From contig JAGLCW010000105.1 of NCBI GenBank assembly GCA_023146045.1, positions 6,506 to 70,505 of the forward strand: DNA of 64,000 nucleotides, given 5' to 3'. The notes under the pieces are model-generated. The model had not been told where the DNA came from and searched no databases. It worked only from the letters and a program-made list of their open reading frames with translations. Positions 1-64,000 of the stretch are shown here, one piece after another. How positions within the stretch are numbered: the first letter of the stretch is position 1; the number at the start of each line of letters is the position of its first letter. The stretch is from Caldisericia bacterium (lineage in GTDB: Bacteria; Caldisericota; Caldisericia; UBA6126). A program made the position numbers and the translations under genes.

Positions 1-737
1 TGAACACAATGTGCCGCTATAGTTTTATTTTCAAAAAGTCCGATTTGTGCAAATTTTTCAATAGGTCTTAGCCCACTATTTTTTGAAGAAAACTCAGCAA
101 CTTCATTCAGTGTTTCGTTTAAATGGATATGTATCCCAGTATTAAGCGACTTTGCAGCTTCAGATATTTTTTCGAGAGTTTTAATTGAACAAGTGTATGG
201 AGCGTGTGGGCCAAAATAGACTTTAATTCTTCCACCAGCATCAATTTTAGTAGCATAAGAGCCATGAAGTCGAATTATCTGCTCAAGAACATTATCGGAA
301 GAAAAATCTGTTATTCCTGGTGATAAAATTGCTCTAATTCCTGATTTAACTATTGCATCTGCAGTTTGATCAGCAAAAAAATACATATCATTGAAAAAAG
401 TGCAACCAGAATGTATGAGCTCTGCAATGCCTTGTAGGGAACCATAATAAACTGCCTCTTCGGTTAGATTTTTTTCAGCTGGAAAGATTTTTGTTTCCAA
501 CCATTCCTTAAGAGGTAGATCATCAGCAAAACCTCTAAAAAGTGTCATTGCTATATGAGTGTGCGTATTCATTAGACCAGGAATAAGGAGTTTATTCTTT
601 CCTGATATTATTTCTTCAGAACCATTTTTCCTTAATGGGACAGAAGATATTTTAGCTATTTTGTTTCCGCTAATTCTTATGTGACCATCAACCAAACAAT
701 TGTTTGCATCAATATATTTAACATTTTCAAGTAACAT
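1..737 (-). CDS. Amidohydrolase-family protein (MtaD/SsnA/chlorohydrolase-like metal-dependent deaminase). 5'-partial in window; the N-terminus is at 737 and the C-terminus runs off the window start.
   Basis: Minus-strand translation from the ATG at 737 reads MLLENVKYIDANNCLVDGHIRISGNK...PGLMNTHTHIAMTLFRG... The HxH metal-binding motif and overall pattern match amidohydrolase superfamily deaminases. A GAGGTGAG RBS sits 5 nt upstream of the start. Absent from the ORF track because no stop falls inside the window. Confidence 0.65.
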   Translation of the reverse strand, partial: MLLENVKYIDANNCLVDGHIRISGNKIAKISSVPLRKNGSEEIISGKNKLLIPGLMNTHTHIAMTLFRGFADDLPLKEWLETKIFPAEKNLTEEAVYYGSLQGIAELIHSGCTFFNDMYFFADQTADAIVKSGIRAILSPGITDFSSDNVLEQIIRLHGSYATKIDAGGRIKVYFGPHAPYTCSIKTLEKISEAAKSLNTGIHIHLNETLNEVAEFSSKNSGLRPIEKFAQIGLFENKTIAAHCV

Positions 738-781
738 ACTCACCTCAGATTAATCGTAGGGCAGACACCAACGAGTATCTT

Positions 782-2554
782 TTACCCGAAACCACCACCA
801 GAACCTCCACCTCCACCAGAGAAGCCTCCTCCTCCAGAAAAACCACCACCAGAACCACTACCACTACTCCAGTTTGAAGTATTGCTTGATGCATTAGTGG
901 ATCCAAGTGAATTTGAAAGTTGGCTTATTGCTATAGGTGTAAAAATGTACAGATTGTTATTAAACAGAGTTCCATTTGTAGAATCACTAAGTTCTGGTAA
1001 TTTTAATTTTAAAGCTTTTTCTACTTTCCTACTTATCCTAAACACTGTCGCATAAATCAAAAATCTTTCCCATATGATGACAGAATCTGGTCCATATTCT
1101 TTTAGATTACTAAAATCGTTCATAAAGTTTCTGAATGCTTTCCATTTAACAAACTCTGTTTTGCCCTCTTTTGTTCTTTTTCTTATTGTATGACCGAACA
1201 CTACATAAATAAATCCTGGAATTAAGAGAAGCAAGAAGAGTGATGAAAAGCCCACTAAAATAAAAAGTGCTGTAAACATGATTATCCAACCAAAAACTAA
1301 AACAAAACTGTAAACAGACATTGATTTTTTATCTATCCATGCCTTTTCCTCTGTTGCTTTTTCGATTTGTTCTCTAAATTTTCTATATGAAGCCGCATAG
1401 ACTGTTTTTTTTCTACTAAAGTTTTTGTTTAGATCTTTTGTTGAAATGGAATCAATATTGTTTCTGAAAAGAATATCTTTTAGTAGTATTTTTTCAAATT
1501 TGTTAACATTCGCACTTTTATCTATCCATGTAATGATTGCATTATTCTTTTTTCCTGTTGATTTGTATTTAATAATTTTTCTGTGGATTAAATCCATTAT
1601 TGTGGCAGAAATATTGTTGTTTTTGAATTTGTTGTAGTAATAGAGCATTCCGACTAAAGCTGGTGGTGTATCATTTGGTGGTTCTCTGTAATATGGTATT
1701 TCCATTGCATAAGGTTCTTTACCGTACTTTAAATATAGGAATAAAAATAAAAGCAATAGTAAAATGGTGACGCTTATTGCCGTTGCCTTGGTTTTTTGTC
1801 TTAGAAAGTTTGATTTGTTTGCTAGCTTTGATTCTTCTTTTACTGCTGATTCAAGTATTGTGCCTTTTTTAACTGGAAGATTTGAAAAATAACTTGCTGG
1901 TAGCAAAACTCTAGCGTGAACTACTTCAGAGGAATATAAGTTTGGGCAAGACATGTGAGCATGGTATTGATCCACTTGTTCAAAATTACCTTGGCTTGGT
2001 CCATGTACCCAAATATAGTAATTCTCTATTGGAACTGCCTCTGTCCATTTAACATCAGCTTCAAATAAATCAGATCCAATCTCCCACTCTTTTCCCTGAA
2101 GTTGCCATGAAAATTCACCAAAATCTTCGTACAAACTAATACTTCCCTCTATCGTGTATGAAAAAGTAATAGTTTTTTCTTCATATGAAAAAATAGAATA
2201 GTAGTAGACAGTGTATTTATTGTTTTTGTCTTCAATAAAAAAAGTACCGTTTTCTTTTGTATCTTGAGAAGCTTGTGTAAATTTTACTCCATCTACCATA
2301 ACGGTGAAATTTGAAAGTTCTGAAAAACCATTTTTTGGGAGATTAAAAAACCCATAAGAAAAATCACCGTCAAAGTAAAAATTCCTACTTTCTGTAAAAT
2401 AAACATCACCATTTTTTTCTATCTGAGCAGAAATGTTTGTGGAATGGCAATAGACAGATTTTGCCTGAGCTACTTCGTAGGTTGGTTCAATAAAAACAAT
2501 GCACAAAGATAGTGCCATTAACAGGATACTTAATTTAGAAAGAATCTTCTTCAT
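782..2554 (-). CDS. DUF2207-like predicted membrane protein with signal peptide, internal TM segments and a Gly/Ser-rich C-terminal tail
   Basis: N-terminal signal peptide (MKKILSKLSILLMALSLCIVF). Hydrophobic segments occur mid-protein. The C-terminus is ...GSGSGGGFSGGGGFSGGGGGSGGGFG. This architecture resembles the DUF2207 family. Confidence 0.5.
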   Translation of the reverse strand: MKKILSKLSILLMALSLCIVFIEPTYEVAQAKSVYCHSTNISAQIEKNGDVYFTESRNFYFDGDFSYGFFNLPKNGFSELSNFTVMVDGVKFTQASQDTKENGTFFIEDKNNKYTVYYYSIFSYEEKTITFSYTIEGSISLYEDFGEFSWQLQGKEWEIGSDLFEADVKWTEAVPIENYYIWVHGPSQGNFEQVDQYHAHMSCPNLYSSEVVHARVLLPASYFSNLPVKKGTILESAVKEESKLANKSNFLRQKTKATAISVTILLLLLFLFLYLKYGKEPYAMEIPYYREPPNDTPPALVGMLYYYNKFKNNNISATIMDLIHRKIIKYKSTGKKNNAIITWIDKSANVNKFEKILLKDILFRNNIDSISTKDLNKNFSRKKTVYAASYRKFREQIEKATEEKAWIDKKSMSVYSFVLVFGWIIMFTALFILVGFSSLFLLLLIPGFIYVVFGHTIRKRTKEGKTEFVKWKAFRNFMNDFSNLKEYGPDSVIIWERFLIYATVFRISRKVEKALKLKLPELSDSTNGTLFNNNLYIFTPIAISQLSNSLGSTNASSNTSNWSSGSGSGGGFSGGGGFSGGGGGSGGGFG

Positions 2555-2599
2555 AATTTCTCCTAATAGTAAAGTTGAATCGTAAAAGTCGTGAAAAAG

Positions 2600-3532
2600 T
2601 TAATGAGCTATTCCTACTAATTCCCTTAAAGAAATTGCGTTTTGAGAACAATATGCAGAAAGTGAGTTAATAATATTTGGCATAGCAAAAGGATCTATTA
2701 GGTTTGCTGTACCAATCTCACAAATAGATGCACCAGCCATAATAAACTCTAAAACATCTGATGAAGTCATAATTCCACCACAACCAATGATTGGAAGGTT
2801 TGGATTAAAGCTATAAGCTTCCCAAACAGCTCTTAGTGCAATTGGTTTTATAGCAGGTCCAGAAAGTCCAGCAATAGTTTTTTTAAAGAATGGTTTTTTG
2901 TTTACAACATCAATTGCCAAACCTCTTACGGTGTTACCAAGACAAACAGCATCAAAACCTTCATCAGAAATTATTCGTATAGCTTCATCTAATGGATTAG
3001 TTTCAAGTGCAATTTTTGCAATTAAAAAAGAATTGGAACATTTTCTTACTTTGTGTAAAGTTTCTTTTAGAGTATTTTGATTTTGACAAAACTGTACTCC
3101 ACCGGCGTGTATATTCGGACAAGATACATTTACTTCAATTGCATCTATTGGAAAACCATTTAAACTTTCAGCTAGATCTACAAACTCTTGAGTTGTGAAT
3201 CCAGATATACTTACCCATTTTTTAGTTTTAAGAGTTGTTAAAAAAGGTAGTATTTCTTTTTTAAACCAATCAATTCCTTTGTTTTCCAATCCTACAGAAT
3301 TCATTATTCCAAATGGTGTTTCGAAGATTCTAGGTTGTGGATTCCCTGTCCTAGATTCTAAAGTTACACTTTTACTTAGAACAGCACCTAATACATTTAT
3401 GTCATAGAATGACTGAAATTTTTTACCATTCCCAAATGTTCCACTAGCAGGGACAATTGGATTTGACATAACCATAGAACCTAATCTTGACTCAAGTTTT
3501 GTGTTTATGCTATCCATTATAGACTCTCCCAC
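2600..3532 (-). CDS. pyrD: Dihydroorotate dehydrogenase, class 1B catalytic subunit
   Basis: 310 aa. Typical PyrD segments are present (IVPASGTFG..., NSVGLENKGIDWF, VSCPN, GGI..). It overlaps pyrK upstream and lies next to pyrC. Confidence 0.85.
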   Translation of the reverse strand: MGESIMDSINTKLESRLGSMVMSNPIVPASGTFGNGKKFQSFYDINVLGAVLSKSVTLESRTGNPQPRIFETPFGIMNSVGLENKGIDWFKKEILPFLTTLKTKKWVSISGFTTQEFVDLAESLNGFPIDAIEVNVSCPNIHAGGVQFCQNQNTLKETLHKVRKCSNSFLIAKIALETNPLDEAIRIISDEGFDAVCLGNTVRGLAIDVVNKKPFFKKTIAGLSGPAIKPIALRAVWEAYSFNPNLPIIGCGGIMTSSDVLEFIMAGASICEIGTANLIDPFAMPNIINSLSAYCSQNAISLRELVGIAH

Positions 3533-4293
3533 ACGACAGTTTCTCCATTAAATACTGGACCATCTGAACAAACTGTTTTTTGCCCGGAAGTTGTTTTGAA
3601 AGAACACCCTAGACAAACACCAAAGCCACAAGCCATTCGAGCCTCGAGAGAAACCTCAATAGGTATTTTATTTTTCCAGTTTTCAGTAATTTTGTTCATC
3701 ATTATCGTAGGACCACATGTATATATCTTTGAAGGAGTGAGAGTAGAGTTTTCTTTGTAAGCATCAAGTATTGTACCTTGGAATTCTTCTACATTGCTAA
3801 CAGTATTCCAATCAGAGTGGAAATGGAACTTCACATTTGATCCAGTCCAATTGTCAATTGGACCTCTTTCATTTTTTCTAGATGTGCCGTACCAAAGATC
3901 AAAATGGCAATCTGGAAATTTTTTTGTTAAAAAAAATAGTGGAGCAATTCCAACTCCTCCACCAATCAATAAATTAACTCCACTTGAAGTAGGTGTGGAG
4001 AAATAATTGCCACATGGTATCAGTAGTTCAAGTTCTCTTGAAGCTTTCATTTGAGAAAGATTCAATGTTCCCTTTCCCACTACTTTGTACAAAATATCAA
4101 TTGTGTCATTGTATGCATTCATTATGCTAAATGGTCTTTTTAACAGAGTTACTTCATTTCCAGTACAAGCTAATTGTATAAATTGACCTGGTAATATTTC
4201 AGATACCTGTTCTTTGAGTTTTAATTTAAGAAGATAAATAGAAGAAGCTAGTTTTTCATTCGATAATATAGTGCTATTAGTTTTCTCGATCAT
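3517..4293 (-). CDS. pyrK: Dihydroorotate dehydrogenase electron-transfer subunit (FAD/[2Fe-2S])
   Basis: 258 aa. A C-terminal Cys cluster (CGFGVCLGCSFKT...CSDGPVF) is typical of PyrK. It overlaps pyrD and pyrC by a few codons. Confidence 0.8.
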   Translation of the reverse strand: MIEKTNSTILSNEKLASSIYLLKLKLKEQVSEILPGQFIQLACTGNEVTLLKRPFSIMNAYNDTIDILYKVVGKGTLNLSQMKASRELELLIPCGNYFSTPTSSGVNLLIGGGVGIAPLFFLTKKFPDCHFDLWYGTSRKNERGPIDNWTGSNVKFHFHSDWNTVSNVEEFQGTILDAYKENSTLTPSKIYTCGPTIMMNKITENWKNKIPIEVSLEARMACGFGVCLGCSFKTTSGQKTVCSDGPVFNGETVVWESL

Positions 4294-5605
4294 ATACTAT
4301 TGCTCCCTCCGATATAGTTTTCAGCACTCTACCACTTAGGGTTTTTCCAATAAATGGAGAGTTATTGCTTTTTGATGCAAAAGCATCTTTTACTGTCCAC
4401 TTATGTAAATCTACAATTGAAATGTCACCTACGAAGCCAGGTTTAATGTAACCTGAATTTTCTAAATGTAGTAATGATGCCGGTTTGTGCGTTAGCATTG
4501 ATACAAGTTGTGGAAATGAAATCCATCCTGGAATCACCAACGATGAATAAAGGGCTCCAAATGCTGTTTCGAATGCAATTGCTCCAAATGGAGCGTTTGT
4601 AAATCCTGTGTCTTTTTCCTTAGCTGAATGAGGGGCATGGTCTGTTGCAAAGCACTCTATTAAACCTTGACGAATAGCTTCTTTTAGGGCATTTTGATCA
4701 TGTATTGATCGAATTGGTGGATTAACTTTAAAATTAGTTGAAGTACCGTCTATGTCTTTGTCTGAGAAAAAAAGATGATGTGGGGTTGTGTCTGCCGAGA
4801 ATTTGTAGTTTGATTGGGCTAATCCGATTAGAACATCAATGGACTGTTTAGAGGATAGATGTGTGAAATGTGGTGAGTAGTCTACTTCATGGGAAATGAT
4901 TAGGTCTCTAGCAACGCATACAGATTCAGATGAGCTTGAAATACCTGGTAAATTTAGTTTTTTTGATTTTTCTCCATCGTGAATAACTCCTTTATTTACA
5001 AGAGATAAGTTTTCTTCGTGCAATAATAGAAGAAAACCAGCTTTCTTTGCCAAAGAAGCTGCTTCTTTAAATAATTGAGGATTGTTGAATCCACATCCAT
5101 CGTCAGAAAAAACTATTGGAGTATCATGTTTGTCTCCACTTGATACCAATTTGGATGATTTTAAAAAGATTTCAGAGAGTATTTCTCCAGAAAACTTTTC
5201 TGTTATTGCTCCAGCTTGAGATATTTTTATAACTCCTTCTGTTTTTTGATGAGAAGATGTACTCTTCCATAACTCGTAAGTATCGATAATTGGAGAAGTA
5301 TTCGCCATTGCTACTACATATGTAAAACCACCTGCAGCAGCAGACTTTGTTCCAGTAAGTGTAGTTTCTTTGTGAGTTTGACCAGGATCTCTTAAATGGC
5401 AATGAATATCGATGAATCCAGGGAGAACAAATTTATCAGTTGCATCAACAGATTCAATGTTCTTATCTTCTGAAATGTTGTTGCCTTCTAAACAGTCGCT
5501 CAAATTTGAAATGTATCCATTTTTAATGAGAACGTCTTTTTTTACAAAACCATGTTGTGCATCAATAAAAACATTACCACCCTTGATAATGATGTCATTT
5601 TTCAT
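4277..5605 (-). CDS. pyrC: Dihydroorotase (cyclic amidohydrolase)
   Basis: 442 aa. The DIHCHLRDPGQTHKET motif (DxHxHxRxPG) matches type I dihydroorotase. It is first in a pyrC-pyrK-pyrD minus-strand operon. Confidence 0.8.
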   Translation of the reverse strand: MKNDIIIKGGNVFIDAQHGFVKKDVLIKNGYISNLSDCLEGNNISEDKNIESVDATDKFVLPGFIDIHCHLRDPGQTHKETTLTGTKSAAAGGFTYVVAMANTSPIIDTYELWKSTSSHQKTEGVIKISQAGAITEKFSGEILSEIFLKSSKLVSSGDKHDTPIVFSDDGCGFNNPQLFKEAASLAKKAGFLLLLHEENLSLVNKGVIHDGEKSKKLNLPGISSSSESVCVARDLIISHEVDYSPHFTHLSSKQSIDVLIGLAQSNYKFSADTTPHHLFFSDKDIDGTSTNFKVNPPIRSIHDQNALKEAIRQGLIECFATDHAPHSAKEKDTGFTNAPFGAIAFETAFGALYSSLVIPGWISFPQLVSMLTHKPASLLHLENSGYIKPGFVGDISIVDLHKWTVKDAFASKSNNSPFIGKTLSGRVLKTISEGAIVYDREN

Positions 5606-5868
5606 AGCTAATCCTCTTCTTTATTAACAATTTGTGTTTTATTATAATATATAAGTGCCAATATGTGCATATGTTTCGTAGAAAAGAGGATAACATATTT
5701 TTCAACTTCATTAAGGGCAAACGAGGCAATTGAAATAGCAGAAATATACTGTTCCCATCTAAAACACAGAACGGTTCAATATTTTGGGCAATAGTGCTTT
5801 TTACTCTTTTAACTACTGTTGTTTTGATATGGATACTTAGAAAAAAAGACCTTCTTTAGGAGAGTATT

Positions 5869-6567
5869 ATGACTGAAAACAAAAAAAAACTTTTTAGAAT
5901 AATTTTCGCAGTGACCATTATTGTTATTGGGATTTTAATATTGATTCAAAAAAACTTTCACAACGCGAATGTGTGGATATACATATGGCCGTTTATCCCA
6001 GTTGTTTTAGGGTTTATGATGATTAGATATGCTGATTCTTTGAATGTTAGTGGGAAAAAGTTTTTTTGTATTTTTGGAAGCATGGTTTCTATGGCTGGAT
6101 TACTTCTTCTGTTTAGTATTATTACGAACTATTGGAAGATTTGGTACTATGGATGGACTTTAATCATTCCAATCAGTTATGGAATTGGTAAAAATATTGT
6201 TGGACTATACTCAAAAGAAAAAATCTATCGTGGACAAGGTAACAGAACTATTTTTTTAGGAGTTATTTTTTTTATTTTGGGTTTTGGTATTTATGAATAC
6301 ATGTTTCAATTTAACAGAATTATGGAGAATTCTTTCAGTAAAATAACGCTGGGATATATTTTTGTTTGTTTTGGAATTTACTTACTTGTACCTAGGCAGT
6401 TTAATTCAAAGAGCATTTTTGATGAAAAGAATTGGAACTTCATAAAAAGAAGAGAAGAAAGTGAAGAGGAAATTGACGAAGTTGAAATAGCTACTGAAAA
6501 ATTCAAAGACGATGATGAAAATGAAACAACATATGATGGTGACGTAGAAGATTTTTTAACTAAATAA
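5869..6567 (+). CDS. Hypothetical polytopic membrane protein with acidic C-terminal tail
   Basis: Several hydrophobic helices. The C-terminus is very acidic (REESEEEIDEVEIATEKFKDDDENETTYDGDVEDF). An AGGAGAG RBS lies upstream. Confidence 0.5.
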   Translation: MTENKKKLFRIIFAVTIIVIGILILIQKNFHNANVWIYIWPFIPVVLGFMMIRYADSLNVSGKKFFCIFGSMVSMAGLLLLFSIITNYWKIWYYGWTLIIPISYGIGKNIVGLYSKEKIYRGQGNRTIFLGVIFFILGFGIYEYMFQFNRIMENSFSKITLGYIFVCFGIYLLVPRQFNSKSIFDEKNWNFIKRREESEEEIDEVEIATEKFKDDDENETTYDGDVEDFLTK

Positions 6568-6599
6568 AAAAGCACCATACAAAACGCATAGTGCTTTTT
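6566..6599. terminator. Putative bidirectional rho-independent terminator hairpin between convergent genes
   Basis: aaaagcac...gtgctttt inverted repeat flanked by A/T runs. It lies between the stop at 6567 (+) and the stop at 6625 (-). AT-rich, so a weak stem. Confidence 0.3.
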
Positions 6600-6624
6600 A
6601 AAACTATCTGTGATGGAAAAGTTA

Positions 6625-7809
6625 TTATTCTGGTTTTTCGACATCGCCTTTCCATCCTGCGTAACCATTGATTAGTGATTTTACATTCTTATACCCTGCA
6701 TTAACGACATACTCAGCAGCTTGTTTCGAGTATGTACCAGTTTTACAGTAAAGTACTATGCACAAGTTTTCAGTTTCTGACGTAGCTTTTTCAAGTTCAA
6801 CCGGAAGAACTTCTACAAAAATATTTTTTGCTCCTGCTACGTGATCTCTGTCATAAGATTCTTGATCGCGTACATCTAAAATCATAAAGTCTTCATCTGT
6901 GTCCATTAGTTTTTGTAAATCAGTACCGCTTATTTCAGTCCAAAAACAAACACATTCATTCTCTTGTATTGGTACTTCTTTTGGGTATTCAATGCCAATT
7001 GTATTTGGTGGTGTCCAGAATACATCTGCTCCTAATGTTTCGGAAACAAAACGTAAAGGCACCAAAGTTCTGCCATCTTTAATAAACGGGGCAACATCTA
7101 GTGTCTGCTGTATCTTTTCACGGTTAATTTCTGTTACTGCATCTGTAGATCCAATAGCAAGAGTAATAGTTGATTTGCCTATTTTGTAGCTTACAGTATC
7201 AACTTTTTTTGTTTCTGAAGACATTGTAAATGAAACATCTGCTCCAAGTTGTTCACCAATCCATCTAAAAGGAACAAGTGTTCTTCCATTAATAACAACT
7301 GGTGGTGTACTTAGTATTTCTGGTTTTTCGTTAACAATTGCATCTGCATTGTCTGTGTGCATTACTATTTTTGTACTTGGCATTGCTTTGACAAAAACAT
7401 TGACTATTGAAGATAATTTTGAATTTTCAATAGACCCGATAAGAATTTTTGCGCTTACTATTTTTTCAGGTTCTGAAGTTTCGTTACAAAATACTCTAAT
7501 GCCTAATGTACCTTTTTGTTCAGCTGAAAATGGTCCAACGTCATATTTTTCTTGTACAGAGAAACCATTAATTTCAATTTTCATATCAAAACCTTTTGGT
7601 AGTTTTCTTGTTATGGAAACTGTGTACTTGCTTTCGCCTTCAAATAGGTTGGTAAAAGGTACTTCTACGTATGAAGTGGAGCCACATACAACAGGAATCA
7701 TGAAGTTTGATTGTGGAATAATTTTTTCCACAGCTGTAAATCCTTCAGAAGGAAACAAAGCAAAAGTTCCAATGATCATAGAAAGAACGACAACAAAAAA
7801 TTTCTTCAT
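6625..7809 (-). CDS. Secreted protein with two copper-amine-oxidase N-terminal-like (CAO-N) repeat domains and a C-terminal rhodanese domain
   Basis: Signal peptide MKKFFVVVLSMIIGTFALF. Two repeats are seen (NGRTLVPFRWIGEQLGADVSF and DGRTLVPLRFVSETLGADVFW). The C-terminus is ...MILDVRDQESYDRDHVAGAKNIF...LYCKTGTYS..., a rhodanese fold with a catalytic Cys loop. Confidence 0.6.
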   Translation of the reverse strand: MKKFFVVVLSMIIGTFALFPSEGFTAVEKIIPQSNFMIPVVCGSTSYVEVPFTNLFEGESKYTVSITRKLPKGFDMKIEINGFSVQEKYDVGPFSAEQKGTLGIRVFCNETSEPEKIVSAKILIGSIENSKLSSIVNVFVKAMPSTKIVMHTDNADAIVNEKPEILSTPPVVINGRTLVPFRWIGEQLGADVSFTMSSETKKVDTVSYKIGKSTITLAIGSTDAVTEINREKIQQTLDVAPFIKDGRTLVPLRFVSETLGADVFWTPPNTIGIEYPKEVPIQENECVCFWTEISGTDLQKLMDTDEDFMILDVRDQESYDRDHVAGAKNIFVEVLPVELEKATSETENLCIVLYCKTGTYSKQAAEYVVNAGYKNVKSLINGYAGWKGDVEKPE

Positions 7810-7846
7810 AAAAACCCCTTTTTAATAAAATTATTTAAAAAAAACG

Positions 7847-8446
7847 TCAATCATCAATGCTAATTTGTTCATTTTCTTCAGAAAAAGAGGATATTAAATC
7901 CTTCGTTTTCTGTAATTCTTTTGCACCAATTGTAAGCTCATTCATACATTTTTCAGTTAATTCCTTGTCACTATTTTCTAAAGCCTGTGGAATATTCTCT
8001 ATCATGTAGTCAAAATGGCTAATTGCTTTAATGTATTGATTGTGTATATTTATCATATCCTCTGGAGGGGTAATTGAATTTGATTCTATAACCAATAGTT
8101 TCATTGAAACTAGCTCAACCAGAATATTTTCTCTCCAACTGTTTGTATTCTGAGATGATTGGAGTACATGATAGAAATTTGAAAACAAAGTAGCCCATTG
8201 GTCGGTTTGATGTTCTAATTCACTAACATACAAAAAATCTGGATTGTTTAAAAGAGAATTTAACATTTCTTCTTTATTTTTCATTTCTTCTGTTTGCTGA
8301 ATTGAATTTTGTTTGTGGAGTATTGAGTGTGAGTTAACCTGGAAAACAATGAATGTAATATTTAAAGTCGCAATGAATACTAATAGCCATATCCACCATT
8401 CTTTGTACCATTTTTGATTATTGTTTTTTTCTTTTAACGTTTTCAT
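7847..8446 (-). CDS. Hypothetical membrane-anchored protein
   Basis: N-terminal TM (WWIWLLVFIATLNITFIVF). The rest is hydrophilic. No recognisable motif. Confidence 0.4.
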   Translation of the reverse strand: MKTLKEKNNNQKWYKEWWIWLLVFIATLNITFIVFQVNSHSILHKQNSIQQTEEMKNKEEMLNSLLNNPDFLYVSELEHQTDQWATLFSNFYHVLQSSQNTNSWRENILVELVSMKLLVIESNSITPPEDMINIHNQYIKAISHFDYMIENIPQALENSDKELTEKCMNELTIGAKELQKTKDLISSFSEENEQISIDD

Positions 8447-8604
8447 AATTACCTCAATTTAAAGTATACATCTCTCAATAATATCTTTACATTCACCTAG
8501 TTAAAAATATACTTCTTTTTTTGTAGAAGTTATGTAATTTTTTTGGTTTTAAAAAGTATAGTGTGTGTTTGCTATGCTTTTAATAATATTTTGGAGGATT
8601 TTTT

Positions 8605-10251
8605 ATGGGTAGACAACAGAAAATTAAGAAACTTCGTAAAGAAGGCATTCTAAAGTCAACAAAAGTTGATAAAAAGAGAAATTCAGAGATTCGAAAAATG
8701 TTTATCTGGATTCCGTCCATTATTATCGTCATAGTACTAATATTTGGAATTTGGGCATATTCTGCTAAAGATACTAATGCTACGGTAAATGGCGTAAAAA
8801 TTACCAGTGCAGAAGTTACAGAAATGCTTTTGCCTGTTAAAGACAACATGAGGCAACAAGGATTAGATCCAGATGATCCAGAACAAGCTCCTAACTTAGA
8901 AAAATACAAAAGCAGTATCATTGAAATGTTGATTGATAAAGCTCTTGTTGAAGAATTTGCTAAAGATAACAATATTACAATTTCAGAAGATATTTTAAAT
9001 GAACGCGTCGATGCTGAAATTGCTAGTATTCTATCTCAATACGAAACACAAGAAGCATTTGAAAAACAACTTGCACAATCTGCTATAAGGAACGAAGCAA
9101 ATTTGAGAAAAGAGATAGTCAAATCTCTTCAGCCATCACTTCTAGAAGATGAGGTGTTGAAAGAAAAATTTGGTAGTATTGAGATCTCTGAAGAAGATGC
9201 CAGAATTTTCTTTAACAGTCCTTTTGCTATTGAAGCCCAAAGGGTTTTTATTGCTACAGATGACACAATGGATGAAGCAACACTCCAAGAAAAAGAAAAT
9301 ACAATAAATGAACTCCGTGCAAAAATAGCAAATAACGAGATGTCTTTTGAAAAAGCTGTGGCAGAGTACTCAGAAGACAATGCAAGTAAAGTTAATGCAG
9401 GAAAAATTTCTCTTCAAGAAGGTAGTCTTGTTGAAGAACCAGAAATTTGGGAATCTGTAGTTAAATTAAATAATGATGATCTTTCTTCTACAGTAAAGAC
9501 AAAAAAAGGATACAGTATTGTTAAAATCAACAATATTGTTAGGAATAAAGAAAGATACAACAAACCTGAATCTGCTAAAATACTAAAAATTGGTTTACAA
9601 GCTCAAGAAGGAGCTACAGCAGAAGAGAAAAACAAAGTATTGGTGAATGCAACTGGTTATGTAAATACAATACGTGAAGGTAAAGAAACATTTGAGAACA
9701 TTGCTACAACTTATTCTTTAATTCCAGACCAAGGTATAGCACCAGCAGAAGTGTACCCTGGATCAAATCCAGATACAGACGAAATTGTTTTCCAAACATT
9801 AAGCGTTGGAGATGTTTCAGATCCAATTTCGTTGAATAATGGATCAATTGAAATTATTAAATTAGTTGAAAAAAACCCAGAAGTTATTGCTGAATTTAGT
9901 TTACTAAAAGACACCGTTGCTAAAACAATGGAAGACCAAGAAAAAGCTCGTGTTAGGGAAGTTTTCTTAACAGAGATTAGAGATAATGCAAAAATATCTC
10001 ACTCTAATCCATGGCAACGTTTAAACTCTTGGTGGGATCAAACATTTGGCGGTTTCTTCGAAAGCTTTAAAAATTGGATTAGACAGTATACCGTTGATCC
10101 GTTACCAGAATCTAAAACACCAGATAGTACTGGACAAGATGGTAATTTTACTATTCCTGTTGGAGATACCGGTGAAACTATCACAATAGATCCTGAACAA
10201 ATGGAATCAATGAATTTTCCTGTAGAAACCGAACAAACACAAGCTCCATAA
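8605..10251 (+). CDS. Membrane-anchored PpiD/SurA-like periplasmic chaperone (SurA N-domain type)
   Basis: Strong RBS (GGAGGA). N-terminal TM anchor (FIWIPSIIIVIVLIFGIWAY). The SurA-N-like segment ...NNITISEDILNERVDAEI... is present. 548 aa. Confidence 0.5.
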   Translation: MGRQQKIKKLRKEGILKSTKVDKKRNSEIRKMFIWIPSIIIVIVLIFGIWAYSAKDTNATVNGVKITSAEVTEMLLPVKDNMRQQGLDPDDPEQAPNLEKYKSSIIEMLIDKALVEEFAKDNNITISEDILNERVDAEIASILSQYETQEAFEKQLAQSAIRNEANLRKEIVKSLQPSLLEDEVLKEKFGSIEISEEDARIFFNSPFAIEAQRVFIATDDTMDEATLQEKENTINELRAKIANNEMSFEKAVAEYSEDNASKVNAGKISLQEGSLVEEPEIWESVVKLNNDDLSSTVKTKKGYSIVKINNIVRNKERYNKPESAKILKIGLQAQEGATAEEKNKVLVNATGYVNTIREGKETFENIATTYSLIPDQGIAPAEVYPGSNPDTDEIVFQTLSVGDVSDPISLNNGSIEIIKLVEKNPEVIAEFSLLKDTVAKTMEDQEKARVREVFLTEIRDNAKISHSNPWQRLNSWWDQTFGGFFESFKNWIRQYTVDPLPESKTPDSTGQDGNFTIPVGDTGETITIDPEQMESMNFPVETEQTQAP

Positions 10252-10261
10252 GGAGAATATT

Positions 10262-11344
10262 ATGAAAAAAGAAAATCTGATTCGAAATCAAAAGAAATCA
10301 TTAGAAGGTAAGACTAAAAAAAGCAGAATTAATTGGAAATTGCTTTGGATAATCATTCCTGTAATAGTTATATGTTTTCTTTTTACATGGTTTTATCAAA
10401 GCAAAAATATTGTTATGAGCGTTGGTCCGTTGAATATTACAAGAGTAGAACTTGAAATTGAAAAACAAAGACTAAGCCCTCCAGATTACCAAACAAAATT
10501 AAAAAGTCTTGATGAAGAAGATAAAATTACTACTGAAGAAAGACTTGGAGCAAAAGCTCTCGAAAATTTAATTAAGCTTAAATGTATATACCTGTATGCT
10601 CAAGAAAACAATATTACTGCCTCTAGAGAAGAAGTAGATGCTAAAATTGAAGAGTATTCAAAAAGCTATGCACAATCTCAAAATATAGATAGCGTAGACA
10701 TTAAAGCAACACTTGCAGATTATGGAGTATCTTGGCGTACATTTTGGGAAGATATGAAATATCAGACCATATACGATAAAGTAGTAGCGCCAATTAAAGA
10801 AAATGCAAAAGCTACAGATGAAGAGCTAAGAGAACACTACAACGAATTTGCAGAATATTACGATGAACCTGCGAAAGCTCATGTATACATGATAGTTGTT
10901 GAAGAAGAAGCAGAAGCAACATCTGTTATGGATCAACTCATTAAAGAGAATGCTGATTTCGCAAAATTAGCTCAAGAAAAATCAATTAGCCCAACAGTTA
11001 TGTCTGACAAGGGTGATAATGGATGGATTGTTGAGAGTGAAATGTATGAAGAATTGGGCAAAAACATTTTCCACCCAGACTTAGCTATGAAATCCTATTA
11101 CATGATTAAGGCTAGAGATGGATACTACATATTTAGGGTTGATGAAAGATCTGAAGAGAAAAAGAATACATTTGAAGATGTATATGAATCAATTGAACAA
11201 GATGTTTTATACCAAAAGCAAGATCAAACTGTTAATGGTTTCATGACAAGATTGTCTGATCAGTATGAATCTCAAATGATTGTTGGCAATAAATGGACTC
11301 GCTTTTTAAAATGGTGGGATCATGTAAGAGGTGTTACAAAATGA
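10262..11344 (+). CDS. Second membrane-anchored PpiD/SurA-like protein with parvulin-like segment (paralog of 8605..10251)
   Basis: AAGGAGA RBS. TM anchor LLWIIIPVIVICFLFTWFY. NNITASREEVDAKIEEY resembles the upstream paralog. The AHVYMIVVEEEAEA...DKGDNGWIV stretch is parvulin-like. Confidence 0.5.
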   Translation: MKKENLIRNQKKSLEGKTKKSRINWKLLWIIIPVIVICFLFTWFYQSKNIVMSVGPLNITRVELEIEKQRLSPPDYQTKLKSLDEEDKITTEERLGAKALENLIKLKCIYLYAQENNITASREEVDAKIEEYSKSYAQSQNIDSVDIKATLADYGVSWRTFWEDMKYQTIYDKVVAPIKENAKATDEELREHYNEFAEYYDEPAKAHVYMIVVEEEAEATSVMDQLIKENADFAKLAQEKSISPTVMSDKGDNGWIVESEMYEELGKNIFHPDLAMKSYYMIKARDGYYIFRVDERSEEKKNTFEDVYESIEQDVLYQKQDQTVNGFMTRLSDQYESQMIVGNKWTRFLKWWDHVRGVTK

Positions 11345-11904
11345 TCGAAAAAATAGAAGAAAAAGCAAATATTGAAGTTGCAGAAGCAGAACAAGAACAA
11401 ATAGAAGAAGAAAAACAGCCAAAAGTTTCCAAAATATGGTTCAAAAAAATTCTTTTATGGGTTAGAAATATTGTTTTAGGATTACTTATTTTGTTTGTTA
11501 TTTCTTTCACATTGTATTTAATTATTCCAACACCAACAAAAACAGTTAGAAGTTTTTTCTATTCTTTGATGAATGAGAATTATCCAAAAGCATACTCATG
11601 TATTGCAAAAGGGTATAAAGACGCTAGAGGAGATTTGGGAAAATTTACATTTGACTACGATAATGCTGTTAGATCAGGGACAAGAACAAGAAAAATTGTA
11701 GTAACAGAAGTAAAAGATACAGATGTAAAAAATCAGAAAATCGTATTAGTAGATGTCGAGGTTTTATATCAAGGTTCTGTTGTAAATAGCAAAGGTGCTT
11801 ATCTCTGTGAGAAAATTCCTAGCGAAGGGTGGAAAATTGTTGGAAATGTGACAAGCAAATTCAACAAAGGTCAACCTCAAAAACTCATACCTCAAAAGCC
11901 ATAA
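11341..11904 (+). CDS. Membrane-anchored NTF2-like/DUF4878-like small protein
   Basis: The ATG at 11341 overlaps the upstream stop (ATGA). The track ORF starts further upstream, but that start lies inside the previous gene. TM anchor followed by PTPTKTVRSFFYSLMNENYPKAYS... Paralogous to the next gene. Confidence 0.5.
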   Translation: MIEKIEEKANIEVAEAEQEQIEEEKQPKVSKIWFKKILLWVRNIVLGLLILFVISFTLYLIIPTPTKTVRSFFYSLMNENYPKAYSCIAKGYKDARGDLGKFTFDYDNAVRSGTRTRKIVVTEVKDTDVKNQKIVLVDVEVLYQGSVVNSKGAYLCEKIPSEGWKIVGNVTSKFNKGQPQKLIPQKP

Positions 11905-11913
11905 GGAGATATT

Positions 11914-12342
11914 ATGAACACAAAAATTGATTTCAAGGCAAAGCCAATATTGATGATCGTTCTTGCAATTGTCTTGGTAGCTTTGTTAGGATGGTGGGCT
12001 TACAGTATTTATGTTCCATCACCATCAAATACAGTAAAAAGTTATTTCGAACACATTTCAAATGAACAATATTCAGAGGCGTACGATCTTTTAGACGGAA
12101 GTTATAAGAAAATGAAAGTTGATTTAGATACTTTTACTGCTGCATTCGATAATGCCAGGCAGCATGGAACAATATATAAAAGTGTCATTATAAACAATGT
12201 TTCAGATTCAAACAGAAAAAGCCAGAAGGTTGTTGCCTTTACTCTTGTTACAAGAGAAAAGGGTAGAGAAACAAGCCCACAAGGGCAGTATGTTTTAACT
12301 AAAATTGATGGAAAATGGAAGATCACTGATAGTTTAAATTAA
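11914..12342 (+). CDS. Membrane-anchored NTF2-like small protein (paralog of 11341..11904)
   Basis: AAGGAGAT RBS. PSPSNTVKSYFEHISNEQYSEAYDLL...FDNARQHGT aligns with the upstream paralog. Confidence 0.5.
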   Translation: MNTKIDFKAKPILMIVLAIVLVALLGWWAYSIYVPSPSNTVKSYFEHISNEQYSEAYDLLDGSYKKMKVDLDTFTAAFDNARQHGTIYKSVIINNVSDSNRKSQKVVAFTLVTREKGRETSPQGQYVLTKIDGKWKITDSLN

Positions 12343-12372
12343 TACAGATATATTCTTTAAATGATTTAAAAT

Positions 12373-12406
12373 GCGGGAGAAAGTTTTTTTTCTTCCGCAT
12401 TTTTTT
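12373..12406 (+). terminator. Rho-independent terminator
   Basis: gcgggagaaag-tttttttt-cttccgc hairpin followed by a T-run, immediately after the stop at 12342. Confidence 0.5.
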
Positions 12407-12438
12407 ATATACTAATGGAAAATTACTTAAATTAGGAA

Positions 12439-13434
12439 ATGTGGATGAAAAAGAAAATTGTATTAATTATTGTTTGTGTTGTTGCTTTTTTGTTAGTTTT
12501 TGGAGTTTGGTTTGTGTATTCTACAGGAATAAGCATCGAAGGCAAAATTCAAGATTCTATAACCATGAAACCAATTGAAGGTGCTCAGATAAGATTAGGC
12601 AATAGTATATTAGAGTCTGATGAAAATGGCGCTTTCATTGCATATACCTCAATATTACCTAAAAGTTCTTTAATTATTGAGAAAAAAGGGTATAAACCGT
12701 TTGAAAAAAAGTTAAGCTTTTCAGGAATAATTGATACAAAAAAATACGAGATTGTTCTAGAACCTCTGTCTTTTGTGAACATTCTAAATAACACACAAGC
12801 CAATCTTTCATCATACGCATCTTATTCTTTTAAATCTGCTTGGAAACAGCAAATAGATACTCCTCAACAGACAATAACATACATGAAGTATCTTCTAAGT
12901 TCAGATGGAGTTGTTTATTTTAAAATACTAACTGATGACAAAAAAGGCGATGCCTTATCTTCTAAAGAAATTATTACTACAGGCGAAAAAATATATTATA
13001 AAACACTGAAGGATGAAAACTGGACTTCATTTGATGCATCTCAAATTAGAGGAAGCGAAATGCAAGAACCAGAGGACATAATGTTTTTATTTCTTGGAGA
13101 TGGTGAGCCTGGAGAATTTAGAGAAGAAGAAATGGAAACTTGGTATCTTAAAGATGATGGAACAATAGTTAAAAAACCAAAAGATGTAGAAGGCTTTGTC
13201 CCATTTACAGTATTGGTTTATAAAGCTTTGTGGGAAAAGGGAAAAATAGAACAAGAAGTTGTTCTTTATCTTGATGAAAAATACCATGTAATAGCTGGAG
13301 AGCTAGAGATTATTGCTCCTCAAGGATTAAATACAGAAGAACCAGGAAAAATGAACAAACAATCAATTGAGTTTACGATAACAAATATCAATAAACCAGT
13401 TGGAATTGCAATTCCAGAAATAGATGAAATTTAG
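12439..13434 (+). CDS. Secreted hypothetical protein with N-terminal carboxypeptidase-regulatory-like beta-sandwich
   Basis: Signal/TM anchor, then IEGKIQDSITMKPIEGAQIRLGNSILESDENGAFIA (CarbopepD_reg-like pattern). Nothing recognisable downstream. Confidence 0.4.
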   Translation: MWMKKKIVLIIVCVVAFLLVFGVWFVYSTGISIEGKIQDSITMKPIEGAQIRLGNSILESDENGAFIAYTSILPKSSLIIEKKGYKPFEKKLSFSGIIDTKKYEIVLEPLSFVNILNNTQANLSSYASYSFKSAWKQQIDTPQQTITYMKYLLSSDGVVYFKILTDDKKGDALSSKEIITTGEKIYYKTLKDENWTSFDASQIRGSEMQEPEDIMFLFLGDGEPGEFREEEMETWYLKDDGTIVKKPKDVEGFVPFTVLVYKALWEKGKIEQEVVLYLDEKYHVIAGELEIIAPQGLNTEEPGKMNKQSIEFTITNINKPVGIAIPEIDEI

Positions 13435-13436
13435 AT

Positions 13437-14111
13437 TTACCGATAAACTTCTTTCGGAGAAATTTTAAATTGTTCAATTAACAAAAAATTGATGTTTTTT
13501 AATCCTTCCATTAATGCACTTGCGATGTCTTCCCTGTTCTTATACCATTTGGTTGGATTAGAAACATCGTATCTAGAAGCTACTGTATTTATTTTGACTG
13601 GTAGTTTGTATTTAGAAAAAACCTTTTCAAATATCCTGTCACTTCTCCCTGAATGGAATTTTGAAGTAACAACTAGGATTTGTTTAGGTAAAGGAACTCC
13701 AGCATCGTTTTGAGATATAAAGTGTTCTGCGAGAGTGATCGCTTCATCTTGAGTACTTAGAGTTTTTCCAGGAAGAATTGAAATATTTTCTATTGGAATA
13801 TTTAACTGTAAAAGTGCACTTTTAACTAAATCTGAGTCAGTTGGAATTACTATTCCTTGTTCAATCAATGGTTTGTAAAGATCAATATTCTCATGGATGA
13901 ATATTATCTCCTCTGAAAAATTCTTATTGTACAATGTTGCAGTTTCTAATGATCTTTCTGGAACGCTTCCTAATAGCTGAACAATATAATCTGCTTTAAC
14001 TGGTATTTCTGTTGAAAGATACAACCATTTTGGAAAAAGTAGAGGCACAAGAATGAGCACTAATAGTGATACAATAGAAAAAAATCCGCAGAAACTAAGA
14101 AAGTTCTTCAT
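13437..14111 (-). CDS. DUF218 (YdcF/ElyC/SanA-like) domain protein
   Basis: N-terminal TM anchor. Pattern ADYIVQLLGS...TTQDEAITLAEHF...VVTSKFHSGRS is typical of DUF218. Confidence 0.55.
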   Translation of the reverse strand: MKNFLSFCGFFSIVSLLVLILVPLLFPKWLYLSTEIPVKADYIVQLLGSVPERSLETATLYNKNFSEEIIFIHENIDLYKPLIEQGIVIPTDSDLVKSALLQLNIPIENISILPGKTLSTQDEAITLAEHFISQNDAGVPLPKQILVVTSKFHSGRSDRIFEKVFSKYKLPVKINTVASRYDVSNPTKWYKNREDIASALMEGLKNINFLLIEQFKISPKEVYR

Positions 14112-14547
14112 TTTTTATTGTGCATGAGTTTTTATTTATAGAAATTAACATACCTGTTTTTGTATTACTAAAAAAATCAGACTCAATCTCTGCTAAAAAT
14201 GGTACTTGAGCTAGGATTGCCCCTTCCACGAGATTATAGTCTGCAGGTTCTAATGTTATTATTGCCAAAGGTCCTATCCCTTTTTTTACCATTGAAGATA
14301 GAATTACACATCCGCTAGAAGAACCTTTTGATGAACAAAATGCAAGTATTTTATTTTTCATTGGTATTCCAAAATTTGTGTTATCCGGATTTATTATCTC
14401 GGATGTTTTTATGTCTACGTCACCAAGGAAGGAGAAACTTTCTTGGCAAACAATGACTTGTGCAGTAATTATTGACTTATCATCGGAAGAAAATTGAGAA
14501 TTATTTACTCCATCAACGATGCGTTTTCCATAAAAAGTTTTTTTCAT
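14095..14547 (-). CDS. Aconitase X swivel-domain (small) subunit, DUF126
   Basis: 150 aa. Typical AcnX small-subunit pattern (GxA..Q...FLGDVD...G......K.IL.F...KGSSSGCVILSSMVKKGIGP.AII). It overlaps the start of the downstream gene and lies next to the large subunit. Confidence 0.6.
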   Translation of the reverse strand: MKKTFYGKRIVDGVNNSQFSSDDKSIITAQVIVCQESFSFLGDVDIKTSEIINPDNTNFGIPMKNKILAFCSSKGSSSGCVILSSMVKKGIGPLAIITLEPADYNLVEGAILAQVPFLAEIESDFFSNTKTGMLISINKNSCTIKNEELS

Positions 14548-14564
14548 CTATTAATCCTTTAATT

Positions 14565-15833
14565 TCATTGCAATGTACCGCTTATAGCCGAATAAATGCA
14601 TTTGTCGGTACTTGCTATGGCAGTTTGTACACCAAGTAACTCTCTCGAGTACCTAAGCATTTTAACGCTATTGGAAACCATTCTTGGAAAACACGGATAG
14701 CTAATATTGTAAGTTTCACATATAGTTTTTCTCATGTGAGATTCCACTGGGCATGTATCTGCAATAACTTTAGCTCCAGCTTTTTCTATGATGGAAATAT
14801 ACCCAGAGTATTTTGCTTGCATTCTTGTCATTCTATTTGTGCAAATCCAGAGCATTGTGTTCGCGGCAATTCTTTTACCTTGAAGTTTTTCTGAGTAATA
14901 CCTAATATCTTCCAAGTTAGCATGGGGGCATCCAAGAACAACTATATCTACTTTAGAATGTTTTTCTATCATATTAAAATCTAGATAAGCTTCTTCAATA
15001 TCTTTTATGCCTATTTCATGGAATGAATCAAGATTTCTGTAATCTTTGGCTTTACCATGGTTCATTGATTGAATTTCAGGTGTTACTCCAGCTATATGAA
15101 ACAATGTAACTGACCCTGAAGTTGCCATGGCGGCTCCAAAAGTTATTGCTTGAGAGGTTGTTGGCGGAGAGTTAATACCAAAAATTAGTGGTACCTTTCC
15201 ACCAGCTGTTTTACCAATAATGTATCCCAAAATTGACCACTGGTCCATTGTTTGTAGCATACTCATTGGAATATTTATGTCATAATAGCAGTTTGGCTCT
15301 CTGTTTTCATCGAGCATGTACCCCATGGCAGGATATTTGCCTGTAATTGAAGAATAGCGGGTAAATAGACCACCTCTGTTAGTTCTTGCGCCTAATATGC
15401 TGTTAAAATATATAATAGCGCTACTTTCTACTGAAACAATATGTGATCCGAATAATGGTACAAAACCAATTTGTTGAGGAGTGCATGTAAATGTTTCTAA
15501 AATACCCATTTTTCTAAATGCTGTTTCAGTTTTTCTTTGTTTTGTGACAAGATCTATTGGACAGTCTGTTATACTAGGATATTCAAGGTCACAGCAGAGT
15601 GTAGAGCTAGTTGTTGGAACGGCAACCTTGATGTTGCTATTAGAATACTTCTCAACGTCTTCGCAAAACCCATCATATATTCCCATTTCAGCAGGATAAT
15701 GACAGTATGATACATTTAATAGGTTTTCTGCTCCAAAAGCATCCCCAAATTGCACAAGATAGTCTAATGCTTGTGCTTTAATTAATCCTTCTTTTCCATC
15801 GAGTATTCTTTTTTCTTGATCTGTTAATTTCAT
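14565..15833 (-). CDS. Aconitase X catalytic (large) subunit, DUF521. Putative mevalonate-5-phosphate dehydratase or cis-3-hydroxy-L-proline dehydratase family.
   Basis: 422 aa. The N-terminus (MKLTDQEKRILDGKEGLIKAQALDYLVQFGDAFGAE.L..VS) has the characteristic AcnX large-subunit signature. Cys-rich Fe-S ligand regions are present. Confidence 0.65.
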   Translation of the reverse strand: MKLTDQEKRILDGKEGLIKAQALDYLVQFGDAFGAENLLNVSYCHYPAEMGIYDGFCEDVEKYSNSNIKVAVPTTSSTLCCDLEYPSITDCPIDLVTKQRKTETAFRKMGILETFTCTPQQIGFVPLFGSHIVSVESSAIIYFNSILGARTNRGGLFTRYSSITGKYPAMGYMLDENREPNCYYDINIPMSMLQTMDQWSILGYIIGKTAGGKVPLIFGINSPPTTSQAITFGAAMATSGSVTLFHIAGVTPEIQSMNHGKAKDYRNLDSFHEIGIKDIEEAYLDFNMIEKHSKVDIVVLGCPHANLEDIRYYSEKLQGKRIAANTMLWICTNRMTRMQAKYSGYISIIEKAGAKVIADTCPVESHMRKTICETYNISYPCFPRMVSNSVKMLRYSRELLGVQTAIASTDKCIYSAISGTLQ

Positions 15834-15834
15834 T

Positions 15835-17547
15835 TTAATTTTCTAACGATGATTCAGGGATAATTTCTACTGAAAGATAACTCTCTTTTCCTGGCTCGTG
15901 AAAAATTGTTTGAGTTGCAATTTCAGACTCAACTGCATCTGCTTGAAATTCTTTTGTGTTTGTGTGTGGATAGAATTTCGGACAAGCTGACGAGCTTATC
16001 TCTAACCTAATTCTATGACCTTTTTTAAATTTTATACCTGTAGCCCACATGTCAACAACTAAATCGTATATTTCGTCAGGATTTAACCATTCTGGTTTTT
16101 CAAGAGAATTTCTAAATTCAGCTCTTTTAACTCCATCACATATCTGTATTGCTTTACCGTTTGGATGAACATCGACAAGTTTACCAGTAAAATCTGTTCC
16201 TGGAGCTGTTGACTTTATATTTAGGTGTAGAAAAACTCTACCACAAATAGTTATATCTGAAAGCAATTCATTTGTGGAATAAACCAGAACATCTTGCCTG
16301 CTTTCTATAGATTGTTGATCACATGCTTCACCAAGCTGTAGGCTTACGGGGTCAGTAACATATGGAACTGGATTCTTAGGATCATATTTATATGAATCTT
16401 TACCACCTATTTGAGTTGGTGGAGAATATGTAAGTGTGCCATCTCCTGACACAGAATTTGCACCCATAGAACTATTAATATACAGTTTTGTTTTTTTTGC
16501 TTCTGGAATTGGCCAATCATTGAATGTGTACCATTTATTTTCTCCCATTATGAAAATGTTACATCGTTTGTTGGAATTAAGAAATTTAGAATTAGATTCT
16601 AAAGTTTCATTAGCAAGATGTTTGGCAAAAAAAGTAAGTAGTTGTGTATTTAAATCAATAAGAGAACTTGGACCAAAATCTACTTCACCACAACTTGTAC
16701 TTTGATTTAACTTGTGAGGCCATGGACCAATAAGGAGTTTTTGAGAGTCTTTAGCTGTATCTGTTTTGGCATTTTTTCTCATACCAGGAAAGTTTTTGTA
16801 TGTAGAAATACCATCATCGTCGTACCATCCGCAAATATGGAAAATAGGAATATCACATTTATTCCATTTGTCCATGTAGCAAACTTTTTTCCACCAAGCA
16901 TCTTTTGTGGCATGATTCATCCAGTTGCTCCATGTTGTGTCATTTTCCATTCCGACTTCTTTGCTCATTTTTCTTAGTGGTCTGAAGTTATATAGTCGTG
17001 GCCAATCAATAAAGGAAATATTTTGGTTAGTTTTACCATAAACCATAAGACCCCAAACTATCATATTCCAGAAAAATGTTCCATCCTGATAAGGAACATT
17101 TATTACTGGATCTGGTAGTGGGACTAGTGGTGCGATTGCTTTTAATGATGGGTGCGAATCTGGAGCCTCTATCCAAGTTGTGTAGCCCTCGTAGCTTCCA
17201 CCTGTCATGCCAACGTTTCCATTACAAAATGATTGTTTGCTTATCCAATCTATTGTGTCCCACCCGTCTTCTCTTTCTGTCCTGAATGGTTCCCAAGTTC
17301 CATCACTATCAAATCTTCCTCGGCAATCTTGAAATACAAAGCCAACTCCACGTTCTGCCATCCATTTTTTCATTGCCAACCTTCTAGGATCATTATTACC
17401 ATAAGGAGTTCTAGTTAACACAATTGGAAAAGGACCTATTGCTTTTGGCAAAAAGATGTCGGTTGAGAGCGATACCCCGTCTCGCATTTTTACTTTTACG
17501 TCTATAATCTGCACTAGGTCATACTTTGGCAATAAACTAGTAATCAT
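15835..17547 (-). CDS. CocE/NonD-family alpha/beta hydrolase (Xaa-Pro dipeptidyl-peptidase-like)
   Basis: 570 aa. ...GMTGGSYEGYTTW... is a nucleophile-elbow-like GxSxxG. The N-terminus (DGVSLSTDIFLPK...PVVLTRTPYGNN) and C-terminal beta-sandwich match the CocE/NonD (X-Pro dipeptidyl-peptidase) family. Confidence 0.65.
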   Translation of the reverse strand: MITSLLPKYDLVQIIDVKVKMRDGVSLSTDIFLPKAIGPFPIVLTRTPYGNNDPRRLAMKKWMAERGVGFVFQDCRGRFDSDGTWEPFRTEREDGWDTIDWISKQSFCNGNVGMTGGSYEGYTTWIEAPDSHPSLKAIAPLVPLPDPVINVPYQDGTFFWNMIVWGLMVYGKTNQNISFIDWPRLYNFRPLRKMSKEVGMENDTTWSNWMNHATKDAWWKKVCYMDKWNKCDIPIFHICGWYDDDGISTYKNFPGMRKNAKTDTAKDSQKLLIGPWPHKLNQSTSCGEVDFGPSSLIDLNTQLLTFFAKHLANETLESNSKFLNSNKRCNIFIMGENKWYTFNDWPIPEAKKTKLYINSSMGANSVSGDGTLTYSPPTQIGGKDSYKYDPKNPVPYVTDPVSLQLGEACDQQSIESRQDVLVYSTNELLSDITICGRVFLHLNIKSTAPGTDFTGKLVDVHPNGKAIQICDGVKRAEFRNSLEKPEWLNPDEIYDLVVDMWATGIKFKKGHRIRLEISSSACPKFYPHTNTKEFQADAVESEIATQTIFHEPGKESYLSVEIIPESSLEN

Positions 17548-17683
17548 ATCAACCTTCTTTCGATAACTATTAGCTTTATGATACCACGATGAATTACTAA
17601 AAAAAGTAGGAATTAGTATAACATTTGCATTTCAAGTGTTTTTGTTTATAACAAAATTAGAGAAATTCCAATAGGAGGCAATT

Positions 17684-18040
17684 ATGGGCGTAAAAATTTG
17701 TAAAACAGACGAAGAAATTGCAAATGCATTAATGCAAATTGGTGATACACCGTCATCAGAGGAACTTGATAGGGTGGTTGAGTTTTGTAAAGATCTGTTC
17801 GATAACCCAGCAGTTGTAACTTTGGCAAATTATATGGATGCCGTATACGCGTTGGTTGAGCAGGAATGTGGCGAATGGTCTGAATATATTGATTTTCAGA
17901 GATATTTGAAAGATTTAGTTCAAAATGAAGAAAATATGTTCAATATTGCTAAAACCGATGGAGGATATTGTATTGCTTACGAGAATATCCCAGAAGACGA
18001 TGATGACGATAGTATGGAAATGGAGCCTTTAGAACTCTAA
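17684..18040 (+). CDS. Small acidic hypothetical protein
   Basis: AGGAGG RBS. 118 aa ending ...PEDDDDDSMEMEPLEL. No known motif. Confidence 0.4.
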   Translation: MGVKICKTDEEIANALMQIGDTPSSEELDRVVEFCKDLFDNPAVVTLANYMDAVYALVEQECGEWSEYIDFQRYLKDLVQNEENMFNIAKTDGGYCIAYENIPEDDDDDSMEMEPLEL

Positions 18041-18087
18041 AAAGACCAACAGGGATTGGTTTTCTCCCTGTTAGCTAAATATATTCT

Positions 18088-19494
18088 TTAAAGAATGATT
18101 TTCTTTTTTAATGGAGTTGGATTCTTTCCACCTAAACAAGCAATACAAAGTTGATCAATTGGGATTCTTAGACATTCTGGAAGTTTTTCTACCGTCATGT
18201 ATGTTACTGAATCTGCTCCAATTTTTTCTGCAACTTCTCTTGAATCCTCTGTTTTATTAGAAATTAGTTCTTCTTTGGTTGGAAAGTTTACTCCGAAGTG
18301 ACACGGGTTTATTAGTGGCGGGCATGTAGAAAATAGGTGAACTTCTTTTGCTCCACGCTTTCTCAATTTCAAAATAATACCTTTGGATGTTGTTCCTCTT
18401 ACTATTGAATCATCAACAAGGAATACTATTTTATCTTTAACGACAGATTCAATTGCTCTAACATTTGTAGCAATCTCGTGTTGTCTAATAGTTTCGCTAG
18501 GTTTAATAAAAATACGACCAATGAATCTGTTTTTTTCTAAAACATCTTTGTATCCGCAACCAATTCTTTCTGCAAAAACAACAGTAGCCGGGCGTGATGT
18601 TTCTGGTACTGGAGCAACAATAATTTTTTCTGTACAGGATTTTAACCTTTCATGCAAAGGACTTTCTAGGTAGATGTCTGAAAGACGTTTGCCCAGATTA
18701 CCTCTTGCACGGTTGACACTAATTCCTTCAATAATTGAAGTTGCTCTTGAAAAGTAAACCCATTCAAACATGCAGTGCCTTGGTGCTTCAGGCTGAATTA
18801 GTCTGAAATCTGTGTTTAACTCATTGTCTATAAAAACTGCTTCGCCTGGCTTAATGTCACCGATTTCATCAACAATGTTTTCTATTGCAACGCTTTCAGA
18901 AGAAAATGCCCAACAGTTTTTGCCTTTTCCATAAACTAAGGGGCGTATTCCGTGTGGATCACGGAATACAAATAATCCTTTTCCTCTAATTACAGCAATG
19001 ACAGAATAAGAACCAAGCAGTATCTTCATTACTTTTTCTACAGCATCGAAACATTTTTCTTGTGTTGATTCTTTTGCGGATTTATTGAAGTAATATGTAA
19101 ATGTTTTAAGAATAGTTTCTGCATCGCAATCAGAATCGCAGTATATTCTTTTATCCTTAAGAGCTTCCCGAATATCAGAATCATTAACTATATGACCATT
19201 ATGAGCAAGACCAATTCCACCAGTTGAATCGTAGAATGGTTGTGCATCATGCTTACCTTTTGTTGTTGGGTATCTTACTTGTGCTACTCCTGTTGAACCA
19301 ACTAAATCTTTTAAATTTTCATGGTTAAACACTTCAGCTACTCTTCCGGAACCTTTTATTAGATGAATGGATACTTCGTCGTCTGTGAATATACCTGCTG
19401 TGTCTTGTCCCCTATGTTGAAGATCAAGTAGCCCGTTGTATAAATCAAAACCAACATTTTTATCACGAGCAATGATTCCAATAACTCCACACAT
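18088..19494 (-). CDS. purF: Amidophosphoribosyltransferase
   Basis: The N-terminus (MCGVIGII...) carries the Ntn-amidotransferase catalytic Cys. The PRTase motif (VFLVDDSIVRGTT) and a C-terminal Cys cluster for the Fe-S site are present. Confidence 0.9.
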   Translation of the reverse strand: MCGVIGIIARDKNVGFDLYNGLLDLQHRGQDTAGIFTDDEVSIHLIKGSGRVAEVFNHENLKDLVGSTGVAQVRYPTTKGKHDAQPFYDSTGGIGLAHNGHIVNDSDIREALKDKRIYCDSDCDAETILKTFTYYFNKSAKESTQEKCFDAVEKVMKILLGSYSVIAVIRGKGLFVFRDPHGIRPLVYGKGKNCWAFSSESVAIENIVDEIGDIKPGEAVFIDNELNTDFRLIQPEAPRHCMFEWVYFSRATSIIEGISVNRARGNLGKRLSDIYLESPLHERLKSCTEKIIVAPVPETSRPATVVFAERIGCGYKDVLEKNRFIGRIFIKPSETIRQHEIATNVRAIESVVKDKIVFLVDDSIVRGTTSKGIILKLRKRGAKEVHLFSTCPPLINPCHFGVNFPTKEELISNKTEDSREVAEKIGADSVTYMTVEKLPECLRIPIDQLCIACLGGKNPTPLKKKIIL

Positions 19495-19642
19495 ATTTTA
19501 TCATCCTTTCGAAATTCATTATCCTGTTATAGAATAGTAAAATTTGAATATAAAAAAACCGTTTTGTTTAAAAATGTATGGAAAAACCAATTTACTTATT
19601 TGGATAAAATGAGTATTAGAATATTATTTTATATTTTGAATA

Positions 19643-19672
19643 TAAAAAAAAGACTACTTAAAAAGTAGCCTA
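19643..19672 (-). terminator. Putative rho-independent terminator downstream of the tRNA cluster
   Basis: On the minus strand: ggctactttttaagtagtct hairpin followed by a TTTTTTTT run, immediately 3' of the last tRNA. Short AT-rich stem. Confidence 0.4.
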
Positions 19673-19687
19673 TTGTTGTTTGAAATA

Positions 19688-19764
19688 TGGCGGGATCGAG
19701 GAGATTCGAACTCCCGGTCTCCAGCGTGACAGGCTGGCGTGTTAAACCGCTACACCACGACCCC
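19688..19764 (-). tRNA. tRNA-Asp (anticodon GUC), CCA encoded
   Basis: Reverse complement: GGGGTCGTGGTGTAGCGGTTAACACGCCAGCCTGTCACGCTGGAGACCGGGAGTTCGAATCTCCTCGATCCCGCCA. Cloverleaf with anticodon loop CTGTCAC. Confidence 0.85.
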
Positions 19765-19817
19765 ATTAAGTTAAGTAAATATAGCACGCATACGCAAATA
19801 AGGATGGCAAAAAAAAA

Positions 19818-19890
19818 TGCCGAGAGATGGAATCGAACCATCGACACATGGATTTTCAGTCCATTGCTCTACCGACTGAGCTATCTCGGC
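19818..19890 (-). tRNA. tRNA-Phe (anticodon GAA), CCA not encoded
   Basis: Reverse complement: GCCGAGATAGCTCAGTCGGTAGAGCAATGGACTGAAAATCCATGTGTCGATGGTTCGATTCCATCTCTCGGCA. Anticodon loop CTGAAAA. Followed by a T-run. Confidence 0.85.
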
Positions 19891-19907
19891 ATGTTGAGGG
19901 AAAAATA

Positions 19908-19981
19908 CGGGATCGAGGAGATTCGAACTCCCGGTCTCCAGCGTGACAGGCTGGCGTGTTAAACCGCTACACCACGACCCC
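19908..19981 (-). tRNA. tRNA-Asp (anticodon GUC), second copy, CCA not encoded
   Basis: Body identical to the first tRNA-Asp, but the 3' end reads ...CGATCCCG then TAT, with no CCA. Confidence 0.85.
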
Positions 19982-19988
19982 ATGTAAA

Positions 19989-20063
19989 TGGTGGGCGAAG
20001 CAGGATTTGAACCTGCGACTTCCTCGGTGTAAGCGAGGCGTTCTGCCGCTGAACTATCCGCCC
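19989..20063 (-). tRNA. tRNA-Val (anticodon UAC), CCA encoded
   Basis: Reverse complement: GGGCGGATAGTTCAGCGGCAGAACGCCTCGCTTACACCGAGGAAGTCGCAGGTTCAAATCCTGCTTCGCCCACCA. Anticodon loop CTTACAC. Confidence 0.85.
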
Positions 20064-20069
20064 TTATTC

Positions 20070-20151
20070 TGCCGAGAGTGGGACTCGAACCCACAAGGAT
20101 CTCTCCACACGCCCCTCAAGCGTGCGCGTCTACCAATTTCGCCACCTCGGC
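20070..20151 (-). tRNA. tRNA-Leu (anticodon GAG), long variable arm
   Basis: Reverse complement: GCCGAGGTGGCGAAATTGGTAGACGCGCACGCTTGAGGGGCGTGTGGAGAGATCCTTGTGGGTTCGAGTCCCACTCTCGGCA. Anticodon loop TTGAGGG. Type II tRNA. Confidence 0.8.
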
Positions 20152-20188
20152 GTATGCTCTATATTCAGTTTTCAAGGTTACTTGCTAA

Positions 20189-20431
20189 TTAAGCTGTTTT
20201 TAAGACTGCTAGGACTAATGTTGAAAGTCCGAACAAAATTCCAGACCAAAGGATAAGTTTATCTAAAAAAAGATCAAGAGGTCTTCTAGATTTGTATACA
20301 GTCGCATTGCCAGAAATTGCACCAAGTCCAGAAGCTTTTGGTGATTGGAGCAAATAACTAATCGTAATGCTCGCAGATGAAATGAATACCAAGACAGTAA
20401 CGATTGTTCTAATTGTATTTACGTTTTCCAT
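20189..20431 (-). CDS. secG: Preprotein translocase subunit SecG
   Basis: 80 aa. Two TM helices flank YLLQSPKASGLGAISGNATVYKSRRPLD, the SecG-like LLQ..G.GLG...G loop. Lies immediately upstream of the tRNA cluster on the same strand. Confidence 0.55.
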   Translation of the reverse strand: MENVNTIRTIVTVLVFISSASITISYLLQSPKASGLGAISGNATVYKSRRPLDLFLDKLILWSGILFGLSTLVLAVLKTA

Positions 20432-20620
20432 AAGCCACTTGCCTTTCTGTAAATTCAGTTTTGAAAAATCTAAGCATAATAATAACTAATTTAAATCAAA
20501 ACCGTTGCAAAAATATATTACTGATTTTAAAATGAATTGCAAGACGGAACTTTGAAAAGTCCGTACATTATTTATAGTGTATTTTTAAAATACCCGATAC
20601 CAGAAAGGATTGGAGCATTT

Positions 20621-21220
20621 ATGAAAAGCAAAAGTTTGAAAAATGACGTTAGAAAAATTACTTTAGGCGGTGTTTTAATTGCCATTACGCTTGTTCTAGG
20701 TTTTACGGGATGGGGGTTTATTCCGTTGCCATTGCCTATTGCTGGTGCAACAATATTTCATATTCCCGTAGTATTGGCAGGAATCTTATTTGGTCTGGAT
20801 ATGGCATTGATTTGTGGGTTGATATTTGGACTTTTTGCTACGTTTACTTTCCCAGTGTTTCCATGGTTCGTTATGATACCGGGAAGATTATTTATCGGAG
20901 TTACTGCATATTTTGTTTTCATAGGCATGATGAAGTTGTATAAAGCTCCAATAGCGGTAAGTAATTTGATAATGGCAGCTACTCTAGCTGGAGTGCTCGG
21001 ATCTCTTACTAATTCGGTACTTACTTTAGGATTAGGAGTGGTTTTTAGAGTTTTTGGACCAGAATTATCAGCAAACATGGCTGTTGTTTTTTCTGCCATA
21101 CCTGTTGTGGTCATAGAGGCTGTTATTGCAGCGATACTATGCTCAGCAATTGTTGTAGCTCTTCACCCTCTTGGATATATTGAAACCATATCACAAAACA
21201 CAAAAAAAGCTGAACTGTAG
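20621..21220 (+). CDS. ECF-transporter substrate-specific (S) component-like membrane protein, possibly a pantothenate/vitamin S-component
   Basis: Start chosen at the ATG at 20621 (GGAG RBS), not the track's 20537. About 6 TM helices. The N-terminus (ITLGGVLIAITLVLGF...IPLP) resembles ECF S components. Directly upstream of coaX. Confidence 0.5.
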   Translation: MKSKSLKNDVRKITLGGVLIAITLVLGFTGWGFIPLPLPIAGATIFHIPVVLAGILFGLDMALICGLIFGLFATFTFPVFPWFVMIPGRLFIGVTAYFVFIGMMKLYKAPIAVSNLIMAATLAGVLGSLTNSVLTLGLGVVFRVFGPELSANMAVVFSAIPVVVIEAVIAAILCSAIVVALHPLGYIETISQNTKKAEL

Positions 21221-21257
21221 TTTATTTCATTAGTTAATAGTTGAAGAAGGATGAATT

Positions 21258-22031
21258 ATGGTTTTAACCATTGACGTAGGTAACACGAACATCAAATTTG
21301 GATTTGCTGAAAATAGGAAAATCGTTAACTTTTTTAAGATGGCTACCGATCGAGGAAGAACTAGCGACGAGTACATGATTTTTCTTGAAATGTTTTGCAA
21401 AATAAGCAACATATCTTTTTCAAGAATAACTGACATTGTTATATGCTCAGTTGTTCCACCGCTAAATCCAATATTTGAATCACTAACAAATAGGTATTTC
21501 AATGTAAAACCATTATTTATACAACCAGGGATAAAAACTGGTTTAATAATAAATGCTGAGAATCCAAAAGAAGTAGGTGCTGATATAATTGCTGGAGCTG
21601 CTGGAGCAGTGTCTCTTGGTAAACTACCTGCAATTGTTATTAGCTTTGGAACGGCAACAGTTTTTACGGCTATTTCTTCAAAAAAAGAACTTTTGGGAGT
21701 TTCAATAGCTCCTGGAATTATACGTTCTGCGGAATCTTTATTCATGCATACTTCTAAACTCCCAAGAATTGAAATCAAAAAACCACTTAGATTCCTTGGA
21801 AGAAACACACGTGAATCTATTCAATCTGGTGTATTTTATGGATTTCAAGGGCTTGTAGAAAACATGATAAATGGCATAAAACAGGAGATTGATGAATCTC
21901 CTGTTTATGTTATTGTGTGTGGCGGTTTATGTAAAGAAATTGCTGGAGAAGTTCCAGAAATCGATATTATTGATCCAATACTTAATCTGAAGGGACTTCT
22001 TTCAATATATGAAAAAAACTTGGAAAATTAG
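21258..22031 (+). CDS. coaX: Type III pantothenate kinase
   Basis: MVLTIDVGNTNIKFGF is the CoaX/Bvg accessory factor ASKHA N-terminal signature. 257 aa. Confidence 0.85.
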   Translation: MVLTIDVGNTNIKFGFAENRKIVNFFKMATDRGRTSDEYMIFLEMFCKISNISFSRITDIVICSVVPPLNPIFESLTNRYFNVKPLFIQPGIKTGLIINAENPKEVGADIIAGAAGAVSLGKLPAIVISFGTATVFTAISSKKELLGVSIAPGIIRSAESLFMHTSKLPRIEIKKPLRFLGRNTRESIQSGVFYGFQGLVENMINGIKQEIDESPVYVIVCGGLCKEIAGEVPEIDIIDPILNLKGLLSIYEKNLEN

Positions 22032-23004
22032 ATCAATTGAATTTGAAAACAACTTAGTTCTTGCACCAATGGCTGGTTACACCGATGCTCCTTTTAGAAA
22101 AATATGTAGAAAATTTGGTGCTGGGCTTGTTGTTACAGAGTTAATTACAAGCCTAGGTATGTGCTTTAAAAATGAAAAAACTATGAGTATGCTAAAATTC
22201 TACCCAGAAGAACACCCTGTTTCTTTACAAATATTTGGATCACGTCCTGATAAAATGGCAGAAGCTGCTAGAGCTGGGCAAGATTGTGGATACGACATTA
22301 TCGATATTAATATGGGTTGCCCAGCACCAAAAATCGCTAGAAGTGGTAGTGGTGGAGAATTATTATCTGATATAACTAAACTACCTGAACTTTTTAGAGC
22401 AGTAGTAAATGCCGTAGATATACCTGTTACAGTAAAAACAAGAGTAGGGTATAGGCATAACGTACCTTTAGCTTCAATTGTTGCTAAAATGGCAGAAGAT
22501 GAAGGTATTGCGGCTATAGCGATACATGGCGCTAGTGTAAAGCAAAATTCAAAAGGAAGTAGAGATTGGGATGAAATTGCTAAAACAAAACAAACGGTCT
22601 CAATTCCAGTATGTGCAAATGGAGGAGTTAAAAAACCTTCAGATGCACTTGAAATATTATCATATACTAATGCTGATGCTGTTATGATAGGAAGAGCCTG
22701 TCTAGGTAAACCGTGGTTTTTTAAAGATATTTTAGACATATATAACGGAGAAGATCCTCAAATTGTTGATTTAAGAAAGCAATCTTCAAAAATTATTTTT
22801 GACACTTTATTTGAGCATATTCAGTTGGAAATTGAATACAAAGGTGAGAATAGAGCCATTAGGGAGATGAGGAGACCTATACACGATTATGTCAGAGGAT
22901 TACCAAAATCTGGAAACATTAGGGATAAAATTAACAAAACAAAGAACAAAGATGAGCTATTTAGAATTTTACGGGATTATCAAAGCACCTTTTTTCAAGT
23001 ATAA
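22009..23004 (+). CDS. dus: tRNA-dihydrouridine synthase (DusB-like)
   Basis: LAPMAGYTDAPFRKICRKFGAGLVVTE, DINMGCPAPK and the catalytic Cys loop are present. 331 aa. Confidence 0.85.
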   Translation: MKKTWKIRSIEFENNLVLAPMAGYTDAPFRKICRKFGAGLVVTELITSLGMCFKNEKTMSMLKFYPEEHPVSLQIFGSRPDKMAEAARAGQDCGYDIIDINMGCPAPKIARSGSGGELLSDITKLPELFRAVVNAVDIPVTVKTRVGYRHNVPLASIVAKMAEDEGIAAIAIHGASVKQNSKGSRDWDEIAKTKQTVSIPVCANGGVKKPSDALEILSYTNADAVMIGRACLGKPWFFKDILDIYNGEDPQIVDLRKQSSKIIFDTLFEHIQLEIEYKGENRAIREMRRPIHDYVRGLPKSGNIRDKINKTKNKDELFRILRDYQSTFFQV

Positions 23005-23045
23005 TATTTAGTTGGTAAAAAACTTTAAAAAGAATTAGGTACATA

Positions 23046-23957
23046 ATGAAAAAAGTTCTAAGTTTGAGTATGGGTTCACCGAAACGAAACCATACTGCGG
23101 AAGTTGAATTATTCGGCGAGAGCTTTACCGTAGAAAGAATTGGAACAGATGGAGATAACAAAAAGCTGAAATACCTTTTTGAAAAATATGATGGATCAGT
23201 TGATGCATTCGGTTTAGGCGGTTTTGATCTTTGGGTTAATTACGGAGAAAAACGGTATAAATTTAGAGAGGCAGCAAAGGCAATTAAAAATGTAAAAAAA
23301 ACACCAGTTGCAGATGGAGCAAGTGTAAAAAAAACATTAGAAGTAATGGCTGTTAAATATCTTGTTTCAAATAAAATTATTGATCCAAATCAAGTTGTTA
23401 TGATTCCTTCTGCTTGTTCAAGATATCACATGTATAAAGCATTCAAAGAGGAAGGGTTTAAGGTGAGATGGGGCGATATAGCTTTTGGTCTTGGGATTGG
23501 TAGCGATGCAATGGATAGCGAAAAGTTCATGGACTTCATAGCATATACAACATGGCCACTATTAGTAAAAGTTCCATTTAAATGGCTTTATCCTGTTAGT
23601 AATCAAGATGTTATTGTACCAAAATACAAAAAAGCATATGACAGTGCTGACATTATTGCTGGTGATTTTCACTTTATATATAAACATTTACCAGAGAGAA
23701 TTGATGGAAAAATAATAATTACTAACACATTAACTAATGATGAGATAGATGTATTAAAACAAAAAGGAGCGAAATTAGTAATTTCAGTTACTCCTGAATT
23801 CAATGGAAGATCTTTTGGTACAAACGTTGTAGAAGCTTGTGTATGTGCTCATTTTAACAGAAAACCAGAAGAAATTAGTTTGCAAGAATTTACAGATTTA
23901 TTTAAAAAATATGATATTAAGCCCAGAATTATTGATTTATCGCAAAAAGGAGATTAG
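23046..23957 (+). CDS. Conserved hypothetical protein
   Basis: 303 aa. LSLSMGSPKRNHTAEVELFGESFTVERIGTDGDNKKLKYLFEKYDGSVDAFGLGGFDL... is a recurring conserved-hypothetical pattern. Function unknown. Confidence 0.45.
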   Translation: MKKVLSLSMGSPKRNHTAEVELFGESFTVERIGTDGDNKKLKYLFEKYDGSVDAFGLGGFDLWVNYGEKRYKFREAAKAIKNVKKTPVADGASVKKTLEVMAVKYLVSNKIIDPNQVVMIPSACSRYHMYKAFKEEGFKVRWGDIAFGLGIGSDAMDSEKFMDFIAYTTWPLLVKVPFKWLYPVSNQDVIVPKYKKAYDSADIIAGDFHFIYKHLPERIDGKIIITNTLTNDEIDVLKQKGAKLVISVTPEFNGRSFGTNVVEACVCAHFNRKPEEISLQEFTDLFKKYDIKPRIIDLSQKGD

Positions 23958-23959
23958 CA

Positions 23960-24622
23960 ATGGCAACAAAAAAAACATCTAAAGAAATAGAAATGAAAAA
24001 AGCTGACACAAAAAGTGAAAACTCAAAAAAAGTGACTACAAAAAAAACTTCAGTTAAAAAGACAACGAAAAAAACAAAAACCACCAGTAAAAATTTCAAA
24101 AGTGTTAATTTAGCTAGTGACTCCAAAGAGAAACATAGTGATATAATCAAGTTAACAGTCAGAGGACTTGAAATTCTTAAAAGTGAGCTTAAAGAGCTAA
24201 AAACAGTGAAGAGATCTGAAATCTCTGAAAGAATTCGCCAAGCAAGAGCATTGGGTGATTTAAGTGAAAATTCTGAATACGAAGATGCAAAAAGAGAACA
24301 GGCTGTTGTTGAAGCAAGAATATCAGAACTTGAAAATATGTTAAGAAAATCTGTAATTGTCGATGAAAATAGGGATGACGACGATAACATGACAGTACGA
24401 ATGGGACATAGTGTTCAAATAGAGAGTATTGATAAAAAAGAAAAACAAACATACACCATAGTTAGTGTTCTTGAGTCAGATCCATTTGTAAATCTAATTT
24501 CTAATGATTCTCCTTTGGGAAGTGCGCTTATTGGACATCAAGTTGGAAATGTAATAAGAGTTGTATTGCCCAATGGTGATGCAAGATATAGAATACTTGA
24601 TATTCAACATAAGGAGAACTAA
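23960..24622 (+). CDS. greA: Transcription elongation factor GreA with ~60-aa lysine-rich N-terminal extension
   Basis: The C-terminal 160 aa match GreA (LTVRGLEILKSELKELK...EISERIRQARALGDLSENSEYEDAKREQAVVEARISELENML...). The N-terminus MATKKTSKEIEMKKADTKSENSKKVTTKKTSVKKTTKKTKTTSKNFK is K/T-rich and low complexity. Confidence 0.8.
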   Translation: MATKKTSKEIEMKKADTKSENSKKVTTKKTSVKKTTKKTKTTSKNFKSVNLASDSKEKHSDIIKLTVRGLEILKSELKELKTVKRSEISERIRQARALGDLSENSEYEDAKREQAVVEARISELENMLRKSVIVDENRDDDDNMTVRMGHSVQIESIDKKEKQTYTIVSVLESDPFVNLISNDSPLGSALIGHQVGNVIRVVLPNGDARYRILDIQHKEN

Positions 24623-26085
24623 TGTCTGATCAGAATATTTTCGATAAAGAAACGTTTGAACTACTTTCTTCATTGAAAGATGATGGTATTATTGCATACC
24701 CGCTTAAATATTTCCCAACGCATAAAGCAAAAGAAGTTTTAGAAGATTTTGAAGGATTCAACGAAAAAACAGTTTCGATTGCAGGAAGAATTGTAACAAA
24801 AAGGTTACATGGGAAAGCTGGATTTGCCAATTTGTTATCCGATGGAGAGAAAATCCAAATTTATTTTAGAAAAGACAATCTCGATGAAGATACTTTTCAT
24901 TTAATCAAAAAAAGAATCAACGTAGGAGATATTATTGGAATTCAAGGTGAGGTTTTTAAAACACACACAGGAGAAATAACTGTTAGTGTAAAAAAATGCG
25001 AATTGCTTTCAAAGGCACTTGCACCACTACCAGAAAAATTTCATGGAATAGAAAACGTAGAGGTTAGATACAGGCAAAGATATCTAGATCTAATAATGAA
25101 TGCTGAAGTAAGAAAAGCTTTTAAAATCAGATCAGCTATCATTAGATCTGTTCGAGAAACTCTTAATGAGGAAGGGTACATGGAGGTAGAAACTCCGACA
25201 TTGCAAGATATTTATGGAGGAGCTTTAGCACGACCTTTTTCTACTCATCATAATGCTCTTGGGCAAGATTTCTTTTTGAGAATTGCTCCAGAACTTTACC
25301 TGAAAAGATTAATTATTGGAGGATTTGAAAAAATATTTGAAATCGGCAAAGCATACAGAAATGAAGGAATTTCGGTAAATCATAACCCAGAGTTTACACT
25401 AATGGAGCTATATGAAGCATACGGGAATTTTGAAACGATGATGGATATTTCTGAAAGATTGATTTCTGATATACGAGATAAGGTTGTTAAATCAGATACA
25501 ATTGAATATAGAGGCAACACAATAGACTTAACAACACCTTTCAGAAGAATTTCACTTGCTGATGCTTTTAAAGAGTATGCAAATATTGACATAAACGACC
25601 TGAAAGATGAGACTTTTGCAAAAGAGTATTTGAAAAAAGAAAATATTAGAATCGACAAGAAATTTTCTTGGTCAAATGCGGTTGATGAAATATTGAAGAA
25701 AAAAGTAGAGCCCAATTTAATAAATCCAACTTTTTTGTATGAATATCCTCTTCCACTTTCTCCACTAGCTAAAAAAGTATCACCTGAATCTGAATGGGTA
25801 GAACGTTTTCAATTAGTAATTGGTACACTTGAAGTTGGGAATGCTTTTACAGAATTAAATGATCCTGTAGATCAGCAAGAGCGTTTCGCTGGACAGTCAA
25901 AAGCAAAAGAAGCTGGCGACGAAGAGGCTCATGCCTATGACCGTTCATACATAGAAGCAATGAAATTCGGACTCCCTCCAACTGGAGGTTTAGGTTTTGG
26001 AATCGATAGAATTGTTATGATAATGACAGGTAGTGATTCAATAAGAGACGTTCTATTATTTCCACAGATGAGGAGGAGAGACTAA
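24622..26085 (+). CDS. lysS: Lysine--tRNA ligase (class II)
   Basis: Class II motifs are present (FLRIAPELYLKRLIIGGFEKIFEIGKAYRNEGIS, FTLMELYEAY, GGLGFGIDRIVMI). The start overlaps the greA stop (TAATG). Confidence 0.9.
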   Translation: MSDQNIFDKETFELLSSLKDDGIIAYPLKYFPTHKAKEVLEDFEGFNEKTVSIAGRIVTKRLHGKAGFANLLSDGEKIQIYFRKDNLDEDTFHLIKKRINVGDIIGIQGEVFKTHTGEITVSVKKCELLSKALAPLPEKFHGIENVEVRYRQRYLDLIMNAEVRKAFKIRSAIIRSVRETLNEEGYMEVETPTLQDIYGGALARPFSTHHNALGQDFFLRIAPELYLKRLIIGGFEKIFEIGKAYRNEGISVNHNPEFTLMELYEAYGNFETMMDISERLISDIRDKVVKSDTIEYRGNTIDLTTPFRRISLADAFKEYANIDINDLKDETFAKEYLKKENIRIDKKFSWSNAVDEILKKKVEPNLINPTFLYEYPLPLSPLAKKVSPESEWVERFQLVIGTLEVGNAFTELNDPVDQQERFAGQSKAKEAGDEEAHAYDRSYIEAMKFGLPPTGGLGFGIDRIVMIMTGSDSIRDVLLFPQMRRRD

Positions 26086-27599
26086 TGAGTATACTTATTG
26101 ATGGTCATTCATTATCCTTGAGTATAATTGATGCAGTTGCAGTAAAAAAAGAAAAAATAAAAATTAATCCAGATGTATATAAGCGTGTAAATGATTCAGT
26201 GAAATATGTGAGCGAAATTGTAGAAAACGATCAAGTAGTGTACGGTATTAATACTGGATTCGGTAAATTAGCAAGCACAAAAATTGACAAATCTCAGCTT
26301 AGTCATCTTCAAGTAAATCTAATTAGAAGTCATGCAGTGAGCGTTGGTAAACCTTTGCCAGAATCTGTAGTCAGAGCTGCTATATTAATAAGAGTGAATT
26401 CATTACTAGTAGGGCATTCTGGTATCCATCAAGAAGTTATTGATTTACTGGCGTCTTTCCTAAACGAAGGAATTTACCCATTCATTCCAGCAAAGGGCTC
26501 TTTGGGTGCCAGTGGTGACTTGTCTCCATTAGCTCATTTGGCATTAGTATTGATAGGCGAAGGAGAATGCTTCCATAACGGAGAAAAAATTCCATCTAGA
26601 TTTGTACTTAGAGATAAAAATCTTAAACCAATTAACTTAGGACCAAAAGAGGGTTTAGCTTTAATAAACGGTACATCTGTTAGTACGGCTATGTTTTCTA
26701 TAAGCTTAATTGAAACTTTACATATTTTAGATGCTGCTTTCTGTGCTAATGTTCTATCTTTGGAAGCTTATTGTGGTTGTAGAGCGGCTTTTTCACCACT
26801 AGTTCACAATCAGAAACCACACCAAGGACAGCAGTTAGCTGGAAAAATTTTGGACACAGCATTGAAAGATTCAAAATTGATGGATTCTTCTGAAAGAGTG
26901 CAAGATCCATATTCATTTAGATGTATGCCACAAGTTATCGGACCGGTTTTAGATACAGTCAGATATTGCATACAAGAAAACCATTTGGAAATGAATTCTG
27001 CTACTGATAACCCTTTACTATTCATTGATGAAAAAGAGGTAATATCTGGTGGTAATTTTCATGCTCAACCAATAGCCTTCGCAGCAGATTATTTAGCAAT
27101 AGCACTTCAAGCAGCTGGAGAAATTTCTCAATATAGAGTTAACCAGCTGTTAGATTCAAACTTAAGTGGCGGAATTCCAGCATTTGCTGTAAAAGAACCT
27201 GGAGTAAATTCTGGATTCATGATTGTTCAATACACAGACGCCGCACTAGTCTCACAGAATAAAACTTTATGCTATCCTGCTTCAGCAACGTCTATTCCAG
27301 TTTCAGCAAATCAAGAAGATTTTGTTAGCATGGCACCAAACGCATGTATGAAGTTGCACACAATATGCTGGAACCTTTCTAGAATTATTGGAATAGAACT
27401 ACTATCTTCATCTCAATCATTAGAATTTAGAGATAAAGAAAAGTTAGGAACTACAGGTAAAAAAATAAATGACCTTGTAGGTAGTGTTTTTTCTCCAATG
27501 GTAATTGACAGAAGCATTCAAAAAGAAATTGAATTGGTTGGAGAAATGGTTCTAAAAGGTGAATTTTCAAATTTGCTTCCTTTAGAAATTATTCTTTAG
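26085..27599 (+). CDS. hutH: Histidine ammonia-lyase
   Basis: GSLGASGDLSPLAHL contains the ASG triad that forms the MIO cofactor. 504 aa. The start overlaps the lysS stop (TAATG). Confidence 0.9.
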   Translation: MSILIDGHSLSLSIIDAVAVKKEKIKINPDVYKRVNDSVKYVSEIVENDQVVYGINTGFGKLASTKIDKSQLSHLQVNLIRSHAVSVGKPLPESVVRAAILIRVNSLLVGHSGIHQEVIDLLASFLNEGIYPFIPAKGSLGASGDLSPLAHLALVLIGEGECFHNGEKIPSRFVLRDKNLKPINLGPKEGLALINGTSVSTAMFSISLIETLHILDAAFCANVLSLEAYCGCRAAFSPLVHNQKPHQGQQLAGKILDTALKDSKLMDSSERVQDPYSFRCMPQVIGPVLDTVRYCIQENHLEMNSATDNPLLFIDEKEVISGGNFHAQPIAFAADYLAIALQAAGEISQYRVNQLLDSNLSGGIPAFAVKEPGVNSGFMIVQYTDAALVSQNKTLCYPASATSIPVSANQEDFVSMAPNACMKLHTICWNLSRIIGIELLSSSQSLEFRDKEKLGTTGKKINDLVGSVFSPMVIDRSIQKEIELVGEMVLKGEFSNLLPLEIIL

Positions 27600-27611
27600 A
27601 ATTGAGAATAA

Positions 27612-29285
27612 TCACTTATAAAGAGTGCTTTTTATGTGTTGCTTGGTGAATTGCTTTTTAGCAAATCTATGTGACTCATCCCTTACTTGTTGTAGTAAAC
27701 GCAGAACCTGCGATTTTTCTTGATTTAAGCGAATTGGTGCGTTACTTTTTTGAGAATATACAAGTTCTTCTTTTTTTGCTAAAGATAGAACTGGTATAAG
27801 TACATCATTGTCCATTAAAACGCTACTTGCTGCATGTAGTTGGCCCAAACCTCCATCTATGAGAAATACATCAGGCAATGCACCAAATGCTTCGTCTGTA
27901 TGCTTAATTCTTCTTTCAATGACTTCTTTAATTGATCCAGTATCATCTGGTAAAGATTCTAACCTTACTTTAAAATACCGGTAGTACTTTTTTGCTGGTT
28001 TTCCGTTGATAAAAACTACCATTGATCCAACAGTATCTACTCCCTGTATGTGCGAAATGTCGTAACCTTCAATGCGGAACGGAATAGAAGTGAGGCTAAA
28101 TTGCTTTTGCATTTCTACAAGAATTGGATTTAATGAATCAATGTATTCCGGAAATTTTACTTCAAAATGTTTCTTTGCATTTTCAAAGCTAAGTTTTGTC
28201 AAAGATTTCTTTTTTCCTTTTACTGGAGTTTTTATTGAAAAAGTGGAATGCAAATTAAATTTTTCTTTGATAAGTCTTTGAATTTTATCTGAATCTGAAA
28301 TTTCAATGTTTAGAAGAATAGAATTTGGTGGAGAAAAAAAACTTAAATCTATGTAATATTGGATTATAAAATTTTGAAGAATTCCATTTTGGTCTTCTCC
28401 AAATGTGTTGTATATAAAAAAGTGATCTTCGTATACAACTTTACCCATTCTAACTTTCAAAATATCTATCACTGCGCGTTGGTTTATCGAAAAAATTGCA
28501 ATAAAATCACCATTAAAAGATTGATCCATAACTACACGCTGTCTGTTACTTATAGTGTCAATTGATTTGATTTGATCACGCAGAAGAGCTGCATATTCAT
28601 ATCTTTTCTCACTAGATGCTTTTAACATATCTTTCTTTAATGTGTTTCGAACTGAATGGTAGTTATTTTTTAAAAACTGGGTTGCTAGGTTTACTCTTTC
28701 AGAATAGTCTTCCTTAGATGTTTTGTTTATGCAGACTCCAGTGCATTGCCCCATATGATACCTAAGACAGCTCTTTTGGTTTTTACTTTTCAAATTTTTT
28801 CTACAATTTCTTAAGTGGAAAGTTGTTAGCAATAACCTGTGTAAATATGATGCTTTTTTTGAACTTGTGTATGGTCCAAAGTATTGAGCACCGTCATTCT
28901 TCATTTTCATTACCTTTAGTAAAGCAGGATACTCGTGGTTTGTAAATTTTAGGTATTGATAGCCTTTATCGTCTTTTAATGCTCTATTGAAGGCAGGAAG
29001 CAATCGCTTGATAAAATTACATTCTAATATTAATGCTTCGTACGGTGATTCTGTTGTTATGAAGTCAATCGTTGCTACAAGATTCATCATGTCTCTAATT
29101 CTCGGGAATTTCTTTTTATTATAGAAGTATGATGTTACTCTTTTTCTTAATGATGTTGCTTTTCCAACGTATAAAACTTCATCGTTTGCATTGCGCATTA
29201 CATATACCCCAGGTGAATCCGGGAAAGAACGCACAGACTCCCTTAGAGCTTCTTTAATATCATTACTTGTGTTTTTAATATCCAT
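27612..29285 (-). CDS. uvrC: Excinuclease ABC subunit C
   Basis: N-terminal GIY-YIG (PGVYVMRNANDEVLYVGKATSLRKRVTSYF). A UvrBC-interaction region and C-terminal RNaseH-like/HhH segments are present. 557 aa, somewhat short. Confidence 0.85.
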   Translation of the reverse strand: MDIKNTSNDIKEALRESVRSFPDSPGVYVMRNANDEVLYVGKATSLRKRVTSYFYNKKKFPRIRDMMNLVATIDFITTESPYEALILECNFIKRLLPAFNRALKDDKGYQYLKFTNHEYPALLKVMKMKNDGAQYFGPYTSSKKASYLHRLLLTTFHLRNCRKNLKSKNQKSCLRYHMGQCTGVCINKTSKEDYSERVNLATQFLKNNYHSVRNTLKKDMLKASSEKRYEYAALLRDQIKSIDTISNRQRVVMDQSFNGDFIAIFSINQRAVIDILKVRMGKVVYEDHFFIYNTFGEDQNGILQNFIIQYYIDLSFFSPPNSILLNIEISDSDKIQRLIKEKFNLHSTFSIKTPVKGKKKSLTKLSFENAKKHFEVKFPEYIDSLNPILVEMQKQFSLTSIPFRIEGYDISHIQGVDTVGSMVVFINGKPAKKYYRYFKVRLESLPDDTGSIKEVIERRIKHTDEAFGALPDVFLIDGGLGQLHAASSVLMDNDVLIPVLSLAKKEELVYSQKSNAPIRLNQEKSQVLRLLQQVRDESHRFAKKQFTKQHIKSTLYK

Positions 29286-29372
29286 GTTTATTGTTTCATT
29301 GTATTCATTTTTTATTTGTAATATTCAAAATATCGATACTATAATAATATGATTTTATTATAAAAAAGGTGA

Positions 29373-30413
29373 TTGTTAGTGAAAAGATTGATTGTTTGTA
29401 TTGTCTGCATTGTTTTATTTAGTTTTTTTGTATTACCATCTTATGGTGCTTCAGAATTAGAGCAAACAAAATATTTTGTGTATTCAAATAAAAATATTGA
29501 ATTGATTAATATTGTAGAATTTTTAAGCGTTTCAGATGAATACACTAATTGTAGTCTTTTAGGAACAGTATTTTTGTATAAGGCAGAAAAGTATTTTGCA
29601 GAGTATAAAAATTATGAAGTAGTTTCTGAATACAAGAGATTTGTTGAATTGAATAAAGAGGAAATTATTTACCAAATATTACTATCACAAGAAGATTTTC
29701 AAGAAGTAGATTTTAGTTCATACAATATAGACGATGACCAGAAAGAAAATTTAAAACATTTTTTTGAACTATTGAAGACTTTCAAAGATGAGTCAAATTT
29801 TACTAAATATTTTGCTATAATGAAAGATTACTACAATTTCCTTCCTGAGTATTATTCTTACAAAGAGCAAGTAAAAAAGTATATTGATGATTCTAGCAAT
29901 TTTTTTGGGACAACCCAGGAAGAAGTTCATATTTTGTTATGTCCAACAAAGCTTTATAAAATGTATTTGTTCACTAACAAAATGAACGAAAACGACAAAT
30001 CGAAACTATTTATCTTAGCATCTGTTAATGACAATATAAATGGATATTTACAATTTGGAAGTGAAGAATTGTATAGAAAAGTTTTAACAAAAAAATTACC
30101 GAGTTTATTGAGTAAAAAAGTGTATTCCGAAAACTCAATGGATGAGTATTATGAATATTGTATGAATAACGGAAACTTACCGGAACAGATTGCAAAGGCC
30201 ATATCAATTTCAGTATACCAAACTGACTTTACAAAAAATGGAATCAATGATTATTTAAAAAATTGCTCTTATGGTGGGCAAATATATGTTGAACCAATAT
30301 ATAACTACATAGAAGAAGAGTATAAACTAAACAGAAGCATATACGAAAAATATGAGGATTTTTGTCCTACTTTTTTCAAACGAATTAGTGAAATAGTGAA
30401 TGGAGAACAATAA
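29373..30413 (+). CDS. Hypothetical secreted protein
   Basis: TTG/GTG start region after AAGGTGA. Signal peptide present. No recognisable domain. Confidence 0.4.
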   Translation: MLVKRLIVCIVCIVLFSFFVLPSYGASELEQTKYFVYSNKNIELINIVEFLSVSDEYTNCSLLGTVFLYKAEKYFAEYKNYEVVSEYKRFVELNKEEIIYQILLSQEDFQEVDFSSYNIDDDQKENLKHFFELLKTFKDESNFTKYFAIMKDYYNFLPEYYSYKEQVKKYIDDSSNFFGTTQEEVHILLCPTKLYKMYLFTNKMNENDKSKLFILASVNDNINGYLQFGSEELYRKVLTKKLPSLLSKKVYSENSMDEYYEYCMNNGNLPEQIAKAISISVYQTDFTKNGINDYLKNCSYGGQIYVEPIYNYIEEEYKLNRSIYEKYEDFCPTFFKRISEIVNGEQ

Positions 30414-31369
30414 TGAGAATTGCTGTTTTAACATCTGGAGGAGACGCGCCTGGAATGAATGCTGCTATAAGAGCTGTAACGAGAACAGCTATATACAAAG
30501 GAATGGAAATATTAGGTGTTAAACGTGGTTACTTGGGTTTAATGAATGGAGATTTTACAAAGCTGAATTCTAGAAGTGTTGGAAGTATTCTTTCGACTGG
30601 AGGAACAATTCTACTAACTGCAAGAGCACCAGAATTTAAGACGAAAGAAGGAATTCAAAAAGCAATTCAGTCTTTAAAAGAAAATTCTATTGATGCACTA
30701 GTCGTAATTGGTGGAAATGGTACTCAAACAGGATCATACTATCTTCATAAAGAAGGAATTCCTGTTGTTGGAATTGCTTCAACAATTGACAACGACGTCT
30801 TTGGAACACAAAGAACAATCGGGTTTGATACTGCTTTAAACAATGCTGTTGGAGCTATAGATAAGATTAGAGATACAGCAACTTCACACCAAAGAGTGTT
30901 TGTTGTTGAAGTTATGGGCAGGAACAGAGGTATATTGGCTTTGAATTGCGGTATAGCTGTTGGTGCTGATGCAATAATAATTCCAGAAAAAACGTTCAAT
31001 ATTCCTGAATTGTCCATCAGAATAAAAGAGAATTTTGAGAGAGGAAAAAAACACTTCATTGTTGTTTTAGCCGAAGGAGCGGCAAAAGCAGAAAAATTTG
31101 CAGATGCTTTATTTTTACTTGACGGTATTAAAGCAAGTGTAAGTGTTTTAGGTTATCTTCAAAGAGGTGGGAACCCAACATTCGAAGATCGCTTTTTAGC
31201 TACTAATTTTGGTGTAAAAGCTGTAGAAATGGTTGAAAAGAAAAAATTTGGGGTTGTTGTTGGAATACAAAATAACGAAATGACATTAATTGATATGAAA
31301 CAAGTAGCAAACGGAGTAAAGCCTATAAATGAAAAGTTGTTTGATGTTCAAAAGTTTTTATCAATTTAA
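30413..31369 (+). CDS. pfkA: ATP-dependent 6-phosphofructokinase
   Basis: MRIAVLTSGGDAPGMNAAIRAVTR..., GGNGT and MGR motifs. 318 aa. Confidence 0.9.
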   Translation: MRIAVLTSGGDAPGMNAAIRAVTRTAIYKGMEILGVKRGYLGLMNGDFTKLNSRSVGSILSTGGTILLTARAPEFKTKEGIQKAIQSLKENSIDALVVIGGNGTQTGSYYLHKEGIPVVGIASTIDNDVFGTQRTIGFDTALNNAVGAIDKIRDTATSHQRVFVVEVMGRNRGILALNCGIAVGADAIIIPEKTFNIPELSIRIKENFERGKKHFIVVLAEGAAKAEKFADALFLLDGIKASVSVLGYLQRGGNPTFEDRFLATNFGVKAVEMVEKKKFGVVVGIQNNEMTLIDMKQVANGVKPINEKLFDVQKFLSI

Positions 31370-31379
31370 AGAGCTAGTG

Positions 31380-32837
31380 CTATCTATTTGTTAACTCAAT
31401 TAGTTTACTTTCTTTGAATACTAATTCTTTGCTCTTTTCAATGTTAAAGAAAGAGTCTGTTAAATCTGAAACAAATAGAGGTTTTACGAAAGAAACTTCA
31501 CGATCAACAATTTTGCAATCTAGAGTATTGTTTTGTTGATCATCATAATACATGAAAGAGTTAAATTGGTCTAAGATAGTATTTTCTTCAATTTCAATAA
31601 AATTGTCGTTCCATTTCATTAAATTATTTGAATTGAATAAAAAGCTAATTGCTGAGTTAATAATAGAATTCCTACTTGAAAAACCACTTAGATATAAATC
31701 ATTTGAGTGAACTTTTGCAAATTCTATACCAGTTAAGTTTAAAGATTTTGCTTCCCAAGATTTTGCTTTTTTATTAGAGTAAGTGATTACTAGCTCTAGC
31801 TGAGAATCCTTTGTTCCAAAACCATACAAACCTTTTGATGCAGAATAAGGATTTGAGTCCATAGATGCAAAAGAATACTTTGTATCTGGACGTTGTCTAA
31901 AAAAGTTTATACACTCAGTTTTACCATTAGGTTTAATCATTATTAATTGAGGATCATAGGAATCATTTGTCTCATTTGTTAAGTAAAGGTTATCACCATC
32001 TATGAACATTGAATTTCTAAAACCAGGTGTGAAACCAGGGACCGTACAACAGTTTTTGGTTATGAAATTTGGTGATAAAATTCCTACATAGCCATTCTGT
32101 GTGGAAAAAAGAATTTTTGGATCAACTTTATCTTCTTCAGTTTGTTTTTCGAACGTTGGAATTATGCAGGCTACGTTCGAATTTACTCCACCGGTTTTTG
32201 CATTGTTTGGTACTTGGATAATAGATACATTTTTAGGATTTACTTCACCGCTATCGTCAACTAAAAAAGTTGACACCATGCCAAATGAGGTTTGTGATTC
32301 TTTTGTTGAGAATTGACCAGAAATATAAAAATGGTCATCAAAATAGCAGAAATTGCTAACAGATATATCTTTACTTGAAAAAGCAGAAGTATTATTTCCA
32401 ACTAGTAATTTATTGCTTGAGTCAATTGGAATAAAATTAATTGTATAGTTGTAATCTTTACCAGAAGAGACTAAGCCACAAACAAGAAAAAGATGTGAAT
32501 TTGTTTCATAAAAAGAAAGAAGATTTTCATCCAATACATTTTCACTATTTGGAGCAAATCTAACATTGCTTTTCACATTTCCTGAATAGTCTGTGTAAAA
32601 AATATCTAAAACTTGTTCTAATTCTCCATTTTGTGATAAAACTGCATGGAAAAAATTGGCTTCATCGTTTTTTGTTTCCAAGGCGAAGTCTGACTTTACA
32701 GAGTGAATCTGGTTATCTTGAGAATTTTTTAAGTGATAAACATATTTTGAAGTGCTATTTTTAGAACAACCATTTAGAGAAAACACGATAACACAGAAAA
32801 TACATATCTGCGGAAATATTTTTTTTATAAACATCAT
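31380..32837 (-). CDS. Hypothetical lipoprotein
   Basis: Signal peptide with lipobox (...FSLNGCSKN). Rich in Ser/Asn. No known motif. Confidence 0.4.
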   Translation of the reverse strand: MMFIKKIFPQICIFCVIVFSLNGCSKNSTSKYVYHLKNSQDNQIHSVKSDFALETKNDEANFFHAVLSQNGELEQVLDIFYTDYSGNVKSNVRFAPNSENVLDENLLSFYETNSHLFLVCGLVSSGKDYNYTINFIPIDSSNKLLVGNNTSAFSSKDISVSNFCYFDDHFYISGQFSTKESQTSFGMVSTFLVDDSGEVNPKNVSIIQVPNNAKTGGVNSNVACIIPTFEKQTEEDKVDPKILFSTQNGYVGILSPNFITKNCCTVPGFTPGFRNSMFIDGDNLYLTNETNDSYDPQLIMIKPNGKTECINFFRQRPDTKYSFASMDSNPYSASKGLYGFGTKDSQLELVITYSNKKAKSWEAKSLNLTGIEFAKVHSNDLYLSGFSSRNSIINSAISFLFNSNNLMKWNDNFIEIEENTILDQFNSFMYYDDQQNNTLDCKIVDREVSFVKPLFVSDLTDSFFNIEKSKELVFKESKLIELTNR

Positions 32838-34222
32838 TCATTTCTCCTAGAGAGTGGATTATTTATTTCTGTCCCAAACGGTAATGCTTCAAGAGTTTCT
32901 CCGTTAAAATATAAATTTATTTTGTTGAAAGCCGTATTCTCGGTAATTGTTAGAATGATTTGTTCAAGAAAATTTTCTTCCTGTTGTGCATTTAAAAATT
33001 TGCTCAATTCAATTTCAATGTTTACAGATAGTATTCCATTTTCTTCTGGAATGGCAGAAGTAAGTTTTGTTCCGCTAGGTATGCCTGTTGTAATATCTAA
33101 CTCTCTTAATTTTGCAGATGGCCCATCAAGTAGACGATTTAAAATTTTTATTACTAAATGAGAGTTTTCATCTTTTTTTGTTTCTTTGAATACAGGGGTA
33201 TAGAAGTGATGTTGATTTAATTTGAGAACATAGTAGTAAATGCAATCTGATTCTAGGCTGTACCCATACCATCTTTTATATGGAACAAATGAGTCAGTAT
33301 GCCCACCTATAGTGTCTGTTTCTTTCCCATCAATAAGAATTTTAACACGATTAACATCTGGTAATTCTGTAACAGAAAGGACTATAGTGTTTATCAAACA
33401 AAGTTCTTCTGTTGCTCCGTAAAGAAATCTTCTAAACTCTGCTGAAAGATCAATGTTTGCACATCCATTTTGAATTTCCACATTATTGATAGATACATCT
33501 GAAGGGAAAAAATTCGTTATTTCTGGAATATCTTTGAAACCAATCATTAATTGATTGACAATGCTATAAATCAGGTCTTGTGAATCTTCTGAAGATGGGA
33601 TTTCTTTGTTTTTTGTTATATAGCTATCTGATGGATAATAGTAGTAGAAAAGCCTAACTAGTTTTCCGTTTGGTAATTGACCAGATAGTCTTACTAATGG
33701 ATCAGCAATAGATATATATTGTTTGAAGTAAGGACTTTTATTTCCATTAATGGACAGTTTAACCTTTTGGATATTTTCAAGTTCTGTCAAGGTGTTTACA
33801 ATAGAATATACAGCTGCAGCTTCTTCAGAAACTGTGTGTATTGAATCTGAAACCATATCTCCTTCTAGAACTAATTCACAAACACCATCATTTAGAGTAA
33901 CATCTGATATTCTTCCGTAAGATGGAATAAATGTTTGTAGATTTTCATTTTCAGGTGGAGTAGATAGTTCATCAATAAGTATTTTTACTATTTTTTCTGT
34001 TTGACCAGATAGTGAAATTTTTCTGTTATTTGGCACAAGTTCTTGTTTGGAAGAATCATAAAAATAGAGTCGTGCAGATTGAATTTTCATATCAAATCTA
34101 TGCTGGAAAAAATAGTATCCAATTCCTATAAGAATTAATACAACAACTATTCCAAAAACCTTACTCTGTTGTTTTCGCTTATAAGAGTATGAATTTAGTA
34201 TATATCCATTCCGTTTACCCAT
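32834..34222 (-). CDS. Membrane-anchored hypothetical protein, possibly a tandem GerMN-like domain protein
   Basis: N-terminal TM (VFGIVVVLILIGIGYYFF), then two similar ~150-aa segments. The assignment to GerMN-type domains is tentative. Confidence 0.35.
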   Translation of the reverse strand: MGKRNGYILNSYSYKRKQQSKVFGIVVVLILIGIGYYFFQHRFDMKIQSARLYFYDSSKQELVPNNRKISLSGQTEKIVKILIDELSTPPENENLQTFIPSYGRISDVTLNDGVCELVLEGDMVSDSIHTVSEEAAAVYSIVNTLTELENIQKVKLSINGNKSPYFKQYISIADPLVRLSGQLPNGKLVRLFYYYYPSDSYITKNKEIPSSEDSQDLIYSIVNQLMIGFKDIPEITNFFPSDVSINNVEIQNGCANIDLSAEFRRFLYGATEELCLINTIVLSVTELPDVNRVKILIDGKETDTIGGHTDSFVPYKRWYGYSLESDCIYYYVLKLNQHHFYTPVFKETKKDENSHLVIKILNRLLDGPSAKLRELDITTGIPSGTKLTSAIPEENGILSVNIEIELSKFLNAQQEENFLEQIILTITENTAFNKINLYFNGETLEALPFGTEINNPLSRRNE

Positions 34223-34257
34223 TTTAATTGAACCTTGTTAGAGAGGTTGCAGATACT

Positions 34258-34737
34258 TTAAATAGTATCAATTTTTTCATTTTTAAATTCTTTCATATCG
34301 TTAAGAATATTCTGGTAGGATTCATGAATATCCTCTTTATTTTTCTTTTGTTCTTCTTCGTGTTTTTTTATTATTGCTTGAATAGTTTTATTGAGATGTT
34401 GTAATAGCAAAATACATTCTTCTTGAGTTTTTTGTTTTAGATTTTTTGTTTGCTTTTCTGCAAGTCTATATATTTCTTCTTTTTCGACTAATCTGTGCTG
34501 TTGTTGTTCGGCCTCATCAATGATTCTTGATGCTTCTTCTCTTGCACTATTTATGATATCTTTTCTCTCTAGTAGAATTGTCTGTCCTCGTTGTATTTCT
34601 TCTGGGTAGTTCTTTTTAATTGAAGTAATAATGTCTTCTAAAACATCTTTGTTTAGTATTACTGTTCCAGTTAATGGAACACCTTTTGCATTATCAAGTA
34701 TAGAGTTAAGTTGATCAAGAGCGTCAATGATGCTCAT
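34258..34737 (-). CDS. Hypothetical coiled-coil protein
   Basis: 159 aa. Charged heptad-like C-terminal half. No motif recognised. Confidence 0.4.
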   Translation of the reverse strand: MSIIDALDQLNSILDNAKGVPLTGTVILNKDVLEDIITSIKKNYPEEIQRGQTILLERKDIINSAREEASRIIDEAEQQQHRLVEKEEIYRLAEKQTKNLKQKTQEECILLLQHLNKTIQAIIKKHEEEQKKNKEDIHESYQNILNDMKEFKNEKIDTI

Positions 34738-34738
34738 A

Positions 34739-35251
34739 TTATTTCCTCGTTTCTAGGTATTCAGCAATTTGTTTAGGAACAAACAAACGGATATCACCGT
34801 TAAAATGAATAATTTCTTTCACGATAGAAGAACTCAAGTTGGAATGCCTTATACTACTCATAAAAAAAACAACTTCAAAATCTGGGTAAAGTTGTTTATT
34901 TGTTATTGCCATTTGAAATTCATTTTCGAAATCGGATAGGACTCTTAACCCTCTTATGCATACGGGTATGTTGTTTTCCTTCATGTAGTCAATAAGTAAT
35001 TCATTCCAAGTTTCAACTTTAATGCGAGGATTTTCTTTAAAGTATTCCTTGGTAATTGTTATTCTTTCTTTGGTTGAAAGAAAACAGCTTTTTTTTCTAT
35101 TTTCTGCGATTAATATGGTAATTTCATCAAAAATACCTAATGATCTTTCAATCAAATCAATATGACCAAATGTCAGCGGATCAAAGCTTCCAGGGTAAAC
35201 CGCTCGTTTACTGTTTTTTGGCTTGCATGATGCTAAGTTTTGACCTTCCAT
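34739..35251 (-). CDS. coaD: Phosphopantetheine adenylyltransferase
   Basis: AVYPGSFDPLTFGHIDLIERS is the nucleotidyltransferase H/T-x-G-H motif. 170 aa. Confidence 0.85.
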   Translation of the reverse strand: MEGQNLASCKPKNSKRAVYPGSFDPLTFGHIDLIERSLGIFDEITILIAENRKKSCFLSTKERITITKEYFKENPRIKVETWNELLIDYMKENNIPVCIRGLRVLSDFENEFQMAITNKQLYPDFEVVFFMSSIRHSNLSSSIVKEIIHFNGDIRLFVPKQIAEYLETRK

Positions 35252-35765
35252 AGACCTTTTCCTTGTAGCTTAGATGTAAAGCTGCTGCAATAAGCTTAAT
35301 TTCGTTCTTTTTCTCATGTTCAAGAACTACAATAGTTTCAGCACAAATTTTTTTACGAATCGTCTGTATTAAAAACAGATATTGATCCACAGTATAATTG
35401 TATGGAGGATCTAAAAAAATGAAAGAGAAATAATCTATAGAACGGTGTACTAGAAAATGTTCTACTGATTCCCTAAAAAGAGTATATTTTTCTATTGGTA
35501 GCTCAGAATGGTTTAAATTTTTTTTTATTGCTTTTAAACAAACAGGATTTTTTTCTACAAAAGTAGTTTTTTTAGCTCCTTCGCTAATAGCATTAATGCC
35601 GATCGCACCTGTACCGGCAAAAAGGTCTAAAAAAAAACATCCCGGAATTTCCATCCGGAACATGTTGAATAATGCTTCTCTTACTTTATTAGATGTTGGT
35701 CTTAAAGGGAGATTCGCGGGAGAAATTAAATTTTTCCCGCGTTTATTCCCCGATATAATTTTCAT
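35208..35765 (-). CDS. rsmD: 16S rRNA (guanine966-N2)-methyltransferase RsmD-like
   Basis: FLDLFAGTGAIGINAISEGA (SAM-binding motif I) and FLDPPY. 185 aa. Overlaps coaD. Confidence 0.75.
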   Translation of the reverse strand: MKIISGNKRGKNLISPANLPLRPTSNKVREALFNMFRMEIPGCFFLDLFAGTGAIGINAISEGAKKTTFVEKNPVCLKAIKKNLNHSELPIEKYTLFRESVEHFLVHRSIDYFSFIFLDPPYNYTVDQYLFLIQTIRKKICAETIVVLEHEKKNEIKLIAAALHLSYKEKVYGRSKLSIMQAKKQ

Positions 35766-36409
35766 TATTCTTTAATTAGTTCACCGATTGCTTCAAAGAG
35801 ATCATCCATGAGTTCTAAAGTGAAACCGGTATGTTCGTAACGAATTTTACCGTTTTTATCAATCAAATATGTAACAGGAATCGCTTGAATTCCGTATGAA
35901 GATTTAACTGTTGATTTAAGATCCCAAGGTATTGGGTATGTTACATCAAGGAATTTTACATCTTTATTAATCTGGTTTTCAAGAGTTTTGCTTGAATCAA
36001 TTGTTATAACTAAACATTCTAGACCTTGATCTTTAAATTCTTGATATATTTCTTCAAGATGTGGCATTTCAGCTTTGCAAGGCTCACACCATGTTGCCCA
36101 AAAATCTACTAACACTAATTTTACATCAGGGTTTGCTAATAATTCTTTAATGTTTACTTCGTCAACAATACCAAGTTCAGGATTTGGATTTGCCACAATA
36201 GGTAAAACCCAATCACCAGCGTCACGAGCTTCTTCTGGAGATATAATTCCTCCACCACTACCACCATCAATTACCTGATCTTGATTGTCGGATACATCTC
36301 CACCACAACCAAATAAAGAAAAGCTTAAACCGAATGTCAAAATCAACACAATAAAAGCAGAAATAAATTTTTTCATCAAAAATACCCCCTTAGGTAGATT
36401 GTAAACCAA
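35765..36409 (-). CDS. TlpA/ResA-like thiol-disulfide oxidoreductase lipoprotein
   Basis: Lipoprotein signal (LFGCGG). Thioredoxin CxxC motif WATWCEPCKAEMPHL. Confidence 0.75.
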   Translation of the reverse strand: MVYNLPKGVFLMKKFISAFIVLILTFGLSFSLFGCGGDVSDNQDQVIDGGSGGGIISPEEARDAGDWVLPIVANPNPELGIVDEVNIKELLANPDVKLVLVDFWATWCEPCKAEMPHLEEIYQEFKDQGLECLVITIDSSKTLENQINKDVKFLDVTYPIPWDLKSTVKSSYGIQAIPVTYLIDKNGKIRYEHTGFTLELMDDLFEAIGELIKE

Positions 36410-36459
36410 TTTTACTTAATACTGTATCTTTGGCAATAATCAAATTGTTACAATTTGAG

Positions 36460-37695
36460 CTAATACTTGTTACTTATACAAATTTCTCTTAAACCATTTA
36501 GGCTTGTAAAAAACTGTTTCATCATTAGGCCAATATAAAACATACCTGATTGCGTGGTATGATAGACTCCATTTTTTTTGTTAATCATTCCTGTGGCACT
36601 TAATGCTAGTAATTCAGAATTGATTGCAGACCCATATCTTTCTTTTAATTCTTTTTCGTTCATTTTCATTCCAAAAAGCTGAGTTAACATATAATACCTA
36701 GCTGATTCCTTTTTTGAAGCTTTTTTACTCATTACAATCGGAAATTTGCTATCAGAAAGTAAAGAAATGTAATTTTCTGGAGAAAATGTGTTAACAAAAA
36801 AAGTATCCTGGATAAAGCCAATTGAACCTGCACCAATACCAATATATTCTGGATGATTGATGATATACTCGTCAATAGTGTGTGTGCCTTTTGAAAAACA
36901 CCAACATGTAGATGGAGTAAATGAGTTTCCAACGCACGATAAAAGTTTTTTATAAAAAGAATATTCGCGGTGAGTGTCAATGGAATTGAATTTTCTCTCA
37001 ATTTTGGTTTTTTTATGTGGTGATGGCATTAGAGGGTAAAATGTAGCCTGATCTACACCAAGTTCATTTACAAAATTTACATCACTTACGATGTCTTCTA
37101 TTGTTTGAGAAGGAAAATTAAAAATGAAATCAATATTAACAGTTTTAAAATGACCAGAAGCTAGTTTTATATTGTCCTGAGCTTCCCGAGATGTGTGAGA
37201 ATGCCTTCCCATTTCTTTAAGGACTGAGTCTTTAAAGCTTTGAACACCAATTGAAAGCCTTGTCACTCCGATTGATTTCAACCTTTTTACTGATTCTTTT
37301 GTAATGTCGCTTGGATTTGCTTCTATTGAAATTTGAGTTATGGAAAATAAGCTTTTTAGAAATTCTACGAAGTCAACCAAAAGATCTAAGTTAACTGTCG
37401 GTGTTCCACCACCAAAATATACTTCATCAAATTGAAAACCTTTATTTTTATAAAGAACCAGTTCTTTTTTTAATGCTTTATAGTAACTTTTTGCAAGTTC
37501 TTCTTTGTACGGGTATCGATTGAATGAGCAGTATGGGCACAGCATTTTACAAAAAGGTATGTGCACATATAAAGAAGGATTTCTTCTTTGAGAATAAATT
37601 AAGTCTGATTCTAAAAAACCTTTGTCTAGAGAAAGGAACTTGTTCCCCTCTGATACAACAATCTTTTCAATAGTTTTTGCCATCAATCTGTTCAT
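36460..37695 (-). CDS. Radical SAM protein, HemN/HemW-like (oxygen-independent coproporphyrinogen-III oxidase family / heme chaperone)
   Basis: YVHIPFCKMLCPYCSF is the CxxxCxxC radical-SAM cluster. The YFGGGTP motif is present. 411 aa. Confidence 0.75.
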   Translation of the reverse strand: MNRLMAKTIEKIVVSEGNKFLSLDKGFLESDLIYSQRRNPSLYVHIPFCKMLCPYCSFNRYPYKEELAKSYYKALKKELVLYKNKGFQFDEVYFGGGTPTVNLDLLVDFVEFLKSLFSITQISIEANPSDITKESVKRLKSIGVTRLSIGVQSFKDSVLKEMGRHSHTSREAQDNIKLASGHFKTVNIDFIFNFPSQTIEDIVSDVNFVNELGVDQATFYPLMPSPHKKTKIERKFNSIDTHREYSFYKKLLSCVGNSFTPSTCWCFSKGTHTIDEYIINHPEYIGIGAGSIGFIQDTFFVNTFSPENYISLLSDSKFPIVMSKKASKKESARYYMLTQLFGMKMNEKELKERYGSAINSELLALSATGMINKKNGVYHTTQSGMFYIGLMMKQFFTSLNGLREICISNKY

Positions 37696-37792
37696 TTAAA
37701 AAATTCCTTTTTTTTAAAAGTATAAATATACTGTAAATAGTGTAACAAAAGCTTTAAACAAAAGTAATAGTAATATAGAAAGATGATTTATT

Positions 37793-38335
37793 GTGACTGA
37801 AATTGATAGAGAAATTATCGACCAAGCCAGAGGTGGAGATAGAATGGCTCAAGCTGAAATGTTTAAGTTTTACAAAGATTATGTGTTTCGTTCAGTTTTT
37901 TATATGCTAAAAAGTAGAGACGAAGCAGATGATGTTACAGAAAATGTGTTTGTTAAAATTTTCGGTAATCTTGAAAAATTTGACATGGGAAGAGCTTTTA
38001 ATCCGTGGCTATCAAGAATAACATTGAATGAAACTAGAACATATATTAAGAAGTACAGGAAGGCTTACACTAATCAAGACTACTCAATAGATCAAATGAG
38101 AGCTAAGCAGGGTGCATCAAGAGAAATTATACAAGATGTGAATAACTGTTTGCTCGATCTAACACTTAAAGAAAGAGAAATAATTACATTAAGATATTTT
38201 CAAGAACTAACAATAGGTGAAATATCTAGTGTAATGAATCTTTCAGTTTCAAATACAAAAGTAAGAATTCACAGAGCAACAAAAAAACTCAAACAAATCA
38301 TTCAAAGCAAGGGGGAAAGTAATGTATCAAGATAA
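37793..38335 (+). CDS. ECF-type RNA polymerase sigma-70 factor
   Basis: Region 2 (FKFYKDYVFRSVFYML...DVTENVFVKIF) and region 4 (LKEREIITLRYFQELTIGEISSVMNLSVSNTKVRIHRA) are present. Confidence 0.8.
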   Translation: MTEIDREIIDQARGGDRMAQAEMFKFYKDYVFRSVFYMLKSRDEADDVTENVFVKIFGNLEKFDMGRAFNPWLSRITLNETRTYIKKYRKAYTNQDYSIDQMRAKQGASREIIQDVNNCLLDLTLKEREIITLRYFQELTIGEISSVMNLSVSNTKVRIHRATKKLKQIIQSKGESNVSR

Positions 38336-39560
38336 AGTAATACAAGACTATCTTAAGAAAATTGATCCTGAACATGTTGTAGAAGATAATATGTTACTTT
38401 CGATAATGGATAGGATTGAAAAGTCCAGGAAAGACTACAAAAGAAAAAAACACTTGCTTCAGTTTATAACACCTTTTGCTGTAATTCTTATCATTGCAGT
38501 GACATCAATATTTCCTGTTTTTGGATCTGAAAAAGGTTCACTTGTTGATGTTTATAACTCATACAGAGTGAATAAATCAATCGATGACCTTACCAAATCA
38601 ACAGAAATGATGAAGCAAGATCAGAATGTTAGGTCTTTTATGTATTCTTCTTTACTGGAAAATGAATATGAAATTGATCCCGTAGAATTACTTGAATTGA
38701 AGTATTCACATAATATTCCTCCAAAAGAAGCTGCTGTTTTGCTTTTGATTTCAAAAAGAACAAATGTTCCGATAGAAAAAATGATAGCCATGAGAAAAAG
38801 AAGAATGGATTGGGGTTTAATTGCCAAGAGATCAAGAATTTCTTCAGAAATGGTTATTTCTTCTATTAAATCTTTGCAAAAAAAGTATATTGATACCCCA
38901 AAAGATGGTTTTGTAATAAATGGAAGGATTACTGGTATTAACAGAAGTATCAACTGTTTTTTTGTTGAACGGTTTCCATACCCAATTTTCTTTTCACCGA
39001 ACGATAAAGTCATTGAAGCTTTGAGAATAGAAACACCAGTTTCGGTTGAATTAAAATATAATTCTGAACAAGTTAAATATTTTGCAAGCGTAGTCCACGT
39101 TAGACCTTTATCGCCTAATAGGCCAATCTTTTTTATTGGGAATGTTATATCAATACACAGCGATACATTGGTGCTTGGATTAATTAACGGTAGAAGACTT
39201 GTACTAAAAACGCCTGTTCATTTTTCTAAAATGCTTAGAGGCGATGAACATATTGAAATAGGGAGCAGAATGAGAATAGTTTCTTTTGTTAATAGAGATG
39301 GTGTAAATTGTATGATAAATTACTGGATTGAACCAGATATAAATATTGAAACCATACACAGTAAGAACATTCTCTTAGATGGGGAAAAAATAACACCTGC
39401 AATACAAAATAATTTTAAAAAGCCAGACAAAGAAGAAATTTCTAAAAGAGTGATTGAAGAAAGAATAAAGATGCTTGAAAAATTACGTAATCAAAACTTT
39501 AACAAAGATAAAATACATAGTTCAATACAAAAAGATGTACAAAAAAGAAGAGTTCCTTGA
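38322..39560 (+). CDS. Putative membrane-spanning anti-sigma factor / sigma-associated protein
   Basis: Overlaps the sigma gene stop. A single TM (HLLQFITPFAVILIIAVTSIFPVF) follows an ~80-aa N-terminal segment. Large extracytoplasmic domain. Assigned by context only. Confidence 0.4.
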   Translation: MYQDKVIQDYLKKIDPEHVVEDNMLLSIMDRIEKSRKDYKRKKHLLQFITPFAVILIIAVTSIFPVFGSEKGSLVDVYNSYRVNKSIDDLTKSTEMMKQDQNVRSFMYSSLLENEYEIDPVELLELKYSHNIPPKEAAVLLLISKRTNVPIEKMIAMRKRRMDWGLIAKRSRISSEMVISSIKSLQKKYIDTPKDGFVINGRITGINRSINCFFVERFPYPIFFSPNDKVIEALRIETPVSVELKYNSEQVKYFASVVHVRPLSPNRPIFFIGNVISIHSDTLVLGLINGRRLVLKTPVHFSKMLRGDEHIEIGSRMRIVSFVNRDGVNCMINYWIEPDINIETIHSKNILLDGEKITPAIQNNFKKPDKEEISKRVIEERIKMLEKLRNQNFNKDKIHSSIQKDVQKRRVP

Positions 39561-39568
39561 TGAAGAAT

Positions 39569-41182
39569 CTATTCTCCATAAAAACGATAGACGATTGATC
39601 TGGCTAAATCTATTTTATCTTTGAGTATTTCAAGGTCCTTTACGCTCATTATTGGTAAATTTGATCTTTTAGCGTTTAGAGCAAATTCATATATAGAATT
39701 TAGGTTTTCTAGAAGTTCTTTGTAAACAAAACCATAAGAATAATTGTCTTGCTGGAAAGTATTTTTTCCTGCATCAAATTTGTATATATCAATCCATTGA
39801 ATTGCTCTTCCTGAAGCCTGCATTCTTTCAAACCCAGTGTAATTGGATGCTGTATAATGAAGAATTATATTTGGTAGTTTATCTGTATCTTGATCAAGAT
39901 TTCTGAATGTAAGATGCATATCATAAAGATCATTGATGTAGAAAAATGTATGATCAATTGTCCCATCATTTTCAGAAGGGTCCAAATTAAAAATCTTTAC
40001 GATATCTGGTTTGTCAGAAGAGCTTGCGATTGTATCTGGTGTTATATCGTCTTTTAATGACGTAGATGCAAGAATAAAAGCTCCTTTAGGTTTTGATACT
40101 TTTCCAAAGTAAACCAAGTGGTCGAAAATATGTGTTGGATCATTTTTGTCAGTTTTGCCACCAATAAAATCATTGTTTTCAAAAATATGGAAGTTGTCAT
40201 CATGATAGACCGCCATATGGTTGTTTTCAGTAAAAATATAGTCTGCAGTGACATCATTGTTTTCACTCAATGGGGTTATTGAAAATAGTTGGAAAAACGG
40301 AAAGTTATTTTTTTGTAATTGTAGGTTTTCCGTCTGTACACTAAATGGGTGTACACCTTCTGTAATAAGTTGAGAAATCGCCATATCTGATTTGTATAAA
40401 TAGTTGTTTTTGCTATAGAATAACTCGTTTGAAAAATTAGAGTATGTTAGTCCATAGTACCAGTTGTTATATATTTCACCCCCAACATTTTCTTCTATGA
40501 ATCTAATTGGGCTTCCACTTTTCCAATAGAATAGCGATTCAAAATTCTTTTTTTCAATAAAGTTGTATGAATCTGGGAAGTATAAATCTGATAATTCTGT
40601 TTTTACCTTACCAAATACTCCATTGTCTTCTAAGTTGTATTGATTGATTTCGTTGAAGTATTCACAAGGATTTACATTTGGTAAAGCTGAGCCTGTATTT
40701 GTATCAATTGTTATGCATTTTTTTCTTAGAGGGGAGATGATAAGCTTGTGTCCATTATCTACAAAATAAAGATTATCTTTTTTGTCTCTTCTCGGAATAT
40801 ACATCGTTAGTTGAGATATTTTGGTTTCTTTGTCTGTATCTAGATTTTTTTTGAAAATATTGATTGTTCTTATTGATTTTTTACTGTCTTTACCAATTCT
40901 TTGAAAAGTTCTAACAAAGAACAGTGTTTTAGTTGAACTTACATAATAAGGATAGTCGTCGTTTCCATTTGTTAAAGAGGAAATATTGCCAGTGCTAGTT
41001 GATAACATTCTAATGCCATAACCATTCGGATCAGAAAAAAAAATTGACCGTTCAATTTCTTCAAAAATTTTTGTTTGGACTTTTTTACAATTTTGTGGAA
41101 TAAAAAGAAACAAGGTAACAAAAAAGATAAAAAATGCTTTAAAAACTACATTTTTGTTGGTTTTATGTAACTTAATTTTCAT
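39569..41182 (-). CDS. Hypothetical secreted protein
   Basis: Start moved to the minus-strand ATG at 41182 (MKIKLHKTNKNVVFKAFFIFFVTLFLFIPQNC signal peptide). The track start at 41224 would run into the divergent gene. Confidence 0.4.
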   Translation of the reverse strand: MKIKLHKTNKNVVFKAFFIFFVTLFLFIPQNCKKVQTKIFEEIERSIFFSDPNGYGIRMLSTSTGNISSLTNGNDDYPYYVSSTKTLFFVRTFQRIGKDSKKSIRTINIFKKNLDTDKETKISQLTMYIPRRDKKDNLYFVDNGHKLIISPLRKKCITIDTNTGSALPNVNPCEYFNEINQYNLEDNGVFGKVKTELSDLYFPDSYNFIEKKNFESLFYWKSGSPIRFIEENVGGEIYNNWYYGLTYSNFSNELFYSKNNYLYKSDMAISQLITEGVHPFSVQTENLQLQKNNFPFFQLFSITPLSENNDVTADYIFTENNHMAVYHDDNFHIFENNDFIGGKTDKNDPTHIFDHLVYFGKVSKPKGAFILASTSLKDDITPDTIASSSDKPDIVKIFNLDPSENDGTIDHTFFYINDLYDMHLTFRNLDQDTDKLPNIILHYTASNYTGFERMQASGRAIQWIDIYKFDAGKNTFQQDNYSYGFVYKELLENLNSIYEFALNAKRSNLPIMSVKDLEILKDKIDLARSIVYRFYGE

Positions 41183-41215
41183 AAGTTTATTATAATGATA
41201 AAAGAGGTAAAAAAA

Positions 41216-42856
41216 ATGAAACACAATATTTTGATCTGGTTTTTAGTGTTGATATTTGTTGCTTCTATTAGTGTTGGTGGACTTTCTGCTCATCCTGAAT
41301 TTGAATCTAATACTTATCAAGAAGCGAACTATCCTGAGTTTGTTGAAAAAGATAAAACAGTTGCACTGGAAATTTTTACAGCTACATGGTGTGGTTGGTG
41401 TCATAAGGCTTACGAGTTATATGATCACTTGGAAAGTAAATTTGGTAAGTTATCTGTATCAAATATTAGATATCATTGCCAAGATAAAATTTCTATAGAA
41501 ACAATAAAAGACAGAACAAATTTTTATGGGATCAGTGGATTTCCAACAATTATTTCAAATGGAACGTACAAACAAACTGGTGTTAATGATGACATATATG
41601 ACAAATTTGAAAAACTAGTTAAAGATGAGTTAAATACTCCTTCTGAATTAGCAATACATACGAATGTTTATTTAGATAACAATAAAATCAATCTAGATGT
41701 TTTTTTGCAAGCTCAAAAAAAGCAACTTGAAGGAGAATTTTTAACATTAACAATGGTTAGTGGTCTTCAAGAACAAAATTCGTCATATGATTATGTTGCA
41801 GAGACTGTTTTTCCGTCTTTTGACGGTTTGCACCTTGTGCTGAATCCTGGAGAAATATTGCATCTAGCATTTACCATGCCAATGGATCAATCTATGGGTG
41901 CTGAACATTACAGTACCCTGTGTATGTTTCAAAACATGAAAACAAAAGAAGTTTACAATTCTCAGTACACATCCTTATACTCTCTTGTTCCAATTTCTTT
42001 CGATATTGAGTCATTTCAAAATGAAGTAAGCAGAGACCATGCATTCAAAATTCAATTCACAGATGGATTAATTGTAAATACAATAAAAACGAATCAATTC
42101 TATTTCCAAGACTCAGTTGGAAAAATTACCAATTGTCGATGGGAATACAATTCGTCATATAAAGAGCTTGTTATCTCTCCAGAATCACTACTTGAGCCAA
42201 ACATGGGGTACGTTCTTTGTATTTCTGGTGGAGATAGTTCTTTCGTATCAACAAAAAGGCAAACACTTTTTCGTGACATAAAGATCCCATTCGTTACTTC
42301 TGAAAAGCCTGATTTAAACTTACAGTATTCTGAATCTAGAATTAATTTTGGAGATGTAATGATCATTGATTCGCCGTTTTCTGTAATTAATATCAAAGAA
42401 GCTAACGGAAATAATGTTAAATTGGAAATTGAGTCTGGTGCTAGATGGATTGAATGTTCACCAGAAAAGGTAACAGCTAGTGAATCAGAAATTTCTATAT
42501 CCATAAATCCTCTTTTTATGGTTGTGGGGAAAAACACTGGATTTGTAAAAATTTCTTCCATAGCTGGTGAGTACATTATTCATGTGGAAGCTAATAGACT
42601 CAGTAACAAATATCCAAGTATAAGAATAGATCCATATTCGTTAATAACATTTGAAAAAAATGTTTCATTTTCAGGTAGGACAGATGGGTATAAAGTTCAT
42701 GTATCTGGAAAAGAAATTGAAGTAGACCTTGATGGGAAATTTAGTTTTGACAAAGAACTTCATCCGGGAACAAATTATGTAACTGTTGAATCAAAAAATA
42801 TGCGCGGAAAAGTGTCAGTATACCCAGTAGTTATTGTTTATATAGAAGTTAACTAG
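41216..42856 (+). CDS. Secreted thioredoxin-fold (CxxC) protein with large C-terminal beta-rich extension
   Basis: Start at the ATG at 41216 (AAGAGGT RBS; TATAAT at 41191-41196). Signal peptide present. Thioredoxin pattern FTATWCGWCHKAYE...GFPTII. Confidence 0.5.
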   Translation: MKHNILIWFLVLIFVASISVGGLSAHPEFESNTYQEANYPEFVEKDKTVALEIFTATWCGWCHKAYELYDHLESKFGKLSVSNIRYHCQDKISIETIKDRTNFYGISGFPTIISNGTYKQTGVNDDIYDKFEKLVKDELNTPSELAIHTNVYLDNNKINLDVFLQAQKKQLEGEFLTLTMVSGLQEQNSSYDYVAETVFPSFDGLHLVLNPGEILHLAFTMPMDQSMGAEHYSTLCMFQNMKTKEVYNSQYTSLYSLVPISFDIESFQNEVSRDHAFKIQFTDGLIVNTIKTNQFYFQDSVGKITNCRWEYNSSYKELVISPESLLEPNMGYVLCISGGDSSFVSTKRQTLFRDIKIPFVTSEKPDLNLQYSESRINFGDVMIIDSPFSVINIKEANGNNVKLEIESGARWIECSPEKVTASESEISISINPLFMVVGKNTGFVKISSIAGEYIIHVEANRLSNKYPSIRIDPYSLITFEKNVSFSGRTDGYKVHVSGKEIEVDLDGKFSFDKELHPGTNYVTVESKNMRGKVSVYPVVIVYIEVN

Positions 42857-42869
42857 ACTAGCATTAGAA

Positions 42870-44027
42870 CTAATCTTCTTCTATTCTTCTAGGGATATAA
42901 CAAGACAAATTGCACAATATTTCGTATGGAATTGTGTTTGCCCACGAAGCAACATCTAGAGTAGTTATTTCTTCATTGTCCTGTTTACCAATTATAGTTA
43001 CTGTTTCACCTATCAATGGACAAACAATATGAGATATATCTATCATGAATTGATTCATGCAGACGTTGCCGATTATTTGGCATTTTAAACCATGGTAAAG
43101 TACAAAGCCTTTATTTGACAACGATAAAGGAATACCATCTGCATAACCAATTGGAACAATACCAACCAATGTGGGTTTTTCTGTTTTATATGTTCTATTG
43201 TAGCTTATAAAAGATTCTTTTGGTAATTTTTTGATTACACTAATGTATGAGTGTAAACTTAAAACTGGACTCCATTCTGTTTGGGTTTCTGGAAATGGTG
43301 ATAGTCCATAAAAAAGAATGCCAGGTCTTACACTTGTGAAATTATATTCAGGAAATCTAATTAATGCAGCACTGTTGCATGCGTGTATACTGCACTGATT
43401 TTTATATTCTGAATTGATAGCTAACAATGTATTATTAAATAGCTCAGTTTGAAGCTTTGTGTACTCTGGGTTTTCATTTCCTGCATCTGAGTAGTGAGTG
43501 CAGAAACCTTCAATTTTTACATGCTGTGCATTTTCATTTATATCGTTTATGAGCGTGTGAATTTCATTCGGTAAGAATCCAATTCTTCCCATGCCAGTAT
43601 CAATTTTTAAATGTATAGGAATTTTAGTGCCACCGTCAGCATCGATGAAAGCGTTGATTTCACTTCGACTTCCAACAACTGGAATTAGTCTATACTTTTT
43701 TAAATATTGTATTTGGTGCTTTAAAAGAGGTCCAAAAATTAATATTTGTTTTGAGATTCCGTTATTTCTAAGCTCTATTCCTTCTTCAAGTGTAAACACA
43801 CCAAAAGATTCAACGCCTAATTTTTGTAAGTGAAGAGATATTGGCACCATGCCGTGTCCATAAGCATTAGATTTAACCATAGCAGTTATGGATGTATTCT
43901 TTGATATTAAATTTTTGATGTGGTGGTAGTTTAAAGATAAATTGTTTAGATTTATTAAGATGTAATTCGAAGGATATTTTCCACCGTCAAGAAAGCTTGT
44001 TTCATTATGGTTAATATTTTTTGTCAT
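42870..44027 (-). CDS. alr: Alanine racemase
   Basis: AMVKSNAYGHG is the PLP-binding Lys motif. 385 aa with Alr-type TIM-barrel and C-terminal beta domain. Confidence 0.85.
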   Translation of the reverse strand: MTKNINHNETSFLDGGKYPSNYILINLNNLSLNYHHIKNLISKNTSITAMVKSNAYGHGMVPISLHLQKLGVESFGVFTLEEGIELRNNGISKQILIFGPLLKHQIQYLKKYRLIPVVGSRSEINAFIDADGGTKIPIHLKIDTGMGRIGFLPNEIHTLINDINENAQHVKIEGFCTHYSDAGNENPEYTKLQTELFNNTLLAINSEYKNQCSIHACNSAALIRFPEYNFTSVRPGILFYGLSPFPETQTEWSPVLSLHSYISVIKKLPKESFISYNRTYKTEKPTLVGIVPIGYADGIPLSLSNKGFVLYHGLKCQIIGNVCMNQFMIDISHIVCPLIGETVTIIGKQDNEEITTLDVASWANTIPYEILCNLSCYIPRRIEED

Positions 44028-44054
44028 AGGTCAAAGGTAAATTGAAAAAACCAA

Positions 44055-45791
44055 TTGTCAAGAATGAATGCATTTTTAGTAATCATTAAGCTTGACTTTA
44101 TTCCTTTCAAAAAATATATTTTCCACATGTTATTTAATAAAGCAAAAAAAATAGTAGTTTTTTTTACTACCATGATCTTCATTGTGATCTGCTTTAACGC
44201 TTCTATATTTCAGGTTTCAGCTAACACCATATCTTGTATTGATATTCAAGAACCTCAGTCTGGAGTGGTTGTATCTGGGTTTATACCAGTATTAACTAAT
44301 TGCAGCAAAAAGAACGTTTCATTGGTTTTAAGAGTTATCGAAACATCAGGAAATGCTTATAACCACAAACTATATTTTGACGACGGAGCATATAGGGTTA
44401 ATCTAGACACAAGAACTCTAGACAATGGTACGTATTTTTTATATGTCATAGATAGTAAAAAACAAAAATCAGCTGTAGACTCTCCTATCATTTCTATAGT
44501 TGTTGACAATACACAAACCTCATTACAAGCTATTGTGTCGTCAAAACTTGTAAGAAGTGGAACTACTCTAGATATTTCACTACGTTCTGTTGGGACACTT
44601 CAAAATGTACAAGCCTCAATTGATGAAAGTACAACCATAAACATGTATTTTGATGAAAAAGACTTGATATGGACTACAAAATATTTTGTTCCCTATACAA
44701 TGACTGAAGGAACTCATATAGTAAAAATTAACAGTAAAGACCAAAGAGGTAATACAATACAATGCGATACTGTTTTTATGGTATGCAATTCTGAACCATT
44801 CTTTACTTCACCAACAAACGATATGTTTGTTCTTTCAGAAGAAATTGTACTAAAAGGAATTTTTGCTCCTGGAAATGAAGTATATCTTTATCAGGAAAAA
44901 CAGAACAATAGGCATTTTATAAGCAAAGTTAAAGCAGACATAAGCGGTGTATGGATATCAGAACCAGTTATTTTAGAAAATGGAGTCAATAGGTTTCTAG
45001 CTTTTGCAAACTCTGACCCTGAAGCTATCTCAGTGTTTTCATCTCAAAAAACTACATTAAAGCATTATAAAAACGGCTTAGTTGTTTTGAACTATCACGA
45101 TATCTGTGAAAACGGAAATATATTTTCAAGAGACCCTAAACAATTTGAAGCAGATATGATTTACCTTAAAGAAAACGGATTTAGTTTTGTTTCTCCAACT
45201 CTTTATTTTAGTCATATAAATGGAAAAGCAGATCTTCCAAAAAAGCCTGTTTTGATAACTTTTGATGATGGACTAGCTGGGGCATACAAATTTGCTTATT
45301 CTATCATGAAAAAACTAAACATTGAGGGTTTTTTCTTTTTGCTCGTTAGTAGGGTTGGAACTACAAGCAACTATGTTACATGGGAACAGTGTCGTGAAAT
45401 GCAGTCATCAAGAGTTTTTTGTATGGAATCTCACACTTTAAATTCACACTATTTTGTAGATAACAGAGAAGGACGCCATGCTGCTCTTATTAGCAGACTA
45501 CCATTGCCAGATGGAACTGTTGAAACACCTGAACAGTATTTAAAGAGAGTATCAGAAGATCTTTTAATATCGAAACAAATTATCGAGGAAGAAACTCAAA
45601 AAAAAGTGAATTTTTTAGCCATACCGTTTGGTTATGGCAATAATGATTTGAATAAAATAGTACGTAACCAGGGCTACAAAGGAACTTTTAACTCTGGAGG
45701 TGGTGTAAATGTCTTGCCATTAAAAGATGGTTGGAGCGTAAAGAGGATAACAATAAAAAAGAATGATGATCTTTCAGAGATTTTGTTTTAG
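44055..45791 (+). CDS. Secreted polysaccharide deacetylase (NodB-type) with N-terminal Ig-like/beta-sandwich domains
   Basis: The C-terminal part carries NodB motifs (VLITFDDGLAGAY..., LLVSRVG..., HT.NSH). The start is uncertain (TTG 44055, ATG 44064 or ATG 44127 before the hydrophobic signal segment). Confidence 0.6.
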   Translation: MSRMNAFLVIIKLDFIPFKKYIFHMLFNKAKKIVVFFTTMIFIVICFNASIFQVSANTISCIDIQEPQSGVVVSGFIPVLTNCSKKNVSLVLRVIETSGNAYNHKLYFDDGAYRVNLDTRTLDNGTYFLYVIDSKKQKSAVDSPIISIVVDNTQTSLQAIVSSKLVRSGTTLDISLRSVGTLQNVQASIDESTTINMYFDEKDLIWTTKYFVPYTMTEGTHIVKINSKDQRGNTIQCDTVFMVCNSEPFFTSPTNDMFVLSEEIVLKGIFAPGNEVYLYQEKQNNRHFISKVKADISGVWISEPVILENGVNRFLAFANSDPEAISVFSSQKTTLKHYKNGLVVLNYHDICENGNIFSRDPKQFEADMIYLKENGFSFVSPTLYFSHINGKADLPKKPVLITFDDGLAGAYKFAYSIMKKLNIEGFFFLLVSRVGTTSNYVTWEQCREMQSSRVFCMESHTLNSHYFVDNREGRHAALISRLPLPDGTVETPEQYLKRVSEDLLISKQIIEEETQKKVNFLAIPFGYGNNDLNKIVRNQGYKGTFNSGGGVNVLPLKDGWSVKRITIKKNDDLSEILF

Positions 45792-45800
45792 GAGGATGTT

Positions 45801-46952
45801 ATGAAACTATTGGAATATCAAGCAAAAGAAGTGTTTAGAAGTGCTGGAATATTAACTCCGAAGGAAATTATGGTAATGTCTCTAGATGACGCAGTTAAAG
45901 CTGCAGAAGATGTTGTAGGCTATCCATGCGTTGTAAAAGCTCAAGTTCCTGTTGGTGGTAGAGGAAAAGCTGGTGGAGTAAGGCTTGCTAAAAGCAAAGA
46001 AGAAGTAGCAAATATAACATCCAAAATTTTAGGAATGGATATTAAGGGCTGCACAGTAGAGAAAGTACTAATTTCTGAAGCAGTAACAGTTTCAAAAGAA
46101 TACTATCTAAGTGTTGTTTTGCATAGAGGATCAAAAAAACCAATGGTAATTATCTCTCCATCTGGTGGAGTAGATATTGAAGAAATAAGTAAAACTCACC
46201 CAGAAATGATTTTTAAAGAAGAGTTTGATATGATTCTTGGATTTAAAGACTATAGCCTTAGAAATCTCTACAAAAAAGTCTTTTCAGGACAAGGCGAAAA
46301 AGTTTCTTTTTCAGTATTCAAATCTTTTTTAGAAAAACTAATTGATATTTATTTTAAAAAGGATGCAACCCTCGTAGAGATCAATCCACTTATAATACAT
46401 AATGGTCAATGCATGGCTCTAGATGCGAAAATATTGCTTGATGACAACGGGCTTGTTTTCCATCCAGAATTTTCAAAGTATGTTAATGATAATTCAGATG
46501 AAACAGAACAAGAAAAAATGGCAAGAGAAGCTAGCTTAACGTATATTTCTCTCGAAGGGGATATTGCATGTATGGTAAATGGAGCTGGTCTTGCTATGGC
46601 AACTATGGATACAATAACCCATTTTGGAGGATCTGCAGCAAATTTCTTAGATATTGGTGGGAGCTCCAATCCAGAAAAAGTTGTGAATGCATTAAAAATT
46701 ATTGCCTCAAATAAAAAAGTAAAATCAATATTGATTAATATTTTTGGTGGCATTACAAGGTGTGATGATATCGCCAATGGTTTTAAGGAAGGTATTGAAA
46801 AAGTAAAGATAGATTTGCCAATATCATGTAGAATTGTTGGTACAAATGACCAGGAAGCAAAAAGAATAATGAACAGTATTGGTATAAATGTATCAGTAAA
46901 CATGGACGAAGCAATTCAGAATGCTGTTAAACTTTCTAAGGATGGTAAATAG
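45801..46952 (+). CDS. sucC: Succinate--CoA ligase beta subunit
   Basis: [12 protein letters not shown]..., ATP-grasp fold, ...GGRGKAGGV..., and a C-terminal CoA-ligase domain. 383 aa. Confidence 0.9.
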
Positions 46953-47812
46953 TGAGTATTCTCGTAGATGAAAAATCAAAAATAGTAGTCCAGGGAATAA
47001 CTGGAAGAGACGGATTATTCCATACTGAAAAAATGGTTCAATACGGGACAAACGTTGTAGCAGGGGTTACTCCGGGAAAAGGTGGACAGCTTGCATATAA
47101 TGTTCCCGTATTCAATTCTGTGGAAGAATCAGTAAAAGCTACTGGAGCTGATACTTCAATAATATATGTTCCTGAAAAATTTGCTGCAGATGCTATTGTT
47201 GAAGCTGCAGATGCTGGAGTGAAACTAATTGTCTGTATCACAGAAGGTATTCCAATCAACCAAATGGTCACCGTACAGGCTTACTTAAAAACAAAACCAG
47301 ACATAAGATTAATTGGACCAAACTGTCCTGGATTAATATCTCCAGGAAAATGTAAAGTCGGAATTTTGCCTGGAGATATTTTTGCTAAAGGTAATGTTGG
47401 AGTTGTTTCTCGCAGTGGTACACTTACATATGAGGTTGTTTACAGTATTACTTCATCAGGTTTAGGTGAATCGACATGTGTTGGCATTGGAGGAGATCCA
47501 ATTATTGGAACAAACTTTATTGATACATTAAAGCTTTTCAACGAAGATCCACAAACTCAATCAATTGTGCTTATCGGTGAAATTGGCGGAGATGCTGAAG
47601 AAAAAGCAGCAGAATACATTAAAAAGAACATTAAGAAGAGAGTTGTAGGGTTTATTGCTGGAGTTACGGCACCACCAGAAAAAAGAATGGGTCATGCTGG
47701 AGCAATAATATCTCAAGGAAAAGGGACTGCGGCAAGTAAGGTAGAAGCGCTAGAAGAAGTGGGTGTAAGAGTAGCAAAAATTCCTTCACAAATACCGGAG
47801 TTATTAAAGTGA
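46952..47812 (+). CDS. sucD: Succinate--CoA ligase alpha subunit
   Basis: GTG start overlapping the sucC stop. [21 protein letters not shown]... An active-site His region (MGHAGAII) is present. Confidence 0.9.
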
Positions 47813-48813
47813 AGGCAACTATATTGGGATCAAACGATAGTGGTAAAAAAGACTTATTTGATATTTTGTCTGGTGGCAAAGTTTCAAAAATGAAGAGTAA
47901 ACTTATAGGTTCTGCAAATGTTCCAGATAGCCGTGTTAATGAACTTTCTGATTTTTTTAAACCAAAGAAAATAACATTCACACAATTAAACTTTTTATCT
48001 GTTGGACTTGAACCAACATTCCCATACGAAGATTTACGAGCTTCTGATATGTTTGTGTTGCTTTTAAAGGCTCACAGCGCATATGAAGGCGATACATTTG
48101 ATATTAAAGCTTCATATGAAGATATCGACTTAATTTTCAGATTAAAAGACGTTGAGCTAATTGAAAATTTTATAGATAGACATAAAAAAGATCCAAAAGC
48201 TAAAAAGGAAATTGAAGCTTGCAAGACTCTTGTTGAGCTAATTGAAAAAGGAGAAACAGATATTGATCATTCATTGCTTCAGTTGGATACAGTAAAGAAT
48301 CTTGGATTAAATTCAATTATTCCAAGAATTGTTGTTTTAAATGTGGACGAAGATCACATTAACACAGCATTAGAACAAGAAGCTGATTTTAAAGATGCTT
48401 ATCCTGAAGTTAAATACTCAAAACTTTGCGTTCAACTAGAGAAAGAGATTTCCTTAATGAACGATGAAGATCAAGAAATGATGTTTTCTGAGTACAAAAT
48501 TGAAGAACCTGGATTAAATAAACTTATCAACGCAGCATATGATACATTAGGCTTAATGACATTTTTTACCGTTGGTGAAGATGAAGTTAGAGCATGGACA
48601 ATTCATTCTGGAAATATAGCTCTTGAAGCTGCAGGAAAAATTCACACCGATATTAAAAAAGGGTTCATTAGAGCAGAGATTGTTCATTATAATGACTTTA
48701 AAGACAACGGGTTCTCATTTAAAACTTGTAAAGATAAAGGATGTTTCTATCTTGAAGGAAAAGAATATGTCATTCAAGATGGCGATATAATGCATGTAAG
48801 GTTTAATATCTAA
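47809..48813 (+). CDS. YchF-like protein (Obg-family ribosome-binding ATPase homologue) with apparently degenerate G1/G3 motifs
   Basis: The C-terminal ~100 aa match the YchF TGS/C-terminal domain ([60 protein letters not shown]...[11 protein letters not shown]). The N-terminal Walker A reads GSNDSGKKD instead of G.PNVGKST. The GTG start overlaps the sucD stop (GTGA). Confidence 0.6.
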
Positions 48814-50111
48814 TGCAATCTGAGAATACTAAAGCTGAGCATATTAAAAAGAATCAAAAGTTAATCGTAAATATTTCTGAGTTGATTGCTCCACAAAGTA
48901 AAAATGGAAAACCAAGAAAAGGTATTGAACAAAACAAGCTGCTTAGAATTAAAAAAGCTTTTGTTGCGATAGAAAATGGGAAAATAATTGATTTCGGCAG
49001 AATGAATGATTGCCGATCTAAATATAAGAATTTTCAAGAAATTAACGCTAATAATAAGGTTGTAATGCCTGGATTTGTAGATCCTCACACACATTTGGTA
49101 TTTGCTGGCAATAGAGCAAAAGAATATGTAGCAAGGCTGAAAGGTGCAAGCTATTTAGAAATACTTTCAAATGGCGGTGGAATTATTGATACAGTAATGT
49201 CTGTTAGAAAGGCGTCACTGGAAGAATTGATCAAAAACACTGTGAATGTTTTTAGGGAATGCATAAGATACGGAACAACTTCTTTTGAAGTTAAAAGTGG
49301 TTACGGACTCAATATTTCTGACGAAGTCAAAATGCTAACAGCCGCTACTATTGCTGCTAAGGAATGTGGAGTTAATATATCCAGAACATTGTTAGCTGCA
49401 CACGCTGTTCCTCCTGAATACAAAGATAAAAAAGATGAGTACATTAATCTTATTAACAATTCAATAACACCTGAAGTTGCAAAAATGAAACTTGCAGAAA
49501 ATATTGATGTGTTTTGTGAGGCTGGGGTTTTTTCAGTTGAAGAAGCAAGATTAATTCTAAAAACAGGTATTAACTATGGCTTGAGACCAAAATTGCATGT
49601 TGATGAGTTTGAAGCTATTGGAGGATTATCTCTTGCTGCAGAACTAAATGCAATATCTGCAGATCATTTAATGGTGTCAAAGGAAAAAGAATTTGATAGT
49701 TTTGAAAAGGCTGGCTCGATAGGAGTTGTTCTGCCAGGAACTTCATTCGGTTTAACTCATGATGATTCTGATTTAGGGTATGGTAGAAAACTTATTGATG
49801 CTGGAATACCTGTTGCAATTGGTACCGATTTAAATCCAGGTACATGTATGTGTAACTCAATGCAGATGATGATTGAGATTGCTATACTTAAAATGGGATT
49901 CACATTAGAGGAAGCGATTAATGCAGCTACCATTAATGCTTCTTTTGCTTGTAATCTAGATAACAAATCTGGAATGATTGAGATTGGTAAAAATGCAGAT
50001 TTATTATTTCTTTCAATTGAAGAAATAGAAGAATTTCCATATAGATTTGGAGTAAATAAGGTTACAAGACTGTTACTGAATGGAATTGATTTTAATTTGC
50101 GAATAGTGTAA
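48813..50111 (+). CDS. hutI: Imidazolonepropionase
   Basis: PGFVDPHTHLVFAG is the amidohydrolase HxH. Overall HutI pattern. 432 aa. The start overlaps the upstream stop (TAATG). Confidence 0.8.
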   Translation: MQSENTKAEHIKKNQKLIVNISELIAPQSKNGKPRKGIEQNKLLRIKKAFVAIENGKIIDFGRMNDCRSKYKNFQEINANNKVVMPGFVDPHTHLVFAGNRAKEYVARLKGASYLEILSNGGGIIDTVMSVRKASLEELIKNTVNVFRECIRYGTTSFEVKSGYGLNISDEVKMLTAATIAAKECGVNISRTLLAAHAVPPEYKDKKDEYINLINNSITPEVAKMKLAENIDVFCEAGVFSVEEARLILKTGINYGLRPKLHVDEFEAIGGLSLAAELNAISADHLMVSKEKEFDSFEKAGSIGVVLPGTSFGLTHDDSDLGYGRKLIDAGIPVAIGTDLNPGTCMCNSMQMMIEIAILKMGFTLEEAINAATINASFACNLDNKSGMIEIGKNADLLFLSIEEIEEFPYRFGVNKVTRLLLNGIDFNLRIV

Positions 50112-50198
50112 TATTATAAAAAAATTAGCATAGAAGTTAAAGATTATCTATGAAAGGCTGTCATGGCTTTTTATTATTTGTTTCTCAGGGGGGACTTG

Positions 50199-53144
50199 AT
50201 GAAAGCAAGAACAAACAAAGTTTTAAGTGTTATTCTTTCCGTAGTACTACTAGGAAGTATTTTTTCTGTTTTTAAAGCAGAGCCAGTGTCTGCTTTAAAA
50301 AACTTTGTAATGACCGTGCAACCAAGAAAAGTAGCAACAAGATCTACTTACAAGTTTAATGTTACAATCGAGAAAAGACTTAAAGTGCACGAAGCTGTTA
50401 CTTTGGTTTGGCCTGCTGGAACTATTATTGATCCACCAATACCAAAAGATGAGAAAAAAAAGAAAGAACGTTTAACTCAAATTATTGAGTCGATGTCTAT
50501 AGGACTTTCACCTTGTTCTGCGTGTCAAGGGTTACCAAAAATTACTACAACTCCTGATGGAGGAATTCAGCTTGTATTTAATACTCATATTGAGTTAAAT
50601 CCAGAAATTGAAGGTTATTCAAATATAGTAGTCACTGTGCCTGATACATGTGGTTTTGTAACTCCTCCTGAGCAAGGAGAATATATGTGGAGGTTCTCAA
50701 CTGGAGCAGAGCCAACATTGGTTTCTTCCGCTCCATTTATGATCGTAACTAGTGCAATAGGTGTGCCAGAAGGTATGCCAGAAGTAGAAGTTAAACCTTC
50801 ATCTTTCCGTGCCAACGCATCTTACAAGATTGGTTTTAATGTTGGACAAGGTGGATGGCTTCGTGAAGGAGATGGACGAATTAGAGTTAAATTTCCTGAA
50901 GGAACTTTGTTCTCAAAAAAAGAAATCAAAGAAAAATATATTCTTGTTAATGGAAAACCTTTAGTTAATCCACCACTTGCCGTTAGAACTCAAATGACAT
51001 TTATTACACCAGTAGGGGTTGCTGATGGCGGTAGAATAGTTATTGAAATTAGTGAAGGAGCCGGTGTCGTCAACCCATCAAAACCTGGCGAATATACTTT
51101 GCAAGTTTCTACAATTCCTGCTGACAAGGAATGGGTAGAGTCTATACCTTATTTAATTGAAAAAGGTGGAGCATTGTTAAAGATAGTTCCAGCAAAAGTA
51201 AATAAAAATGCACAGTATTCTTTTTCATTTATTCTTGAACCAGGAAAATCTTTAGCTCCAAGTGGGAAAATTAATGTAAAATTCCCAGAAGGTACCGTAG
51301 TACCAACAAGCCTAGATAAAACCAAAATTACAATTGGTGGAAAACCAGTTTCTTCAATTGCAGTTAAAGGTATGGAAGTTGAGTTAAATTCAGCAGTATC
51401 TGTTGAAGAAGAAGATGCCGTAGATGTTGTTTTTGGATCTGAAACTGGAATCATGAATTCAAAAAAGGCTGGAGAAGTAAAACTAGGCTATAAGTTGGAA
51501 AGCGACAAAGATTACTTACTAACATCACCTGTTGAGCTGATTGAATCTAGACTAGAAATAGAAGACGTAATGAATGATCCAAACAATGCACACTCAATTT
51601 CCGAATGGACAATTGATGGAATGGTTGGCGATAATGGAGCATTGAAAAAAGGTGATTTTATTGCAATCACATTCCCTGAAAATGTGGAAATACCAGAAAA
51701 AATATCCGCCGAAACAATTACTATTAACGAAGAAACAGTTTCAAAAGTAACCGTTAAAGGTCAAACAATTGAAATCTCTTTGAGTGAATCAATTTCCGGT
51801 GGAGAAATATTTAAATTAGTTGTAACACTAGATGCGGGAATTAGAAACCCAAATGAAGAAAAAGTAGGATATACATTAAGTGTTTACACATCTGTTGAAA
51901 AAAATCCTGTTTTAACCCCAACATTCTTTACTACACCAGCATTACCAGAGGCTAAGTATAAAATATCTGGTGGAGAAAAAGGTGAAGATGGTTGGTATTT
52001 AAACCCACCAGTAGTAAATTTCTTCTGCGACGACCCAACAGCAGTAATCAAGCTTTATTGGGACGACAAAGATAATCAGATTATTACTTTTGGGGGAGAT
52101 GCAAAACCTCTCGATATTGGTCAGTATGAATCACGTATTACATATTGGGCAGAATCTATCACAGGTGTAGAACCTCCAAAATCATTTGTAGTTAAAGTAG
52201 ACACAGTTTTGCCTGAAGTTGTTATGAGTTCTCCAGAAGAATTAAAAACAATTACTACCGAAGCAACAATTAAAGTAGAAGGTCGTACTACGCTCATTGC
52301 AACCATTCGTTTTGGTGTGGATTCACTAGAGTATGACTTGATTGCATTCATTAATGGAGAAAATGTGGTTGTTAACCCCGAAGACGGAACTTTCTCAAAA
52401 ATGGTTGACTTAAAAAACGGGCTTAACAAAATTGAAGTTTTAGCAAAAGACGAAGCAGGTCACAAAAAGATATTAAACTACGAAGTTATGTTTGACATTG
52501 AGCCACCTGAAATTGATGTTACATATCCAAAAGAAGGCGAAGTTGTAACAAAGAAACGTTTCGAAGTTACAGGGAAAACTGACCCAACAGCACAACTAAC
52601 AATTGATGGTGAATTTGTTTATTTAGAAGAAGACGGTTCATTTGCGTACGAAATGACACCAAGAAAATTAGGCAAATTAACTATAGAGTTGATTGCTACC
52701 GACCCAGTCGGTAATGTTACAGCAAAGAAAACTAATTTTACTTTTGGTTATACAATCATTTTGGCTATAGGTAAAAAAACTGCAACAGTAAACGGAGAAG
52801 TCCAAGATTTATCTATGACACCAATTATTCAAAACGGTAGAACGCTTGTTCCTTTTGGTTTCATAGCAAGAGCTTTAAATGCAGAAGTAGGATTTACAAA
52901 ACATCCTATAACTAAAAACGTTGATACAGTTTCATTAGAACTTGATGGAACTAAAGTAATACTTACAATAGGATCAAAGATTGCAAAAGTTAACGGTAAA
53001 GATATGGAAATGGATATTGCTTGTCAAATAATTAGCAGTAACACAATGGTACCAGTTCGCTTTGTTACCGATAGCTTAGGTGCAGAAATTGGTTGGGAAG
53101 GAAAATCTCAAACAATAACTATTACCTATCCTAAAGTAAGATAA
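50199..53144 (+). CDS. Large secreted/surface protein with multiple beta-sandwich repeats and C-terminal copper-amine-oxidase-N-like (CAO-N) domains
   Basis: Start at the ATG at 50199 after a GGGGGGA RBS. Signal peptide present. Repetitive VxFPEGT... beta-strand units. C-terminal NGRTLVPFGFIARALNAEVGF and SNTMVPVRFVTDSLGAEIGWEG repeats. Confidence 0.5.
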   Translation: MKARTNKVLSVILSVVLLGSIFSVFKAEPVSALKNFVMTVQPRKVATRSTYKFNVTIEKRLKVHEAVTLVWPAGTIIDPPIPKDEKKKKERLTQIIESMSIGLSPCSACQGLPKITTTPDGGIQLVFNTHIELNPEIEGYSNIVVTVPDTCGFVTPPEQGEYMWRFSTGAEPTLVSSAPFMIVTSAIGVPEGMPEVEVKPSSFRANASYKIGFNVGQGGWLREGDGRIRVKFPEGTLFSKKEIKEKYILVNGKPLVNPPLAVRTQMTFITPVGVADGGRIVIEISEGAGVVNPSKPGEYTLQVSTIPADKEWVESIPYLIEKGGALLKIVPAKVNKNAQYSFSFILEPGKSLAPSGKINVKFPEGTVVPTSLDKTKITIGGKPVSSIAVKGMEVELNSAVSVEEEDAVDVVFGSETGIMNSKKAGEVKLGYKLESDKDYLLTSPVELIESRLEIEDVMNDPNNAHSISEWTIDGMVGDNGALKKGDFIAITFPENVEIPEKISAETITINEETVSKVTVKGQTIEISLSESISGGEIFKLVVTLDAGIRNPNEEKVGYTLSVYTSVEKNPVLTPTFFTTPALPEAKYKISGGEKGEDGWYLNPPVVNFFCDDPTAVIKLYWDDKDNQIITFGGDAKPLDIGQYESRITYWAESITGVEPPKSFVVKVDTVLPEVVMSSPEELKTITTEATIKVEGRTTLIATIRFGVDSLEYDLIAFINGENVVVNPEDGTFSKMVDLKNGLNKIEVLAKDEAGHKKILNYEVMFDIEPPEIDVTYPKEGEVVTKKRFEVTGKTDPTAQLTIDGEFVYLEEDGSFAYEMTPRKLGKLTIELIATDPVGNVTAKKTNFTFGYTIILAIGKKTATVNGEVQDLSMTPIIQNGRTLVPFGFIARALNAEVGFTKHPITKNVDTVSLELDGTKVILTIGSKIAKVNGKDMEMDIACQIISSNTMVPVRFVTDSLGAEIGWEGKSQTITITYPKVR

Positions 53145-53162
53145 TGATGCTTGGAGGCGGTT

Positions 53163-54572
53163 ATGAAGATTAATTTTAAAAAGTCTGTCGGTTTGTTCGT
53201 TATATGTGTGCTCACATTCATTTGTGCATTTACAGGTTTTGAGCCATCATATAAAGTATATGCTGCCGACGGTGACGACTTCATACCGTCTCCTTCTCCA
53301 GTTATAGTAGAGCAGTTTACTGGTGGTTGGTGTGGAGCATGTCCGTATGCATCAGCTGGAATTCATTACAGTCAAATGGTTTTAAATGGAGAAGAGGATG
53401 TTTTTGTACATCTGGCTTATCACTATAGAGATTCCTTGGCTACTGCAGATACTGAAAAACGTGCTGGACAATATGACATAACAGCGTATCCAACAGTGAT
53501 TATTGGTGGATTAACTAAAATGATTGGTGTTCCATCAAAGGATGGTTATTTAGATTTTGATCAGTATGTCGAAGTTATTAGAGAATATTCCATGAATAAG
53601 TCAACTGTTGCTGATATAGAACTGGTTGCCGATTTTGATTCTCATTCTTTCAATGTAAAGGTTAAAGCAAAAGAAGATTTCGGTAAAAGAAAAATCAATA
53701 TTGTTGCTGCAATCTATCAAGATTGGGTTAACTGCCAATTGAAAAATGGAGCAAGTTTTAATAGAAACACTGTAAGAAAAATGCCGTACGGCGTTTCAGG
53801 AAAGCCAATAAAATTAAAAGCAGACCAGATTTACGAAGAGACTAGAAAATTTGTTCTTACAACTCGTGCTTCTGAACAGTGTGGAATTGTTGTTTTCTTG
53901 CAAGACCAAGACACTCAAGAAATTGTTGGGTCAGCTTTATATAAGTTTGCTACTAAAAAAACAGCGTTGTTTTATTGGAATGTACCACAAATGGGAAACC
54001 AAGAGAAAAATACTTGCCTTGGTACTATGACTTTCAAAGTTATAAATGCAACAGATTTGAAGAAAGTTTACATTAAATTGCACAAAGTCGATGAGTATTT
54101 CTCTTTAAAAGCTGTTGCATTATCAAAAGCATTGAAAGACAAAGCAACGATTGATTTTAATGCAAGAAAATGGGAAGTGACTGTAGAATTTAATGAACCA
54201 TTCAATGGCTCTGCAGATATTTTTAATCTTCTAGTGAACTTCAAAAAAGAGTCTGGTGATTACGGAATAGTTTTTAAATTGATTCAATTCATGGCTTCCG
54301 ATAGCAGTAAAAACAGTGTGCCTTTTGAACTCATTGACCTTTCTTTCTTTAGCGGTGTTCACATATCGCCAAATCCATATGATTTAGATGAGAACGGTAC
54401 AATTGATGAAAATGATGTAATTGTTGTTGAAAAAGCTTTTGGAACAGAAAAAGGCGATAAAGAATTTAAGAAACAGTGTGACTTTAACAAAGATAGAAGA
54501 ATAGATCTTGAAGACTTAAATGAGTTAATGCATAAAGAGGGCTGGAGAATTTTAAAAGAATATCAAGATTAA
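53163..54572 (+). CDS. Secreted thioredoxin-fold (CxxC) protein with C-terminal dockerin-like double Ca-binding loop
   Basis: GGAGG RBS, then ATG at 53163. Signal peptide present. FTGGWCGACPYASAG...AYPTVIIGG (thioredoxin-like). C-terminal DLDENGTIDENDVIVV and DFNKDRRIDLEDLNELM loops. Confidence 0.5.
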   Translation: MKINFKKSVGLFVICVLTFICAFTGFEPSYKVYAADGDDFIPSPSPVIVEQFTGGWCGACPYASAGIHYSQMVLNGEEDVFVHLAYHYRDSLATADTEKRAGQYDITAYPTVIIGGLTKMIGVPSKDGYLDFDQYVEVIREYSMNKSTVADIELVADFDSHSFNVKVKAKEDFGKRKINIVAAIYQDWVNCQLKNGASFNRNTVRKMPYGVSGKPIKLKADQIYEETRKFVLTTRASEQCGIVVFLQDQDTQEIVGSALYKFATKKTALFYWNVPQMGNQEKNTCLGTMTFKVINATDLKKVYIKLHKVDEYFSLKAVALSKALKDKATIDFNARKWEVTVEFNEPFNGSADIFNLLVNFKKESGDYGIVFKLIQFMASDSSKNSVPFELIDLSFFSGVHISPNPYDLDENGTIDENDVIVVEKAFGTEKGDKEFKKQCDFNKDRRIDLEDLNELMHKEGWRILKEYQD

Positions 54573-54925
54573 TCTGAGAATAAAACTACAGCTACTGCAT
54601 ATTCTTTTTCGTGAGAAATGCTTAGTTGGAGTTGGTTTGAATATATTTCTTTCCGATTAGAAATAACAATAGGCCTGCCTTCTGGATCGTGTAAAATAGA
54701 CACATCTTTGAGGGCAGGTTTTTTTATATATTTACTTACTGCTTTTATATAGGCTTCTTTTGAAGAAAATTTACCGGCTAGCGTTTCGTAAACATTTTTT
54801 CTAACCTTGGCATCTATTAACTCTTTTTCACAACCAACAAACCTAACCCACCACTTGTAGCCATAGCGATCGCACATTTTCCTTATTCGTTCAATTTTTA
54901 CAATATCAATACCAATTGAAATCAT
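54569..54925 (-). CDS. acpS: Holo-[acyl-carrier-protein] synthase
   Basis: MISIGIDIVKIERI..., ...LAGKFSSKEAYIKA..., ...SISHEKEYAVAVV. 118 aa. Confidence 0.8.
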   Translation of the reverse strand: MISIGIDIVKIERIRKMCDRYGYKWWVRFVGCEKELIDAKVRKNVYETLAGKFSSKEAYIKAVSKYIKKPALKDVSILHDPEGRPIVISNRKEIYSNQLQLSISHEKEYAVAVVLFSD

Positions 54926-54954
54926 TATTTTCTCCTAAAAAGTTAAATAAAATT

Positions 54955-54983
54955 TTGCTTTTATTGACAGTATATAATATACT
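54955..54983 (+). promoter_or_regulatory. Candidate sigma-70-type promoter upstream of rpoB
   Basis: TTGCTT at 54955-54960 and TATACT at 54978-54983 with a 17-nt spacer. A TTGACA at 54965 and a TATAAT at 54973 are also present but too close to pair. AT-rich background, so weak evidence. Confidence 0.25.
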
Positions 54984-55087
54984 AAGTGTTTGTTAAATTA
55001 GATTTATTGATTTTTGGTATATTCTGGGATTACTATGGTTATTTATAGCCATGTAAACTTGTTTTATATGGTGATAAGGAGTATGTA

Positions 55088-58000
55088 GTGTCACAACAAT
55101 CATTTACTATACAGGATTTGAACAAAATTAAGCAAGATTTCTGCGCCCCTAATCTTCTGGAGATGCAGAGACAATCTTTTCAATGGCTTATTGATAAAGG
55201 GATTCAAGAGCTGTTAAAAGAATTTGAAGCTACAGATTCTAACTATGAGAGCGGGAAAGTTTTAGTGCGCTTTCTAGGGTACGAAATAAATGCTCCAAAA
55301 ATTACACCTTCTGAAAGCAAAACAAAAGGTAAAACATACAAAGGTGAGCTTAGATTATCTATAAGATTGACTAATACAGAATTAGGTGAAGAAATTCATC
55401 TTCAAGATAAGAATAAAAGGATCGCTGTTGGGGAATTTCCATACATGACTCCAACTGGATCATTTATCATAAACGGAATCGAAAGGGTCGTAGTAGGACA
55501 GCTAACACGTTCTCCAGGAGTTTATTTTGAAAAATCAATATCAGTAAAAACCGGAGATCCAGTATACAAAGCAACTATTATACCTGATCGAGGATCATGG
55601 ATTGAATTTGAAACAAACGAAGATGGAGCAGTTTTTGTGTTTCTTGATAAAAGGAGTAAAAAACTTCCAGCAACCATTGTTCTTAGGGCATTAGGGCTTA
55701 CTGATCAAGAACTTAAAGAAGAATTAAAAGATGATACAGTTGTAGAACTAAGAACAAACTCAAAAGAATTTTTTAGTGCAGCTGGAAAGGTTTTAGATGA
55801 CGATATCTACGACTTACAAACTGGAGAAGACCTTTATAAAAAAGGAACAGTTTTAACTCTTGATATTCTAGAAGAAATAGCAAAAACAAATATTTCAGTT
55901 ATTCATATATATGATAGAGCTTTGTCACGATTTGCCTTGGCAACACTCGAAGAAGACAATACAGAAGATGAAGAAAATGCAAAAAAATTAATATTTATGA
56001 AATTAAGACCAGGTGAACGATACACAAAAGAAAATGCAGATATCCAATTCAGACAGGTACTGACAGACCCAAGAAGAAACGACTTAGGTGAAGTTGGTCG
56101 TTTCAAAATGAATAAAAAACTAGGATTAAATTCCGAAGAAAGAGTAATTACCAAAGATGATTTGGTTAGAATAATTCAATACTTTGCTAAAATTGAGCAC
56201 AATACAGGTCAAACAGACAATAGAGATCATTTGGGGAATAAAAGACTTAGACTTGTTGGTGAATTACTTAAAAATAGTATGCGAATTGGTTTGCATAGAG
56301 TAATGAAAAACACATATGAAAAGATTTCTGTTACTCCTTGGGAAGAAATTCACAAACATACTTCAAACATAATTAACCCAAGACCGTTAGAAGCTTCAAT
56401 AAAAGAATTTTTCAGCATGGGTCAATTGTCACAGTTTATGGACGAAACAAATCCAATTGCTGCATTAACGCACAAAAGAAGAATATCTGCTTTAGGACCT
56501 GGCGGTTTACACCGTGAAAGAGCTGGTGCTGAAGTAAGAGACGTTCACCACTCTCACTATGGAAGAATTTGCCCGATTGAAACTCCAGAAGGTGAGAACG
56601 TTGGCTTAATAAATTCATTGGCTGTTTATTCAAAAATAGACGACAGAGGATTTATTGTAGCAACTTATAAAATAGTCAAAGACTGTCAAGTTCTTGATGA
56701 AACTGTGTCAATAATTGCCGATGACGAAGAAGATAAATTTATTGGTCAGTTTGATACTCCTATAGATGAAAATGGATACATTACTTCTGACGATGTGTTA
56801 TGCAGGCATGGTAATGTTTACGAGACTGTTCCAAAAGAAAAAGTAAATTTAATGGATCTTTCACCGTTGCAAGTGTTTTCTGTTTCGGCTGGATTGATTG
56901 CATTCTTAGAACACGATGATGCCAACAGAGCTTTAATGGGCTGTAACATGCAACATCAAGCTGTTCCACTAATTAAACCTGAAATACCATACGCTGGTAC
57001 AGGTCTTGAAGAGAAAGCTGCCGTTGACTCTGGAGCAGTTGAATTGTCTCCAGATGAAGGAATAGTGGTTTATGTGGATTCAAAACAAATTGCAATAGCC
57101 TCACCAGAGTATGGAACTGAAAAAGTATCTATTGGTGCTTTCAATGTGTCACTTATTGATAAAATTCTTGCTCAAGATATCCCCGGTATAGCAGAAATTG
57201 GTCAACCAATTACCGGAAATTTATTACATAAGCTTTTTTACGAAGGTTATACCTCGGTAGCGTATACAGATACTAAAGTATTTGAAAAAATAGATCTAGC
57301 CGAGCTTGTAATATATGAAAAAAATGAAGCATTAATCGGTCGCAAATTGATTGAAGATGTTTGTACATCAACCAACAAGGTTTTAATTGCAGCTGGCAGA
57401 GAAATCTCAAAAGGTCTTATTGACAGGCTGATTGGTGCTAAAATTGCCATGGTTAAAGTTGATGGGATTATGGGTGGAGAGGAAGAAGTACCAGTTTTTG
57501 AAATTAAATATATTTCAAAGGACAATATATCTACCGATAAAATTTTAGTTCACTCTGATCCTATGTATGAAAAAATACAATATGGACATCAGTTAACACC
57601 AACTGTTTTTTCCCTGCTCAAAGAAGGAAATACAAGAAATATTGTTTTAGTTTCTCCAGATGATTTAAAATATGCCGAACCATTTATTCTTTCACCAAAA
57701 CTCCACAAAAAAGCTTTATTGGCCGAGGAAGTTATTGTTGGTGCAGAAGTTATTGTTGGAAAAGATGAAGTTGTAACAAGAGACATGATAGTCAGTTTTG
57801 TTAAAAACAATATTGAAAAAATAACAATAAACAAAACAAAAAACATTGAACTTACTAAATTTAGACGAACAAACCAAGATACCGTTGTAAACAAATATCC
57901 TATGGTTGAAAGTGGCGATAGAATAACAAAGAAATCACCAATAATAAATGGCCAAGCCTGTGATAGAGGAAGATTGGCTTTAGGTCAAAATTTACTCACT

Positions 58001-59371
58001 GCTTATGTACCATGGCGTGGCTATAATTACCAGGATGCTATTGTTTTAAATCAAAGACTGGTTTCCGAAGACATACTAACTTCTTTACACATAAAAGAAC
58101 ATAAGGTTCAAGTAAGGGATACAAAAGTTGGACCACAAGAGATCACAAGAGATATTCCAAATGTACCTGAAGATCAATTGCGTAATTTAGATGAAGATGG
58201 AGTAATTCGTGTTGGTACAGAAGTTGGACCAAACGATATTCTGGTTGGTAAAATTACTCCAAAGGCTGAGAGCGAGTTTACACCAGAAATGAAGCTTTGG
58301 AGAGCTATGTTTGATAAAAAAGGTCAAGACGTAAAAGATTCCTCGTTAAGAGTCCCACCCGGAGACAGAGGAACAGTTATTGATGTTCAAATACTATCTC
58401 GCCAAGAAGAAGAAAATTTACCAATTGGTGTTAATAAAATTGTAAAAGTATACATAGGCGAAAAGCGAAAAATACAAGTTGGTGATAAGTTGTCTGGAAG
58501 ACATGGTAACAAAGGTGTAATATCTAAAATATTGCCAGTAGAAGATATGCCATACTTGGAAGATGGAACTCAGGTAGATATTGTATTGAACCCACTTGGA
58601 GTACCTTCTAGAATGAATGTTGGGCAGATTATGGAGTGCTTACTTGGTATACTTGCAAAAGAAACAGATTCATACTGCGTAACAACACCATTTGCTGGTG
58701 TTACCCCAGAAGAATTGTTAATGAAACTAGACGAAGATGGAACAACAGAACACGGGAAAAGAGTACTATATGATGGACACACTGGTGAGCCTTTTGAAAA
58801 TAAGGTAACCGTTGGGTATTCTTACATAATGAAGCTCAACCATATGGTTGAAGATAAAATTCACGCTAGATCAATTGGACCATATGCTTTAATCACTCAA
58901 CAGCCGCTGGGTGGTAAAGCTCAATTTGGTGGACAAAGATTTGGTGAAATGGAAGTTTGGGCACTAGAAGCTTACGGTGCTGCATACACATTAAACGAAA
59001 TGTTAACTATAAAATCTGATGATACAGAAGGCAGGGTCAGAGCCTATGAATCTATTTGCAATAGAGACTTGATTCTACCCAGTAGCAACCCTGAATCTTT
59101 CAACGTAATTATCAATGAACTTAAGGGTCTTGGTATAAAAATGGAAATCGTTGAAGATGAAACATTTAAAGAAGATAACTTTGAACTGAAATTACCAGAA
59201 GAGTTAACTGGTCGCGCTAACAACGTACCAGATGACCTAGATGCCGATTTCGAAAACTTTATAAATAGTGATTTAGAATTTACTGGTCTTTTAAAAGACA
59301 GCGAATCTGAAGACGATATTAGCAAAGATGTTGAAGTTACAAAAAATGTTAGCAAGGGGGACCAAAAATGA
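55088..59371 (+). CDS. rpoB: DNA-directed RNA polymerase beta subunit, unusually long (1427 aa) with lineage-specific insertions
   Basis: GTG start after AAGGAG. Universal RpoB blocks are present (GRHGNKGVISKI, NPLGVPSRMN, KLNHMVEDKIHARSIGPY, QQPLGGKAQFGGQRFGEMEVWALEAYGAAYTL). Large extra segments lie between the conserved blocks. Confidence 0.95.
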   Translation: MSQQSFTIQDLNKIKQDFCAPNLLEMQRQSFQWLIDKGIQELLKEFEATDSNYESGKVLVRFLGYEINAPKITPSESKTKGKTYKGELRLSIRLTNTELGEEIHLQDKNKRIAVGEFPYMTPTGSFIINGIERVVVGQLTRSPGVYFEKSISVKTGDPVYKATIIPDRGSWIEFETNEDGAVFVFLDKRSKKLPATIVLRALGLTDQELKEELKDDTVVELRTNSKEFFSAAGKVLDDDIYDLQTGEDLYKKGTVLTLDILEEIAKTNISVIHIYDRALSRFALATLEEDNTEDEENAKKLIFMKLRPGERYTKENADIQFRQVLTDPRRNDLGEVGRFKMNKKLGLNSEERVITKDDLVRIIQYFAKIEHNTGQTDNRDHLGNKRLRLVGELLKNSMRIGLHRVMKNTYEKISVTPWEEIHKHTSNIINPRPLEASIKEFFSMGQLSQFMDETNPIAALTHKRRISALGPGGLHRERAGAEVRDVHHSHYGRICPIETPEGENVGLINSLAVYSKIDDRGFIVATYKIVKDCQVLDETVSIIADDEEDKFIGQFDTPIDENGYITSDDVLCRHGNVYETVPKEKVNLMDLSPLQVFSVSAGLIAFLEHDDANRALMGCNMQHQAVPLIKPEIPYAGTGLEEKAAVDSGAVELSPDEGIVVYVDSKQIAIASPEYGTEKVSIGAFNVSLIDKILAQDIPGIAEIGQPITGNLLHKLFYEGYTSVAYTDTKVFEKIDLAELVIYEKNEALIGRKLIEDVCTSTNKVLIAAGREISKGLIDRLIGAKIAMVKVDGIMGGEEEVPVFEIKYISKDNISTDKILVHSDPMYEKIQYGHQLTPTVFSLLKEGNTRNIVLVSPDDLKYAEPFILSPKLHKKALLAEEVIVGAEVIVGKDEVVTRDMIVSFVKNNIEKITINKTKNIELTKFRRTNQDTVVNKYPMVESGDRITKKSPIINGQACDRGRLALGQNLLTAYVPWRGYNYQDAIVLNQRLVSEDILTSLHIKEHKVQVRDTKVGPQEITRDIPNVPEDQLRNLDEDGVIRVGTEVGPNDILVGKITPKAESEFTPEMKLWRAMFDKKGQDVKDSSLRVPPGDRGTVIDVQILSRQEEENLPIGVNKIVKVYIGEKRKIQVGDKLSGRHGNKGVISKILPVEDMPYLEDGTQVDIVLNPLGVPSRMNVGQIMECLLGILAKETDSYCVTTPFAGVTPEELLMKLDEDGTTEHGKRVLYDGHTGEPFENKVTVGYSYIMKLNHMVEDKIHARSIGPYALITQQPLGGKAQFGGQRFGEMEVWALEAYGAAYTLNEMLTIKSDDTEGRVRAYESICNRDLILPSSNPESFNVIINELKGLGIKMEIVEDETFKEDNFELKLPEELTGRANNVPDDLDADFENFINSDLEFTGLLKDSESEDDISKDVEVTKNVSKGDQK

Positions 59372-61443
59372 AGATTTATGATGCCAAAGACATCCGTAAT
59401 GTAGTTTTAGCAGGACATGGTGGTGTTGGTAAAACGTCAATTGTTGAAGCAATAGCTTACAACACAAAAACTACAGATAGATTTGGAAAAGTATTAGATG
59501 GCAATACTGTCTCAGATTTTGAACCAGAAGAGATTAAACGCCAGATATCTTTATCCTTATCTCTTGTTCCGATAGAGCATAAAGGAATAAAGATAAATCT
59601 TCTTGATTCACCAGGATATTTTGATTTTGTAGGTGAAGTAAAGGCTGCAATGAGAGTAGCAGATAGTGCAATCATTGTTGTCGATGTTGTTTCTGGGTCA
59701 CAAGCTGGAACAGAAAAAACTTTTCAATATGCTGAAGAAAATAATTTACCAACAGCATTTATTGTAAACAAAATAGATAGAGAAAACAGTAATGTACAAG
59801 AATGTACAGAAAAACTAAAAAACCAGTATGGTAAAAAATGTGCAAGAGTTCAAATCCCTTACTTTAAAGATAGAGTATATGAGGGAATGGTTGATATTAT
59901 TCACAGAAAGTATTTTTCCAAAGACGGAAAAGAAGGTGAATTGCCAGAGGAATTATCAGAAAAGGCTTTAAAAACTTATGTGAAGTTGCTAGAAACAGCC
60001 ATCGAAGTAGATGATGAAATTCTAGAAAAATACTTGGGCGGAGCCGAGATTTCTCATGCAGAATTTTTAAAGTGTTTTAAAAAGGCTATTAACCGAAGAA
60101 TAGTTTACCCTATTCTTTATTCTGCTGCTTTGCTTAATGAAGGTGCAGATTCAATATTAGATTTTATATTCACATATATGCCAAGTCCACAGGACCGTGG
60201 AGATGTTACTGCAATCAAGGAAGACAAGTCTGAAACAACTTTCAAAGTTGACAAAAATGGACCTCTTTGTGCTTTAGTTTTCAAGACAATGACAGATCCA
60301 TATGTTGGAAGAATATCTTTAGTAAAAGTTTTTTCTGGAACATTGAAAAGTGATACGAAAATATACAATTCAACTTCTGACGAAAACGAAAAAGTTGGTA
60401 ATCTTGCATCATTTATTGGAAAGAAAGAAGTAAAGTTAGACTGTATCCAAGCTGGTGATATTGGAGCTTTAACAAAGCTTAGTTTCACAAAAACTGGAGA
60501 TACACTTTCAGATACGGATAATAAATTGGACGTGGATTGGATTGCATTGCCAACACCAAATGCAAAAATGTCCCTCAAAGCTGAGAAAAAATCTGATGAA
60601 GATAAATTGGGCTCAGTACTTCCTAAAATCAAAGAAGATGATGTAAGCATTGTCATTGAAAGAAACCCTGACACTGGAGAAACAATTGTATGCGGTATGG
60701 GGGAAACACATCTTAATGTTGCAATGGAAAAAGCAAAAAGGAAATTTGGAGTTTCTTTTGTGTTAAGAGAACCTAAGGTTTCATACAAAGAAACTATCCG
60801 GAAAACAGTTAAGGTTGAAGGAAAACACAGAAAACAATCCGGTGGACATGGTCAATTTGGTCATTGTTGGTTGGAAGTTGGTCCTTCTGACAAAGGAGAA
60901 GCCTACCAGTTTGAAAATAAAATATTTGGTGGGTCAATACCAAAACAATATATTCCAGCAGTAGAAAAAGGAATTCATGAATCAATGAAATCAGGAAACC
61001 TTGCTGGATACCCAATAGTAAACCTAAAAATAACAATTTATGATGGTTCTTACCACCCTGTAGATTCTTCTGAGCAAGCTTTTAAAATGGCTGGTGCCAT
61101 AGCATTGAGAAAAGCATTAGATGCAGGTGGGACTGTTTTATTAGAGCCGATAATGAGACTTGCAATCCATATACCAGAAGAATACATGGGTGCAATCATT
61201 GACGATATGAATACTAAACGTGGAAGAATAATGAGCATGAATGTTGACAAAATTAAAGGTTGGCAGATTATTGATGCTCAAGCTCCATTGAATGAATTAA
61301 GCCGATTTATTACTGATGTTAACTCAATTTCTGGTGCCCGTGGTTTTTACGAAATGAAATTTTCCCATTATGAAGAGGCACCACCAAAAGTTGTGAAAAA
61401 AGTTGTAGAGCAGTCAAAAAAAGATGCTGAAGAAGCTATTTAG
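59368..61443 (+). CDS. Elongation factor G-family translational GTPase (EF-G paralogue, EF-G2/ribosomal-protection-like), located between rpoB and rpoC
   Basis: 691 aa. G1 is AGHGGVGKTS, G3 is DSPGY, G4 is NKID. Domain III/IV/V patterns of EF-G are present (...GMGETHLNVAMEKAKRKFG..., ...GGHGQFGHCWLEV...). The ATG overlaps the rpoB stop (ATGA). Confidence 0.8.
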   Translation: MKIYDAKDIRNVVLAGHGGVGKTSIVEAIAYNTKTTDRFGKVLDGNTVSDFEPEEIKRQISLSLSLVPIEHKGIKINLLDSPGYFDFVGEVKAAMRVADSAIIVVDVVSGSQAGTEKTFQYAEENNLPTAFIVNKIDRENSNVQECTEKLKNQYGKKCARVQIPYFKDRVYEGMVDIIHRKYFSKDGKEGELPEELSEKALKTYVKLLETAIEVDDEILEKYLGGAEISHAEFLKCFKKAINRRIVYPILYSAALLNEGADSILDFIFTYMPSPQDRGDVTAIKEDKSETTFKVDKNGPLCALVFKTMTDPYVGRISLVKVFSGTLKSDTKIYNSTSDENEKVGNLASFIGKKEVKLDCIQAGDIGALTKLSFTKTGDTLSDTDNKLDVDWIALPTPNAKMSLKAEKKSDEDKLGSVLPKIKEDDVSIVIERNPDTGETIVCGMGETHLNVAMEKAKRKFGVSFVLREPKVSYKETIRKTVKVEGKHRKQSGGHGQFGHCWLEVGPSDKGEAYQFENKIFGGSIPKQYIPAVEKGIHESMKSGNLAGYPIVNLKITIYDGSYHPVDSSEQAFKMAGAIALRKALDAGGTVLLEPIMRLAIHIPEEYMGAIIDDMNTKRGRIMSMNVDKIKGWQIIDAQAPLNELSRFITDVNSISGARGFYEMKFSHYEEAPPKVVKKVVEQSKKDAEEAI

Positions 61444-61487
61444 AAAAATTATGAGCATAATAAGTTCAACAAAAGGGGGTTCTCGTT

Positions 61488-64000
61488 TTGGATAAAAAAC
61501 AAAGACGAGATAACTTTAACAAAGCGCCTAAAGTAACCGATTATGAAGCCATTTCAATTCATCTTGCTAGTGCTGATGAAATTAAAGGTTGGAGTCAAGG
61601 CGAAGTAAAGAAATCAGAAACAATTAGTTATAGGAACTTTAAACCAGAGCCAGATGGACTATTTTGTGAAAGGATATTTGGACCGCATAAAGATTTTGAA
61701 TGTAGATGCGGTAAATACAAAGGAAAAAGATACGAAGGTGTTATTTGTGATAGATGTGGCGTTGAAGTAACAAGGGCATCTGTCAGAAGAGAAAGAATGG
61801 GACATATCTCATTGGCTGCTCCTGTAATTCACATTTGGTATCTAAAAACCGTCCCTTTCATCTCTCTTTTGCTTAATATGACTTCAAAAGCATTACAAGA
61901 AGTAGTCTATTTTGTTAAATACATAGTAGTGGATCCTGGTGATACAGATTTCAAAAAATGCGCAGTAATAAAAGATGATGAATATCGTAGAGCCATTGAA
62001 GAGGGACATTCTTTTGTAGCTGGAAAAGGTGCTGAATCTGTAAAGAAACTTCTTGATGGACTTGATTTATTGGCTTTACGTGAAGAATTAAAAGGCCAAA
62101 TGAATACTACATCACAGCAAAAAAAGAACAAACTAGTAAAAAGACTTAGCGTTGTTCAGGCTTTTCTTTCAACGGAAAGAAGTCCGAGCGATATGGTTCT
62201 TACTGTTGTGCCTGTTATTCCTCCAGATCTAAGACCATTGCTTCAGTTAGATGGAGGAAGATTTGCGACTTCAGACCTAAACACTCTTTATCAAAGAGTA
62301 ATTAACAGAAACAGTAGATTATCAAGACTACTTGAAGTGAATGCTCCAGACATTATGGTGCAAAATGAAAAAAGAATGTTACAAGAAGCTGTTGATGCAT
62401 TATTTGACAATAGTAAAAGGACAAGGCCAGTTCTTGGAACTGGAAATAGGCCATTGCGTTCTTTATCTGATATCTTAAAAGGTAAAGAGGGTAGATTTAG
62501 ACAGAACTTACTTGGAAAACGTGTAGATTTTTCAGGTAGATCCGTTATTGTTGTCAATCCAGATCTTAGAATTGATGAGTGTGGACTTCCAAAAGAAATG
62601 GTTTTAGAGCTGTTCAAGCCTTTTGTTATGGAAAGATTAACAAAAAAAGGACTTGCTCAGAGTTTACGTTCAGCAAAATTGAAAATTGAAAAATATGATC
62701 CTGTAGTATGGAGTGTTCTTGACGAAGTAATTAAAGGACATCCAGTTTTATTAAATAGAGCTCCAACTTTACATAGACTTGGAGTCGAAGGTTTTCACGT
62801 TACTATATGTGAAGGTAAGGCAATACAGATCCCACCTCTAGTATGTCCGCCGTTCAACGCCGACTTTGATGGTGATCAAATGGCTGTCCATGTACCGCTA
62901 TCAATTCCTGCTATTGTTGAGACAGAAACTTTGATGATGTCTAGTAGAAACTTAATGTCTCCTGCTAGTGGATTACCAAGTATGGCTCCAATACATGACG
63001 TTGTTCTTGGTTCATATTACTTAACACTTGAACCACAAGACTACAAAGCAAAAGCAAAAAACACAAAGTTTTTTTTCCATTCACTGGAAGAGGTTTTAGT
63101 AGCCAATGATTACAAAAAAGTTCTTGTTCATGATGTTATAAAAGTTTTAGTAGATGGCGAAACTGTGACTACTACCGCTGGGAGAGTTATCTTTAACATT
63201 TATTTGCGAAAACTTTTGAAAAAACTGAAACACGAACAGTCAGAGTTAGACTTTATTAATGAATCGATGACATCTAAGAAATTGAAAAGAATCATTGTGA
63301 AATTCTACCACAAATTTGGTGAAGAAATTACCGTTGAGTTTTTAGAAAAAATTAAAGAACTTGGATTTTACTATTCAACAAAACCAGGACTAACCGTAGG
63401 TATAGATGACATGGTAGAGTCACCAAAATTACAAGATAGAATTAGAAGTGCAGAAGAAACAGAGGTGCTTTTCAAAAAAGCATTTGCTGACGGTCTTATA
63501 TCTGATCAAGAAAGACATAAAAAGATAATTGACAACTGGAATAATTGTACTTCCGATATTAGAAAAGACGCTTTCAAGAATTTTGCTGCAACAAATCCAA
63601 TTCACATGATGGCATCATCTGGTGCTAGAGGAAACCCTTCACAGGTTTCTCAAATGGTAGGTATTCGTGGTTTAATGCAGGATCCAACTGGAAGAACCAT
63701 TGAGTATCCAATTAAAAACAACCTAAGATCTGGTTTAACTGTGTTAGAGTATTTTATTTCAACTCATGGTGCAAGAAAAGGACAGGCTGATACTGCATTG
63801 AAGACATCAGATTCTGGATATTTAACAAGACGACTTGTAGATGTTGCACATTCAGTTATTGTTAGAGAGAATGACTGCGAGCACATAGTCAAACATAAAA
63901 AAATTGCTGCTGGTAAAACAATCAGAAAAATAGCGCCTCAAATAGTAGGGCTATATTCTGATGCTGATATTCTTAATCCTGAAAATAAAGAACTATTTCT
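61488..64000 (+). CDS. rpoC: DNA-directed RNA polymerase beta' subunit (3'-partial; continues past window end)
   Basis: TTG start after an AAAAGGGGG RBS. A zinc-binding CRCGKYKG...CDRCGVEV is present. NADFDGDQMAVHVP is the catalytic Mg site. The translation is uninterrupted to the window end. Confidence 0.9.
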   Translation, partial: MDKKQRRDNFNKAPKVTDYEAISIHLASADEIKGWSQGEVKKSETISYRNFKPEPDGLFCERIFGPHKDFECRCGKYKGKRYEGVICDRCGVEVTRASVRRERMGHISLAAPVIHIWYLKTVPFISLLLNMTSKALQEVVYFVKYIVVDPGDTDFKKCAVIKDDEYRRAIEEGHSFVAGKGAESVKKLLDGLDLLALREELKGQMNTTSQQKKNKLVKRLSVVQAFLSTERSPSDMVLTVVPVIPPDLRPLLQLDGGRFATSDLNTLYQRVINRNSRLSRLLEVNAPDIMVQNEKRMLQEAVDALFDNSKRTRPVLGTGNRPLRSLSDILKGKEGRFRQNLLGKRVDFSGRSVIVVNPDLRIDECGLPKEMVLELFKPFVMERLTKKGLAQSLRSAKLKIEKYDPVVWSVLDEVIKGHPVLLNRAPTLHRLGVEGFHVTICEGKAIQIPPLVCPPFNADFDGDQMAVHVPLSIPAIVETETLMMSSRNLMSPASGLPSMAPIHDVVLGSYYLTLEPQDYKAKAKNTKFFFHSLEEVLVANDYKKVLVHDVIKVLVDGETVTTTAGRVIFNIYLRKLLKKLKHEQSELDFINESMTSKKLKRIIVKFYHKFGEEITVEFLEKIKELGFYYSTKPGLTVGIDDMVESPKLQDRIRSAEETEVLFKKAFADGLISDQERHKKIIDNWNNCTSDIRKDAFKNFAATNPIHMMASSGARGNPSQVSQMVGIRGLMQDPTGRTIEYPIKNNLRSGLTVLEYFISTHGARKGQADTALKTSDSGYLTRRLVDVAHSVIVRENDCEHIVKHKKIAAGKTIRKIAPQIVGLYSDADILNPENKELF

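What the first reader, a model, noticed from the sequence alone, without database searches (positions are those of the whole stretch)
47809..48813. YchF homologue with apparently degenerate nucleotide-binding motifs, translationally coupled into a sucC-sucD-X-hutI operon
The C-terminal domain is clearly YchF-like (TGS region ...[34 protein letters not shown]...[11 protein letters not shown]). The internal segment [25 protein letters not shown] matches YchF's [25 protein letters not shown]. The Walker A/G1 is GSNDSGKKD (Lys replaces the Ser/Thr that coordinates Mg) and the G3 DxxG reads LSVG. This suggests a catalytically impaired 'pseudo-ATPase' YchF. Its start overlaps the sucD stop (GTGA) and its stop overlaps the hutI start (TAATG), so it is co-expressed with succinyl-CoA synthetase and imidazolonepropionase. 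That partnership is not a known YchF context.
Basis: partly seen in the sequence, partly recalled or inferred. Interest (0 to 1): 0.55.

Follow-up and report, generated by a model that had tools for sequence, protein, structure and literature searches.

The report
YchF-like protein without its ATPase motifs
A Caldisericia bacterium encodes a well-conserved relative of the near-universal ribosome-binding ATPase YchF that keeps the whole fold but has lost almost every motif needed to bind and split ATP, so it most likely acts as a nucleotide-independent "pseudo-ATPase".

Summary
ORF 47809-48813 (+) encodes a 334-aa protein, NCBI MCK5848238.1, "DUF933 domain-containing protein [Caldisericia bacterium]". 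It has the full three-domain YchF fold (AlphaFold pLDDT 88.6; TM 0.84-0.90 to YchF/OLA1 structures). It scores only 173.9 bits on the YchF equivalog TIGR00092 (cut-off 279.2).

The P-loop is degenerate, and short deletions remove switch I/G2, the G3 DxxG with switch II, and the catalytic His114 loop. All 23 full-length clade members (44-92% identity, Caldisericia MAGs) share these losses, and their P-loop residues differ between sub-lineages. The gene is not decaying: dN/dS is 0.05. The Lys-rich helical tip, the G4 NxxE motif and the C-terminal domain are kept.

The alr|PDA-sucC-sucD-ychF'-hutI order, with an overlapping sucD stop and ychF' start, is conserved across the clade. A P-loop-intact group in other uncultured bacteria also carries sucCD-ychF-like, without hutI.

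The protein belongs to a large, divergent YchF-like radiation in which G motifs decay repeatedly. In one MAG a member of that radiation sits beside a canonical ychF. I could not determine whether Caldisericia also have a canonical YchF. Verdict: a real, new pseudo-NTPase variant of a known family, of moderate interest.

The parts
47809..48813 (+). ychF' gene: 334-aa YchF-family pseudo-NTPase (NCBI MCK5848238.1)
   Evidence: ORF. PF06071 E 2.3e-34, and TIGR00092 at 173.9 bits, below the 279.2 cut-off. AlphaFold pLDDT 88.6, with Foldseek TM 0.84-0.90 to YchF/OLA1. Exact NCBI match.
47797..47800 (+). GGAG Shine-Dalgarno-like element inside the 3' end of sucD, 8 nt before the GTG start
   Evidence: Read directly from the sequence. 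Similar GGAG/AGG elements sit at the same place in relatives.
47827..47853 (+). Degenerate G1/P-loop, residues 7-15: GSNDSGKKD instead of GLPNVGKST (Ser16 to Lys14, Thr17 to Asp15)
   Evidence: HMMER alignment to 1jal and 8kie. In the clade census 1 of 23 members match GxxxxGK[ST], against 169 of 177 relatives.
47887..47901 (+). Site of the switch I/G2 deletion, around residues 27-31 (KMKSK). About 6 residues are missing, including the canonical NYPFCTIxPN threonine.
   Evidence: Alignments A1 and all.aln.
47920..47970 (+). Conserved YchF signature [17 protein letters not shown], residues 38-54. V38, D40, R42, P52 and K54 are invariant across the clade and relatives.
47995..48006 (+). Remnant of G3, residues 63-66 (LSVG in place of DIAG), immediately followed by a deletion of about 10 residues that removes switch II
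   Evidence: DxxG is present in 0 of 23 clade members and 148 of 177 relatives.
48073..48093 (+). Shortened loop, residues 89-95 (HSAYEGD), that replaces the catalytic His114 loop of E. coli YchF. His is replaced by Tyr92, with a 4-5 residue deletion.
   Evidence: Y, F or G in all 24 clade sequences, His in 101 of 177 others. The role of His114 is taken from PMC11814078.
48178..48210 (+). Lys-rich tip of the helical domain, residues 124-134 ([11 protein letters not shown]). It corresponds to the E. coli K149/K152/K156/K159 tip that contacts 23S rRNA H62.
   Evidence: Alignment. K127 is invariant and D128 nearly invariant in the clade. The ribosome contact is taken from PMC11814078.
48340..48351 (+). 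Retained G4-type motif NVDE (N178-E181), the YchF-specific NxxE
   Evidence: N178 is invariant. N..[ED] is present in 23 of 23 clade members and 177 of 177 relatives.
48553..48807 (+). C-terminal TGS-like YchF domain (PF06071), residues 249-333; the most conserved part of the protein
   Evidence: conservation; pN is lowest in this domain.
45801..46952 (+). sucC, ADP-forming succinate-CoA ligase beta subunit, upstream in the same overlapping gene string
   Evidence: NF001913 at 427 bits, above the 370 cut-off.
46952..47812 (+). sucD, succinate-CoA ligase alpha subunit. Its stop codon overlaps the ychF' start by 4 nt.
   Evidence: NF004230 at 451 bits. The 4-nt overlap (10 nt in L007) is conserved in L001-L009.
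48813..50111 (+). hutI, imidazolonepropionase. Its ATG overlaps the ychF' TAA by 1 nt.
   Evidence: TIGR01224 at 425 bits, above the 298 cut-off. Present downstream in all Caldisericia loci but not in L088, L094 or L095.
44055..45791 (+). Polysaccharide-deacetylase-domain protein, the first gene of the co-directional string, 9 nt before sucC
   Evidence: PF01522. Conserved position in relatives.

Best explanation
The gene encodes a YchF-family pseudo-NTPase. The protein still folds as G domain, inserted coiled-coil and C-terminal TGS-like domain. Its G domain, however, has lost four elements: the phosphate/Mg-binding part of the P-loop, switch I/G2, the DxxG with switch II, and the catalytic His114 loop. 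It therefore most likely neither hydrolyses ATP nor switches on nucleotide (inferred from sequence).

Selection has kept three features: the fold itself, the Lys-rich tip of the helical domain, and the C-terminal domain. In E. coli YchF that tip docks on 23S rRNA H62, uL14 and bL19. The most likely mode of action is therefore constitutive, nucleotide-independent binding to the large ribosomal subunit or another RNA or protein partner. That would make it a permanently 'locked' version of the YchF translation or stress modulator (inferred).

The protein is made from the same mRNA as SucCD and HutI through overlapping stop and start codons (shown by sequence). I read that gene order as a lineage-specific inheritance rather than a functional partnership (inferred).

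Evolutionarily, the protein is the most eroded member of a large, divergent YchF-like radiation in which G motifs decay repeatedly.
For: Fold:
- AlphaFold gives pLDDT 88.6 and pTM 0.84, and the N-terminal domain is also confident.
- Foldseek places YchF/OLA1 structures at the top, with TM 0.84-0.90.

Motif loss:
- HMMER and MAFFT alignments show the losses directly.
- In the clade, 1 of 23 members match GxxxxGK[ST], against 169 of 177 relatives.
- In the clade, 0 of 23 have DxxG, against 148 of 177 relatives.
- In the clade, 0 of 24 have His114, against 101 of 177 relatives.
- The P-loop Gly and Lys themselves vary between sub-lineages (GKK, GKS, GKQ, GKN, GKD, GTQ, GSQ, GSD, SKT, SRT).
- TIGR00092 score falls from 499.5 (Finegoldia) through 399.5 and 323 for variants to 173.9 here.

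Not a pseudogene:
- dN/dS is 0.049 overall and 0.043 in the N-terminal G half, measured against a 92%-identical relative.
- The clade spans 44-92% identity with intact ORFs.

Retained interaction surfaces:
- K127 is invariant within [11 protein letters not shown], which aligns to the E. coli K149-K159 tip.
- PF06071 scores 118 bits.
- The hydrolysis-dead E. coli H114A mutant still binds 50S, so binding does not need catalysis (PMC11814078).

Context:
- The gene string is conserved in all Caldisericia loci.
- No neighbour recurs across 79 loci of relatives.
Against: - No biochemistry exists; loss of binding and hydrolysis is inferred from sequence alone.
- The G4 NxxE motif and the G5-region Glu211 are invariant. 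About half of the clade, including this protein, keeps GxxxxGK. Residual binding of a nucleotide or nucleoside cannot be excluded.
- Only two of the four E. coli tip lysines align exactly (K149 and K159), and the tip loop is 5 residues shorter. Ribosome binding is therefore plausible but not shown.
- The sucD/ychF' overlap is conserved and recurs in a second lineage (L088, L094). That pattern could reflect function rather than history.
Confidence: 0.6

Rival explanations
1. The protein is still a nucleotide-binding protein. It would be a non-hydrolysing sensor of ATP/ADP or (p)ppGpp, or an NTPase with relocated catalytic residues, using the retained GxxxxGK, the NxxE base-recognition motif and Glu211.
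For: N178 and E181 (NxxE) and E211 are invariant or nearly so. The window protein keeps G7, G12 and K13. Plant YchF1 is known to bind ppGpp (PDB 7y9i among the top structural matches).
Against: The P-loop Lys and second Gly are not conserved within the clade (GTQ, GSQ, GSD, SKT), so nucleotide binding cannot be the clade's conserved function. Switch I, DxxG/switch II and the His114 loop are physically deleted. The Asn of G4 also has a structural role in G domains (general knowledge), so its conservation is not diagnostic.
Confidence: 0.12
2. The protein has been recruited as an accessory or regulatory subunit of succinyl-CoA synthetase, or of a SucCD/HutI metabolic module. Translational coupling would then set its stoichiometry.
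For: The sucD stop and ychF' start overlap in every clade locus. The sucC-sucD-ychF-like order also occurs in a distinct P-loop-intact group with different flanks (L088, L094; SucD 52% identical).
Against: The closest members of that second group (P0184/L093, P0274/L095) have rluD-ychF-like with no sucCD, so the pairing is dispensable. None of 79 other relatives' loci has sucCD nearby. The Caldisericia string mixes unrelated functions (polysaccharide deacetylase, SCS, hutI, S-layer-like protein), which is typical of compaction in a small genome. No SucC or SucD link appears in the E. coli YchF study read.
Confidence: 0.1
3. The gene is a decaying pseudogene or a mis-called ORF.
For: The loss of catalytic motifs could in principle reflect decay.
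Against: dN/dS is 0.05 in every domain. Intact ORFs of 332-334 aa are found across 44-92% identity. The structure prediction is confident. Start and stop positions are conserved.
Confidence: 0.02

Closest known systems
Canonical YchF/OLA1 (TIGR00092; E. coli YchF, H. influenzae HI0393 1jal, human OLA1 2ohf)
   Same: Same three-domain architecture and fold (TM 0.84-0.90). Shares the VPDxR...KPKK signature, the NxxE G4 motif, the Lys-rich helical tip and a highly similar C-terminal PF06071 domain.
   Different: Falls below the family's curated score (173.9 against 279.2). The P-loop Ser/Thr pair is replaced, switch I and switch II/DxxG are deleted, the catalytic His114 loop is deleted, and the redox Cys35 is absent. 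The sucCD-hutI context is unusual.
Divergent 'variant' YchF-like proteins of uncultured and anaerobic lineages (for example P0024, P0033, P0079, P0057, L088, P0184). PGAP names them either YchF or 'DUF933 domain-containing protein'.
   Same: They group together apart from canonical YchF (87% NJ bootstrap). They share [13 protein letters not shown]-type C-terminal sequences, altered G2 regions and frequent loss of DxxG or His114.
   Different: Most keep GxxxxGK[ST]T (169 of 177). The Caldisericia clade is the only group seen that combines P-loop decay with all three deletions, and it has the lowest TIGR00092 score.
Other independently degenerate YchF-like lineages (P0096/P0100/P0105 with GR[ST]; L024/L048/P0164 with GQQ/GKE; P0170/P0207/P0228/P0247 with GKK)
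   Same: They have P-loop substitutions of the same kinds, including GKK as in the window, together with loss of DxxG.
   Different: They are separate lineages in other phyla, for example Saganbacteria-like MAGs. They are 340-360 aa long, have smaller deletions and lack sucCD.
Class i pseudoGTPases (for example the AAGAB N-terminal domain; definition in PMC12490416)
   Same: The GTPase fold is retained while the G motifs needed for nucleotide binding and hydrolysis are lost, and the domain is presumed to serve as an interaction scaffold.
   Different: Those examples are eukaryotic Ras-like domains with experimentally shown lack of binding. This is a bacterial TRAFAC/Obg-family member, and its lack of binding is only inferred.

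Membership tests
YchF/OLA1 (TIGR00092 equivalog) | Whole-protein score at or above the curated cut-off (279.2 bits) | tested here: not met
   173.9 bits, aligned only over residues 106-333. For comparison, Finegoldia YchF scores 499.5 and clade member P0013 scores 189.
YchF/OLA1 | Three-domain architecture: G domain, inserted helical coiled-coil and C-terminal TGS-like domain (PF06071) | tested here: met
   PF06071 E 2.3e-34. AlphaFold model with Foldseek TM 0.84-0.90 to 5ee0, 1jal, 8kie_y and 2ohf.
YchF/OLA1 | G1 P-loop GxxxxGK[ST] | tested here: not met
   GSNDSGKKD. Only 1 of 23 clade members matches the pattern, and the Gly and Lys vary between sub-lineages.
YchF/OLA1 | G2/switch I (NYPFCTIxPN with Thr36) | tested here: not met
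   A deletion of about 6 residues is shared by all clade members.
YchF/OLA1 | G3 DxxG and switch II | tested here: not met
   LSVG followed by a deletion of about 10 residues. 0 of 23 clade members have DxxG.
YchF/OLA1 | Catalytic His114 (E. coli numbering) | tested here: not met
   Tyr92 in a loop shortened by 4-5 residues. Y, F or G in all 24 clade sequences. The role of His114 is taken from PMC11814078.
YchF/OLA1 | G4 NxxE, the ATP-preferring variant of NKxD | tested here: met
   N178-V-D-E181, with N178 invariant.
YchF/OLA1 | Positively charged helical-domain tip that contacts 23S rRNA H62 | tested here: inconclusive
   [11 protein letters not shown] has 5 Lys in 8 residues. K127 aligns with K149 and K132 with K159, but the loop is 5 residues shorter and K152 is deleted. 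Binding was not tested.
YchF/OLA1 | ATPase activity and ribosome association | not testable with these tools
   Needs purified protein.
Class i pseudoGTPase (PMC12490416) | Canonical G-domain fold retained | tested here: met
   N-terminal blocks have pLDDT 83-95 and the fold superposes on YchF G domains.
Class i pseudoGTPase | G motifs for nucleotide binding and catalysis absent | tested here: met
   G1 is degenerate and G2, G3 and the catalytic His are deleted. G4 is retained.
Class i pseudoGTPase | No nucleotide binding and no hydrolysis shown experimentally | not testable with these tools
   Requires a binding assay (mant-nucleotides, ITC or DSF) and a phosphate-release assay.

The most novel reading that the evidence does not exclude
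Caldisericia may have no canonical YchF at all. In that case this motif-less protein would be their only representative of a gene counted among the near-universal single-copy bacterial markers (COG0012/TIGR00092). A whole bacterial class would then carry out YchF's core job without ATP binding or hydrolysis. That would imply the conserved function of YchF is a nucleotide-independent ribosome or RNA interaction, with the ATPase acting only as a regulatory add-on.
Probability: 0.3. Interest if true: 0.7.

Novelty: new variant of a known kind. Interest (0 to 1): 0.45.

Why it matters
YchF/OLA1 is one of the few nearly universal P-loop NTPases whose cellular role and need for ATP hydrolysis are still debated. 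This clade is a natural experiment bearing on that debate. It is under strong purifying selection, keeps the fold, the helical tip and the C-terminal domain, and has discarded the nucleotide machinery. If ribosome binding persists, it shows which YchF functions do not need nucleotide.

The clade also points to a wider, apparently undescribed pattern. There is a large divergent YchF-like radiation with repeated, independent decay of G motifs, and at least one genome carries both that form and a canonical YchF.

On the practical side, JGI/IMG labels these proteins 'ribosome-binding ATPase YchF'. That label over-calls an activity they probably lack, and such sequences could disturb marker-gene sets based on TIGR00092 or COG0012.

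Tried and rejected
1. Search for a second YchF in this genome.
- tblastn of five YchF queries against the 64-kb window found only this gene.
- A look-up to extend the contig beyond the window returned only a 3.4-kb Logan contig.
- A search with window SucD, meant to reach a named Caldisericum exile locus, found no such hit.
- The afdb50 fold library was unavailable.
- The paralogue question therefore stays open.

2. A functional link through conserved neighbours across the family. Clustering of neighbours in 79 relatives' loci gave no recurrent family; the best was shared by 10 of 79.

3. L088 as sister group. A first NJ tree suggested it, but bootstrap support is only 17%. Kinship with the L088 group rests on shared gene order, not on the tree.

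4. L020 as a second case of co-occurrence. Its extra copy is only a C-terminal fragment of the variant type, so I rejected it as evidence.

5. Promoter and terminator scan of 43.5-55.2 kb. Counts were at or below the shuffled expectation and are not informative.

6. Literature. No paper combines YchF with pseudoGTPase or with Caldisericota, and the five DUF933 papers are unrelated.

7. A correction to my own notes. I first equated the catalytic His with the HVVR histidine (His102). The catalytic residue is His114 in the following loop, and I redid the census for it.
Full report
**1. What is there**

ORF 47809..48813 (+) encodes 334 aa. Its GTG start overlaps the TGA of the upstream gene (GTGA). 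Its TAA overlaps the ATG of the downstream gene (TAATG). A GGAG lies 8 nt upstream of the start. The exact sequence is NCBI MCK5848238.1, [quoted passage not shown], on a 75-kb contig. The neighbouring SucD is MCK5848237.1. The window is 33% G+C.

The flanking genes pass curated equivalog cut-offs: sucC (NF001913, 427 bits), sucD (NF004230, 451 bits) and hutI (TIGR01224, 425 bits). A polysaccharide-deacetylase-domain gene precedes sucC by 9 nt, and alr is divergent upstream.

**2. Is it a YchF, and are the motifs really gone**

Pfam finds only the C-terminal YchF domain (PF06071, E 2.3e-34) and no G-domain family. The YchF equivalog TIGR00092 gives 173.9 bits against a cut-off of 279.2, and only residues 106-333 align. 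phmmer against PDB sequences finds H. influenzae YchF (5e-41) and E. coli YchF (2e-37) over the full length. An AlphaFold model built on 22 clade sequences is confident throughout (pLDDT 88.6, pTM 0.84). It matches every solved YchF/OLA1 structure at TM 0.84-0.90, and nothing else comes close. So the fold is YchF.

The alignments show the following.

- **G1.** The motif reads GSNDSGKKD where canonical YchF reads GLPNVGKST. The Mg-coordinating Ser16 becomes Lys14 and Thr17 becomes Asp15.
- **Switch I/G2.** About 6 residues are deleted from NYPFCTIxPN.
- **G3 and switch II.** DxxG is replaced by SVG, followed by a deletion of about 10 residues.
- **His114 loop.** The loop carrying the catalytic His114 is 4-5 residues shorter and has Tyr92. 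His114 is critical for hydrolysis according to PMC11814078.
- **Retained elements.** These are the VPDxR...KPKK signature, the YchF-type G4 NxxE (N178-E181), Glu211, a Lys-rich helical tip ([11 protein letters not shown]) and the C-terminal domain.

**3. Is it a lineage feature or an accident**

A search of 5.8 billion proteins found a tight clade of 22 clusters (332-334 aa, 44-92% identity, PF06071 only). The score then drops from 290 to 210 bits for the next relatives. In the 50%-identity representative library only three representatives belong to the clade.

All 23 full-length clade members share the three deletions. None has DxxG or His114. Only one, P0001, which is 92% identical to the window protein, matches GxxxxGK[ST]. 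The P-loop differs between sub-lineages (GKK, GKS, GKQ, GKN, GKD, GTQ, GSQ, GSD, SKT, SRT). That is the pattern expected if nucleotide binding stopped being selected in the clade's ancestor.

The protein as a whole is nevertheless under strong purifying selection. dN/dS is 0.049 overall and 0.043 in the N-terminal G half, against the 92%-identical relative (dS about 1). It is therefore a functional protein whose function no longer uses the canonical nucleotide site.

**4. Context**

Eight clade proteins were looked up or fetched, spanning 44-100% identity to the window protein. Every contig long enough to show the region has the order alr(-) | deacetylase-sucC-sucD-ychF'-hutI-like-large Cu_amine_oxidN1 surface protein ... 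rpoB. The sucD/ychF' overlap is 4 nt, or 10 nt in L007. Co-transcription and translational coupling are thus well supported by sequence.

Functional coupling is not supported.

- The string mixes unrelated functions.
- hutI is linked only in Caldisericia.
- Among 79 loci of relatives from other phyla, only L088 has sucCD next to the gene, and no other neighbour family recurs.
- L088 and L094 belong to a distinct 342-346-aa group with an intact P-loop, no DxxG and a shortened His loop. Their order is rpoD-uvrD-Cu_amine_oxidN1-rluD-sucC-sucD-ychF-like.
- The closest relatives of that group (L093, L095) have rluD-ychF-like without sucCD.

The sucCD adjacency is therefore older than the P-loop loss, and it is dispensable. 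Shared gene order (sucCD, a Cu_amine_oxidN1 protein, rsmD-coaD nearby) hints that this group is related to Caldisericia. The tree does not support that relationship: bootstrap for the pairing is 17%.

**5. Where it sits in the family**

NJ trees separate canonical YchF from a large, heterogeneous radiation that contains the Caldisericia clade. The canonical forms carry GLPNVGKST, NYPFCT and DIAGLVKGASKGEGLGN. The radiation includes Clostridia, Nitrospirota, Chloroflexota, Acidobacteriota, Planctomycetota, Gemmatimonadota, Ignavibacteria and delta-proteobacterial MAGs. The split has 87% bootstrap support, and clade monophyly has 100%. Long-branch effects cannot be excluded with NJ.

TIGR00092 scores fall gradually across this radiation: 399.5, 323, 294, 233, 230, 222, 214, 189, and 173.9 for the window protein.

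Among the 150 nearest representatives, about 17 outside the clade also have a broken P-loop (GKK, GKR, GR[ST], GV, GKE), and roughly 40% lack DxxG. Motif decay is therefore recurrent in this radiation.

One MAG contig (L038) carries both forms 2.6 kb apart: a variant-type gene (293.9 bits) and a canonical ychF (449 bits). The variant type is thus a paralogue at least in that organism.

I could not determine whether Caldisericia also have a canonical YchF. Every available route was blocked or uninformative. No clade member carries a UniRef source or a Caldisericum exile name, so the cultured species may not have this form.

**6. Most likely mechanism**

These points are shown:

- the fold is retained;
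- the catalytic and switch elements are lost;
- purifying selection is strong;
- the gene overlaps and is therefore coupled to its neighbours.

These points are inferred:

- The protein neither hydrolyses nor switches on nucleotide. I put the probability of no canonical ATPase activity at about 0.85.
- It acts through the surfaces that remain conserved.

In E. coli, YchF docks on the 50S subunit mainly by the helical domain. The Lys tip (K149, K152, K156, K159) contacts H62, and the hydrolysis-dead H114A mutant remains ribosome-bound (PMC11814078). The window protein keeps a Lys-rich tip, with K127 invariant. So a constitutive, nucleotide-independent 50S or RNA binder is the best-supported model. 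I put the ribosome-binding step at about 0.5.

The rivals are a residual nucleotide sensor, a partner of SucCD, and a pseudogene. I rate them 0.12, 0.10 and 0.02.

**7. Novelty**

I found no paper describing P-loop-degenerate YchF proteins. Databases only flag them indirectly, as PGAP "DUF933 domain-containing protein". JGI calls them "ribosome-binding ATPase YchF". By sequence criteria the protein fits the class i pseudoGTPase concept (PMC12490416), but binding has not been tested.

I classify it as a new variant of a known kind, of moderate interest. The interest would rise substantially if it proves to be the only YchF of Caldisericia.

Noticed in passing
window 55088-64000: A complete EF-G-family gene (59368-61443; GTP_EFTU, EFG_III, EFG_IV and EFG_C domains) sits between rpoB (55088-59371, 4-nt overlap) and an ORF starting near 61464 whose N-terminus looks like RpoC. 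The usually contiguous rpoB-rpoC pair is therefore split. The same rpoB-then-EF-G order is seen in L003 and L007.
   Followed up: partly
L038 3229-4299 and 6907-7977: One 10.4-kb MAG contig (JAGGZS010000046.1, 'bacterium AUK210') carries two YchF genes 2.6 kb apart. One is a divergent variant (TIGR00092 293.9 bits, no PFCT, no DxxG) and the other is fully canonical (449 bits). This is direct evidence that the variant type can be a paralogue.
   Followed up: yes
proteins P0096/P0100/P0105, P0164, P0170, P0207, P0228, P0247, P0261; loci L024, L048, L021: Several unrelated YchF-like lineages have independently lost the P-loop Lys or Ser/Thr (GR[ST], GQQ, GKE, GKK, GKR, GQT), often together with DxxG. 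Motif decay is recurrent in this radiation.
   Followed up: partly
L088 7023-11035; L094; L093; L095: A 342-346-aa YchF-like group has an intact P-loop but no DxxG. It lies directly after an RluD-type pseudouridine synthase gene, with sucCD inserted between the two in one subgroup only.
   Followed up: partly
window 26085-27599: An aromatic amino-acid lyase (PF00221, 569 bits), likely histidine ammonia-lyase HutH, lies 21 kb from hutI. A histidine-utilisation pathway is therefore plausible, but its genes are scattered. No hutU was seen among the ORFs scanned.
   Followed up: no
L020 about 19527-20128: A truncated second YchF-like copy, covering only the C-terminal 200 or so residues in two frames, lies 8.5 kb downstream of the full-length variant gene in a Dethiobacteria MAG.
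   Followed up: yes
window 19688-20151 (-): A cluster of five tRNA genes (Leu-GAG, Val-TAC, Asp-GTC, Phe-GAA, Asp-GTC) includes a duplicated tRNA-Asp.
   Followed up: no
window 50163-53144 and 41195-42856: Two large secreted-looking proteins have Glucodextran_B/Big domains. One of them carries C-terminal Cu_amine_oxidN1 repeats, which is S-layer-like. Homologues flank the ychF-like gene in both Caldisericia and the L088 group.
   Followed up: no

Follow-up and report, generated by a model that had tools for sequence, protein, structure and literature searches.

An EFG II-type EF-G paralogue between rpoB and rpoC in a deep Caldisericia clade

What kind of EF-G lies between rpoB and rpoC in a Caldisericia bacterium, and what might its position there mean? 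In the window, the 64,000-nt stretch of contig JAGLCW010000105.1 analysed here, an EF-G homologue of 691 aa occupies positions 59368-61443, running from an ATG start to a TAG stop (ORF list and sequence). An initial annotation made from the sequence alone had described this gene, its ATGA overlap with rpoB and the start of rpoC 44 nt further on, and these coordinates are confirmed.

Gene order and junctions

54569-54925, minus strand: acpS, divergent from rpoB (ACPS Pfam match)
54926..55087, plus strand: acpS/rpoB intergenic region (ORF list and sequence)
55088-59371, plus strand: rpoB, GTG start, 1427 aa (TIGR02013, 1399 bits; Pfam Rpb2 domains 1-7)
59354-59361, plus strand: Shine-Dalgarno-like (SD) element AAGGGGGA inside the 3' end of rpoB, with the ATG 6 nt downstream
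59368-59371, plus strand: ATGA, overlap of the paralogue ATG with the rpoB TGA stop
59368..61443, plus strand: EFG II-type EF-G paralogue (Pfam, NCBIfam, EFG II signature positions, AF2 model)
61444..61487, plus strand: 44-nt paralogue-rpoC spacer, containing the rpoC SD
61471-61479, plus strand: rpoC SD AAAAGGGGG (GGGGG at 61475-79)
61488..64000, plus strand: rpoC, TTG start, truncated at the end of the window (TIGR02386, 1105 bits)

On the full contig, the complete rpoC encodes 1290 aa (L094, 12121-15993). RpoB carries a lineage-specific insertion of roughly 230 aa and ends in an acidic tail of 72 aa (23 D+E against 8 K+R), and the DNA coding for this tail also contains the SD and start codon of the paralogue. 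In each of the five relatives examined, a GGAGG or GGGGG element lies ahead of the paralogue start, and the ATGA junction is, judged by its sequence, of the termination-reinitiation type. Overlaps, short spacers and the lack of a predicted terminator suggest that rpoB, the paralogue and rpoC are co-transcribed: no convincing plus-strand terminator was predicted, and the 44-nt spacer yielded neither a terminator-like hairpin nor an Rfam match. The promoter and 5' UTR of this unit presumably lie in the acpS/rpoB intergenic region, where promoter consensus matches were only weak. The best promoter-like site appeared only after rpoC, ahead of rpsL, and relatives do not conserve the 10/12 promoter-like match seen at 61244-61271, within the 3' end of the paralogue.

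As in the conserved transcription/translation cluster, rpoB and rpoC share one strand and are followed by rpsL-rpsG-fusA-tuf-rpsJ and further genes, but here a 2.1-kb gene splits rpoB from rpoC and rplKAJL are absent upstream of rpoB. The insertions described in this cluster separate operons from one another or rplL from rsmC, with none between rpoB and rpoC among those in the accessible part of that source (PMC8046335).

The order rpoB-paralogue-rpoC-rpsL-rpsG-fusA was found in six of six lineages of a deep uncultured Caldisericia clade, all <75% identical to one another, with identities reaching down to about 50% for the paralogue and 58% for RpoB. Across the clade, the rpoB/paralogue overlap measures 1-23 nt, with the SD within rpoB, and the gap to rpoC 21-51 nt; the arrangement persists where synteny upstream of rpoB is altered (L088). 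Since the same order recurs on independent contigs (ENA, JGI, NCBI and Logan assemblies) in the six lineages, it is not an assembly artefact, the possibility that the initial annotation had named as a refutation. Among the nearest homologues in other phyla, rpoB or rpoC was found within 10 kb at 0 of 77 loci, bearing out the suspicion of a lineage-specific arrangement. The gene is thus a further member of a known family whose rpoB-rpoC position is conserved and lineage-specific, and this position of an EF-G paralogue is probably previously undescribed.

Family membership and GTPase motifs

An rpsL-rpsG-fusA cluster lies 4.9 kb downstream on the window's own contig. Its fusA (L094, 16977-19073) reaches 1009 bits with the EF-G equivalog model TIGR00484 and shares only 37% identity with the paralogue, which scores 604 bits, below the cut-off of 659. 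With a canonical fusA on its own contig and a score below the equivalog cut-off, the paralogue is not the housekeeping factor, in agreement with the initial proposal of a second, specialised EF-G. That proposal would have been undermined had relatives shared the gene order with the paralogue as their only EF-G; they do share the order, but a canonical str-operon fusA is present in every one of them.

All five EF-G domains previously proposed for the 691-aa protein were found (Pfam, NCBIfam), and no domain beyond the EF-G set was detected, Pfam coverage extending over residues 7-678 and the model being entirely EF-G-like:

Residues 7-273: GTP_EFTU (Pfam)
Residues 299-382: EF-G_D2 (Pfam)
Residues 394-466: EFG_III (Pfam)
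Residues 469-585: EFG_IV (Pfam)
Residues 590-678: EFG_C (Pfam)
59407..59439, plus strand: P-loop (G1) LAGHGGVGKTS, core GHGGVGKTS against AHIDAGKTT in EF-G I
59536..59556, plus strand: switch I / G2 KRQISLS, RQISL against RGITI; trGTPase motif relaxed
59605..59628, plus strand: switch II / G3 DSPGYFDF, against DTPGH
59767-59778, plus strand: G4 motif NKID (sequence)
60838..60867, plus strand: domain IV loop I SGGHGQFGHC, the tip loop, retained
61045..61071, plus strand: domain IV loop II GSYHPVDSS, retained as in canonical EF-G

The window protein is EFG II-like at 6/6 type I positions of Margus 2011 (PMC3150367), with G16, I25, S61, T307, G351 and K370, the last three being domain II signature residues; the clade's fusA has A, T, T, I/L/V, S/A and G there. 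Position 25 is Leu in most of the clade and Ile in the window protein. These residues support membership of the EFG II subfamily, as a specialised second EF-G. Scores on two named EF-G2 models fall below their cut-offs (NF009377, 598 against 890; NF058620, 516 against 1000). The clade was monophyletic in 50/50 bootstraps of an NJ tree built without EFG II references from other phyla, and its paralogues have a mean identity of 0.64 among themselves, 0.46 to other EFG II proteins and 0.36 to their own fusA. In GC, GC3 and codon usage, the gene matches rpoB and rpoC. RF3, BipA and LepA were rejected as identities, their scores lying far below cut-offs.

The GTPase motifs depart from those of the clade's fusA, a complete EF-G I in which all motifs are intact and the P-loop is IIAHIDAGKTTT. 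Ser61 replaces the Mg-coordinating Thr in 20/20 clade members. Tyr84 (59617-59619) stands where DTPGH has the catalytic His; Tyr occupies this position in 20/20 clade members, the nearest homologues have either Tyr or Phe (102/102), and the His is kept in 6/6 clade fusA. The changes at the catalytic His, P-loop and switch I had gone unmentioned in the initial annotation. Its NKID in G4 is indeed present but carries no diagnostic value, since NKMD occurs in 70% of clade paralogues and is the commonest form in clade fusA too. The domain IV loops SGGHGQFGH and SYHPVDSS are conserved in the clade. Cys500 in loop I is one of 23 clade-specific invariant residues, which are scattered through all domains with no single patch standing out. 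The AF2 model (pLDDT 88.4) superimposes on ribosome-bound EF-G with TM 0.86-0.91.

Comparison with known second EF-Gs

The closest likeness is to the EFG II sub-subgroups of Clostridia and Chloroflexi (PMC3150367): the G1 is of the same GhxxxGKT type, the G2 resembles the RxxSI switch I variant of Clostridia, with Ser replacing Thr, and both groups share Thr/Gly/Lys at three domain II signature positions, a Lys-rich domain IV loop I and constant company of a str-operon EFG I. Identity to Bacillota and Chloroflexota members is 41-51%. The Caldisericia paralogues nevertheless form a monophyletic clade of their own, set apart by their 23 invariant residues, and lie between rpoB and rpoC, whereas the others are free-standing; the Bacillota EFG II gene is often directly upstream of ctsR-mcsAB-clpC.

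Thermus thermophilus EF-G-2 (1WDT/2DY1) has the same fold (TM 0.82 to 1WDT), the GHxGxGKT P-loop and the same switch II Tyr (1WDT, DAPGYGDF), but is only 33% identical, and of the two Thermus factors it is EF-G-1 that matches the window protein better (534 bits, against 435 bits for EF-G-2). Mycobacterium smegmatis EF-G2 (9K0Z/9K10), about 34% identical, shares the His-to-Tyr change in G3 and an altered P-loop and switch I, and its 70S-bound form matches our model with TM 0.89. According to bioRxiv 10.64898/2026.05.25.727771, this protein has Tyr98 at the catalytic His position, is specific to stress, has no ribosome-dependent GTPase activity and can be dispensed with for growth; the introduction there credits Thermus EF-G-2 with ribosome-dependent GTPase and translocation activity. 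As the Tyr-bearing Thermus protein is active and the mycobacterial one lacks such activity, the biochemical consequence of His-to-Tyr is ambiguous. In contrast to the M. smegmatis gene, the Caldisericia gene belongs to a core operon of housekeeping genes, a location that points to constitutive expression. Bacteroides thetaiotaomicron EF-G2 (FusA2, 8DMF/7UVP; TM 0.88, 31% identity), encoded outside rpoBC, is summarised in PMC10294740 as having impaired GTPase activity and supporting GTP-independent translation, its gene being strongly induced by carbon limitation via BT4338.

Proposed role and alternatives

We consider it probable that the paralogue is an EFG II ribosome factor fixed between rpoB and rpoC, vertically inherited and co-expressed with them. 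The protein has an EF-G-shaped, five-domain body built for ribosome binding, in which the decoding-centre-contacting domain IV is intact and the GTPase centre remodelled (His to Tyr, GHGGxGKT, switch I Ser). Its most likely role on the ribosome is that of an auxiliary translocase, or of a factor acting on ribosome state, beside the canonical EF-G of the str operon, with ribosome-stimulated GTP hydrolysis that is most likely slow, altered or absent. The gene would have become fixed between rpoB and rpoC in the ancestor of the deep clade and been inherited vertically since; it is most likely transcribed within an rpoB-paralogue-rpoC message, its translation probably coupled to rpoB termination. 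In that case its synthesis would be constitutive and accompany that of the RNA polymerase (RNAP) core, unlike the stress-induced Bacteroides case.

A tentative alternative concerns only the meaning of the position and not the identity of the protein: an EFG II gene may have landed by chance in an ancestral rpoB-rpoC junction, persisting only because clean removal from an essential operon is difficult and functioning like free-standing EFG II genes elsewhere. The homologues at 77 loci that operate without rpoBC linkage are consistent with such neutrality, as are the scattered clade-specific substitutions and the unrelated insertions reported in the transcription/translation cluster, e.g., tusDCB, bfd-bfr and nrdHEF (PMC8046335). 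Against it, the overlap and SD junction have been kept in all six lineages despite the divergence of RpoB, and have survived reshuffled upstream synteny. That the gene is placed here because its product partners RNAP, physically or in stoichiometry, seems decidedly unlikely; a transcription-translation coupling role is speculation, and the stoichiometric co-expression proposed in the initial annotation is likewise an inference. The gene position, the apparent translational coupling to rpoB and the unusual RpoB additions of the clade would suit such a partner, but the EFG II signatures are the only sequence features, an extra domain is absent and no linkage to RNAP genes is seen for the homologues in other phyla. 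We know of no EF-G family member that binds RNAP directly.

A split of labour with fusA, the paralogue being a dedicated ribosome-recycling factor like Borrelia EF-G2, spdEFG2 or mitochondrial EF-G2, has documented parallels among EF-G paralogues (bioRxiv 10.64898/2026.05.25.727771, introduction; PMC3150367), but we regard it as improbable: according to the same preprint, mitochondrial EF-G2 has retained the catalytic His and its G motifs are well conserved, neither of which holds for our paralogue, and the Tyr-sharing M. smegmatis EF-G2 is unable to recycle; the clade's fusA, moreover, is a full EF-G I. Relocation of the housekeeping EF-G from the str operon has next to no probability: full length and five domains would fit, but the sub-cut-off score and lost catalytic His do not, and it is refuted by the canonical fusA that this contig and all relatives carry in the str operon. 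While the EF-G2 half of the initial typing agrees with the EFG II signature positions, its ribosomal-protection half did not hold. A Tet(M)/Tet(O)-like resistance protein, or a fusidic-acid-insensitive spare EF-G, is very improbable despite family-level homology to Tet proteins (E 1e-90), given the core-operon location, vertical inheritance and host-like codon usage; all Tet subfamilies score far below their cut-offs (tet_protect, 305 bits against 775), and the canonical fusA, at 411 bits, scores above the paralogue on the tet model.

The rpoB-rpoC junctions

A six-frame ORF list read together with the raw sequence and with Pfam and NCBIfam matches confirmed that a full-length, five-domain EF-G homologue lies between rpoB and rpoC, and the coordinates and junctions described in the initial annotation were found to be exact. 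The three genes are as follows.

55088-59371, + strand: rpoB, GTG start, 1427 aa; TIGR02013, 1399 bits (six-frame ORF list, NCBIfam)
59368-61443, + strand: EF-G paralogue, ATG start, 691 aa; Pfam and NCBIfam
from 61488, + strand: rpoC, TTG start, frame open past the window end; TIGR02386, 1105 bits; 1290 aa in full on L094, the continuation of the same contig past rpoC

The paralogue shows the complete EF-G architecture including G′, with Pfam domains GTP_EFTU (7-273), EF-G_D2 (299-382), EFG_III (394-466), EFG_IV (469-585) and EFG_C (590-678) spanning residues 7 to 678. Its ATG overlaps the rpoB TGA in the tetranucleotide ATGA (59368-59371), and a Shine-Dalgarno (SD)-like AAGGGGGA is located within rpoB, 6 nt 5′ of this ATG. 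On the other side, 44 nt separate the TAG of the paralogue from the rpoC start, which is preceded by AAAAGGGGG as its SD. Independent assemblies from four sources carry the same rpoB-paralogue-rpoC order, ruling out an assembly chimera. The rpoC start codon is TTG in the window (61488) and in the retrieved loci L001 (12107) and L006 (12098), and ATG in the other three lineages examined. Three antisense ORFs (60117-60788, 59044-59355 and 62291-62617) gave zero matches in a Pfam search.

The RpoB protein has peculiarities of its own. Clade members, that is, the deep group of uncultured Caldisericia bacteria sharing the paralogue, have RpoB proteins of 1374-1427 aa owing to an insertion of ∼230 aa between the regions matched by rpoB models (window 57119-57802, RpoB aa ∼678-905), compared to 1091-1268 aa in the next most similar RpoB proteins, which are from Bacillota. 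The C-terminal tail (window 59153-59368, aa 1356-1427) comprises 72 aa and is acidic, with 23 Asp+Glu versus 8 Lys+Arg; its length varies in relatives, and its coding DNA contains the SD and start codon of the paralogue. Neither the insertion segment nor the acidic tail has a Pfam match.

As to transcription signals, neither junction contains a terminator-like hairpin on the + strand; across the three genes, the + strand yields a single hit, a weak stem of 5 bp within the paralogue, with the total count at the level of shuffled sequence. Likewise, the junctions gave no Rfam match to a structured RNA or known leader at E<=0.1. Promoter-like sites were fewer than expected from shuffling. One 10/12 match in the 3′ end of the paralogue (61244-61271) was considered as a conserved internal rpoC promoter and ruled out, as it is not conserved in relatives. 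The top promoter-like site of the 14-kb stretch lies beyond the window, in the rpoC-rpsL spacer (L094 16016-16043); this sigma-70-like TTGACA-16-TAGAAT with an extended -10 TG matches at 11/12 positions and suggests that the str operon, canonical fusA included, is transcribed from a promoter of its own. One rpoB-paralogue-rpoC transcript would fit the spacing, the overlaps and the absence of a terminator prediction, and these features give good reason to infer that the paralogue is co-transcribed with rpoB and rpoC and translationally coupled to rpoB.

Subfamily assignment of the paralogue

The initial annotation favored a second, specialised EF-G over the housekeeping fusA, and the genomic context bears this out. 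The exact protein is recorded on one 75-kb ENA contig, whose continuation L094 reads rpoC, rpsL, rpsG and then a 698-aa fusA (16977-19073) with canonical G motifs throughout. The rpsL-rpsG-fusA-tuf position is held by this other gene, and its presence on the same contig rules out that the paralogue is a relocated housekeeping fusA. The two proteins share 37% identity, and against the EF-G equivalog model TIGR00484 (cut-off 659.4 bits) the paralogue stays below the cut-off with 603.9 bits versus 1009.4 for the contig's fusA. The paralogue is also devoid of the canonical motifs of EFG I, the fusA subfamily (His in DTPGH, AHIDAGKT, RGITI), and carries DSPGYFDF, GHGGVGKTS and RQISL.

Comparison with further translational GTPase profiles left the paralogue far under the cut-offs of the other candidates. 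Of the two specialised types initially envisaged, EF-G2 and ribosomal protection, the latter was rejected, given 304.6 bits against a cut-off of 775 for tet_protect (NF012153) and 152-186 bits against cut-offs of at least 900 for the Tet subfamily models. RF3, BipA and LepA fared no better (137, 162 and 125 bits versus 473, 757 and 534). The EF-G2 type stood by virtue of EFG II signatures, with the EF-G2 models themselves out of reach: 597.5 bits versus 890 for NF009377 ("EF-G-like protein EF-G2"), and 516.4 bits versus 1000, covering only 1-510, for the Bacteroidota model NF058620. The highest score came from NF009381, a generic model of an EF-G subfamily that canonical fusA also matches at 800 bits; it is therefore uninformative on paralogue type and was dropped as a diagnostic.

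EFG II proteins are recognized by a P-loop of the type GhxxxGKT, a relaxed G2 in which Ser replaces Thr, substitutions at three domain II sites and further conserved positions, and genomes encoding them always also carry EFG I, as a rule within the str operon (Margus et al. 2011, PMC3150367). Such a companion is present here, fusA following rpsL-rpsG in L094 and likewise in all relatives. We mapped the published positions via HMMER alignment to Thermus EF-G (Tth EF-G-1 numbering) and counted residues in 20 clade paralogues, 6 clade fusA proteins and 102 nearest homologues. At type I position 19 (Ala in EFG I, Gly/non-Ala in EFG II), the window protein has Gly16 and the clade Ser (16) or Gly (4), versus Ala in 6/6 fusA; at type I position 28, which is Thr in EFG I and Leu in EFG II, it has a conservative Ile25, with Leu in 16, Ile in three and Phe in one clade member versus Thr in 6/6 fusA. 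The G2 motif reads RQISL, Ser61 (position 64) replacing Thr in 20/20, compared to RGITI in fusA. The domain II positions 316 (Thr), 360 (Gly) and 379 (Lys/Arg) are Thr307, Gly351 and Lys370 in the window and T20, G18/A2 and K20 across the clade, versus L/I/V, S/A and G in fusA. Finally, the seven type II positions (D224, V258, L272, K498, K499, E543, G633) read D, I, I, R, K, E, S in the window and D, I/V, I/L, K, K, E, G in the clade majority, being mostly exact or conservative. By these signatures, the paralogue is assigned to the known EFG II family, as a new member forming a sub-subgroup from Caldisericia.

The most conspicuous change concerns switch II, DSPGYFDF, in which Tyr replaces the catalytic His in 20/20 clade members, with Tyr or Phe in 102/102 nearest homologues. 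Thermus EF-G-2 (1WDT), whose sequence we checked directly, has Tyr at this position, as does Mycobacterium smegmatis EF-G2 (Tyr98; bioRxiv 10.64898/2026.05.25.727771). The G4 motif NKID, previously flagged as a departure from canonical EF-G, was dismissed as a meaningful change; it is a minor variant, 70% of clade paralogues reading NKMD, the commonest form in clade fusA as well. The domain IV tip loops, which in EF-G reach the ribosomal decoding centre, are retained as SGGHGQFGH and SYHPVDSS. At the tip of domain IV loop I, the conserved His is directly followed in the clade by an invariant Cys500 (GHC; 60865-60867), where 100/102 other EFG II proteins and all clade fusA have Val; this is one of 23 clade-specific invariant substitutions, seven of which fall in domain III.

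An AlphaFold2 model built with 52 homologues (pLDDT 88.4, pTM 0.83) predicts an extended, ribosome-bound shape, with TM-scores of 0.86-0.91 to 70S-bound EF-G, 0.89 to 70S-bound M. smegmatis EF-G2, 0.88 to Bacteroides thetaiotaomicron EF-G2 and 0.82 to 1WDT.

Conservation and descent of the arrangement

The nearest proteins to the paralogue show 52-67% identity, the named ones being from "Caldisericia bacterium" MAGs, and are followed by a second tier of matches at 41-48% in Bacillota and Chloroflexota. A clade profile search separated the two sharply, with at least 1211 bits for the clade versus at most 924 bits for all else. A threshold of 75% identity yielded six clade lineages, for each of which we retrieved the genomic context, including the GTDB representatives L008-L010. 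All loci reaching far enough downstream have the order rpoB-paralogue-rpoC-rpsL-rpsG-fusA (cross-checked by tblastn), with tuf-rpsJ-rplC and so on after fusA where the contig continues, and the arrangement is kept even in loci L088 and L089, where leuS and a transporter gene of the sodium:solute symporter family (SSF) take the place of the acpS/surface-protein block 5′ of rpoB. Depending on the lineage, rpoB and the paralogue overlap by 1, 4, 4, 14, 17 or 23 nt, and every paralogue start examined is preceded by an SD of the GGAGG or GGGGG type within rpoB; the paralogue-rpoC spacer ranges from 21 to 51 nt and contains its own SD. In contrast, the nearest homologues from other phyla lie at 77 loci, at none of which an rpoB or rpoC gene is found within 10 kb. 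A lineage-specific arrangement, one of the possibilities raised initially, is thus what the comparison returned, shared by all six lineages, each of them also with a str-operon fusA.

The paralogue in L088 (14131-16194) is 687 aa long and at most 60% identical to other clade members. This type is missing from word-indexed protein searches even when included in the query profile, and negatives from such searches are therefore not exhaustive, which applies to the lack of a named Caldisericum exile sequence among the listed matches of our RpoB and profile protein searches. In the AnMBR.bin291 MAG (L010 5746-12057), rpoB and the paralogue each appear as two tblastn segments in a frameshift-like manner, which more probably reflects faulty assembly or sequencing than pseudogenisation.

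Literature searches on a gene between rpoB and rpoC, on Caldisericota gene order and on EF-G2 context did not find the arrangement, of which an earlier mention elsewhere is possible. For the secE-rpoBC-str-S10 cluster of Gammaproteobacteria and Bacilli, the accessible portion of a published reconstruction describes insertions that separate operons or that lie between rplL and rsmC, and does not mention one between rpoB and rpoC (PMC8046335). The conserved place of the paralogue inside this pair is unusual, lineage-specific and apparently undescribed. The rpoB-rpoC pair ranks among the most stable in bacterial genomes; a gene kept within it throughout a deep clade is a rare exception, usable as a synteny marker for the Caldisericia lineage.

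How the gene came to lie there can be narrowed down from its relationships. In a neighbor-joining tree sampling the nearest EFG II-like homologues with clade fusA as outgroup, and without Thermus, actinobacterial, proteobacterial or spdEFG references, the Caldisericia paralogues were monophyletic in 50/50 bootstrap replicates and sister to a Chloroflexota-rich subgroup including Dehalococcoidales sequences. Mean identity was 0.64 among the clade paralogues, compared to 0.46 with other EFG II and 0.36 with the clade's own fusA. A recent local duplication of the downstream fusA is ruled out by the EFG II signatures and by an identity of 36-37% to fusA versus 46% to other EFG II, while a recent horizontal insertion is ruled out by a GC content of 0.348, a GC3 of 0.218 and a codon usage indistinguishable from those of rpoB and rpoC, together with an identity that drops broadly in step with that of RpoB across loci. 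Identities, composition and codon usage therefore argue against both recent origins, and the paralogue is most likely an old member of EFG II that became fixed a single time in the rpoB-rpoC junction and has been vertically inherited since.

Possible function and genomic surroundings

We envisage the paralogue as an auxiliary ribosome-bound translocase or ribosome-state factor beside an intact EFG I; it would occupy the ribosomal factor-binding site with domain IV inserted into the decoding centre. In EF-G, the catalytic His of the GTPase centre is positioned by the sarcin-ricin loop; the GTPase centre of the paralogue is without this His, and its stimulated GTPase may be slow, altered or absent. 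By its His-to-Tyr and switch changes, the protein is a candidate that may belong to the class that lacks ribosome-stimulated GTPase and still binds the ribosome, along with the EF-G2 proteins of B. thetaiotaomicron and M. smegmatis. The former is reported to sustain translation independently of GTP and to be induced when carbon is limiting (PMC10294740); the latter shows minimal ribosome-dependent GTPase activity, cannot recycle and is described as a stress-related regulator (bioRxiv 10.64898/2026.05.25.727771). However, Thermus EF-G-2, with the same Tyr, is reported in the latter source to be active in both ribosomal GTP hydrolysis and translocation, so sequence alone is not decisive on stimulated GTPase activity. 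It is the differing behavior of these Tyr-bearing or related proteins that has led us to keep the assignment broad.

What would set the paralogue apart is positional regulation. Given its embedding in the RNA polymerase (RNAP) core operon, its expression is probably constitutive and parallel to that of RNAP, not stress-induced. The function of EFG II is still unsettled, and a natural lineage with an EFG II paralogue in a core housekeeping operon bears on it: whereas the subfamily is elsewhere under starvation control in Bacteroides and adjoins the CtsR heat-shock operon in many Bacillota, the present case suggests that some bacteria have it as a constitutive component of their expression machinery.

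A direct role in transcription-translation coupling, as contemplated in the initial annotation, draws on gene position as its evidence, and we consider it highly improbable. There is also a very slim chance that the paralogue was recruited as an RNAP partner, being made in RNAP-like amounts from the rpoBC message and tuning or maintaining coupling without spending GTP. It would then act on the ribosome trailing RNAP or contact the lineage-specific β insertions, and its fixed place between the genes for β and β′ would be the signature of this partnership. If true, such a functional link between RNAP and the paralogue would offer a new angle on transcription-translation coordination.

The surroundings of these genes yielded additional observations. 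The region 5′ of rpoB (window 54569-55087) does not contain rplK-rplA-rplJ-rplL; it has a divergent acpS (holo-ACP synthase, 118 aa) and an AT-rich spacer of 162 nt, a layout kept in most clade lineages and replaced by leuS and the SSF transporter gene in L088. Further 5′, two large putative surface proteins are encoded (window 50163-54572), syntenic in several relatives; one of 993 aa has Glucodextran_B and copper amine oxidase N-terminal-like domains, the other, of 473 aa, a C-terminal dockerin and a weak Omp28/thioredoxin-like match.

Outside Caldisericota, EFG II genes are recurrently linked to the class III heat-shock operon, a link on which a full-text literature search (ctsR, mcsB and EF-G in clostridia) retrieved no publication. 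Among 64 non-Caldisericota loci that carry the nearest EFG II homologues and have at least 1.5 kb of downstream DNA, drawn from L011-L087 and mostly from Bacillota, 22 have ctsR-mcsA-mcsB-clpC on the same strand after the EFG II gene (examples are L025 10001-17031, L020, L016 and L093 8001-15846), and in 15 of these 22 the gap to the operon is <700 nt.
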